Assembly: GCF_037902255.1 (NCBI RefSeq) | Contig: NZ_CP147990.1 | Coordinates: forward strand, 660,001 to 692,000 | Length of the DNA: 32,000 nt | Origin: Candidatus Electrothrix sp. GW3-4 | GTDB taxonomy: Bacteria > Desulfobacterota > Desulfobulbia > Desulfobulbales > Desulfobulbaceae | Direction: 5' to 3' | In this document: in pieces, positions 1-32,000 of the stretch | How the letters are laid out: every line of letters begins with the position of its first letter | How positions within the stretch are numbered: position 1 is the stretch's first letter | Notes under the pieces: model-generated | The model's input: the letters and a program-made list of their open reading frames with translations, nothing else | Told to the model about the DNA's origin: nothing | Database searches by the model: none | Program-made: the position numbers and the translations under genes

Positions 1-833
1 CCCAGAATCATGGTTTTCCCTGATCCGGCGACCCCGTGAACCACCCTGTGCCCTTCACCGAGTCCCCGCGCCAACTTCTCCTGTTTAATATCCATGACCT
101 TAACGAGGTCCTGAAAATCTTCGATAAACGGTGATGAGGTGTCTTTGTCAGGGCCGAAAAGTTCTTCTTCGGTGAATTGCTCATCAAGACGAATTTCCGG
201 GAAAAGGTGCCAGCGGATACGGTCAATTTCCGGCATGGTCAGGGTACGGTTAAACCGATAGTGGAACATACCCCAAAGCTGTTCCTGAAATTTTTCCACA
301 TCGGCACCCTCGTACATCTCATCCTTATAAATCATCAGGTGATCCGGCAGGAGGTTTTCGCGCCTGTCATCAGGTATCGCCTTTTCAACCTGCGTGCGGG
401 TGATGTTTGTGAATACGCAGCCCCAGCCCCAGGTCATGATCGGCTTCCCCTGGTACTTTCCCTCTTTATTGCAGAGCATGGGATCGCGCTTGAGTTTATT
501 TACGACCACGTATGTATAGTCGCGAGCCTGTTCTAAAGGATGCTGTACCTTCTGCAAGCCGGTATCAAGCAATAATTTAACGTATGAACTTGAAATAGTA
601 CTTATGGTCGTCAGCTTCCAGTCCTTTATTTCAAGGCAGAGTATGCCACGGGACGGGTGAAGGATAATAAAGTCAGGGTAGCGTTGCTGCCTGCCTATGG
701 GGATGTCGTACCAAATGGTATAGTCATCCTCAAGAAAGGTCTGTAATCGGCGCGCAAATCGAAGTTCTCCGGCAGTCATACGACTGATGGTTTGCGCATT
801 AAGCGGCGGGATCATTTCTGCCATTATCGGCAT
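1..833 (-). CDS. NERD-domain protein fused to a P-loop (UvrD/AAA_30-like) helicase; 5' part only, gene runs off the left edge
   Basis: Absent from the ORF track because no stop lies in the window. I checked the reverse frame codon by codon from 851 down to 3 and it is open. In-frame ATGs lie at 833 and 824. Translation from 824: MAEMIPPLNAQTISRMTAGELRFARRLQTFLEDDYTIWYDIPIGRQQRYPDFIILHPSRGILCLEIKDWKL... (NERD-like core). It ends at the window edge with ...GEGHRVVHGVAGSGKTMILG (Walker A). No clear SD at either ATG. Confidence 0.75.
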   Translation of the reverse strand, partial: MPIMAEMIPPLNAQTISRMTAGELRFARRLQTFLEDDYTIWYDIPIGRQQRYPDFIILHPSRGILCLEIKDWKLTTISTISSSYVKLLLDTGLQKVQHPLEQARDYTYVVVNKLKRDPMLCNKEGKYQGKPIMTWGWGCVFTNITRTQVEKAIPDDRRENLLPDHLMIYKDEMYEGADVEKFQEQLWGMFHYRFNRTLTMPEIDRIRWHLFPEIRLDEQFTEEELFGPDKDTSSPFIEDFQDLVKVMDIKQEKLARGLGEGHRVVHGVAGSGKTMIL

Positions 834-949
834 CCGTAGGGAGGTGTTTTTTTATGTTCGATAATCGTTCATTAGAAAGCGTTTGAATTCATTTATATAA
901 AAATGATTTACGGAAAAAACAATAGAAAGATGGTGGGAGGTATGGAGTG

Positions 950-1030
950 TGGTATCACACCCCATTTTTAAACCGCGCAGTGATGGGGGATACAGAGAGG
1001 GCTCTAAGGTTCGAATCCTAAATACAGAGC
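950..1030 (+). repeat. Terminator-associated intergenic repeat family, copy 1 (~80 nt, tRNA T-arm-like GGTTCGAATCC core)
   Basis: TGGTATCACACCCCATTTTTAAACCGCGCAGTGATGGGGGATACAGAGAGGGCTCTAAGGTTCGAATCC... aligns by eye to 6061-6140 at roughly 80 percent identity. Both copies continue into AAAAAAACGGG plus a hairpin. Confidence 0.6.
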
Positions 1031-1032
1031 AA

Positions 1033-1066
1033 CAAAAAAACGGGTCGTACACTAAGTACAAACCCA
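1033..1066 (-). terminator. Rho-independent terminator of the propeller-repeat gene
   Basis: On the minus strand, a GGGTTTGTAC/GTACGACCC stem (1042-1065) is followed by TTTTTTTG (plus-strand A-run 1034-1040). It lies about 30 nt after the stop at 1097. Confidence 0.6.
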
Positions 1067-1096
1067 GCAATCCTGATGATTTACCGGATACTCCTT

Positions 1097-2986
1097 TTAC
1101 AGCAAAAGAAAAAGGACACTCGGAAGGAATCTCGATACGGCAGATAAGCGATGATGCATAATGAGGCCTTGGTCTCCCACGGCAAAAACATCATTATGAG
1201 TTCCCCATATCGCATAAATATAAGAGCTGTAGGGAAACGAAATCTGAATTCCTATATCCATCTTTTTCCATACTTCACCATCATAATGCAAAATTGTATT
1301 GAGTCCAACTGCAAAAACATCGGTGCTGCTCCTGCCCCAGACAGCATTAAGAGAAGGGCCAGACGCCATATGAGTCCATACTGTACCATCATAATGCAGG
1401 ATCGATCCCCAGCGTCCTACGACAAAAATATCATTACCGCTCGTACCCCAGATTCCTTCAAGATTTTCCTGCGTTCCTGATACCATTGCACTCCAACCTG
1501 TACCATCATAATGCAGGATTGTTCCCTCTTCACCCACCGCAAAAACATCATTGTCACCGGCCCCCCAGATTCCGTTAAGTCGATTGATGCTCCCCGACAA
1601 CATAGGAGTCCAAGTAGATCCGTCGTAATGTTGTATGATTGCCTGCTGAGGCATGTAGTCATATCCCACCGCAAAAACATTACTATCGCTGGAGCCCCAG
1701 ACACCATTAAGATATCCGTCAGTTCCTGATGTCATGGGATTCCAGGCAGTGCCATCATAATGCTCAATCGACCCTCTGTCACCTACCGCAAAAACATCGG
1801 TACCGCTGTTACCCCAGACAGCATTAAGAGAAGGACCAGATTTCATAGGAGTCCATGCTGTACCATCATAATGCATGATAGAATTGATGGTACCAAAGAA
1901 CCACGAATCCCAATATCCCACCGCAAAGACATCAGTAGCACTACTACCCCAAATACCATAAAGAGGATACTCTGTTCCTGATGCTGTCATAGGCGTCGCT
2001 TGGGTGCCATCAAAATGATATATAATTCCTCCATCAACAAATTCATCACCAATTTGATCCGCAAGAGAACACACCACAAAGATATCATTAAACCCAGTCC
2101 CCCAGATACTGGAACAGTGTCTGGCAAGGGGGCCTGATAACGGGATGCTGTCGTTAGGGTACCATGTGTTGCCATAGCCCAATATCATACCGAAATAACC
2201 AAGGGTAAATACATACTGCCCATCGTCGGTTCCCCAAATGACGTCAGGTACACTGGCCCCACCAGGCATATCTGTCATAAGAGACCATCCAGTTCCGTCA
2301 TAATGCAGCACTTCAGAACCTGTTACCATATAAACGTTATCCGAACTCGTACCCCATATATCAAGAAGCGACGGTGTATAACCGTATGTTATAAACCACT
2401 CAATTCCCAATGTCATAGGGTTCCATACTACTCCATCATAATGCAGAATCGTTTCGTTATCGCCCACAGCAAAGATATCACTATCGCTAGACCCCCAGAT
2501 GGCATTGAAAGCTTCCAACGTTCCCGATACTATCGAATTCCATGTTGAACCATCATAATGCAAAAGCGTTCCATTATCGCCTACCACAAAAACGTTTTCT
2601 CCGCTGGTACCCCAGATTCCTTGAAGATTTTCCAGCGTTCCTGATGTCATCGCACCCCAAACCGTACCATCATAATGTAGAATCGTTCCATTATCGCCTA
2701 CAACAAAAACGTCCTTATTGCTATCTCCCCAGATTCCCTCAAGATTTTCTAGTGTTCCCGACACCATTGGAGTCCATCCTGTACCATCATAATGCAGAAT
2801 AGAACCATCAACTCCAACAGAAAAAACGTCGGTATCACTGGCCCCCCAAACATCAACCTGCGCTGGAATATATTCAATAATCGGATTCTGTTTGCACCAT
2901 TTCCCCACAGGACAAACTTCTGCATACGTTAGTAACGGGCATAAAATCATAACAAAAAACAAACCACAAAAGATTATACGTATCAT
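1097..2986 (-). CDS. Secreted beta-propeller repeat protein (about 12-13 blade-like ~40-aa repeats; Ycf48/BNR-like blades)
   Basis: 629-aa ORF. Signal-like N-terminus MIRIIFCGLFFVMILCPLLTYA. Tandem units with consensus VFAVGdxGtILHYDGtxWtpMtSGt..L.gIWG; ILHYDG-type cores occur about 12 times. A GGAGGAGGAG SD lies just upstream of the ATG at 2986. Plus-strand ORFs across 1151-2802 are shadows of the repeats. Confidence 0.85.
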   Translation of the reverse strand: MIRIIFCGLFFVMILCPLLTYAEVCPVGKWCKQNPIIEYIPAQVDVWGASDTDVFSVGVDGSILHYDGTGWTPMVSGTLENLEGIWGDSNKDVFVVGDNGTILHYDGTVWGAMTSGTLENLQGIWGTSGENVFVVGDNGTLLHYDGSTWNSIVSGTLEAFNAIWGSSDSDIFAVGDNETILHYDGVVWNPMTLGIEWFITYGYTPSLLDIWGTSSDNVYMVTGSEVLHYDGTGWSLMTDMPGGASVPDVIWGTDDGQYVFTLGYFGMILGYGNTWYPNDSIPLSGPLARHCSSIWGTGFNDIFVVCSLADQIGDEFVDGGIIYHFDGTQATPMTASGTEYPLYGIWGSSATDVFAVGYWDSWFFGTINSIMHYDGTAWTPMKSGPSLNAVWGNSGTDVFAVGDRGSIEHYDGTAWNPMTSGTDGYLNGVWGSSDSNVFAVGYDYMPQQAIIQHYDGSTWTPMLSGSINRLNGIWGAGDNDVFAVGEEGTILHYDGTGWSAMVSGTQENLEGIWGTSGNDIFVVGRWGSILHYDGTVWTHMASGPSLNAVWGRSSTDVFAVGLNTILHYDGEVWKKMDIGIQISFPYSSYIYAIWGTHNDVFAVGDQGLIMHHRLSAVSRFLPSVLFLLL

Positions 2987-3135
2987 CTCCTCCTCCTTTA
3001 TTTTTTTTGATATTTACCTGAGAAGAACATAAATAATATTATCTTGTCAATTTCTTTAGGAAACCTAGAGACCGTAAATGCAAATTGTTATTAACTGTGA
3101 GCTAAAAACAATGGTTCGGTAAATTTTCCTTCCTA

Positions 3136-4125
3136 TCATACGAGTGCTCCCGCAGTGTTGAGCAGTTCTTCATAATCGAAATCGAATTTATCCGAAGTCA
3201 GATCAATATCCAACTTGGATAAAATACGATCAAGAAATAATTTGCTGGAATAATATTCAGTTATATTTCTCATCGAAAATGGAGTACCCTGATTCTCGAC
3301 TTTGTCAAAGAAGTCAGCTTTTGCAAGTGATACGGAGGTCAATGAACAATTGAAGTGAAAAAACAGCTTATTTTCACTTCGCGCCTGACAATGCGTGAGG
3401 CCGGTATATTGCTTCGCATCCCGAAAGAGAAACTCTATCTGAAAGCGAGCCTTGTAATATTTGTAAATCAGCAATCCGGCCAGGTTCATATCAGTGGAGA
3501 AAAGAACTGCATAACTATCGGTGCCTTTTTTGCTGATATAAGCAATGCGAATGTTACGCTTCAGTGAAACACTATTGACATTCGCTGTATATATAATGAT
3601 CTCATCGTCTTCATAGCAGATATCAAAGCGGCCGAGCTCAAGGTTCTTCCATAGGATTTTGCCGTCATATTGCTTCGGCTTGCCTGGCCCCGGCTTCCTT
3701 GGACCAGTGTATAAATATCGTAAGTTAGCATCTCGGCGTAATTTACTGACGAGATGTAGTTCAGTGTTTTCAACGATGCCGTCGGCGAACTTTTTCTTTG
3801 CAGCAGCGCCGTCGTAGACAAAGTAATCAGCAAGCTCTTTGAGTTCCTCGGCACGCCTGCTCACTTGATCGACATAGAAGTCGATTCGGCTTTCGTTGTC
3901 GGGAAGATTTCCCGGAGTTTGCTCGCATTCAAGATGAATAGCTGTATTTGAGCCAACATCAACAACCGCGAGAGAGCTAATTTCCAGTCCGGGCATCGCC
4001 TTGGAGACACATCCGTTCCAGAACTTGGCGGTATGAGGAGTTCTTTTGCCAGCTTTCGGAACGAAAGAACAGTCTCCTGCGATAATTCGATGTGGAGAGC
4101 AGAACTGTTTCGCAAGCTGCTTATT
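3136..4125 (-). pseudogene. Transposase of IS copy A, C-terminal ~330 codons (N-terminus severed by copy B)
   Basis: The translation aligns along its whole length to residues ~66-395 of the intact 395-aa transposase (NKQLAKQFCSPHRIIAGDCSF vs NKQLAERFCSPHRILAGDCSF). The apparent TTG start at 4126-4128 is actually the terminal TTG of the copy B inverted repeat. Confidence 0.85.
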
Positions 4126-5492
4126 CAATGGTTCGGTAAATTTTGCTTCAGATTATGCAAGTGCAGCCGCTGTATTCAACAGTTCTTCATAATCGAAGTT
4201 GAATTTATCTGAAACTAGCTCAATATCCAGTTTGGATAAAATTCGGTCGAGAAATAATTTTGCGGAATAATAGTCTGTTATATCCCTCATCGAAAAAGGT
4301 GCTCCTTGACTTTCGGCATCGCTATAAAAGTTCGCTTTAGCGATTGAAACAGCGGTCAGCGAAGAGTTGAAGTGAAAATACAGCTTGTTTTCACTTCGTG
4401 CCTGACAATGTGTGAGGCCGGTATATTGTTTCGCATCCCGAAAGAGAAATTCTATCTGAAATCGAGCCTTGTAATATTTATAAATCAAAAATCCGTCCAG
4501 ATTCAAATCGGTAGAGAAAAGAATAGCATAACTGTCGGAGCATTTTTTGTAGATATAGGCGATACGAACATTGCACTTCAGCAATACACTATTGACGACA
4601 GCAGTATATATAATAATTTCATCATCTTCATAACAGGTGTCGAAACGATCCGTCTCAAGTTTTTTCCATCGAATTTTTCCGTCATATTGCCTCGGTCGAC
4701 CCGGTCCCGGCTTCTTTGGCCCTGTATACAAATAGCGCATATTCGCATTTTTGGGAAATTTGCTGACAAGATGCAACCCGGTATTTTCAGTGATGCCATC
4801 GACAAACTTTTTCTTTGCCGCAGCACCGTCGTAAACAAAATAGTCAGCGATTTCTTTGAGTTCCTGGGCACGGTTGATTACTTGATTAACATAGAAATCG
4901 ATTCGACTTTCATTGTCGGGTAGAGTTGCCGAAGTTTGCTCACATTCAAGATGAAAAGCTGTATTCGCCTCAAGGTCGATAACCGCAAGAGAGCTTATTT
5001 CAAGTCCAGGCAGCGACTTGGAAGCACATCCACTCCAGAACTTGGCAACATGGGGAGTCTTTTTCCCTGCCTTCGGGATGAAGGAGCAGTCTCCGGCAAG
5101 AATTCTGTGAGGAGAACAGAACCTCTCCGCAAGTTGCTTGTTAAAATTGAAAAAATCAAATTCTTTCTCAAAATGACTCCGATATGTTTTCTCGGAGAAA
5201 CGACCATGTCGGGCCATCGCGAGAAAATTGATCCGACCCGGCAGAGCGATGAAAAGAGTAAAAATATGGATCAGGGCGTTTTTCCTGACAGCTTTTATCT
5301 TCTCTATTTCGCTTAAAATACTTCTGATTTTTTGATTCATTATTCTGCATATCCAGTAAAAATTCTAAAAAAGTTTCTGGACAGCAGGGAGATAAGTAAA
5401 AAATACTGTTGATTTTTATTCAAGATTTTTTAGTCTTTAAAAGACTCTGAATATCATTTGCTTGCAGCTGAGAAAAAATTACCGAACCATTG
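4126..5492 (-). mobile_element. IS4-superfamily insertion sequence, copy B (intact, 1367 bp), nested inside copy A
   Basis: IRs CAATGGTTCGGTAAATTTT (4126-) and ...AAAATTACCGAACCATTG (to 5492). It is flanked by a direct TTATT (4121-4125 and 5493-5497), a 5-bp TSD. It carries one 395-aa transposase ORF. Confidence 0.9.
4153..5340 (-). CDS. DDE transposase, IS4 superfamily (size and 5-bp TSD fit IS701/ISH3-like groups)
   Basis: 395 aa. The C-terminal YKARFQIEFLFRDAKQ fits the IS4-type Y-(2)-R-(3)-E-(6)-K signature. It sits between the IRs of copy B. Confidence 0.9.
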   Translation of the reverse strand: MNQKIRSILSEIEKIKAVRKNALIHIFTLFIALPGRINFLAMARHGRFSEKTYRSHFEKEFDFFNFNKQLAERFCSPHRILAGDCSFIPKAGKKTPHVAKFWSGCASKSLPGLEISSLAVIDLEANTAFHLECEQTSATLPDNESRIDFYVNQVINRAQELKEIADYFVYDGAAAKKKFVDGITENTGLHLVSKFPKNANMRYLYTGPKKPGPGRPRQYDGKIRWKKLETDRFDTCYEDDEIIIYTAVVNSVLLKCNVRIAYIYKKCSDSYAILFSTDLNLDGFLIYKYYKARFQIEFLFRDAKQYTGLTHCQARSENKLYFHFNSSLTAVSIAKANFYSDAESQGAPFSMRDITDYYSAKLFLDRILSKLDIELVSDKFNFDYEELLNTAAALA

Positions 5493-5696
5493 TTATTGAA
5501 TTTGAAAAAAATCGAACTTTTCCTCAAAATGTTTTCGATATGTTTTCTCCGAAAAATGGCCGTGACGAGCCATTGCAAGAAAATTTACCCGACCCGGCAA
5601 CGCGACAAAGAGAGTGAAAATATGGATCAAGGCGTTTTTTCTGACAGTTTTGAGTCCCTCTGAACAGTTTAAAATGCTTCTGATTCTTCGTTCCAT
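5493..5696 (-). pseudogene. Transposase of IS copy A, N-terminal ~66 codons
   Basis: MERRIRSILNCSEGLKTVRKNALIHIFTLFVALPGRVNFLAMARHGHFSEKTYRKHFEEKFDFF aligns to the N-terminus of the intact copy. It ends exactly at the copy B insertion point. A T7 run where copy B has T6 also shifts the frame just before the junction. Confidence 0.85.
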
Positions 5697-6060
5697 CGCT
5701 TTGCGCCCCGGTGATAATTTACAGGAAAGATCCGGGACAACAGAGAAGGAACTAGAAAATACTATTAAATTTTATTCAACCCTATTGTTAAGCGTAGGCG
5801 GTTCTGAACATTGTCTGTTCATAACTGAAAAAAAATTACCGAACCATTGAAAAAACGAGTTCTAACATCGACGACGTTCATGACGGCCAAAAAGAAAAAA
5901 AGGCCGAAAAGCCGGGTTGGAGGGCCGTAAGGAGGGCTATTTTGCGCAACTGGTGCAAATCAGACCGTCTCAATCCGTTTAAAATGGTCTCTAGTGGACT
6001 GAGTCGGTCATTTTTTACGGCCTCTCATGCCGTCGTTCCGAGCAAGAAATGCATCCACTC

Positions 6061-6140
6061 TGGTATCGCAGCCCAAAATCAAACTGCGCAGTGATGGGGG
6101 TTACAGCGGGGGCTCTAAGGTTCGAATCCCAGAGGCAGGC
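6061..6140 (+). repeat. Terminator-associated intergenic repeat family, copy 2
   Basis: TGGTATCGCAGCCCAAAATCAAACTGCGCAGTGATGGGGGTTACAGCGGGGGCTCTAAGGTTCGAATCCCAGAGGCAGGCCAATAAAAAAACGGG. It is a direct repeat of 950-1030. Its 3' part (CAGGCCAATAAAAAAACGGGCTACGTGCTGAGCACG) also matches 8106-8146. Confidence 0.6.
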
Positions 6141-6188
6141 CAATAAAAAAACGGGCTACGTGCTGAGCACGCACGGTCAACTGACCAC

Positions 6189-6229
6189 AAAAAAAGGGTC
6201 GCTAGCAATTAAGCTGGCGGCCCTTTTTT
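6189..6229. terminator. Bidirectional rho-independent terminator at the trailer end of the CRISPR array
   Basis: AAAAAAA-GGGTCGCTAGC-aattaa-GCTGGCGGCCC-TTTTTTG. This is an ~11-bp stem (with G-U pairs) flanked by an A-run and a T-run. On the minus strand it would terminate the pre-crRNA transcript. Confidence 0.6.
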
Positions 6230-6254
6230 GTGCCTTATCAACAGGCAAGATGTT

Positions 6255-7550
6255 CAGATAATACCCTCTTCATAGGGTAGGCCGTTGCAACACCATGTAT
6301 ACCACCCAATCCGAAAACATAGGGGCAGATAATACCCTCTTCATAGGGTAGGTGTTACGACGGGTGCTGGTTGTGAAATTGGAGCTGATGAGGATGAGAT
6401 CGTCTTAATACCCTCTTCATAGGGTAGGTGTTACGACGGAGCGCTGTCGTATATCGGCAACGGACCAAAGTCTTAATACCCTCTTCATAGGGTAGGTGTT
6501 ACGACCCTCCATTATTTCTGGGCAACTGCGGGACTTTCGTCTTAATACCCTCTTCATAGGGTAGGTGTTACGACATCCTGAGGTGTTAAGACCAGGCAAA
6601 AAAGCAAGTCTTAATACCCTCTTCATAGGGTAGGTGTTACGACTGGATACATAACATATAACTCACTAGAGAAAAGAGTCTTAATACCCTCTTCATAGGG
6701 TAGGTGTTACGACCGATTCACACCTTAAAACACTCAACAAAGGGAAGGTCTTAATACCCTCTTCATAGGGTAGGTGTTACGACTGCCCCCCTCCCGGGGG
6801 TTGTAATCTCTAAGAACTGTCTTAATACCCTCTTCATAGGGTAGGTGTTACGACTATAAATTTCCACGCCAGAGTGGGAAAAGAGGTCGTCTTAATACCC
6901 TCTTCATAGGGTAGGTGTTACGACGGCATGTGTCCTCAAAAAAGTCAATCTCTGGGGTCTTAATACCCTCTTCATAGGGTAGGTGTTACGACTGACTGGG
7001 ATAATAGAAGAGAAGGCGGAGATGGTCTTAATACCCTCTTCATAGGGTAGGTGTTACGACGGGTCCCTACACCGATGTATGGATAGCATCTGGCGTCTTA
7101 ATACCCTCTTCATAGGGTAGGTGTTACGACGTGGAAAAGGAATTGAAGACAGTTTATCTCGACTCGTCTTAATACCCTCTTCATAGGGTAGGTGTTACGA
7201 CACGAATTTACGGATCCATGGGGCTTCCGATGCTTTCTGTCTTAATACCCTCTTCATAGGGTAGGTGTTACGACAGAAAGGCATCCGAAAATGGAAAGAA
7301 AATCCTGTCTTAATACCCTCTTCATAGGGTAGGTGTTACGACTGAAAAGCTGATACAAATGGAGGAAAATCCATGAGTCTTAATACCCTCTTCATAGGGT
7401 AGGTGTTACGACCTTGGCTGGTAGCGATGAGACTGGATCTGTCAGTCTTAATACCCTCTTCATAGGGTAGGTGTTACGACTGTGGGGATGGCTACGGGGA
7501 GAAACCATGCGATGGTCTTAATACCCTCTTCATAGGGTAGGTGTTACGAC
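6255..7550 (-). CRISPR. CRISPR array, 19 repeats (36 nt) and 18 spacers (32-40 nt); probable minus-strand transcription; no cas genes in window
   Basis: Plus-strand repeat GTCTTAATACCCTCTTCATAGGGTAGGTGTTACGAC. Repeat starts: 6255, 6326, 6402, 6470, 6539, 6608, 6678, 6748, 6819, 6889, 6957, 7025, 7095, 7166, 7239, 7307, 7377, 7445, 7515. Seventeen repeats are identical; the two at the low-coordinate end are degenerate (CAGATAAT... start, and the first also ends CCGTTGCAA). Minus-strand form is GTCGTAACACC-TACCCT-ATGAAG-AGGGTA-TTAAGAC, with a 6-bp hairpin and an ATTAAGAC 3' handle resembling the ATTGAAAC/G handle of Cas6-processed class 1 repeats. Degenerate repeats at the low end plus an AT-rich flank at the high end set the orientation. 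Confidence 0.95.
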
Positions 7551-7930
7551 AGCACCCTTTCTTTAAAGAATAATGTATTCAACAGATTAAGCAAGTAAAA
7601 AAATGACATGGAAACGCGTTTTGAAAGTTGTGAATTTTGAACCGGCATTTTAGACAAAAAGACAATGTTATGCATAACATTGTGACTAAAAAGTCATAAT
7701 CAGTAAAGTAAATTGAACAAACGGTTTTTTGCTGTAAGTTTTCTTCTGTACTTCAAAAGGAATAGCTACAAAAAATAAATTATGACGAATAATGACAGGG
7801 GCAAAAAATAAGCCGAAAAAATTTGATGTCTGACCATTTTTTCACCCTACCTGCTGCATTTCTTCATATCAATATGGTACCATATCCAGTCGAATGCTTA
7901 AATAGAAAGATAGATAACAGTATCAGCCAA
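7551..7930 (-). promoter_or_regulatory. Probable CRISPR leader (AT-rich), containing a 22-bp perfect palindrome
   Basis: AT-rich non-coding stretch adjoining the perfectly conserved repeats. The palindrome ACAATGTTATGCATAACATTGT lies at 7662-7683, about 110 nt from the first repeat. Confidence 0.55.
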
Positions 7931-7940
7931 AACCAGAGGC

Positions 7941-8113
7941 CGCAGCAGTGATACGGGCTTGAATGCCGAGACTAGAGGGCGAGCGGACCCCGCCGCCAAA
8001 TCTTCCCCAGCAGATCTGGAAAAAAACACAGGTCAGCTCTATTTGCGTGCTTGAGGATGCGATTGCTCACAGGGAGTTCGCCTTAACCGGGGAAGCCTCC
8101 TACTGTCAGGCAA
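7941..8113 (+). repeat. Terminator-associated intergenic repeat family, copy 3 (long variant)
   Basis: It starts CGCAGCAGTGATACGGGC (compare GCGCAGTGATGGGGG in copies 1 and 2). It ends CAGGCAATAAAAAACCGGGTCACGCGCTTGAGCATG (compare CAGGCCAATAAAAAAACGGGCTACGTGCTGAGCACG in copy 2). The middle differs and lacks the T-arm-like core. Confidence 0.4.
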
Positions 8114-8150
8114 TAAAAAACCGGGTCACGCGCTTGAGCATGTACCCGGT
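8114..8150 (-). terminator. Rho-independent terminator of the CZB-domain gene
   Basis: On the minus strand, an ACCGGGT...ACCCGGT stem (8120-8126 / 8144-8150) is followed by TTTTTTATT. It lies about 40 nt after the stop at 8192. Confidence 0.7.
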
Positions 8151-8191
8151 GTCAAATCAAATCTGATCTACTACAATCAATGAGAGAAAGC

Positions 8192-8665
8192 TTAGACAAC
8201 CTTCTTTAGTCTGGGACTGTATTTCTCAAACTGTTTGTCACCAATAGCTGTAATCACTTTTTCTACCTGAAGAAGTTGGCTGATGACTGTTTTTGATTGT
8301 TCCTCCAGAATATTATATTTATTCATAGCCTGCTCACGTTGTTCAGCAAGCATTTTTTTACGAGACCGTCCTAGTAATTTACTGAAAAAAGAGGGTTCAT
8401 TCTCACCGAACAGAATTGAAAATATTTCCATATAGGTCTTGTGCAGCTTGTTATGTGACTCTTCAATTTCTTTAAATCCAGGAATCTCATTCAGCGTTTG
8501 CCCTACTGTGTAATACCAATTCCCGAATTCACACTCTGTTGGATTAACGGGAACTTTATCCTTCTCAAGAGGAACGCCTTCAATAAGGGCACGAGCATCA
8601 GCTACCCATTTTTTGTGGTTGCGTGCGGCATCTCTCAGTGTTGTAATGACTTCATTTTTGTCCAT
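8192..8665 (-). CDS. CZB (chemoreceptor zinc-binding)-like domain protein
   Basis: 157 aa. The pattern HKKWVADARALIEG...PTECEFGNWYY...EIEESHNKLH matches the H-x3-W ... C-x-(F/L)G-x-W ... H-x3-H layout of CZB domains as I recall it. It has its own terminator. Confidence 0.6.
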   Translation of the reverse strand: MDKNEVITTLRDAARNHKKWVADARALIEGVPLEKDKVPVNPTECEFGNWYYTVGQTLNEIPGFKEIEESHNKLHKTYMEIFSILFGENEPSFFSKLLGRSRKKMLAEQREQAMNKYNILEEQSKTVISQLLQVEKVITAIGDKQFEKYSPRLKKVV

Positions 8666-9747
8666 TTTTTAAAACCTCTATGTGGAATTTAGGGATTTTG
8701 CCGAAGTTTCAGCTGCATTATCATCGCGGGAGGCATAATAAAGCAATGCTTGACGCTTCCTGAAAACTGAGAAGAGTTTCTTCTGAAAAGATAAGTGCGG
8801 TAATAGGCAGCATGACAGATAGCTGCCAATAGGTGGGCTAAAGGCATAGCTTTACACTCCGGCATTTGTAAAAGTAGGTAGCCCGGCTGTCTCTTTTGGG
8901 GAGATCCGTGGCTTTCCGACACCGCCTCACGACGGCTGTGGCTTTATTCGACTTTCCGGTTCAGGCCAGAAAGCAGAGATACGTGTTCATTAAGCGAATG
9001 GCTTAAGGAACTTCTAAAAGGTATAAAAGTAAACAGAATATGTCAAGTTTTTTGTTAAAAAACAAATATATAAGATTAATTATCATTTATGAAAAAGAAT
9101 ATATCTTATTTTCTCTTTGTCGAGCAGGTCATAAAAGCACCCCCTCCGGTATCATAGCCGAAAGTAACTCTGTGCAGTCATGCGGGTTACTTGAGTAGAG
9201 TAGCAAACCTTTACGGGAAAGCCCCAAATGATCAATACTGACAGAGGGGAGTGAGATCAGATCATGGTAAAGAGAGTCCAGCTCATTAAAATCCATATGA
9301 CGACGGGCTCATATTAAGCAATTTGGCAAATACAGTCTGACTGAGCTTGAGCCTTTCTCTGATTTCTTTTGTTTGAGCGGAGGTTAGATTAACTTCTGGT
9401 ATGTTAAGCCCAAAGGCAGGGGCTTTTATTAGAAGAAGGCAACAGCTGAGCGCATATTTTTCAGTCGATGAATGTCGCGCTCTGTCGTTGTTATCAGCTG
9501 ATGCCTGAGTATTGACGGCAGGATGAGATACAATTTCGCTGGAAACGATATGTAGTAACAGCGTCTGGACGAATAAAAACTGTTGACAAGGTTTTGCTAT
9601 ATGGTAATTTTTTACAGCAAAACGGTTGAAGGAGCCGGGCGCTGTTTATTTGAAAAATACTCAATGACCTTAACCTGGTGCTTGGCTTTCTTCAACCGCC
9701 TTTCTTGCGAGGAGGGGGCTGTTCAATTGATATGACAGTGGTAAAAA

Positions 9748-10014
9748 CTACACTGTAATGATCAGTTCTGTTGAGTCTTTTACTAACTTATAAAAATCAC
9801 ATTTGATACATTCAAAAAGCCCGCCGCAGCAGAAACCTAAATTATTCTCTATTGTTGACTGATATGGAATAATAGCCCAACAGCAGCGTCCACCGTTTTT
9901 ACCGTTATGAATGCCATCCACACTGGATTCTGTTGTAACTGGGCAGATCCCATATAGAGCAATGTTTTTTCCGTTGGGTTCTCTTCCGCAATCCTTAAAT
10001 TCCCAGCAATTCAC
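9748..10014 (-). CDS. Small cysteine-rich two-CW domain protein
   Basis: 88 aa: MNCWEFKDCGREPNGKN...GGRCCWAII...CIKCDFYK. The two CW motifs (NCWEFKxCGRE and CCWAI) plus the C-terminal CxxCDFYK match the two-CW domain family as I recall it. GTG start at 10014 with a GGAGG SD 5 nt upstream. Confidence 0.65.
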   Translation of the reverse strand: MNCWEFKDCGREPNGKNIALYGICPVTTESSVDGIHNGKNGGRCCWAIIPYQSTIENNLGFCCGGLFECIKCDFYKLVKDSTELIITV

Positions 10015-10227
10015 GGTACCTCCTCTTGTTGTAGTTTTTTTACTTTTTTAGGGGAGCAGGTCGATTGGATCGTCAGGGCTGAAAACGCAAAAGCAAGAAA
10101 TCAGCAACTTATGTTCAGACCCTCTTGCAGGTGACTTGCAGAAGTTTTCTGACTGATAAGTTAACGTATTGATATTCCATCGTTTAATGGTGCCCCCCCC
10201 CTGATTCCGTAACAGTCAGTTTTTTTG

Positions 10228-10581
10228 TTACCTCTCAAAAGAGAACAACTCTACAATGGCATGGCGTGACATGGGGTTTTCTTTACCGATTTCTATCATC
10301 TGGTCAAAATAGTCATTGATCCTCTCGGTGGCAAACTGCTTTGCTTTTCTTCTCGCCTCATTCATCTCTGTCTCAAAATCGTTCTTCGATTGGAGCATGA
10401 AGCAGTTTGTAATATCGATATGATGTGGATCCTCTGCATCTGGATTTTCTTCGCTCGTCTTATCAACAAAAATATCGTAGGGGAGGCTCCATTGACAATC
10501 TGGATGAGTTGAAAGGTACGAGCGCATGGCTTCCATCAATGAAAAAAAAGAGTTCTTGGGCAAGACCTTCGTTTGCTTCAT
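10228..10581 (-). CDS. Hypothetical protein (117 aa)
   Basis: ORF with a good SD (AAGGAGAACAAACC-ATG). No family recognised. Confidence 0.55.
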   Translation of the reverse strand: MKQTKVLPKNSFFSLMEAMRSYLSTHPDCQWSLPYDIFVDKTSEENPDAEDPHHIDITNCFMLQSKNDFETEMNEARRKAKQFATERINDYFDQMIEIGKENPMSRHAIVELFSFER

Positions 10582-10837
10582 GGTTTGTTCTCCTTGACTG
10601 TTTGGAATCCCGTCGAATCTATAATGAGTTCATCTTCAGTTTCTTCCTCCTGATAAACATGTGTTACTCTCCTTTTCTTTCCTCTATTAAAGAGTAAAAT
10701 GAAAAAATGATAAATTCAACTATTTTTTTATATCAGTATGTTGCATATGATTTTTACTTTCTTTGGTTTGGAGAAAATACTGGGGCACAATGAAAAAACA
10801 AAGGCCATTTTATAAGATAAAAGGCAACGGCAGTAGG

Positions 10838-10958
10838 TGCGCCGCTATGTGGTGTTCCGTGCTCGGTATACTCGGTGGTGACTGAGATGGAGTATTCGTT
10901 ATTCTGGGGATTATCCTGGGGAGGTATAGACTTCGGGGCGCCATTGAATGGTTGCCAT
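10838..10958 (-). pseudogene. Decayed, internally deleted paralog of the 357-aa HU-like/DUF4469-type gene
   Basis: ATG at 10958 gives MATIQWRPEV (compare MQTIQWRPEV at 13716), then a premature stop. Shifted by one frame, IPPQDNPQNNEYSISVTTEYTEHGTPHSG aligns to IPAQSQPWNNEYTVSVSARYSEHGTLRTG of the intact gene. This implies a ~0.6-kb internal deletion plus truncation. The listed 85-aa ORF 10754..11011 is a by-product. Confidence 0.6.
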
Positions 10959-11042
10959 GATCGTTCTCCGGTTGAGGTGGAAAGGTTCCGGGTTGGAAAA
11001 CTGAATATCATTAACGTTTACAGGAACGGGTTATGCAGGGGC

Positions 11043-11441
11043 TTAATGTTTTGTCGTCAGATCAGGGGGCAGGTATGGGGGGAATTTGTCTTCTTTCAGG
11101 CCGGGGATCTTGGGTGTGTGGATCCTGACATCCACATGAAAGAGATGTTCTTCTCCAGGCCTGGGCGGGGGTGACGGCTCATTTTCATCGCCCGAGACAA
11201 GGCGGTAGAGGATCTCGTCGCCGATGATAATCTCTTTGTGCTTCAGGAGAAGTTGAGTAAGATGGTCCATGGATGCATGCGCTATTGCTCTGAGCTCTTC
11301 TTCGCTCTGCTCCGGGTGCTTCTGGATAGCCTTGGCGACTATCCTCTCGATAAGTTGATTCTTTTCTGGTTCGATGTCTTGGGTGGGGGACGCAGAGGTG
11401 CTGCAAGGGGAGCTCTCAAAGGGTGGTTTCTTTGCTGCCAT
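11043..11441 (-). CDS. Hypothetical protein (132 aa, Pro-rich C-terminal half)
   Basis: ORF with SD-like CGGAGAACAATC-ATG. The 29 nt around the start (GCCATGATTGTTCTCCGGTTGAGGTGG) are almost identical to the start region of the pseudogene at 10958. No family recognised. Confidence 0.5.
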   Translation of the reverse strand: MAAKKPPFESSPCSTSASPTQDIEPEKNQLIERIVAKAIQKHPEQSEEELRAIAHASMDHLTQLLLKHKEIIIGDEILYRLVSGDENEPSPPPRPGEEHLFHVDVRIHTPKIPGLKEDKFPPYLPPDLTTKH

Positions 11442-11651
11442 GATTGTTCTCCGGTTGAGGTGGGTAAGGGGTGGGACACGGGAACAGATGATTATCTCAT
11501 CTCTCTAAAACGAGGGGTTAGTTTTGTCAAGATTTTTTTACGGGGCGTTGCATTGGAAGAGGTTCAAGGGGGGCTGTTCAATTGGCAAAACATGCAGGGA
11601 TGTTCCCTGCAAACATCCCATGATCTTTTTTCTCCCTATCCACGCAGACTT

Positions 11652-11680
11652 TTGCATCCTCCTGAGGAATAGGGTAGAGT
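11652..11680 (+). promoter_or_regulatory. Sigma70-like promoter module TTGCAT-N17-TAGAGT (one of three homologous copies)
   Basis: TTGCAT 11652-11657, a 17-nt spacer, then TAGAGT 11675-11680, followed by GGCA. The flanking ~55 nt are homologous to 18478-18530 and 17366-17420. It lies about 130 nt upstream of the 242-aa ORF. Confidence 0.45.
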
Positions 11681-11811
11681 GGCAGCGAGAATTTTTTGGA
11701 TTTGGGCTTTGATGTATGTCTGCCACCGCTGCATAAGAGGGAACAAGTACAGCCATAATCCGGCTCCCTCAATGGATGAGGGATAAATATCTTTGTTTGG
11801 AGTAAGGAAAA

Positions 11812-12540
11812 ATGAGCGATCTTAATTTGTTCGATGATGATGAAGACGAACTGACGGACTTCTTGGAGATAATCCCTGAGCAGTTCATTGTTACGGAGGA
11901 AGAGCTTGATCAGGAAGTGTATGCGCAGTTTATGGCTGAGCTGGAAGATCTTGAGCCTGAGGCAGACTGCGCCGTACTGCTCGGGCAGGCACAGGAATTA
12001 TCGTCCGAAGCCTTATCTCTCGCCCAAAAAAAGAATATTCTGGCACAACTGGCCATTCAGGGTGCGGCAGAGGCCTGTCAGTTTTTGCAGCAGTATTGCA
12101 GCAACTGTGAACCGGTTCTTGAACAATGGGCCAAGATTGCCTTGTATGAATGTCAGATGCATATGGAAACGGATCTGTTTGATGAGCCTGTCGGCTTGGT
12201 CTCAACCGGTTTGGGTGGAGAAGGTGAGTGGTTGCGCTATATCTTTGTCCTTGCCTTGCAGGGAGAGTGTCCAGTGCAGGAGCAACAGCAGGAGATAGAG
12301 GGTACCCTGGGCAGGGTGTGTCGGCAGAATCACTCGAAGGTGGAACAGGTGCAGTTCTCTCCCTCTTATCTATCCGTGCAGGTTCTTGTTCCCTTGGATG
12401 AAGCTGTCGGGGAGGTGGTGGAAGAGGTTATTGTCCAGTTGAATCAGCGCGGTGGTGGGTTGCGGGAGGAGTATATGGTGACCAATGTTGCGGTGCCGAG
12501 TGAGGAGGAGATACAGGCCTTTCTCAATGACCTGCAATAA
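11812..12540 (+). CDS. Hypothetical acidic protein (242 aa)
   Basis: ORF with SD GGAGTAAGGAAAA-ATG and a very acidic N-terminus (MSDLNLFDDDEDELTDFLE). Overlapping ORFs in other frames are shadows. No family recognised. Confidence 0.6.
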   Translation: MSDLNLFDDDEDELTDFLEIIPEQFIVTEEELDQEVYAQFMAELEDLEPEADCAVLLGQAQELSSEALSLAQKKNILAQLAIQGAAEACQFLQQYCSNCEPVLEQWAKIALYECQMHMETDLFDEPVGLVSTGLGGEGEWLRYIFVLALQGECPVQEQQQEIEGTLGRVCRQNHSKVEQVQFSPSYLSVQVLVPLDEAVGEVVEEVIVQLNQRGGGLREEYMVTNVAVPSEEEIQAFLNDLQ

Positions 12541-12642
12541 CAGGTTGATGCGCCTCTCTTGCAGCAATCCTTTCGGTGCAATGAGAGGGGCATGCCGAGG
12601 CATGAGCCTGCCTCCTTTCATCCTGCCTTATGTCAGATTATG

Positions 12643-13716
12643 TCAGAGTCGGATATCGAGAATATCCAGTAATCTGCCACCGTAATCATTCCTGGTCATC
12701 TCCTTCAGGGCGGCATAATCGTTCACCCGGATGCTGAGGCTGCTGACTGCCGAGTCCGCAAAGCCCGGCAGGGTGCATCCGCCATTCTCACGCACCGGCA
12801 CGGCAGTGCCTGTCCTTCCCTTTTTCTCCATATCCAGCAAACTGAAGAGCAGCACCTTCTTGCGGTGGTCAAGGATGACCTGAATGCGGAGCATCTCGTC
12901 CGCTGTCACCGTGCCGCCAATGACCGAGACATACGGGCTGGCTGCTTTGCCGGTGAGGATGCCGTGCTCCGGTGGATCAGGCTGACCAAAGCCGCTTAAG
13001 GTGAGGGGGCTGCGCAGCATCTGTCGGCAGGTGCCGGTGCGCAATGTGCCATGCTCGCTGTAGCGGGCCGAGACTGAGACCGTGTACTCGTTATTCCACG
13101 GCTGACTCTGGGCAGGGATGTCGGGTATGAGCATGATACTGCTGTTCTCAATCATGCCAAAGCGGCTCTGGACGGCACTGCCGCTCTCGGTGCCCTTGAT
13201 GAGACACTGACTGCCAGGTTGTTGCGGGTCAAAGGAAAAATTGCGCCCCTTGAGCTGGAGCAGGCCATCGGGATTGAGGACATTATTGAGGCCGAGCAGC
13301 GCATCGCGGGCCGTGCTGATCACTGGTTTCTTTTCGCGCACAGGCAGGCGTTCTGTACGGGCGGATTGACGGATAGCCCTGGTAAAGGGCGGTGAGATGC
13401 GCACATTGACATTCAGGCATTGATCAATCGACGGCAGCGGGTCGTTCGGGTGGTCCAGCCTGCCGCTGAAGGAGACAAACCAGCTCCAGCTCCCCTCCTT
13501 GGTCACCTGCTCACCGTTGAGGAGTCGTGCCTGCACGGCCTTGTCCTCGGCCCGAAGGATGGTCAGGATGTCAGCTTTGCTGAAGTTGGGGTGCCGCAGG
13601 GCAATGTCATCAGCGATATCCTCAATGCCTGCTGATCTGCGAGGCACGGCAAGGATGCGCCAGGACGGAGGAGTGGTCATTGCGTTTACTTCGGGTCGCC
13701 ATTGGATTGTCTGCAT
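12643..13716 (-). CDS. HU-CCDC81-like N-terminal DNA-binding domain plus DUF4469-like C-terminal domain protein
   Basis: 357 aa with SD AAGGAGG upstream. The N-terminal IEDIADDIALRHPNFSKADILTILRAEDKAVQARLLNGEQVTKEGSWSWFVSFSGRL resembles HU-like bacterial CCDC81 domains. The C-terminal LQLKGRNFSFDP...NEYTVSVSARYSEHGTLRTG resembles DUF4469. Both assignments are from memory of those families. Confidence 0.5.
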   Translation of the reverse strand: MQTIQWRPEVNAMTTPPSWRILAVPRRSAGIEDIADDIALRHPNFSKADILTILRAEDKAVQARLLNGEQVTKEGSWSWFVSFSGRLDHPNDPLPSIDQCLNVNVRISPPFTRAIRQSARTERLPVREKKPVISTARDALLGLNNVLNPDGLLQLKGRNFSFDPQQPGSQCLIKGTESGSAVQSRFGMIENSSIMLIPDIPAQSQPWNNEYTVSVSARYSEHGTLRTGTCRQMLRSPLTLSGFGQPDPPEHGILTGKAASPYVSVIGGTVTADEMLRIQVILDHRKKVLLFSLLDMEKKGRTGTAVPVRENGGCTLPGFADSAVSSLSIRVNDYAALKEMTRNDYGGRLLDILDIRL

Positions 13717-13821
13717 GAGGGGCCTCCTTTTCTACGTATTTGGTTGAGATAGTGGAACGAGCTGATAATGCTTTATCGTAAAGCTGAAAAAGGAGGGTGT
13801 CAACCAGTTTGCAAGGAAGGG

Positions 13822-13929
13822 TTCCACTATAGTGGAAAGGATGGTTGCACTGTAGTGGAACGTAGGTTTGCACTATAGTGGAAAGGGTGGTTCCACTATA
13901 GTGTGAAGGGGGGGTGGACTATGGTGAAA
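13822..13929. repeat. Five tandem 23-bp iterons, each centred on the palindrome TTCCACTATAGTGGAA
   Basis: 16-bp cores start at 13822, 13845, 13868, 13891 and 13914, an exact 23-bp period. The cores are TTCCACTATAGTGGAA (perfect palindrome), TTGCACTGTAGTGGAA, TTGCACTATAGTGGAA, TTCCACTATAGTGTGA and GTGGACTATGGTGAAA. The array lies between the DUF3368 stop (14027) and the DUF4469-type gene start (13716). Confidence 0.85.
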
Positions 13930-14026
13930 GGGAGTGAGGAAAGACAATGGTTGCGTTATAACTTTGTTCTTATCAGGCTGGGAAGGGTACTGTGGAAAAG
14001 GAACAGCGTCAGGGGTAAGGAAGGGC

Positions 14027-14500
14027 TTAGGTGAGGTCAGTTTCGCTTTCGCCGCATTGCTGTATGAGTCGTTCAATAAGTCGCGGATGATAGCGCAGTC
14101 CATTATGCCGCATATCTCTCACGCACTCGGTAAACGAGGTGATCAGTCCTTTCTTTTTGGCGTTCAGAAGAATACCGAGAGTACCGATAACGGACAGGTC
14201 GAGATACTCTGCTACATTCCTGCCAATCTTTTCATCAATAATAACCAGGTCGGCTTTTTGCTGACATGCGGTATGGATGGTATGCTTTTCCCCTTTGTCG
14301 AGTTCCAGAAGTACATGGCTGCTGATTTCAGGAGATGAGGGGATGGTTTTTATCCACGGCAGCGAAGTCAGCTCAGGAACCGCTACCGGGCCGCCCGCTC
14401 TGCATTCTTCTATGACTTTGGTGAAAAGCTGTGGCAGCAGGTCAAGCTGATTGATGGAAGTAAGAGCGATAAAGGGCGTAGTGTTGGAAAAGACAATCAC
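14027..14500 (-). CDS. DUF3368 (PIN-like) putative toxin
   Basis: 157 aa: MIVFSNTTPFIALTSINQLDLLPQLF...LDKGEKHTIHTACQQKADLVIIDEKIGRNVAEYLDLSVIGTLGILLNAKKKGLI matches the DUF3368 PIN-like family. It overlaps the upstream UPF0175 gene by 4 bp (ATGA). Confidence 0.8.
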   Translation of the reverse strand: MIVFSNTTPFIALTSINQLDLLPQLFTKVIEECRAGGPVAVPELTSLPWIKTIPSSPEISSHVLLELDKGEKHTIHTACQQKADLVIIDEKIGRNVAEYLDLSVIGTLGILLNAKKKGLITSFTECVRDMRHNGLRYHPRLIERLIQQCGESETDLT

Positions 14501-14751
14501 AGCAGCATCGTCTCCCGGCGAAAGTCATCTGCCGAGTCCTCAAGCAGTTCTGCGCCCTGTTCCATTGCTTTGAACAAGAAAGTTGCTCTGGGTATATCAA
14601 GCCATTTGGCCGCCATGCCGGAAGATATCTTCCCTTTTCTGAATAAGGCGATTGCTGCCTCAAGTTTGACGATCTCCGCCAGGCTTTCGGCGTTAACGTG
14701 AAGCCCCAGCAGCAGTTCTGTGGGACATTGTATTTTCATGGTGTTTTCCAT
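14497..14751 (-). CDS. UPF0175 family putative antitoxin
   Basis: 84 aa. The AIALFRKGKISSGMAAKWLDIPRATFL segment is typical of UPF0175 partners of DUF3368 proteins. It is translationally coupled to the downstream gene. Confidence 0.75.
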   Translation of the reverse strand: MENTMKIQCPTELLLGLHVNAESLAEIVKLEAAIALFRKGKISSGMAAKWLDIPRATFLFKAMEQGAELLEDSADDFRRETMLL

Positions 14752-14954
14752 TCGCTCGCCTCCAGTATCGGACGGGTTGTATTGCTTATATAATGAAAGT
14801 AGAGGGAAGTGGCTATAGTGTCAAGGTTTTTCTCTCTTTCCTTGTGTCGCTATACTTCCTGCGCATCTTGCCGGAAAACTGTTGCCAAGGCCTGCCGGAC
14901 AGTGTAGCCTTTCTTTATGAGATACCTAATCAATAGTACTGAGGAGAAACCGGT

Positions 14955-15281
14955 ATGAAGGCACTCCGCACTCTGAAGCAGGTGCAGAATGGGCAGGTTC
15001 ACCTGCATCTGCCCAAACAGTTCTGGGGACAGCAGGTTGAAATCATTGTGCTCTCCGGGGCGCAGCAGGAAGGGGGTGAGGAGGCCGGAGCCTCTCTGCG
15101 CGGCTGTTTGCGGCAGTACGCGAATCCATCCCTGGCTGCGCAGGAAGAGGGGGCTTGGGGCACTGCGGTGGAGGAAGCAGGATGGCGAGAACTGACTCCG
15201 TGCCGCTATGTCTCCTGCGTACCTTGCCGCGCTGCCCGTACCTGTGCCAATTCCTCGCGCCATTTCTCCAATAAAGGATAG
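14955..15281 (+). CDS. Orphan AbrB/SpoVT-like antitoxin-type ORF; 3' end uncertain
   Basis: The N-terminus MKALRTLKQVQNGQVHLHLPKQFWGQQVEIIVL resembles small swapped-hairpin antitoxins. SD GAGGAGAAACCGGT-ATG. No cognate toxin follows. The last ~75 nt overlap the convergent STAND gene 3' end, so the true end or intactness is doubtful. Confidence 0.35.
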   Translation: MKALRTLKQVQNGQVHLHLPKQFWGQQVEIIVLSGAQQEGGEEAGASLRGCLRQYANPSLAAQEEGAWGTAVEEAGWRELTPCRYVSCVPCRAARTCANSSRHFSNKG

Positions 15282-17272
15282 TCGATCCAATCTGCAATTT
15301 GCACAGCTACTGTAAGGTATTTCTCTGCTTGAACAAGGTTAAGTATATCTTTATAGGTAAGCCCAATATTAAAGTATGTCACTGCTTCTCCGACCCTATC
15401 ACCAGACTGCCGCCGTAGAACCAAGGCTTGTTCTAAATATTCCATGGCCTTGTTATGATTTTCTTGAGAATGGTATATCGCAGCGATGTTGTTCAAGGTT
15501 TCTCCTGCTCCAATCTTGTCACCAGCCGCCCATCTGATAGGAAGAGCCTCCTCTAAATATACCAAGGCTATCTCCCATTCATCTTGGTGCATATAAACGT
15601 TGGCAATATTATTCAAGGTCGTGCCTTCCCCTTCTTGACTACGGATTTCCCGCCATATTTTTAGACTCTGCTTGAAATGGTGCAAGGCCAAGTCGTATCC
15701 TTCTTGAAGGGTGTGACTTTTTGCTATATTATTCAATGTTGCACCTTCTCCCTGCTTGTCACCTAACTCACGATATATTGGCAGGCTTTTCTCATACCAT
15801 TCTAAGGCTTTCTTATGATCACCGCATCTCCCACAAGTGTACCCAAGACTGTTCAAGCACCAAGCTTCATCTCTACGACCGCCTATGTGTCGGGCAGCAG
15901 TTAAAGCTATTTTTAAGGCGATTTGTCGATCCACCCAATGTCCCTGCCTGTCTAAATACCTTGAGATTAAGTAAACAAAATCTGACACTTCATCCCACAG
16001 CTCATTATTTAGACAAGCCTCAAGGAAGCGCAAGTGGTGTCCCCGCTCATCATTGGTGCAAACATATCCCTTTCTTCCGGGTAGCATATTAGAAACACAG
16101 AACCATTTATAATGGTCAGATAGCAATAGCAAGTTCTTCCTGCTCAAAGCCAGCTCAGTTCGGGCATAGGTATGCACCAACGCATGGCTTATCTGCCAGC
16201 GTTCCTCTTGCTTCTCCAGCAAACCATAATTAACCAGCTCACCCAACGCCTTCCGTGCCCGGCGTTCATCATCCTCAAGCACAGCCGCCACCGGTTCACG
16301 GGCTATCGGCGCAAAGGCCAAGGTACCTGCTACGCCCAGCGCAAGGCGGGCATCCTCGCTCACCTGCGCCACGCTACGCCGCAGCAGCAAGGCGGCATTC
16401 TCCTCCTGATGCGTACCGTCACCCAGTTCCTTGAACGGCTCTTTTTCCAACCACTTCAAGTAATCTGCCGCGCTCTCACCCGTGCTGCTGAGATACCGGC
16501 CCGCAATGCGCAAACCCACGGGCCAGCCATCCAATATCTTGCAGATGCCCTGCACGCTTGCATCATCCGTCGTTGTAGGGGCACAGCGTGCTGTGCCCTT
16601 ACTATGTAGCCGGAAGACCTCAGCTGCGGGCTGCTCCTCCAGCGGGGTCAGGTCAAGCCGGAAGCCCTGGGCATCGTCCCGCTTCCGACTGGTGATCAGC
16701 ACCCCGCAGGTACTGCGCAGATCAAGCACGGCCTTGAGGTCATCCGCCTCCTCGGTTCCGTCCAAGATGATCAATGCCTTCCTGCCTGAGAGCACCTGCC
16801 GCACTGTGCTGGCAAGGCCCGTCTTTGCCTCCACCTGAAAGGCTACGCAAATGGCTTGCAGGGCCTGCTCTGTTTGGGGATGTCCATAGAAGCTATGAAA
16901 GACTATGCCGTCCGGGAAGCGGGCTTTCTCCAGCTTATCCACTGCCTGCGCCGCCAAGGCTGACTTTCCCATGCCGCCCGGCCCGCACACAGCAACGACC
17001 TTGCCGGGTTGGAGCTGCTCCAATAAATCGGCAAGCTCCTTATCTCTGCCGAGGAAGCAGGCATCAAGGGGCTGGAGTTGACGGGGAATAACGGGCGGGG
17101 GAGTAGGCGGCGGCTGGTGATAATGAATGCCACCCTCCACATGGGCATGATTGCCCAGCACACCAATTTGTGCATTCTGGGCATTTATCTGCTTACCGAT
17201 AGCCTCATTCCCTTGGCCGATATTCTGCTCACCATCGCCACTGTGGTTGAAGGTATTGTCAGTCGTTCCCAT
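15206..17272 (-). CDS. STAND NTPase: NB-ARC-type P-loop domain plus C-terminal TPR array, short low-complexity N-terminus
   Basis: Walker A VAVCGPGGMGKSALA, Walker B ALIILDGTEEADD, and the GxP motif ILDGWPVGLRIAG (compare GLPLAL of NB-ARC). At least six TPR units carry LNNIA(K/N/A) signatures. I prefer the ATG at 17272 (MGTTDNTF...) because the track start at 17374 falls inside the TTGCAT promoter box of the hrpA-5' relic. Confidence 0.85.
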   Translation of the reverse strand: MGTTDNTFNHSGDGEQNIGQGNEAIGKQINAQNAQIGVLGNHAHVEGGIHYHQPPPTPPPVIPRQLQPLDACFLGRDKELADLLEQLQPGKVVAVCGPGGMGKSALAAQAVDKLEKARFPDGIVFHSFYGHPQTEQALQAICVAFQVEAKTGLASTVRQVLSGRKALIILDGTEEADDLKAVLDLRSTCGVLITSRKRDDAQGFRLDLTPLEEQPAAEVFRLHSKGTARCAPTTTDDASVQGICKILDGWPVGLRIAGRYLSSTGESAADYLKWLEKEPFKELGDGTHQEENAALLLRRSVAQVSEDARLALGVAGTLAFAPIAREPVAAVLEDDERRARKALGELVNYGLLEKQEERWQISHALVHTYARTELALSRKNLLLLSDHYKWFCVSNMLPGRKGYVCTNDERGHHLRFLEACLNNELWDEVSDFVYLISRYLDRQGHWVDRQIALKIALTAARHIGGRRDEAWCLNSLGYTCGRCGDHKKALEWYEKSLPIYRELGDKQGEGATLNNIAKSHTLQEGYDLALHHFKQSLKIWREIRSQEGEGTTLNNIANVYMHQDEWEIALVYLEEALPIRWAAGDKIGAGETLNNIAAIYHSQENHNKAMEYLEQALVLRRQSGDRVGEAVTYFNIGLTYKDILNLVQAEKYLTVAVQIADWIDYPLLEKWREELAQVRAARQGTQET

Positions 17273-17364
17273 AGATGATCTTGTTTCCTTTGATTGAGAC
17301 CCCAGGTATCTTTTTATTATCCTAATCGTATAGTCTGTTTTATAAAAAAGGGCGAATGAAAAGG

Positions 17365-17617
17365 TTTTTTGCATCCTTGATGTGAATCAGGTAGAGTGAT
17401 AGCCAGAACGGTTTCTTTGTCAAATTAACTGGACGTAATGTCACTAACACCTATGCAGCTTAACTACCCTACGCAGCTTCCCATCACCGACCGCAAGGAC
17501 GAGATCGTCCAGGCCATTCAGGATAATCAGGTTATCGTTATTGCAGGCGATACCGGCTCCGGCAAGACAACCCAGCTCCCCAAGATGTGCCTGGAATATA
17601 TAACCAGCCTGGGGTAA
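17365..17617 (+). pseudogene. Relic of hrpA promoter plus first 48 codons (diverged duplicate of 18477-18708)
   Basis: Promoter TTGCAT (17369-17374)-N17-TAGAGT (17392-17397). ATG at 17453 gives MQLNYPTQLPITDRKDEIVQAIQDNQVIVIAGDTGSGKTTQLPKMCLE, after which homology ends (YITSLG, stop at 17615-17617). By hand alignment there are about 10 differences in 144 coding nt versus the real hrpA, mostly synonymous or conservative. Confidence 0.85.
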
Positions 17618-17735
17618 CACCTTGGGCCGGGGATATCTATACAGCTTGTCGCACAGACATCTTGACAATATGCATACCGAAAGATATCCTGAAGTATATT
17701 AATTATATCCTCAAAACTCAAAACAATACGACCTC

Positions 17736-18044
17736 ATGTTTAATCTGCAACTGCAAGTCGATCCAAAAACGGAACAACGCCTGAAAGCAATTCTAGCGCA
17801 TATGCAAAATGAAGAAACCTTTGCGCAAAACATCATTGCCTACCAAATTGCTGAACTTCAAAAAAGTCTGCTCAATATCCGGCTTGATTTAAAAGGCTTT
17901 GAAAATAAATATAAGCAGTCGAGTGAAAAATTCTACCGCCTGTATGAACAAGGACAGACCGATGACAGCGAAGATACGATGTTGTGGGCAGGTCTTTACG
18001 AAATGCTGCGTAATAATGAAGAGAGGCTGCGGGAACTCGCATGA
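17736..18044 (+). CDS. Putative antitoxin/partner of the DUF6516 protein (coiled-coil, 102 aa)
   Basis: 102-aa ORF overlapping the downstream gene by 4 bp (ATGA at 18041). It has helical, charged composition and no obvious SD. Confidence 0.5.
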   Translation: MFNLQLQVDPKTEQRLKAILAHMQNEETFAQNIIAYQIAELQKSLLNIRLDLKGFENKYKQSSEKFYRLYEQGQTDDSEDTMLWAGLYEMLRNNEERLRELA

Positions 18045-18415
18045 TTGACCTCTACTTCCGGAATGTTGAACATATTATCCAGGAGTTTCCAAATATCCGC
18101 AGCTCCGCTCTCAAGAAAAAACAGTATAACGCCAAACAGGGATATATCAGCGGCTCTGTCCATTTTGACTCTGGAAGCCGTCTTGAGTTTATGGAACTCA
18201 AAGACACAGACAGATCAGCAAAGATAAAATATCGCTATCAGTATATGGATCAACAGAATACCTGTCTCTTCCGATACGATAATGCACCACATCATCCCGA
18301 GATAACAACTCATCCTCACCATAAGCATAATGGGGAGGAGATTATCGCAAGTTGTGAGCCGACGTTATTTGATATTTTACTTGAGATTGCCGAACAAGAA
18401 CGTGAAGACGAGTAG
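18041..18415 (+). CDS. DUF6516 / TumE-like toxin-family protein
   Basis: 124 aa with YRYQYMDQQNTCLFRYDNAPHHPEITTHPHHKH, the RYDNAPHH...FPHHKH signature I associate with DUF6516 (annotated as the TumE toxin family). Confidence 0.6.
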   Translation: MIDLYFRNVEHIIQEFPNIRSSALKKKQYNAKQGYISGSVHFDSGSRLEFMELKDTDRSAKIKYRYQYMDQQNTCLFRYDNAPHHPEITTHPHHKHNGEEIIASCEPTLFDILLEIAEQEREDE

Positions 18416-18480
18416 AGAAATCAGGGGGAAATCGCTCTTCTCAAAAGCCTCTCCTCTCACCCTCAGGTAAGTCCCCACCT

Positions 18481-18509
18481 TTGCATCCTCCCTGGTAATC
18501 GGGTAAAGT
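18481..18509 (+). promoter_or_regulatory. Sigma70-like promoter of hrpA (TTGCAT-N17-TAAAGT)
   Basis: TTGCAT 18481-18486, a 17-nt spacer, then TAAAGT 18504-18509. The same architecture occurs in the relic at 17369-17397 and at 11652-11680. This places the track start codon (18508) upstream of the likely TSS. Confidence 0.45.
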
Positions 18510-18564
18510 GGCAACCAGAAACGTTTTCCAAGAAAAACAATTGTGCGTAACGCCACTAACACCT

Positions 18565-21500
18565 ATGCAGCTCAACTACCCTACACAGCTCCCCATCACC
18601 GACCGCAAGGACGAGATCGTCCAGGCCGTTCGGGAACATCAGGTCATCGTTATTGCAGGCGATACCGGGTCCGGCAAGACAACCCAGCTCCCCAAGATGT
18701 GCCTGGAGGCAGGCCGGGCAGGGGAGGGGACCATGATCGGCTGTACCCAGCCCCGCCGTATTGCCGCCCTGTCAGTCACCGAGCGGGTGCAGGAGGAGCT
18801 GGGGCAGGTCCGGACGGTGGGGTCCAAGATTCGCTTTCAGGATCGCACCGGCCCGAAAACCCGGATCAAGTTCATGACCGACGGGATTCTTCTGGCCGAG
18901 ACCCGGGGCGACCGCGATCTGCGGGCCTACGACACCCTGATCATTGACGAGGCCCATGAGCGCAGCCTGAACATCGACTTTCTGCTCGGCTATCTCCATC
19001 AATTGCTGGCCCGCCGTCAGGACCTCAAGCTGATCATTGCCTCGGCCACCATTGATACCGAGAAATTCAGTAAGCATTTTCACGATGCCCCGATTATCCA
19101 GGTGGAAGGACGCACCTATCCGGTCACGGTGGAATACTGCCCCCCGGACAACGATGACGATGAAAGCAATCAGGATATCGACCGGCTGGTTGCTGACCAG
19201 ATTGTCAGGCTTATGGCGCGGCGCGGTGGGGATATCCTGGCCTTTCTCCCCACGGAACGGGACATCCTGGATACGGTGGCCTTGCTGCGTAAGGAGCTGG
19301 CTGACCGGGCCCTGATTCTGCCCCTGTTCGGACGGCTCCAGGGCGGGGAGCAGCGGCGTATTTTTCGTTCTGCGCAGCGGCGCAAGATCATTGTGGCCAC
19401 CAATGTGGCAGAGACCTCCATCACTGTGCCGGGCATAGAATGCGTGGTGGACACTGGCTTGGCGCGGATCGCCCATTATAATGTGCGGGCCGGGACCACC
19501 CATCTGCCCGTGACCAGGATTGCCAGGGCCAGTTGCGACCAGCGAGCCGGGCGTTGTGGTCGGGTAGGGCCAGGGCGTTGTATCCGCCTCTACAGCGAGG
19601 AGGATTATCTTGCCCGCGATGAGTTCACCCTGCCGGAGATCCAGCGTTCCAATCTGGCTGAGGTTATTCTCCAGATGCTCAGTCTTCGCCTGCCTGAGCC
19701 GCGCAATTTTCCCTTTATCGATCCGCCAGCACCCAGAGCGGTCAATGACGGCTTTCGTATTCTTCGGGAACTGGGGGCCCTTGACAGCGAGCACCAACTC
19801 ACCGAGCGGGGCCGGATCATGGCTCGCCTGCCCCTGGACCCGCGCATCTCCCGGATGATTATCGAAGGCGCGGAACTGGGCGTGCTCCGGGAAACCACGA
19901 TCATTGCCGCAGCCCTGGCTATTCAGGACCCCCGTGTCCAGCCGCCGGATAAGCTGGAAAAGGCCCGGCAGGCCCACCGGGCCTTCAATTATCCCGGCTC
20001 GGATGTCATGACCCTGGTGAATATGTGGGATACCTGTCGAGGTGAAGCCCTGCCTTCGCCCGGTTCGTCTGATAAAGGGCAGAGTCGCCAGGATGATAAA
20101 GAGCAGACACGGGAAGCTGCCCCTACACCATCAGCCGGTCAGTTGCGCCGTTTTTGCGAGGCCAATTTCTGCTCCTGGCAGCGGATGCGGGAATGGTTTG
20201 ATATTCATGAGCAGATCCTCCGTATCCTCAAGCAGCATAAGGAATTTGTCTCGGCCTTGGATCGTATGGCCGAATCGTCGTCTTTGCAGAATAATGTAGG
20301 GACACGGCATGCCGTGTCCCTACCGGAATCGCAGGATCGTAGGGGCGAACCTTGTGATCGCCCGTTACGTTCCCCATCAAACCGTAGGGACGAACCCCTG
20401 TGTTCGCCCGGTTTATCTGATAAAGGGCAGACACGGGGATCTGCCCCTACAGCACCAACCCTGGTTCATCAGGCCCTGACCGCAGGATTCCTGCGCAACA
20501 TTGCCCTGCGCAAGGAAAAGAATACCTATCAGATCTCCGGCAACCGGGAGGCCATGCTCTTTCCCGGTTCCGGCCTGTATAATAAGGGGGGACAGTGGAT
20601 CGTGGCAGCGGATTTTGTCCATACCTCGCAGCTCTTTGCCCGCATGGCCGCCACGATTGAGGTGGACTGGCTGGAACGCCTCGGCGGTGATCTCTGCAAA
20701 CGCTCCTACTCGGACCCGCATTGGCAGAAAAAGTCCGGGCAGGTCATTGCCCTGGAAAAGGTCTCCCTGTTCGGTTTGGTGATTGCTGCGGATCGGCGGG
20801 TGAACTACGGGCGCATCAGCAAGAAAACAGCAGCGGAAGCCAAGGAGATTTTTATCCGGGAGGCTTTGATCCCCGGTGAACTCAAGGGCAAATATCCCTT
20901 TCTTGAGCATAATCTGGCCCTGGCTCGGCAACAGGAAGAGCTGGAGGAACGCCTGCGTAGGCGCGGCATCATGACTGATGAGCAGGTTCTGTACGAGTTC
21001 TATGATCAGCGGCTGGAACTGGTGTATGACCGCTTCACCCTGAACCGCTTTTTGAGCAGGAAACGCAAGCAGGCCAAGCCCGGTGAAGAAGCGGACGGCT
21101 TTCTCAGGATGACAGAGGAAGATCTTTGCCAAAGCCAACCGGAAAGCGATGAGCTGTATCGCTTTCCGAAAACCCTGACCACACCTCAAGGCGAGTTGCG
21201 TCTTTCGTATACCTTCCACCCTGGTCAGGATGACGACGGCGTGACTGTGGATATCCCGGTCTCCTGCTGTCCGGCCCTGTCACCGAATCTCTTTGAGTGG
21301 CTGGTGCCCGGTCTGCTGGAGGACAAGGTGGCGGCCTTGCTCAAGGGGCTGCCCAAACGCCTGCGCAAGCTCTTTGTCCCTTTGCCGGACACGGCGGCCC
21401 TGCTCATGGACGGTATGGATCTCTACCAAGGTTCCCTGTACCCGGCCCTGGAGCGTTTTCTTCTCCGTCATTTTCAGGTCAGGGTGACACGGGCGGACTG

Positions 21501-22623
21501 GCAATTGGAGAATCTCCCCCTCCACCTGCGTATGCGTTTCCGTCTCTGCGACGAGCAGGGAAAGGCTCTGTATTACACGCGTGATTTCCATAAGCTTGCT
21601 CTACATTGCGGTTCAATGCGGCAGACAATGCAGGGAGGGCAGATGCGGAAGGTCGAAGACCTGCCAGAAAGAAAGAATATCCAGGTATGGGATTTTGCCG
21701 TGGCTCCGCGCCCTCTGCCTGCACGGGACGAGCATAACCGGGTCACGGGCCTCTACTATCCGGCTTTGTTCCTGGGATTGAGCAAGGGGCAGGAGCAGCA
21801 GCTTTGCCTGAGGTATATTGCCGACCCTGAGCAGGCAGTTCGAGAGAACAGAAAGGGGCTTCGTTTCCTCTATGGGCAGTATTTCAGCAAGGAGTTTAAG
21901 GCGGTTGCCAAGGAATGCAAGGCAGCGGTGGCCGGGCATACCGCCTCCTGGCTCTCTCTTGGGATGAAGGCCGGGGCCGGAGAAACCAGGGACCTGTTGC
22001 TCAACTGTATTGTGGACAGCCTGTTTCAGATTAGCGGGGACCTACCGAACAAGACTGGCTTTGAGCTGATCCTTGACGATCTCCGGGAGCAGGGAGTGAC
22101 CCGACTGGCGAGGGAGCAGCTCAATCAGGTGCTGGATCTGCTGGCGGAACGCCGCAAGACTCAGGTCGCCCTGACGCAAAGTAAACAACGGGCCGGGAAA
22201 AGTCGGAGTGCGGATCAGGCCCGCTTTGCCGAATATGAGGACTTACTTGAGAGACTGGTACCTGCGGATTTCCTTGATCGATTTTCTCCAGAAGAGGCCG
22301 GTGACCGAAAGCGGTACCTTCAGGCCCTGGCCAAGCGGGTAGAACGGGCCGAGCATAGTCCGCATAAGGATGCGGATAAGGTCAAGAGGGTTCAGCCCTT
22401 TGCTGAGCATCTCCGTCAGCTGGATCGGAAAGAGGCGGAGCAGAAAGCAGGCGGGAGCATTTCGGCTCCCTGCCGGGAGGCTGTGGTCCTGTATCGCCGC
22501 ATGGTGGAGGAGTTCCGTATATCTGTCTTTGCCCCGGAAATCGGTACAGCCATGCCAGTCTCAGAAAAACGGCTGAAGCAGCAATGGAAGCTGGTGGAGG
22601 AGAGCTGCAGGAGGGTGGAATAA
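18565..22623 (+). CDS. hrpA: ATP-dependent RNA helicase HrpA (DEAH-box, with C-terminal DUF3418-type region)
   Basis: GDTGSGKTTQLPK (motif I), IIDEAHERS (DEAH), TNVAETSITVPG and QRAGRCGRV (motif VI), HA2/OB regions, and a long C-terminal extension as in E. coli HrpA. I prefer the ATG at 18565 (MQLNYPTQLPITDRKDEIV), which is conserved with the relic copy, over the track start at 18508. Confidence 0.95.
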   Translation: MQLNYPTQLPITDRKDEIVQAVREHQVIVIAGDTGSGKTTQLPKMCLEAGRAGEGTMIGCTQPRRIAALSVTERVQEELGQVRTVGSKIRFQDRTGPKTRIKFMTDGILLAETRGDRDLRAYDTLIIDEAHERSLNIDFLLGYLHQLLARRQDLKLIIASATIDTEKFSKHFHDAPIIQVEGRTYPVTVEYCPPDNDDDESNQDIDRLVADQIVRLMARRGGDILAFLPTERDILDTVALLRKELADRALILPLFGRLQGGEQRRIFRSAQRRKIIVATNVAETSITVPGIECVVDTGLARIAHYNVRAGTTHLPVTRIARASCDQRAGRCGRVGPGRCIRLYSEEDYLARDEFTLPEIQRSNLAEVILQMLSLRLPEPRNFPFIDPPAPRAVNDGFRILRELGALDSEHQLTERGRIMARLPLDPRISRMIIEGAELGVLRETTIIAAALAIQDPRVQPPDKLEKARQAHRAFNYPGSDVMTLVNMWDTCRGEALPSPGSSDKGQSRQDDKEQTREAAPTPSAGQLRRFCEANFCSWQRMREWFDIHEQILRILKQHKEFVSALDRMAESSSLQNNVGTRHAVSLPESQDRRGEPCDRPLRSPSNRRDEPLCSPGLSDKGQTRGSAPTAPTLVHQALTAGFLRNIALRKEKNTYQISGNREAMLFPGSGLYNKGGQWIVAADFVHTSQLFARMAATIEVDWLERLGGDLCKRSYSDPHWQKKSGQVIALEKVSLFGLVIAADRRVNYGRISKKTAAEAKEIFIREALIPGELKGKYPFLEHNLALARQQEELEERLRRRGIMTDEQVLYEFYDQRLELVYDRFTLNRFLSRKRKQAKPGEEADGFLRMTEEDLCQSQPESDELYRFPKTLTTPQGELRLSYTFHPGQDDDGVTVDIPVSCCPALSPNLFEWLVPGLLEDKVAALLKGLPKRLRKLFVPLPDTAALLMDGMDLYQGSLYPALERFLLRHFQVRVTRADWQLENLPLHLRMRFRLCDEQGKALYYTRDFHKLALHCGSMRQTMQGGQMRKVEDLPERKNIQVWDFAVAPRPLPARDEHNRVTGLYYPALFLGLSKGQEQQLCLRYIADPEQAVRENRKGLRFLYGQYFSKEFKAVAKECKAAVAGHTASWLSLGMKAGAGETRDLLLNCIVDSLFQISGDLPNKTGFELILDDLREQGVTRLAREQLNQVLDLLAERRKTQVALTQSKQRAGKSRSADQARFAEYEDLLERLVPADFLDRFSPEEAGDRKRYLQALAKRVERAEHSPHKDADKVKRVQPFAEHLRQLDRKEAEQKAGGSISAPCREAVVLYRRMVEEFRISVFAPEIGTAMPVSEKRLKQQWKLVEESCRRVE
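20296..20452. repeat. Cluster of REP-like GTAGGG-initiated palindromic units lying in-frame inside hrpA
   Basis: GTAGGGACACGGCATGCCGTGTCCCTAC (20296-20323, a perfect 28-nt palindrome). GTAGGGGCGAaccttgtgaTCGCCCGTTAC (20339-20368). GTAGGGACGAACccctgtGTTCGCCCGG (20384-20411). Then TTTATCTGATAAAGGGCAGAcacggggATCTGCCCCTAC. A related unit (TTCGCCCGGTTCGTCTGATAAAGGGCAGA...GCTGCCCCTAC) lies at about 20055-20126. Confidence 0.8.
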
Positions 22624-22724
22624 TGGAAAGGAACGACCTGGTAAAACCAGATAAAATCAGGAGGATCTATTAAACAGGTCGTTTGATAATGCGGAACCTT
22701 TGTACCAAAATAATATTGCTGATT

Positions 22725-23612
22725 TTACAAAAAACCTATTTTTAGCCTTTCTTTTGGCCATGCCCACGCTGTCAGATTGCTCATAAATGCTCCTGCAAAA
22801 CACCCGCAATTTGAACAATCGGCATTATTCCCAAAGCATCGTCTCGTGTTCCATGAAGCATCAAAATGACGTGCCTCATCGCCCCAGTAACACCAGCCTC
22901 GATGGTCGGTTTTTTCATACCAGCTGATCATTGAATCATTCAGCAAAAAGTCGTTCGGATAGCGCGATTTCACTCTTCGAAGCTCCTGAAGAATCTCTCT
23001 ACGGAGACTCTTTGCAGGAACTATGGGGTCGGTATCTTTGTCATCCCCGGTTTTAGACATGTAGATATTGCAGACAACGCCTGAAAAATTGTGTTCCTGA
23101 GAAGCCCGTACCAGCTGTTCAAGTTCAGTGTAATTTTGGCCGTTGACTGTCATATTGATGATGATCCGCTTATCACCGGAATAGTTTTTCAGAATTTTAG
23201 AAAAAACGCCTTGGCCTCGTATTTTGTCATTGGTTTTCTCGGTGCCCTCAACAGATACATACAGAGGATGTTTGAATTCCAGAGGAATTTTTATAGTTCC
23301 ATTTGTGATAATATACACAAAGGGGAAAATTTTATCCGCCAACATCAACACATCTGGTCTTAACGCTGGTTCACCACCTACTAACAAAACGAGGCGAACT
23401 CCAGACTGATAGAGATCATGCAACCGTTCTTCCCATTGTGTTATAGGGGTAACCTCTTTTGAAAAATTTTTTTTCCCATAAAAATGATAACAATGCTCAC
23501 ACCTGAGATTACAGGCATCAGTGACATCAAACTCAGCCATAAACTTGGTTCCAAATACTTTCCGTTTCAGCTCAAAGAAGCCAAGTTGCGTTAACTTTAT
23601 GAATTTATCCAC
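22725..23612 (-). CDS. Radical SAM enzyme, HpnH-like architecture (N-terminal helix, CxxxCxxC, Cys-rich C-terminal domain)
   Basis: 295 aa. CNLRCEHC radical SAM motif at residues 34-41, GGEPAL, and a C-terminal WCYWG...RRCFGNNADCSNCGC resembling the DUF3463/SPASM-like tail of HpnH-type enzymes (from memory). GTG start with weak SD. AT-rich codon usage contrasts with hrpA. Confidence 0.8.
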   Translation of the reverse strand: MDKFIKLTQLGFFELKRKVFGTKFMAEFDVTDACNLRCEHCYHFYGKKNFSKEVTPITQWEERLHDLYQSGVRLVLLVGGEPALRPDVLMLADKIFPFVYIITNGTIKIPLEFKHPLYVSVEGTEKTNDKIRGQGVFSKILKNYSGDKRIIINMTVNGQNYTELEQLVRASQEHNFSGVVCNIYMSKTGDDKDTDPIVPAKSLRREILQELRRVKSRYPNDFLLNDSMISWYEKTDHRGWCYWGDEARHFDASWNTRRCFGNNADCSNCGCFAGAFMSNLTAWAWPKERLKIGFL

Positions 23613-23823
23613 TTTTATTTGGTTGTTTTATTGGTTACATTGATGACCAAGCTTCATGAGCATACCTGTTACTTTGCGTGTGCAGTGCGCGTTTGGTGCA
23701 AGCCGCTGCCCCTGTTGATAAAGGGGTGGCGAGTTCATCTCAATACCCGCACCTTGTCAAAGGTATAGCTGACTTTTCGACTGATTTCAATTGAATTCAT
23801 GTAACCTGTATTAACGTTTGACG

Positions 23824-23940
23824 GAGCAATTTCCGGTCTCGCTCTTTGCCCCGGAAATTGGCACGGCCATGCCTGTCTCTGAGAAACGGCTGAAGGAGCA
23901 ATGGCAGCAGGTGGAGGAGAGTTGTCGGCGGGTGGAGTGA
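23824..23940 (+). pseudogene. Relic of the hrpA 3' end (last 38 codons plus stop), diverged copy
   Basis: Translates EQFPVSLFAPEIGTAMPVSEKRLKEQWQQVEESCRRVE*, compared with the real EEFRISVFAPEIGTAMPVSEKRLKQQWKLVEESCRRVE* (22507-22623). My hand alignment gives about 26 mismatches in 117 nt, many at third codon positions. Confidence 0.85.
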
Positions 23941-24054
23941 GGTTGCCCGTTTGAAAAAAATATCCAGAAACGTGTAGATGTTGATTTGTTTTTTGAAGTA
24001 TTCTGTTAGCTGCTGTTCAATCCGTCTATAATCTCATCAACGATTACATCCATC

Positions 24055-25205
24055 ATGATCAAAAAACTCGTTGTTTCCAATTTCCGCAGTCTTGGTCCTG
24101 ACATTCATTTTGAACCGGGCAAGCTTTCTTTTTTATAGGACCGAACGGATCAGGAAAGTCAAACATTCTTGATGTGCTCTCTTTTGTGAGGGATTCGGTT
24201 ATGCAGGGCCTACCTGCCGCTATCACCCATAGACGTGGTATCGACAGTGTACGGAGACGCAGTCATGGTCGTCCTTTTGATGTACACATAGAATTTCAGC
24301 TTCTTATTGATCAGCAGCATGTAACGTATGAATTTATTATTACCGGTGATCGCCTCGAAGAGTATAGGGTAAAGACAGAAAAGGCGATTATGTACGGACC
24401 GAAGGGCGAGGAAAAGGTCTCATTTATCAGAAATGGTCATGAGTGGGATGGGCCGGAAGGAGTGGCGCCCTTTATGGATGAGCAATCCTTGGCCTTGACG
24501 GCACTGGGAGGAACAAAACAGTTCAAACCCTTGGTTGATTTTCTTTCAGGTCTAACCGTTTATTCTATTTTTCCGGATACCCTTCGGATTCCTCAGCGTT
24601 TTGATTCAAGCCATCCACTTAAAGAGCATGGAGAGAACTGGGTATCTATTTTACGGGAATTGGTGAAAGAAAAGTACGCCAAAGATGATATTGTTACAGG
24701 ATTGAGGAAGCTCACCGGAGATATTGAGGATGTCCGAGTGGCGAGCGCAGCAGGATATCTGATAGCTGAGTTTAAGCAGCAGGTCAAAGGACAAAAGGCG
24801 AAACGTTGGTTTGACGCAGCTCAGCAGTCGGATGGAACGCTTAGGGTTGCAGGATTATTGACGGCCTTGGTGCAAACACCGGCTCTTCCGGTCATCGGTG
24901 TGGAGGAGCCAGAACTTACCGTTCATCCCGGAGCTCTGCCCATGCTCTATGATTATCTGCGGCAGGCCAGCGAGATGTCGCAGGTCTTTGTTACTACGCA
25001 TAGTCCGATAATCCTTGATGTTGTTGATGTTGAAAACGATGTTGTTTTTGTCGTCAATCGGGTGGATGGTAAAACAGATGTAAAAAGGATGGCGGATACC
25101 CAGCTGGAACCCGTTCGCAAGAGCTTGTTGCGATTAGGGGATCTCTTTATGTCAGGTGACTTGCAACTTTCTCTTTTTGACGATGATACCCCCTGGAGGG
25201 AATGA
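24055..25205 (+). CDS. ABC/SMC-type AAA ATPase (AAA_15/AAA_21, OLD-N-terminal-like), interrupted by a -1 frameshift at a T6 run
   Basis: ATG at 24055 gives MIKKLVVSNFRSLGPDIHFEPGKLSFL, then TAG at 24136-24138. The next frame continues from 24135 as IGPNGSGKSNILDVLSFVRDS... (Walker A) and joins the listed ORF 24174..25205. The C-terminus has LPVIGVEEPELTVHPG (Walker B / D-loop) and VTTHSP (H-loop). One extra T in the 24129-24134 run would restore a ~383-aa protein. A perfect TATAAT lies at 24026-24031. Confidence 0.8.
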
Positions 25206-25822
25206 TTGTGGCTGGCAAAAAGGGGTATCTGCTTGTGGAAGGACACGGGGAAGTGGAGGCTGCCCAGAATTTTATTACCCGCCTGAGTCACGATATCGGG
25301 ATATACGACATTCCCTGGAGTAAACCCTTGCGTTGGACCAATCTGCATCAATGGCAAGGGCATAAATCGGGAGGGGTAATGGCAGGTGCTGAATTTATTC
25401 GCACAAAGCCAGATGCTGGGGCATTGTTGATTCTTCGAGATGAGGATAATCAATGTCCCAAGGAGCTTGCGCCGCAGATCGCAAGGCAATTGCGAATGCT
25501 TAAACTTCCCTTTCCAACGGCTTATGTGTTGTTGCATCCAGAATATGAAGTGCTCTTTCTTCCTTGTCTCGAGCAGATGGGGTTTCCGTCTTGGGACAGG
25601 GATTCGTGGGAGGCTCGGCGAGGAATTAAAGAATGGCTTTCCGGGAAGTTGCCCAAAGGACGTTCGTACAAGCCCACTGTGCAGCAGTTTGCTTTAACCC
25701 GGAAACTTGACTTCTCGATGCTGCGAGTAGCAGACGTGCCCTGTTTCGGTAGCTTGGAAAGAGGACTTCGGTTTCTATCAGATCACTCAGGCCAAACCGG
25801 TAAAGTATACCCGGTAGAGTGA
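25202..25822 (+). CDS. DUF4276-like protein with Toprim-like Glu ... DxD arrangement
   Basis: 206 aa, overlapping the ATPase gene by 4 bp (ATGA). LLVEGHGEVEA near the N-terminus and LILRDEDNQCP about 70 residues later match my recollection of DUF4276. They also match the catalytic Glu and DxD layout of Toprim/OLD-type nuclease domains; that part is inference. Confidence 0.65.
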   Translation: MIVAGKKGYLLVEGHGEVEAAQNFITRLSHDIGIYDIPWSKPLRWTNLHQWQGHKSGGVMAGAEFIRTKPDAGALLILRDEDNQCPKELAPQIARQLRMLKLPFPTAYVLLHPEYEVLFLPCLEQMGFPSWDRDSWEARRGIKEWLSGKLPKGRSYKPTVQQFALTRKLDFSMLRVADVPCFGSLERGLRFLSDHSGQTGKVYPVE

Positions 25823-25861
25823 GTCGTTCCCTACACTGCTCGCATAGTGTGTTTTAAACAA

Positions 25862-25892
25862 GCTGAAATGGCAATGGAAGCTGGTGAAGTGA
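25862..25892 (+). other. Second, short relic of the hrpA 3' end
   Basis: GCTGAAATGGCAATGGAAGCTGGTGAAGTGA versus hrpA GCTGAAGCAGCAATGGAAGCTGGTGGAGGAG (22574-22604). The two share a 16-nt exact core, GCAATGGAAGCTGGTG, plus GCTGAA. Confidence 0.55.
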
Positions 25893-25946
25893 GGAATGTC
25901 TCCCTCGGTCCAGCTCTCCTATCCTGTGGGTGTTAGTGGGCGAATC

Positions 25947-26699
25947 TCAGATACTTTCTATCGCGGCAAACTCCGGTTCATGAAGTGGGATGACATAATC
26001 CGCCATGTCCCGAACCTTAAGCATGAGGTCATAGGCGGCATAGGTATCGGTGCTGGTACCCGGCGGAATGACCTCCATCTCCATTGCCTTGACCTGTAAC
26101 GGTGGCTCGAAGTTTTCTCGGATGACGCAAAAGCCGGTGATGGCGGTTTTACCGCGTTCCGTGTCGATGAATACGGTCATGCCGCCCGGTGTATGGGCCG
26201 GGGTGTGCATCACTGAGATGCCTGGAAAAAGCTCCTGATCCGTGCTCACGGTTCTGATCTGTCCGGCCTCGCGGATTTCATAGATAAAGTCCTCCACATA
26301 GCGGTAATCCAGGGGGTGGGGATTATTGATGGTCTCCAGCTCTTTTTCGTGGATATAGAACACCGCATTACTACATTTATAATCGTTTTCGCAATGGTCA
26401 GTATGCAGATGGGTATGGATGACCACGTCAATATCTTCCGGTTTAAGTCCGTATCTCGCTAACCCCTCCTCAAGGGTGTAAATCTTCCCGCCGATGGCCT
26501 TTTCCCGGTCTTCGGAGATGACCGGATGCATTTCACCTGTGTCAATCAGGATCTTTTTTTCACCACCTGCAATATACCAGCTGTAGATCGGGATGGTGTA
26601 AGGTGTGCCGTAGTCATACTGATAGGTCATCATGCCTTTGTCAAAGACCTTGGTGCCCACCACAATGGGGTGAATGGTATATTTGTTCATTGTGTTCAT
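25947..26699 (-). CDS. MBL-fold metallo-hydrolase (N-acyl homoserine lactonase-like family)
   Basis: HTHLHTDHCEN (HxHxDH zinc motif). MNKYTIHPIVVGT...ILIDTG is an N-terminus typical of AiiA-like lactonase-family proteins. I prefer the start at 26699 or 26690 (MNTMNKY) over the track start at 26765. Confidence 0.85.
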   Translation of the reverse strand: MNTMNKYTIHPIVVGTKVFDKGMMTYQYDYGTPYTIPIYSWYIAGGEKKILIDTGEMHPVISEDREKAIGGKIYTLEEGLARYGLKPEDIDVVIHTHLHTDHCENDYKCSNAVFYIHEKELETINNPHPLDYRYVEDFIYEIREAGQIRTVSTDQELFPGISVMHTPAHTPGGMTVFIDTERGKTAITGFCVIRENFEPPLQVKAMEMEVIPPGTSTDTYAAYDLMLKVRDMADYVIPLHEPEFAAIESI

Positions 26700-26887
26700 T
26701 TGGTTTGAAAGAATGGATTTGTAAGTTTGAGTGTCAAGCTTGATATAAAAAAGGATAAAAAGCAAGCGATTAACCGGAAGCGATCTCTTTTTTTGACTGG
26801 GGAGACTATGGGAAAAAGGGAGAACGTGGTATATTATTTGTCAGAAGTCTTCTTCTGATCGTCAACGTCTTCTCTTGAGGTGATATT

Positions 26888-27241
26888 ATGAAGATCGTTT
26901 TTGTCTATAATGCCGACAGCGGCAAGATCAATACGTTGCTTGATATTGGTCATAAGATCCTCCGTCCCGACAGCTATTCCTGCAACCTTTGCTCGTTGAC
27001 CCATGGTGCTTTTAGTGAGAAAGAAGAGTGGCGGAAGTACCGGGAAGCGAGTCAACATGAGCTGGAATTTCTCCATAAGGATGAATTTGTGGAAAAGTAT
27101 AGAGAGGACAAAGAATACACCTATCCTGTTATACTGAAGATGAGTGAGGGTGGGAAGAGCCTGGAGGTGTTGCTGGCGACAGAGGAAATTAATGCCCTGG
27201 CTGGCCTTGAAGAATTAGTGAGTAGGTTGCCCAAGAAATAA
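26888..27241 (+). CDS. Conserved hypothetical small protein (117 aa) with CxxC (CNLCSLTHG)
   Basis: ORF with SD GAGGTGAT, followed by a strong terminator. No family confidently recognised. Confidence 0.6.
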   Translation: MKIVFVYNADSGKINTLLDIGHKILRPDSYSCNLCSLTHGAFSEKEEWRKYREASQHELEFLHKDEFVEKYREDKEYTYPVILKMSEGGKSLEVLLATEEINALAGLEELVSRLPKK

Positions 27242-27300
27242 GAGGCTTCAGGGAAGAGAGCAGGAAGGAAAAACGCACCCTGCTGAGGAATGAAATTGAA

Positions 27301-27337
27301 CACCCGAGGGAGAGGAAACTTTCTCTCGGGTGTTTTT
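27301..27337 (+). terminator. Rho-independent terminator
   Basis: CACCCGAGGGAG...CTCTCGGGTG stem (27301-27332) followed by TTTTT. Confidence 0.8.
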
Positions 27338-27353
27338 ATTCAAGGATGTTTTT

Positions 27354-27388
27354 GTAAAAATACCGGATGACTCCTTGGAGTCATCCGG
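27354..27388 (-). terminator. Rho-independent terminator of acs
   Basis: Perfect 12-bp hairpin CCGGATGACTCC-tt-GGAGTCATCCGG (27363-27388), followed on the minus strand by TATTTTTAC. It lies about 40 nt after the acs stop. Confidence 0.8.
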
Positions 27389-27429
27389 CCAATTTTCATC
27401 CTTTGCTGGCCTTCCCCAGAGGGGTGGGG

Positions 27430-29412
<1,983 letters not shown>

Positions 29413-29993
29413 AATATTCTCTCCTTACAAAAACGAATTGTTGATTTATGGAGCTAAAAATACCATCGTGTCACTTTAAGAGCGATTAGTCAATAGTTTT
29501 ACACGTCGAAAAGAGAAAGCTCTTTGTTTTTTTGGGCAAGAGAAAGATTGTACCCTTCTTTTGAAGGGTTGTTTTTGCTTTAATCCTTTTATTTTAATAG
29601 GTTGAGCTGTTTTTCTCTGGAATTTCTTGCGAGATTGCTCTCATCGGCTTGTAATAAAAACATTTTTTTATGTCAAAGGGATGAAAAAACCCGTTGGAGT
29701 CCATTTCCAAGGGAGAGGTAAGGTGGGGAAGGAGGTGACCCTGTTGTGCCCGAATGGGGTGGGAATGTTTTCAGGAGTGAAATAATAATGTCGCAGAGCT
29801 TTCCTTGATGTCGAGTTCTTTTCTTTTTTGTAGGCCCTATGGTGGCTATTGCCCTCTCGTGGGCTGAGTTTTTCTTTTGCTTCCTCGTTAATCCTTTGAA
29901 AGGATATGAGAAAACGTTGGTTGTTGCAAATGGCATAGTCATTGCATTTAGCTTTAGTGGTGATATCAACTATCCAATAATCTGAGGAGCATC

Positions 29994-31361
29994 ATGGAAG
30001 CAGTCGCTTTAAAAGAACGGGAAAATCAGATTCATGTCAAGGGGGAGGCCCCTTTTAATATTGTCTGCAATAAGGACAGTCTGGCAGGAGCGGTCAGTCA
30101 GCGGGCCTGCGTGTTTTGTGGTTCACGAGTTGTCTTGTACCCCATTGCTGATGCCCTGCATCTGGTGCATGGTCCCATCGGCTGCGCTGTCTATACCTGG
30201 GATATCCGTGGCGCCCTGTCTTCCGGTCCGGAATTGCATCGCCTTTCTTTTTCCACCGATCTCCAGGAGATCGATGTTATCTTTGGCGGGGAAAAGAAAC
30301 TGCGTCGGGCCTTGATGGAGCTCATTGCGCGTCACCAGCCCAAGGCGGCCTTTGTTTATTCCACCTGTATTGTCGGTATTATTGGTGATGACCTTGAGGC
30401 AGTCTGTAAAAGTGTGACCGCTGAAACCGGTGTTACTGTGATTCCTGTACAGTCGGAAGGCTTTAAGGGGAATAAGCGGGCAGGGTATCAGGCAGCCTGT
30501 GATGCCATGTTCCGGCTTATCGGGACCGGAGAAACGGAGGGGATCTCTAAATATTCTCTCAATATCCTGGGGGACTTTAATCTCGCTGGCGAGATCTGGA
30601 TGATTCGTGAATATTATGAAAAGATGGGTATCGAGGTGGTGGCCAATATCACTGGCGATGGTCGTGTGGGCGATATTCGGCGGGCCCATGGTGCCGCTCT
30701 GAATGTAGTGCAGTGTTCCGGTTCAACTATGCAGCTGGCTAATATGATGGAAGATAAATATGGGGCTCCTTCCTTGCGGGTATCCTATTTTGGCATTGAG
30801 GACATGTCCGAGGCCCTGTACGATATTGCTCGATTCTTCCAGGAAAAATATCCCGATGATCCTGAATCCGATCGAATCATGGAGCGGACCAAGGCCCTGG
30901 TCCAGGAAAAGGTGGGTGAGCTGGTCCCGAAATTAGAGAAATACCGCAAGGCCCTGGCCGGGAAAAAGGCTGCTATCTATGTAGGGGGCTCGTTCAAGGC
31001 CTTTTCTCTGGTCAAGGCCTTTCGCCTGGTGGATATGGATGTAGTTATGGTGGGCTCTCAGACCGGTACTGAAGAGGATTATCGGGAGCTGGAGGCCATT
31101 ACAGATCCAGGCACGGTTATTGTCGATGATGCTAACCCCTTGGAGCTGAATAGCTTTTTGAAGGAAAAAGGCGTTGATATCTTTGTCGGCGGAGTCAAGG
31201 AACGACCCATTGCCTATAAATTGGGCATTGGTTTCTGTGATCATAATCATGAGCGTAAGGAGGCCTTGGCTGGCTTTGAGGGCATGCTCAACTTTGCCAA
31301 GGAGGTCTATTCCTCGGTGATGAGTCCGGTCTGGCGCTTTGTCCCCAGGAATCAGGCCTGA
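29994..31361 (+). CDS. nifE: Nitrogenase cofactor scaffold NifE-like protein (NifD/E family)
   Basis: 455 aa. PIADALHLVHGPIGCAVYTWDIRGALSSGPEL, DVIFGGEKKL, FVYSTCIVGIIGDDLEAVC and the C-terminal HNHERKEALAGFEGMLNFAKEV...SPVW align with my recollection of A. vinelandii NifE ([32 protein letters not shown] ... NQEREHAFAGYRG ... SPVW). SD GAGGAG. Confidence 0.75.
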   Translation: MEAVALKERENQIHVKGEAPFNIVCNKDSLAGAVSQRACVFCGSRVVLYPIADALHLVHGPIGCAVYTWDIRGALSSGPELHRLSFSTDLQEIDVIFGGEKKLRRALMELIARHQPKAAFVYSTCIVGIIGDDLEAVCKSVTAETGVTVIPVQSEGFKGNKRAGYQAACDAMFRLIGTGETEGISKYSLNILGDFNLAGEIWMIREYYEKMGIEVVANITGDGRVGDIRRAHGAALNVVQCSGSTMQLANMMEDKYGAPSLRVSYFGIEDMSEALYDIARFFQEKYPDDPESDRIMERTKALVQEKVGELVPKLEKYRKALAGKKAAIYVGGSFKAFSLVKAFRLVDMDVVMVGSQTGTEEDYRELEAITDPGTVIVDDANPLELNSFLKEKGVDIFVGGVKERPIAYKLGIGFCDHNHERKEALAGFEGMLNFAKEVYSSVMSPVWRFVPRNQA

Positions 31362-31865
31362 TATTTTATCTGGTAAATCTTTCGTCTTTTCTCTTTTATT
31401 TAGAAACGTTTTTGTTGGTTCTGATGCGTTTGGCCAACAGCTATACTGGCCGAACGCATGAGTCTGTATTTCCCTCGCTCCTTTTATCTCACCTTGTTTT
31501 TTTCTGTGTCCTCTCTGTCGTCATCCTGCCATTAAGGGGGGATCCTTTGAGGATGTACTTGATTGTGCTCTCTTCTTCTCTTTTTTCGTCTGACCTTTTT
31601 GAACTCCTCAATATTGCAAGAGAAGGGTGGGGGAAGAGAGGGGAACGATTCTGTGCGTTTTGGAATTCATAGTTGCATTTTCGTATAATGTGTAGTTAGT
31701 TCGGTCAGGTTGATTTATTACGTTATTATACTCGAAACATGTGAGTAACGTGCTTTTTCTGTTTGCAGAGAGCAGAAAAATATCATCTTGAGTGAGTTAG
31801 AGTTCTATCGAAGGTGACGGAGCGTTTTTCCGTACTTCGAGTCTAAGTATAAGAAAGAGGAACGA

Positions 31866-32000
31866 ATGACCGTAGCAAAAAAAATGCAGGAGTTTGCCGA
31901 TAACTCGTCCTGGATTCGTAAGATGTTTGAGCGAGGTGCCAGGATGAAGGCAGAATTCGGCGCGGAAAATGTGTTCGATTTCAGTCTCGGCAATCCGGAT
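31866..32000 (+). CDS. Class I/II PLP-dependent aminotransferase, 5' end (runs off right edge)
   Basis: Not in the ORF track because no stop lies in the window. ATG at 31866 with SD AAGAGGAAC. Translation MTVAKKMQEFADNSSWIRKMFERGARMKAEFGAENVFDFSLGNPD; the SSWIRKMFE...VFDFSLGNPD N-terminus is typical of aspartate/alanine aminotransferase-family enzymes. Confidence 0.7.
   Translation, partial: MTVAKKMQEFADNSSWIRKMFERGARMKAEFGAENVFDFSLGNPD

Follow-up and report, generated by a model that had tools for sequence, protein, structure and literature searches.

A probable recombination hotspot for defence-type cassettes at both ends of hrpA in cable bacteria

Defence genes are found clustered at hotspots, but how they arrive at sites without mobile-element genes is an open question, and the hrpA locus of Candidatus Electrothrix sp. 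GW3-4 bears on it directly. Cable bacteria, to which this organism belongs, are uncultured and their mobile DNA has been little studied. In the 32,000-nt window analysed here (NZ_CP147990.1:660001-692000), an intact hrpA is bracketed by diverged copies of its own 5′ and 3′ ends, as a sequence-only reading of the window had claimed and as self-BLASTN, pairwise alignment and a shuffle test confirmed (Table 1). We consider it reasonably likely that, in Ca. Electrothrix and its relatives, hrpA serves as a hotspot of recombination, with small defence and TA gene sets accumulating at both termini. We give similar credence to gain of this cargo by serial ‘terminal displacement’, without a dedicated recombinase, a mechanism that we infer.

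Copies of the hrpA ends and their cargo

On the 5′ side, positions 17368-17595 match 18480-18707 with 85.6% identity over 229 nt (E = 3e-69), and the coding part of the relic differs from hrpA at 10 of 144 nt (93.1% identity), as first read, in six synonymous and four non-synonymous codons. The latter cluster at codons 22-25, which vary among functional alleles too, and the differences are allelic variants. The homology breaks off sharply after ATGTGCCTGGA, the end of motif I, where the earlier reading had placed it. The relic adjoins the STAND gene, its ancestral context, and appears to keep a working promoter, directed into the cargo, in addition to the copy that hrpA retains; cassette 1 also has a promoter-like site of its own (17662-17690). 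Its cargo, noted before as a DUF6516/TumE-like pair, is PDC-M44A with TumE/PDC-M44B, a candidate defence system with both components present (PADLOC, 1.7e-9 for PDC-M44A and 1.5e-21 for PDC-M44B).

Farther upstream, positions 11651-11687 are probably a third hrpA promoter copy and the oldest 5′ relic, with 5 of 37 positions mismatched to the clade consensus; the region 11606-11691 matches positions 8450-8529 of L147 (E = 3e-10), and the copy also occurs in E. scaldis (L151, 1985-2026) and L156. An alternative reading is that it is a paralogous promoter. The oldest 5′ cargo was probably an ordinary five-gene neighbourhood of the donor, the 5.7-kb block that is syntenic in L001, L005, L130 and L151 and from which the TA pair region (13932-14836) is missing in L080.

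On the 3′ side, positions 22526-22619 match 23843-23936 with 86% identity (E = 3e-25). The first reading had assigned 38 codons plus the stop to relic a; the last ~33 codons and the stop are solid, but 38 is slightly generous because the 35-48 nt 5′ of the 102-nt core are only ~50% identical. Identity of the core is 83% with the window’s own terminus and 95% with the functional E. marina terminus (L008). The third, short trace of the hrpA end, previously placed at 25862-25892, is significant over 25856-25891 (Smith-Waterman shuffle test, z = 7.8, 0/500 shuffles), and its authenticity is supported by the ~13 nt past its stop (GGAATGTCTCCC), which match the sequence past the E. scaldis hrpA stop. 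Between the 3′ copies lies, as described before, a lone radical SAM gene, of a family widespread in archaea and Thermodesulfovibrionales. The ATPase and DUF4276 pair that follows was also correctly recognized: an AAA_21 ATPase and a DUF4276 protein make up HEC-01A and HEC-01B (PADLOC, 7e-77 and 1.9e-23), a candidate defence system with both components present, although HEC-01A carries a −1 frameshift after codon 26 in the window.

Table 1 Features of the hrpA locus, in window coordinates
Feature	Position	Strand	Description
Probable oldest 5′ relic	11606-11691	+	Probable third hrpA promoter copy (11651-11687) and left context
5.7-kb block between promoter copies	11812-17374		g_11812; HU-like gene (12643-13716); DUF3368/UPF0175 TA pair (14027-14751); g_14850; STAND gene
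STAND gene	15206-17374	−	NB-ARC/TPR NTPase
5′ relic of hrpA	17365-17597	+	Promoter, UTR and codons 1-48 (17453-17596); in-frame stop at 17617
Relic promoter	17369-17397	+	−35 TTGCAT (17369-17374), 17-nt spacer, −10 TAGAGT (17392-17397)
Cassette 1	17598-18476	+	PDC-M44A (17736-18044), TumE/PDC-M44B (18041-18415)
Functional hrpA promoter and 5′ UTR	18477-18564	+	−35 (18481-18486), −10 (18504-18509)
Intact hrpA	18565-22623	+	1352 aa; DEAD, Helicase_C, HA2, OB_NTP_bind, DUF3418
Cassette 2	22624-23838	−	Radical SAM gene, CDS 22725-23612
3′ relic a	23839-23940	+	Last 33 codons and stop, E. marina-like allele; weaker similarity left to ~23805
Cassette 3	23941-25855	+	80-nt spacer; HEC-01A (ATG 24055 to 25205), HEC-01B/DUF4276 (25202-25822)
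3′ relic b	25856-25925	+	~36-nt decayed hrpA-end trace with own stop (25889-25891), then native hrpA-downstream sequence as in E. scaldis
Metallo-beta-lactamase-fold (MBL) gene	25947-26765	−	Inserted between old hrpA end and conserved downstream gene
Conserved right flank	26888-27241	+	117-aa gene, then acs and a nitrogenase-like gene

The displaced ends encode conserved parts of the helicase, either its DUF3418 C-terminus or its motif-I N-terminus, and resident and displaced termini are different, horizontally acquired alleles. Besides relic a, with its close match to a living allele, an 840-nt relic in L012 has a pS of 0.249 and a pN of 0.029 (pN/pS 0.12) and no stop in 280 codons. Such mainly synonymous divergence indicates that the relics derive from other functional hrpA alleles and not, as the sequence-only reading had already argued, from in-situ slippage. 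The cassettes are best read as insertions rather than in-situ duplications because relic and left flank are collinear with cassette-free relatives, which makes that flank ancestral, and because E. scaldis is empty on both sides.

It is very improbable that the arrangement is an artefact of mis-assembled strain variants or a tandem duplication that later decayed. Most of the relatives are MAGs, co-occurring strains have hrpA alleles 10-20% apart, a level of divergence liable to confuse assemblers, and two Logan contigs end within hrpA at a palindrome. However, the 3′ arrangement is 100% identical in two Logan run assemblies (L141 and L142, whose independence from the window data is uncertain), and similar structures around other cargo were seen in five further assemblies of separate projects, contigs of 107 kb and 192 kb included. 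Unique cargo between the copies and divergence of the purifying-selection type argue against both artefact and duplication, and a tandem duplication could not yield the ancestral left flank of the relic.

Empty and differently filled sites among relatives

Comparison with related genomes supported the suggestion that hrpA is a hotspot for varied cassettes, revealing empty sites, other cargo and other relics. In the closest relative found, E. scaldis (L151, 91% nucleotide identity), both sites are empty and the order is STAND gene, hrpA and the conserved gene found at 26888 in the window. The 3′ site is likewise empty in E. aarhusensis (L153) and L155, with hrpA followed by the conserved 116-117-aa gene and acs, as in E. 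scaldis; the 5′ site is empty in L001, L005, L130 and L151, where the hrpA promoter directly follows the STAND gene. The earlier prediction that an empty 3′ site would read hrpA then MBL was wrong in detail: the MBL gene is itself an insertion, present only in this genome and made without a relic. The radical SAM cassette is missing from L005, L151, L153, L154 and L155.

Alternative cassettes with relics of their own were found in four genomes. At the 3′ end, L012 carries Upx (PADLOC, 1751 bits; a candidate defence system) before its 840-nt relic, L005 a second HEC-01 with a 75-nt relic, and L154 a four-gene cargo with a ~35-nt relic; at the 5′ end, L147 has a two-cassette array, HigBA then M44, with relics of 39 and ~45 codons. 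Imported genes separate an intact hrpA from partial copies of its 3′ end in the window, L005, L012 and L154, and from partial copies of its 5′ end in the window and L147. Across genomes the 3′ cargo comprises rSAM/HEC-01/MBL, LRR/HEC-01, the four-gene set, Upx and SWIM-MoxR. Decay is evident in a stop codon in an L147 relic, loss of the relic in L080, L104 and L155, the HEC-01A frameshift and the erosion of relic b. The hotspot was seen only among cable bacteria; a further ~65 hrpA loci at species level yielded no relic.

The gene between these sites is strongly mosaic, with identity to a single relative ranging from 69% to 98% along its length. The cargo of cassette 1 is 98.4-98.7% identical to that of L147, yet the hrpA CDS only 84%; a block of ~950 bp (M44, promoter and nine codons) is 98.5% identical between these genomes, with its breakpoint inside hrpA. 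Synteny beyond hrpA is poor across genomes, the downstream gene being pntAB, cbiK, g_26888 or others.

Break points and possible routes of entry

Ten insertion events were distinguished, no two with the same break point. Eight of them are marked by a relic or a copy of the promoter (promoter +45, codon 39, codon 45-48, −36, −35, −75, −102 and −840) and two are not (stop +8 and ~stop +35); relic length marks the break point. Because the break points differ in every event, the insertions appear to have no fixed site, and the duplications, of ~35 to 840 nt, are not of the fixed length of a transposon or IS. The cassettes have tidy boundaries, with complete genes, 22-225 nt of flank and no partial neighbour genes.

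In the structure observed, the intact hrpA carries an imported terminus, the cargo adjoins it, and the resident terminus, now displaced, lies beyond the cargo as a relic. Under terminal displacement, DNA from a diverged strain, consisting of donor hrpA and whatever adjoins it in the donor, would pair with resident hrpA as a one-sided homology anchor. Exchange or copying would then leave hrpA through the donor’s own terminus into the adjacent cargo, and the far end would be closed by an illegitimate join, through microhomology or end-joining, within the resident hrpA terminus. The process would amount to homology-facilitated illegitimate recombination (HFIR) or to one-ended repair of a break in hrpA. 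The stacked order is rSAM then HEC-01 on the 3′ side; on the 5′ side it is M44, preceded probably by the 5.7-kb STAND block. Once a cassette has hrpA on both sides, ordinary RecA recombination could transfer it between genomes, exchange it or remove it, irrespective of what lies outside hrpA. Tidy boundaries are not what purely random end-points would give, however, and selection or later trimming must therefore be invoked; HFIR is also rare in the species where it has been measured (PMC5361080).

The boundaries would be natural if the cargo came as discrete circles, each with one hrpA fragment such as promoter-UTR-48 codons or the last N codons, integrating by a single Campbell-type RecA crossover that duplicates the fragment around the cargo; recombination between the repeats would regenerate the circle, giving a recombinase-free cycle. 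This route predicts exactly the structure seen, and the donor and resident tracts in the 5′ copies fit it, with a conversion tract, at least as well as they fit terminal displacement. In L147, CDS nt 18-36 are resident-type in both relic and intact copy; donor-type sequence lies right of them in the relic but left of them in the intact copy, the pattern that a single crossover plus a conversion tract should leave. The UTR of the window relic is a hybrid, resident-like in its 5′ part and element-like in its 3′ part. Later gene conversion between copies could yield the same tract pattern, though, and neither a circle nor an excision product was seen. Moreover, a homology patch of 36 or 45 nt is a very poor RecA substrate, a 5.7-kb block of ordinary genes would be odd cargo for a circle, and the first circle would still require an illegitimate event. 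We regard the circle as a tenable but minority explanation.

Site-specific integration, by a tyrosine or serine integrase that targets hrpA, is less probable still. The cassettes would then be remnants of integrative elements bearing a substitute gene end, or mobilised by such elements in trans, resembling the islands at tRNA, tmRNA, guaA and prfC or CIME-type non-autonomous elements. Replacement of the 5′ or 3′ end of a target gene is classic integrase behaviour, tandem accretion at one site is known, and both 5′ break points (codons 39 and 48) fall in or beside the most conserved stretch, motif I. The conserved hrpA promoter block, moreover, begins 1-2 nt 5′ of the −35 in every genome regardless of the left neighbour, and the M44 cassette joins it at a nucleotide shared by four or five other left contexts, which fits constraint on the promoter, as it would a specific site. 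However, no integrase was found in the 32-kb window or in ~20 kb around any relic-bearing locus, the variable break points and relic lengths speak against such a site, and some insertions left no relic at all. Pfam searches of window ORFs and of the called genes of L147 and L151-L156 returned no tyrosine or serine recombinase, only distant DDE transposases. The statement that no recombinase lies near the junctions thus stands, the nearest candidates being two DDE transposase genes at 3136-5340. The ends of seven cassettes share no motif or core, terminal inverted repeat or direct repeat; attC-like hairpins, intI and attI were not found (inverted-repeat z at most 1.4 at cassette ends), nor were tRNAs near the junctions, nor any hrpA relative or hrpA promoter on viral contigs.

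We thus retain terminal displacement. The sequence-only reading had envisaged elements that insert into a gene terminus and carry a replacement terminus, applied serially; serial insertion agrees with our results, but the cassettes are probably not autonomous mobile elements because the oldest 5′ event apparently pulled in 5.7 kb of ordinary donor neighbourhood. rSAM and M44 homologues elsewhere share coding regions only, and the true donor configuration was recovered for no junction. It is a speculative extension, which we think doubtful, that the hrpA fragments serve as portable homology arms and make each cassette a recombinase-free mobile unit. If so, RecA would install a cassette in any hrpA-bearing genome whatever the neighbours, repeat-repeat recombination would excise it and the duplicated host promoter would express 5′ cargo, a general and overlooked route for defence genes in genomes with poor synteny. 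Bolder still is the notion that an enzyme acting in trans may target hrpA.

Comparison with known systems

Each arrival at hrpA left a dated scar, the relic of a gene end, so that the sequence itself records in what order the events occurred, where the breaks fell and which alleles served as donors. Displacement outside toxin loci was not found in the literature searched; the hrpA locus extends it to both ends of an ordinary housekeeping gene, where it would bring in TA modules and candidate anti-phage systems and also duplicate, on the 5′ side, a promoter apparently able to drive the cargo. hrpA thereby offers cable-bacteria genomics a concrete, testable hotspot, and suggests a simple rule by which like sites might be sought in any genome, namely to look for fragments duplicated from the end of a conserved gene within a few kb of it.

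The nearest parallels are the C-terminal displacement arrays of polymorphic-toxin loci, namely the rhs, CDI cdiA-CT/cdiI orphan and Vibrio cholerae T6SS effector-immunity arrays, where a gene’s conserved part provides the homology through which new DNA enters (Jackson 2009, PMC2935791; Kirchberger 2017, PMC5361080). There too it replaces the gene end and pushes the old end and its companion downstream, repeats of the process build an array of relics, and no recombinase is involved; for T6SS and rhs arrays the proposed mechanism is HFIR followed by ordinary homologous recombination (PMC5361080). In those arrays, however, the displaced ends are toxin domains, both variable and functional, and cognate immunity genes form the cargo, whereas hrpA is a housekeeping RNA helicase, its displaced ends are conserved, functionless and without a toxin domain, and its cargo consists of unrelated defence or TA-type modules (M44/TumE, rSAM, HEC-01, Upx and HigBA). 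Displacement at hrpA, moreover, affects both ends of the gene, and on the 5′ side it includes the promoter.

Neisseria minimal mobile elements (PMC3787668), core-gene hotspots (Oliveira 2017, PMC5635113) and the core defence hotspots of Pseudomonas aeruginosa (Johnson 2023, PMC10250203) similarly hold strain-variable whole-gene cassettes at a fixed site, with no mobility genes, a mosaic flanking gene, defence-rich cargo and inferred homologous recombination in the flanks. hrpA shares this pattern, the same site being empty or differently filled among relatives, with mosaic flanks and no mobility genes. The arms of those hotspots are two different conserved genes, without duplicated gene ends; at hrpA the gene itself often supplies the second arm, as a duplicated fragment.

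Integrative islands at tRNA or tmRNA genes restore the end of their target gene, and SXT sits in the 5′ end of prfC, supplying a new promoter and 5′ coding end. As at hrpA, the inserted DNA brings its own substitute for the gene terminus, up to and including a promoter, the old terminus persists as a direct repeat and accretion is in tandem, but islands depend on an integrase encoded by the element and on a fixed core site, neither of which was found at hrpA, where relic lengths vary with each event. Integron arrays are alike in their compact one- or two-gene, promoter-proximal cassettes, stacked serially with the newest beside a fixed point, and the 5′ cargo of hrpA, too, can be read from a resident promoter; unlike integrons, the hrpA cassettes come without intI, attI or attC-like hairpins at their ends.

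Partial hrpA copies and their cargo

The hrpA gene is flanked on both sides by partial copies of its own ends, here called relics (table). On the 5' side, a repeat search, pairwise alignment and self-BLASTN recovered a copy of the hrpA promoter, untranslated region (UTR) and codons 1-48, which ends sharply past the motif-I coding segment; the copies show 10 differences in 144 coding nt, with six codons changed synonymously and four non-synonymously, the latter being codons 22-25, which are variable in living alleles too. On the 3' side, the solid part of the first relic (relic3a) comprises the last 102 nt of the gene and matches the resident hrpA terminus of the window at 83%; 17 of the 102 nt differ between the two, yet only 4 of 33 residues are changed. 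The second (relic3b) is a short but significant trace (Smith-Waterman z 7.8, 0/500 shuffles), and the ~13 nt to its right match the post-stop sequence of hrpA in Electrothrix scaldis; a search for a further relic beyond the metallo-beta-lactamase-fold (MBL) gene in the window found none. Self-alignment thus bears out the repeats, at the positions given by the sequence-only reading. An assembly artefact was rejected because two run-level Logan assemblies reproduce the 3' arrangement exactly and analogous structures occur in other assemblies. A single fixed crossover at -102, for which the relics of the window (relic3b) and of the related loci L005 and L008 (L-numbers denote hrpA loci of relatives) would have to reach that point in decayed form, was unsupported by shuffle tests (L008, z 1.3; the L005 relic begins at -75).

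The intervals between gene and relics each hold compact cargo (table). A T-run that follows codon 26 of HEC-01A carries a -1 frameshift (GKLSFL followed by a stop, versus GKLSFFIGPNGSGKS in L005), which splits the first 26 codons from the remainder, which holds Walker-A, and the frameshifted stretch is identical in the Logan assemblies L141 and L142; the HEC-01A gene of this older cassette, judged from its sequence, is probably a pseudogene. A STAND NB-ARC/TPR gene lies left of the 5' relic, and to the right of the array are the MBL-fold gene, a 117-aa gene, acs and a nitrogenase-like gene. The window contains no integrase or recombinase, its sole transposases lying at 3136-5340, and no tRNA genes.

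A sigma-70-type promoter (TTGCAT, 17 nt, TAGAGT/TAAAGT) follows 1-2 nt after the start of the conserved upstream block. Since the 5' relic keeps both hexamers and their spacing, with drift in the spacer and UTR, transcription from it into the M44 pair is expected: the predicted relic promoter at 17369-17397 should read into that pair, and hrpA retains its own copy. A HigBA cassette in L147, L080 and L155 places cargo within the hrpA transcription unit.

Features at and around hrpA and in related loci (window positions unless a locus is named)
Feature	Position	Strand	Remarks
Dispersed repeat	950-1044 and 6061-6155		82% identity
629-aa ORF of internal repeats	1097-2986	minus	several 100-350-nt units, 64-85% identity; weak DUF7144/DUF3659 matches only
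Two tandem DDE transposase genes	3136-4128 and 4153-5340	minus	79% identical; repeat 3109-5145
355-nt tandem duplication	5138-5849		adjoins the DDE transposase genes
Region with no ORF >=100 aa	5340-8192		holds the tandem array
Long tandem array	6259-7558		period ~70 nt, ~18 diverged copies
Chemoreceptor zinc-binding (CZB) domain gene	8192-8665
c-di-GMP-I riboswitch	8874-8952	minus	51.8 bits, E 1.6e-7; upstream of the CZB gene
28-nt direct repeat	10953-10980 and 11436-11463		96%; one copy spans start and 5' UTR of the enclosed gene
Small gene within 28-nt repeat	11043-11441	minus
Additional hrpA promoter copy	11651-11687		upstream of g_11812
DUF3368 (PIN-like)/UPF0175 toxin-antitoxin pair	13932-14836		precisely missing in L080, flanks 93-96% identical
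5' repeat	17368-17595 and 18480-18707		85.6% over 229 nt, E 3e-69
PDC-M44A + TumE/PDC-M44B (M44 pair)	17598-18476		between the 5' copies
hrpA	18565-22623		1352 aa, all HrpA domains
Palindrome inside hrpA	20296-20323		perfect, 28 nt, GTAGGGACACGGCATGCCGTGTCCCTAC; in a low-complexity, poorly alignable linker
Repeats flanking palindrome	20044-20083/20392-20431 and 20094-20136/20418-20460
3' repeat	22526-22619 and 23843-23936		86%, E 3e-25 (self-BLASTN)
Lone radical SAM (rSAM) gene		minus	between hrpA end and relic3a
relic3a	23839-23940
HEC-01A (AAA_21) + HEC-01B (DUF4276)			between the two 3' relics
HEC-01A frameshift region	24055-24175
relic3b	25856-25891
MBL-fold gene	25947-26765
hrpA fragment, L012	5473-5533		61 nt, internal; beside 3' end of HU-like gene
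Direct repeat, L012	6566-6620 and 7417-7471		perfect, 55 nt: RBS, start codon and first 11 codons of HU-like gene; encloses two-gene PIN-like TA cassette
Second repeat pair, L012	6598-6698 and 7929-8029
Direct repeats, L155	4863-4998 and 5995-6130		136 nt, 91%; around BrnT and ParE toxin genes
SMODS+SLATT (CBASS-like) pair, E. aarhusensis L153	7802-9465		immediately upstream of hrpA
SWIM/DUF5691/MoxR-AAA cluster, L147	14577-20129		immediately downstream of hrpA

Empty sites and other cargo in relatives

The window comes from a Candidatus Electrothrix cable bacterium. Within the collections its nearest relative is E. scaldis (HrpA 93% aa, hrpA 91% nt), where both sides are empty: the hrpA promoter directly adjoins the STAND gene, and the 117-aa gene lies 64 nt past hrpA. 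Positions 17598-18708 and 22624-26876 of the window are therefore insertions, and the MBL gene, previously taken for the ancestral neighbour of hrpA, is not, the 117-aa gene following hrpA in E. scaldis. The 3' side is also empty in E. aarhusensis and L155, and the 5' side in L001, L005 and L130. Because the 5' relic and the 100 nt to its left are collinear with the empty 5' sites, the relic is the resident copy, still at the ancestral position; the intact, promoter-proximal copy arrived with the cargo.

Other relatives carry different insertions. In L005 a HEC-01 copy directly follows the hrpA end, as it follows relic3a in the window, and after it come a 75-nt relic, the remnant of an LRR gene and another HEC-01 (L152 has the same sequence and is not counted as a replicate); L154 has a four-gene cargo, a ~35-nt relic (z 7.1, 0/500) and then the same spacer and HEC-01, and L012 has the single-gene system Upx (1751 bits) and then an open-frame relic of 840 nt. 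HEC-01 abuts native hrpA-downstream sequence ~8 nt past the stop in L008 and L154, with no relic on the right side. Upstream, L147 carries a two-cassette array (promoter-UTR-39 codons, HigB-HigA, RBS-ATG-~45 codons with a TAG stop, M44A-M44B, promoter-hrpA) that shares the relic/M44 junction with the window save for a 10-nt indel, and L080, L104 and L155 hold a decayed HigBA cassette (promoter, HigB stump, HigA, hrpA) from which the coding part of the relic is deleted. The SMODS+SLATT, SWIM/DUF5691/MoxR-AAA and BrnT/ParE genes beside relatives' hrpA are further conflict-type cargo. When 79 species-level hrpA loci were scanned, relics were confined to the cable-bacteria clade, with none in ~65 species-level loci of other lineages; the proposal that hrpA is a hotspot holds, given the different cargo and relics or empty sites of relatives, and is limited to that clade.

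The additional promoter copy upstream of g_11812 is present in the window, E. scaldis and L156, and the sequence to its left in the window matches that left of the first promoter copy in L147. The 5.7-kb block from this copy to the 5' relic (g_11812, an HU-like gene, a TA pair and STAND) may be the cargo of an older displacement, a more tentative reading, with promoter paralogy as the alternative. Also upstream of hrpA, the DUF3368/UPF0175 pair, missing from the close relative L080, adds one more small cassette of the presence/absence kind.

Relic ancestry and the route of insertion

The L012 relic differs from the intact end at 8% of sites (pS 0.249, pN 0.029) and is stop-free over 280 codons, the pattern of two working alleles that diverged and not of decay following a local duplication. 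Together with the 95% identity of relic3a to the functional, living E. marina allele (L008), this bears out the earlier suggestion that the relics come from other functional hrpA alleles. In-situ tandem duplication was rejected, since the left flank of the relic is the ancestral STAND context of cassette-free relatives and the divergence is of synonymous type.

Among Electrothrix genomes hrpA is a patchwork: window and L005 are 96-98% identical at 18776-19076, 93-97% at 21049-21424 and 69-78% at 21574-22087, and the pattern is reversed against L001; compared with L080, the HU-like region is 96% and hrpA 87% identical; and a ~950-bp block (M44 genes, promoter, UTR and first 9 codons) is 98.5% identical to L147, with 84% onward within the hrpA coding sequence. 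Homologous recombination with breakpoints in hrpA is thus directly visible. The comparison with L147 was uninformative on ends-out versus ends-in recombination at the original M44 insertion, because the 98.5% block reflects later exchange between genomes already having M44. The hairpin at the hrpA palindrome recurs in L005 with one compensatory pair change (A-T to G-C), different palindromes occupy the equivalent position in other cable-bacteria hrpA loci, and the palindrome is the exact end point of both Logan contigs.

We infer that homology-anchored recombination in hrpA was combined with an illegitimate far-end join, by homology-facilitated illegitimate recombination (HFIR) or an equivalent one-ended break repair. 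This origin is favoured because alleles were imported, the gene is mosaic, break points vary and an old cargo resembles the ordinary neighbourhood of a donor, and because five points speak against a dedicated site-specific system: a recombinase is absent near every relic-bearing locus; the break point is unique to each event (relics range from ~35 to 840 nt); some insertions are relic-free; no shared motif, inverted or direct repeat or TIR was found at the ends of seven cassettes; and no hrpA relative or hrpA promoter was found on IMG/VR contigs, so that phage or satellite carriage was rejected. Least well accounted for are the tidy cassette boundaries and the joining of M44 to the promoter at the very nucleotide where other left contexts join it; promoter constraint and selection for intact cargo can, but need not, be the explanation.

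Under the recombination-repair origin, a break in hrpA would be repaired one-endedly, by copying that runs past the end of the donor gene into the adjacent DNA and is then closed by end-joining; cassettes would later spread, swap and be lost through ordinary recombination, with the relic as second arm. A Campbell-type event, in which a circle with one hrpA fragment enters by a single crossover, would give the same product as HFIR and fits the tract pattern of the 5' copies at least as well; no true donor junction that would tell the two apart was recovered. Homologues of rSAM and M44 (68-80%) have unrelated neighbourhoods (Thermodesulfovibrionales; Electronema KV), and the similarity stays within the coding regions. 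Relics, empty sites and alternative cargo support the earlier interpretation of elements that displace a gene terminus, although these elements are probably not autonomous. The hrpA-type architecture at the HU-like gene of L012, together with the TA genes of L155, hints that hrpA may be one of many such sites, reflecting a tendency in this clade's repair or recombination at large.

Relation to known systems

The hrpA locus fails the defining tests of integrase islands, integrons and transposons, and we found nothing in the literature on hrpA as a defence hotspot or on such accretion in cable bacteria. The closest process is the 'C-terminal displacement' behind the orphan arrays of rhs, CDI and T6SS loci (PMC5361080; PMC2935791), and the mechanism put forward for it is HFIR with subsequent homologous recombination (PMC5361080); as a site, hrpA is akin to the minimal mobile elements of Neisseria and to defence hotspots flanked by core genes (PMC3787668, PMC10250203, PMC5635113). 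Unlike in those systems, the gene is a housekeeping helicase, its displaced ends are conserved and functionless, its cargo consists of unrelated defence- or TA-type modules, and it is used at both its 5' end, promoter included, and its 3' end. The locus thereby offers a clean, datable natural record of cassettes accreting without a recombinase, by a mechanism that is inferred.

Follow-up and report, generated by a model that had tools for sequence, protein, structure and literature searches.

What do the two overlapping genes at positions 24055-25822 of the window (the whole stretch of 32,000 nucleotides analysed here) encode, and do they form a defence system that has not been described before? 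The original prediction read them as an ABC-type ATPase followed by a DUF4276-like protein with a Toprim layout, that is, an OLD nuclease split into two polypeptides and possibly an uncharacterised defence system. A PADLOC search had been proposed as a check. It returned HEC-01A for the first gene and HEC-01B for the second, both near full length. Gene 1, with a single-base deletion repaired, matches HEC-01A (PDLC04178) with an E-value of 2e-92, residues 2-371 lying on positions 9-381 of the 399 in the profile. Gene 2 matches HEC-01B with 1.9e-23 (PDLC04196; residues 11-175 on 7-175 of 197) and 1.2e-17 (PDLC04200). The name stands for Hma-embedded candidate 01, a system catalogued in PADLOC-DB v2 (Payne et al., bioRxiv 10.1101/2024.01.29.577857). 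Judged by these profile matches, the pair is a copy of a catalogued system in a cable bacterium and not a new one, so the hint at an uncharacterised system falls away. We read it as a candidate anti-phage system of the HEC-01 family, composed of an ABC/SMC-type ATPase (HEC-01A) and a DUF4276-type Toprim-like protein (HEC-01B), and give this reading a probability of about 0.72.

Layout of the gene pair

The two genes run in the same direction and share the four nucleotides ATGA at 25202-25205; the overlap on which the claim of translational coupling had been based was thus verified.

24055-25205, + strand: gene 1, HEC-01A-type ABC (AAA_21/SMC-like) ATPase, 383 aa once repaired; carries the 1-nt deletion
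25202-25822, + strand: gene 2, HEC-01B-type DUF4276-related Toprim-like protein, 206 aa

Gene 2 has an alternative start, GTG at 25208, which lies 7 nt after GGAGGG and is equal to or better than the ATG; in strain Rat3 the gene is annotated from the equivalent GTG. The ATPase and the Toprim-like protein are separate open reading frames with their own start codons, as the description of a split OLD nuclease had it. A scan for promoters and terminators gave no signal exceeding shuffle expectation. All the motifs named beforehand (GPNGSGKSN, the Walker B/D-loop, TTHSP, LLVEGHGE and RDEDN) were located in the sequence, and their positions are given below with the gene to which they belong.

Gene 1 is an ABC/SMC-type ATPase

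Judged by the gathering thresholds of Pfam, gene 1 matches AAA_21 (1.2e-32, 114.7 bits against a threshold of 27), AAA_15 (4e-17, 63.2 bits against 32.1) and SMC_N (2e-12, 47.5 bits against 40). Other PADLOC profiles were matched as well, namely AbiLi (1.4e-25), mad3 (1.5e-22), Old (4.4e-18) and GajA (1.3e-15), and among solved structures the best sequence match is to the N-terminal part of a Thermus OLD (6p74, 1.7e-08). Four motifs hold residues that are invariant in 74 homologs:

24138-24164, + strand: Walker A / P-loop, GPNGSGKSN; G29, N31, G32, G34, K35 and S36 invariant
24822-24848, + strand: ABC signature-like motif, QQSDGTLRV; S259, D260, G261, T262, L263 and R264 invariant
24891-24932, + strand: Walker B / D-loop, VIGVEEPELTVHPG; E284, P286, E287, H291 and P292 invariant
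24993-25007, + strand: H-loop (switch), TTHSP; H316 and P318 invariant

The fold was read from an AF2 model of a 96% identical ortholog (P0121, pLDDT 91.5). Foldseek found 764 matches to this model in the PDB at E <= 1e-3, with the heads of Smc4, SMC, Rad50 and PtuA at E-values of 3e-15 to 1e-12 and probability 1.00; PtuA is a Septu/retron protein. Pfam scores, invariant motifs and the ABC-head fold all agree with the assignment to the AAA_15/AAA_21 ATPases made at the outset, and gene 1 is an ABC/SMC-type ATPase.

Is gene 2 a DUF4276 protein with a Toprim fold?

The DUF4276 assignment held for the family and fell short for the protein itself. The score of gene 2 against PF14103 (DUF4276) is 18.3 bits (residues 12-127 on profile positions 1-115 of 192; E 0.003), which is under the gathering threshold of 30.2 bits. 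Its relatives do match: 69 of 71 close and 84 of 88 diverse homologs hit PF14103, with a best E-value of 9.8e-17, and all 88 diverse ones hit the HEC-01B profile. Distant homologs on plasmids carry the annotation DUF4276 family protein. From its homologs, then, gene 2 is a divergent relative of DUF4276.

For the Toprim fold, the residues that would form the catalytic site are the following:

25229-25252, + strand: LLVEGHGE, strand beta1 with the predicted catalytic Glu13; E13 and G14 invariant in 88 members, down to 25% identity
25436-25450, + strand: RDEDN, putative metal-binding DxD motif (Asp80-x-Asp82) at the end of strand beta3, from conservation and the AF2 model
25535-25549, + strand: HPEYE, with the acidic residues Glu114 and Glu116 behind strand beta4; neither varies among 71 close homologs

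Neither the 71-member nor the 88-member alignment shows any change at D80; D82 is at least 90% conserved in the 71 close homologs, and Glu114 and Glu116 are at least 90% conserved in the 88 diverse ones. The AF2 model (pLDDT 92.9) has the topology beta-alpha-beta-alpha-beta-alpha-beta and places E13 and D80 where the predicted strands 7-12 and 72-80 end. In published work HEC-01B/DUF4276 has been placed in the Toprim superfamily, with the OLD metal site conserved.

Do fold and profile searches point the same way? Foldseek against the PDB gave no match to gene 2 at E <= 1e-3. Above that level, C-terminal regions of OLD proteins matched at E 0.026-0.05 with TM 0.32-0.38 (Xanthomonas OLD 0.36-0.38), and the best informative viral match in a BFVD fold search was an RloB-like protein (E 0.013, TM 0.47, probability 0.93). 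Aligned by hhalign with the single P2 Old sequence, the gene 2 family sets its LLVEGHGE stretch on residues 394-415 (VLLVEGKTE), at a non-significant E of 0.066 over 22 columns that hold the VEG motif only. These matches to OLD, RloB and P2 Old are weak and directionally consistent with a Toprim fold. Some relatives of gene 2 also match the OLD-like_TOPRIM, RloB, AriB and mad4 profiles weakly. Profile searches of the PDB with the 71- and 88-member alignments found no Toprim protein; the only matches, to designed repeat and Rossmann proteins, were taken as spurious. A search for homologs of the phage P2 Old Toprim region returned just five near-identical fragments, hence an OLD Toprim profile could not be built. 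The invariant Glu13 and Asp80, the near-invariant Asp82, Glu114 and Glu116, the modelled topology and the published assignment together bear out the Glu ... DxD layout first noticed, and they support gene 2 as a Toprim-like protein with a predicted metal-dependent nuclease site of the Glu/DxD type.

A frameshift in the ATPase gene

Is the pair functional in this genome? In a DNA alignment with five intact Electrothrix orthologs, one C is absent at about position 24128, where TTTCCTT has become TTTCTT.

24127-24138, + strand: frameshift site, TCT TTT TTA TAG, one C lost; the orthologs have TCC TTT TTT ATA

The open reading frame starts with ATG at 24055. The deletion falls after codon 24, and the frame ends after 27 codons at the stop TAG 24136-24138. 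The Walker A motif (IGPNGSGKSN...) lies in the -1 frame, which runs on from 24135 as far as the stop at 25203-25205. Since only a 27-aa peptide and the nuclease gene are expressible as written, the window copy of HEC-01 is probably inactive. Of the two HEC-01 genes, the ATPase gene is not intact here (a pseudogene or an assembly error).

When did the break occur? The dN/dS ratios of the two genes are 0.03-0.09, and therefore the break must be recent or else stem from an assembly error. The latter would mean that the missing C is an artefact of assembly or sequencing and that the pair is intact and functional in the organism. The dN/dS of the ATPase, 0.03-0.07 against four orthologs, is in line with this, as are the 383 codons that show no further defect, and the other Electrothrix copies at the hrpA locus are all intact. 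The single-base deletion also lies within a run of pyrimidines (TTTCCTTTTTT), where indel errors arise easily; the base was lost from a CC dinucleotide, however, and not from a long homopolymer. Moreover, decay is frequent in the family: about 8 of 76 genome loci are broken, the ATPase is split at locus L005, and a second copy at L012 has a Pro-to-Leu change in Walker A and a truncated gene 2. An artefact thus seems possible, and we consider it the less probable origin of the break.

Could the ribosome pass the break? A -1 slip at T_TTT_TTA would yield a low level of the 383-aa ATPase (…KLSFL-IGPNGSGKS…) and hence a throttled system. The heptamer at 24129-24135 was made by the deletion itself. 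It fits the X_XXY_YYZ pattern, its -1 frame coincides exactly with that of Walker A, and the 0-frame stop TAG follows directly. The downstream 100 nt fold somewhat better than shuffled sequences (z = -2.3; 4 of 200 as good), but the predicted stem begins only 3 nt past the heptamer, and intact orthologs carry the same downstream sequence. Given the T-run, such a slippery site is likely to arise by chance. The site is not conserved, for no ortholog is shifted and the break in L005 lies elsewhere in the gene. Programmed frameshifting at 24129-24135 was therefore judged unlikely, and the bypass it would provide highly improbable.

The hrpA 3' end as a probable insertion site

How did the pair come to lie where it does? 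It had been described as a cassette of its own between relics of the hrpA 3' end, and diverged copies of that end were indeed found on either side.

23805-23936, + strand: upstream hrpA-3' relic, where the cassette has its left border; 78% identity with the genuine end of hrpA (22488-22619)
25862-25895, + strand: downstream hrpA-3' relic, right border; 28-nt remnant plus TGAGG

Compared with the genuine 3' ends of hrpA in Rat3 and MAN1_4, the upstream relic is 85.5% identical, and the 118 nt of intergenic sequence after it are conserved 5' of the pair in other Electrothrix. The downstream relic is truncated at its 5' side and has an internal deletion; the stop TGA plus GG is retained. At L012 an equivalent hrpA relic of 77 nt lies 3' of the pair. 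GC content falls from about 57% in hrpA to 40-50% over 22600-27400. All five Electrothrix genomes examined have the pair at this hrpA site, and in a contig of a close relative the site is empty. Besides hrpA, the genes around the pair encode a radical SAM protein, a protein of the metallo-beta-lactamase fold and an acetyl-CoA synthetase, and there is a 117-aa ORF. hrpA as a functional partner of the pair was ruled out by its adjacency in Electrothrix only. The radical SAM gene was considered as a recurring partner, since a radical SAM gene occurs at L005 too; its product and that of the window show no relationship (E 0.033), the one at L005 adjoins an LplA-like gene, and the idea was rejected.

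In our reading the pair came in as a cassette at the 3' end of hrpA, and a second cassette, with the radical SAM gene, inserted ahead of the pair later. The cargoes seen at the site are the HEC-01 pair, the radical SAM gene and, in another genome, a second HEC-01 copy; the MBL-fold gene is probably another. Behind each cargo stands a separate copy of the final 30-130 nt of hrpA, as one would expect if circles bearing a mimic of the hrpA 3' end had repeatedly integrated in the Campbell manner. Taken with the site found empty in a relative, the nested relics suggest a hotspot of repeated insertion. We tentatively propose that the hrpA 3' end of Electrothrix might be a capture site for small cassettes without an integrase of their own, an integron-like hotspot served in trans, although we would not put the odds in its favour. 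If true, the site would serve cable bacteria as a store of defence and accessory genes. The mobile elements of these organisms are barely described, and the hrpA relics offer a lead there. The nested cassette site was the least expected part of the findings.

Distribution and the question of a defence role

Is the pair a housekeeping unit or an accessory one? Gene 2 was directly preceded by the ATPase gene in every related locus open to checking (76 of 76), and the pairing is therefore called obligate. No neighbour is conserved among 129 flanking genes of the homolog loci. The neighbours differ across 80 loci, and the immediate ones are for the most part genes of ordinary metabolism, not of defence. 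About five related loci lie within R-M/MADS-like operons, between type I S (mad5-like) and M (mad2-like, MTase) genes, and integrases, transposases, reverse transcriptases and HsdR adjoin some homologs. A transglutaminase-core gene was considered as a general third component; it lies immediately upstream in L003 and L004/L015, with only one weak match on the opposite strand among the other genome loci, and was set aside as lineage-specific. The pair has a patchy distribution that spans at least 10 phyla, with identities of 40-87%, and no homolog of gene 2 was found in the phage collection. A housekeeping context conserved across genomes would have spoken against the original prediction; with loci that differ and an empty hrpA site, no such context was seen. 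The HEC-01 pair is a stand-alone, horizontally mobile operon and is accessory.

Does such an operon serve immunity? The published phage results are mixed. The discoverers tested a HEC-01 representative and saw no protection from any phage tried (bioRxiv 10.1101/2024.01.29.577857), while a representative from a cold seep protected E. coli B from at least one of T7, T5 and T4 (PMC12881386). The claim of a candidate defence module stands. Another explanation is that the pair is not immunity at all, and is instead a mobile module for DNA maintenance or repair (an SMC/RecF-like ATPase with a RecR-like Toprim protein) or a selfish addiction module; the latter would persist through its own toxicity. 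Purifying selection is strong and conservation across phyla is high (55-77% identity), which, with the very low dN/dS, is unusual for a defence gene; flanking genes are mostly metabolic, the site is the same in 5/5 Electrothrix genomes, and the first HEC-01 test gave no phage phenotype. All these would suit a role outside immunity. On the other hand, the distribution is patchy (88 confirmed matches in 185,579 species genomes, in a scan limited by its search pattern), the hrpA site is empty in a close relative, pseudogenes are frequent, some copies lie inside R-M/MADS-like operons, protection from phage has been reported once (PMC12881386), and MADS defence requires mad3 and mad4. We consider a role outside immunity unlikely and keep to the candidate anti-phage system.

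How might such a system work? What the analysis shows is family identity, the ATPase fold, conserved catalytic-type residues, strictly paired genes, a context that varies, purifying selection and the frameshift; complex formation, nuclease activity, trigger and defence role of the pair are inferred. In the most likely mechanism, drawn by analogy with PARIS, OLD, AbiL and mad3/mad4, the ATPase may oligomerise through its ABC heads and hold or gate the nuclease subunit. A trigger derived from a phage or plasmid would be sensed through variable beta-rich inserts of the ATPase, with a change of nucleotide state. This change may release or activate the Glu/DxD metal-dependent nuclease, and the nuclease would then cut nucleic acid (DNA or tRNA) and stop the infection, possibly at a cost to the cell.

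The host range of HEC-01 now takes in cable bacteria (Electrothrix/Electronema). HEC-01 appears as a strictly paired unit that occurs in many phyla under strong purifying selection, mostly stand-alone and sometimes in R-M/MADS-like operons. Because the only two representatives put to the test gave opposite outcomes, the intact and highly conserved Electrothrix/Myxococcota clade is a reasonable choice for mechanistic work. The practical value of the finding is limited.

Comparison with known systems

AbiL also has two genes, an AAA_21 ATPase (AbiLi) and a small Toprim-related partner (AbiLii, RloB-like). Its partner family is RloB (PF13707) and not DUF4276, and only one of 88 gene 2 relatives matches RloB weakly. 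With the OLD family (P2 Old, class 1; Gabija GajA, class 2) the pair shares the ABC ATPase motifs and the Toprim Glu…DxD, and the VEGxxE beta1 motif of gene 2 was set on P2 Old 394-415 (hhalign E 0.066). In OLD and GajA, however, both domains are fused in one polypeptide, whereas here they are encoded by two genes, and the PADLOC Old and GajA matches are confined to the ATPase part.

PARIS, with an ABC ATPase (AriA) and a separate Toprim effector (AriB, DUF4435), is the best-understood mechanistic model; its ATPase scaffold frees the nuclease upon sensing a phage protein (PMC11464382). The effectors differ: gene 2 is DUF4276-type and matches neither AriB nor DUF4435, and the AriB profile is touched by one of its 88 relatives (E 0.0056). 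The AriA match of the window ATPase covers a generic AAA_21 region, and the protein has about 380 aa, compared with about 55 kDa for AriA.

MADS, the methylation-associated defence system of Pseudomonas aeruginosa, has a related pair in the same kind of arrangement, mad3 (an AAA_15/21 ABC ATPase) followed by mad4 (a DUF4276-type Toprim protein). Deletion of mad3 or mad4 weakens the defence, and both are needed for full defence. The window ATPase, though, scores 92.9 bits against the 420-bit cut-off of the NCBIfam MAD3 equivalog, and it matches PADLOC mad3 at 1.5e-22 compared with 2e-92 for HEC-01A. Gene 2 has no mad4 match, and only 4 of its 88 relatives do. No ORF scanned near the pair resembled a MADS component, and none of the neighbours named above was recognised as one of the mandatory partners mad6, mad7 and mad8, in a scan that ran without the PADLOC mad6-8 profiles.

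The closest system is HEC-01 itself. The window pair differs from it in standing alone at the hrpA 3' end, not Hma-embedded, and in its frameshifted ATPase gene; the two families and their order, ABC ATPase then Toprim-like protein, are the same, and both profiles are matched near full length.

Gene pair and protein families

Two ORFs in the same direction make up the region, as called in the window:

24055, + strand: ATG start of gene 1, the ATPase gene; 27 codons, then TAG at 24136-24138
24135-25205, + strand: remainder of gene 1 in the -1 frame, from IGPNGSGKSN to TGA at 25203-25205
25202-25822, + strand: gene 2, whose ATG overlaps the gene 1 stop
25208, + strand: alternative GTG start of gene 2, 7 nt after GGAGGG; the start called in strain Rat3

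The motifs quoted for both genes in the original prediction were all found at the expected positions, and the ATGA overlap at 25202 was borne out. With either start of gene 2 (25202 or 25208), the two genes are tightly coupled. Does the pair have a name? In a PADLOC check of the two proteins, the best PADLOC-DB matches by far were HEC-01A for gene 1 (2e-92, nearly full length) and HEC-01B for gene 2 (1.9e-23), and HEC-01B was matched by all 88 of 88 gene 2 relatives. By these profiles, the pair belongs to the already named system HEC-01. The proposed combination of an ABC-type ATPase with a Toprim-like DUF4276 protein was supported as well, and the observation is confirmed.

Gene 1 is securely an ABC-type ATPase. 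It matches Pfam AAA_21 (1.2e-32, residues 25-322), AAA_15 (4e-17) and SMC_N (2e-12), and the Walker A residues, the SDGTLR signature-like motif, the EEPE Walker B region, the D-loop HP and the H-loop histidine are invariant in 74 homologs. The structure was modelled for P0121, an intact ortholog 96% identical to gene 1; this AlphaFold model (pLDDT 91.5) matches the ATPase heads of SMC, Smc4, Rad50 and PtuA (Septu/retron) at 3e-15 to 1e-12 in Foldseek. Among solved proteins, the closest in sequence is a Thermus OLD nuclease, over its N-terminus. Gene 1 is not MAD3 itself, scoring 92.9 bits against a cut-off of 420.

The window gene 2 is below the Pfam threshold for DUF4276 (18.3 against 30.2 bits); among its relatives, PF14103 is matched by 69 of the 71 close ones and by 84 of the 88 diverse ones, and distant homologs on plasmids carry the annotation DUF4276 family protein. 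E13, G14, D80, Y156 and Q162 are invariant across the 88 members, down to 25% identity; C85, E114 and E116 are near-invariant, as is D82 among the 71 close homologs. In the AlphaFold model (pLDDT 92.9), E13 stands at the end of the first strand (7-12). A helix, a short strand and another helix come next, then strand 72-80 with D80-x-D82 at its end, a further helix, and strand 106-111 followed by E114/E116; the C-terminal half is helical and bears the YKPT…Q motif. As modelled, this order of strands, helices and acidic residues is the Toprim arrangement. Searches against solved Toprim proteins (Foldseek against PDB, BFVD, PDB profile searches and hhalign) gave no significant similarity. Below significance, OLD C-terminal regions rank 13, 20 and 47 in Foldseek PDB (TM 0.32-0.38) and an RloB-like protein ranks second in BFVD (TM 0.47); PDB profile searches with the family gave nothing relevant, and the only stretch that hhalign paired with P2 Old was LLVEGHGE, matched to LLVEGKTE of Old, also below significance. 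A few relatives weakly match the OLD-like_TOPRIM, RloB, DUF3226, AriB and mad4 profiles. From structure, HEC-01B has been placed in Toprim, and it keeps the metal site of BpOLD (Payne et al., bioRxiv 10.1101/2024.01.29.577857); DUF4276 and RloB have likewise been placed there, Mad4 being a DUF4276 homolog (Menshen study).

State of the window copy

Is the window copy intact? In the DNA alignment, one C is missing relative to five intact Electrothrix copies: the window reads TCT TTT TTA TAG where the orthologs read TCC TTT TTT ATA or TCC TTC TTT ATA. The deleted base is one of the CC pair adjoining the T-run, and a long homopolymer is not involved. Against four orthologs (dS 0.55-1.1), dN/dS is 0.03-0.07 for gene 1 and 0.06-0.09 for gene 2. 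On these ratios, strong purifying selection acted on both genes until a very recent time, and therefore the frameshift is either a recent inactivation or an assembly error.

The deletion also yields a 0-frame T_TTT_TTA heptamer with TAG directly after it (24129-24138). Such a heptamer is a canonical -1 slippery site, and here the -1 frame is the one in which the complete ATPase is restored. Programmed -1 frameshifting there would bypass the break, and the 100 nt downstream do fold slightly better than shuffles (z = -2.3). However, intact orthologs carry the same downstream sequence and no relative shares the frameshift, so such a bypass is very improbable. The heptamer is probably a coincidence of the T-run, and the window pair is probably inactivated.

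The hrpA 3' end as an apparent insertion site

The features concerned, in the window and in L012, a locus from another Electrothrix-type genome, are:

22488-22619: last 132 nt of hrpA
22725-23612, - strand: radical SAM protein, 295 aa (Pfam Radical_SAM 4.9e-09)
23805-23936: hrpA relic, repeating those 132 nt at 78% identity
25862-25895: second hrpA relic, 28 nt with the stop codon context kept
L012, 11788-11865: hrpA relic
L012, 12918-14443 (= L014, 7773-9298): second HEC-01 copy, Walker A mutated (GLNGSGKS), gene 2 cut to 125 aa

The two window relics bear out the predicted cassette between hrpA-3' relics. GC content falls from about 57% in hrpA to 40-50% over 22600-27400, and is about 55% in the acetyl-CoA synthetase gene (acs). 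Candidatus Electrothrix sp. Rat3 has the same order of hrpA, pair, MBL-fold gene, 117-aa ORF and acs, and hrpA directly precedes the pair in MAN1_4, L011 and L012 too. Relative to Rat3, the window has an extra 1.2 kb (22620-23838), which contains the radical SAM gene on the minus strand and brings in a new hrpA 3' end; this low-GC cassette is absent from Rat3, L011, L012 and MAN1_4. The decaying second copy in L012 lies in tandem behind another hrpA relic, and at 88.8% DNA identity is closer to the window pair than the first L012 copy is. In the related metagenome contig L094 (3452-3721), the hrpA end leads straight to the 117-aa ORF and then acs; this site is empty, with no radical SAM gene, pair or MBL gene. 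The empty site and the Electrothrix comparisons indicate that the cassette description is correct and that relatives differ at this site.

Behind every cargo seen, namely the radical SAM gene, the HEC-01 pair and the second pair in L012, lies a diverged copy of the hrpA end. On these sequence comparisons, the 3' end of hrpA acts as a site of repeated insertion. The order of hrpA end, cargo, hrpA relic, older cargo and older relic is the one expected if circles bearing a copy of the hrpA 3' end had integrated again and again by single crossover. There is no recombinase gene in the hrpA-end island of the window. This nested, integrase-free cassette site in cable bacteria is the most unexpected element, and it lies outside the original prediction. 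Separately, the window radical SAM gene was compared with the one adjoining the pair in locus L005; the two proteins are unrelated.

Other features in the window

15206-17374, - strand: STAND NTPase, 722 aa (NB-ARC, nSTAND1/NACHT-like, then TPR_12 repeats), just upstream of hrpA
17736-18044, + strand: 102-aa ORF, upstream of and overlapping the TumE gene
18041-18415, + strand: TumE-family toxin (Pfam TumE 8.5e-25)
8874-8952, - strand: c-di-GMP-I riboswitch (Rfam RF01051, 51.8 bits, gathering score 35)

The STAND NTPase resembles Avs/NLR-type bacterial immune sensors, and Rat3 and L012 have equivalent TPR/NB-ARC genes at the same position. Between it and hrpA, the TumE gene and the 102-aa ORF (17736-18415) are probably a toxin-antitoxin pair. 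The riboswitch lies upstream of small minus-strand ORFs (8689-8922 and 8192-8665). The roughly 2.8 kb of 5350-8190 contain no ORF of at least 100 aa on either strand, no Rfam family and no tRNA, and could be decayed genes or unannotated RNA.

Distribution and neighbourhood

How widely is the pair spread? In all nine annotated contexts the ATPase gene lies directly upstream of gene 2, and the flanks include integrases, transposases, a DGR reverse transcriptase with bAvd, another reverse transcriptase, HsdR, and an NB-ARC/TPR protein adjoining an AAA_21/metallophosphatase pair. Two conserved peptide patterns were used to scan 185,579 species genomes; 88 loci were confirmed and 80 of these kept, spanning at least 10 phyla. 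The ATPase gene is directly upstream in all 76 kept loci having upstream DNA, with breaks or truncations in about 8 of them. The nearest genes match 68 different Pfam families upstream (59 genes) and 93 downstream (70 genes), and no recurring partner was found among these neighbours. Clustered at 50%, the wider family of gene 2 counts 1,529 representatives (E <= 1e-3); homologs are rare on plasmids (three Streptomyces megaplasmids) and none was found in the phage collection.

Is the pair enriched in defence islands? Only in part. In about 5 of about 70 genomes (such as loci L020, L022, L033, L035 and L036), the pair is embedded in R-M/MADS-like operons: upstream lies a type I specificity subunit that also matches mad5, and downstream an N6-methyltransferase that also matches mad2. 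This fits a MADS-like layout and the "embedded" in the name HEC. Ordinary metabolic genes make up most of the neighbours, and hence the enrichment is modest.

Between Electrothrix and members of Chloroflexota, Acidobacteriota, Myxococcota and Planctomycetota, gene 2 shares 60-73% identity (loci L014-L093). For a putative defence gene this is unusually strong conservation, and it points to recent horizontal spread, strong constraint, or both. A 482-aa transglutaminase-core gene lies 7 nt upstream of the pair in L003 (5394-6842) and L004 (5399-6847, = L015 3399-4847), that is, in Candidatus Electronema and one metagenome contig, whose flanks otherwise differ. The other genome loci gave a single weak match on the opposite strand (L085, 31%). 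It may be a lineage-specific third gene.

Proposed mechanism and comparison with known systems

The gene for the ABC ATPase always stands with that for a small protein carrying Toprim-type catalytic residues, and the two move together and are conserved together. By analogy with PARIS, OLD, AbiL and MADS, the ATPase would form an oligomeric sensor restraining the predicted nuclease; a trigger from an invading element would alter its ATP state, and the predicted nuclease would then be freed or activated and cut DNA or tRNA. The discoverers of HEC-01 count it among nine "Hma-embedded candidates", describe it as an ABC ATPase paired with a TOPRIM protein, and saw no protection by it in their E. 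coli assays (Payne et al., bioRxiv 10.1101/2024.01.29.577857). A 2026 study of cold-seep microbes picked one HEC-01 cluster at random and reports that E. coli B was protected by it from at least one of the phages T7, T5 and T4 (PMC12881386); in other surveys the system is still a candidate that lacks validation. In the PARIS paper, AbiL and MADS3-4 are named as systems that combine an ABC ATPase with a TOPRIM protein (PMC11464382), and full MADS defence needs mad3/mad4, genes related to the pair. The window pair is a new member of this known, named candidate defence family and not a new system.
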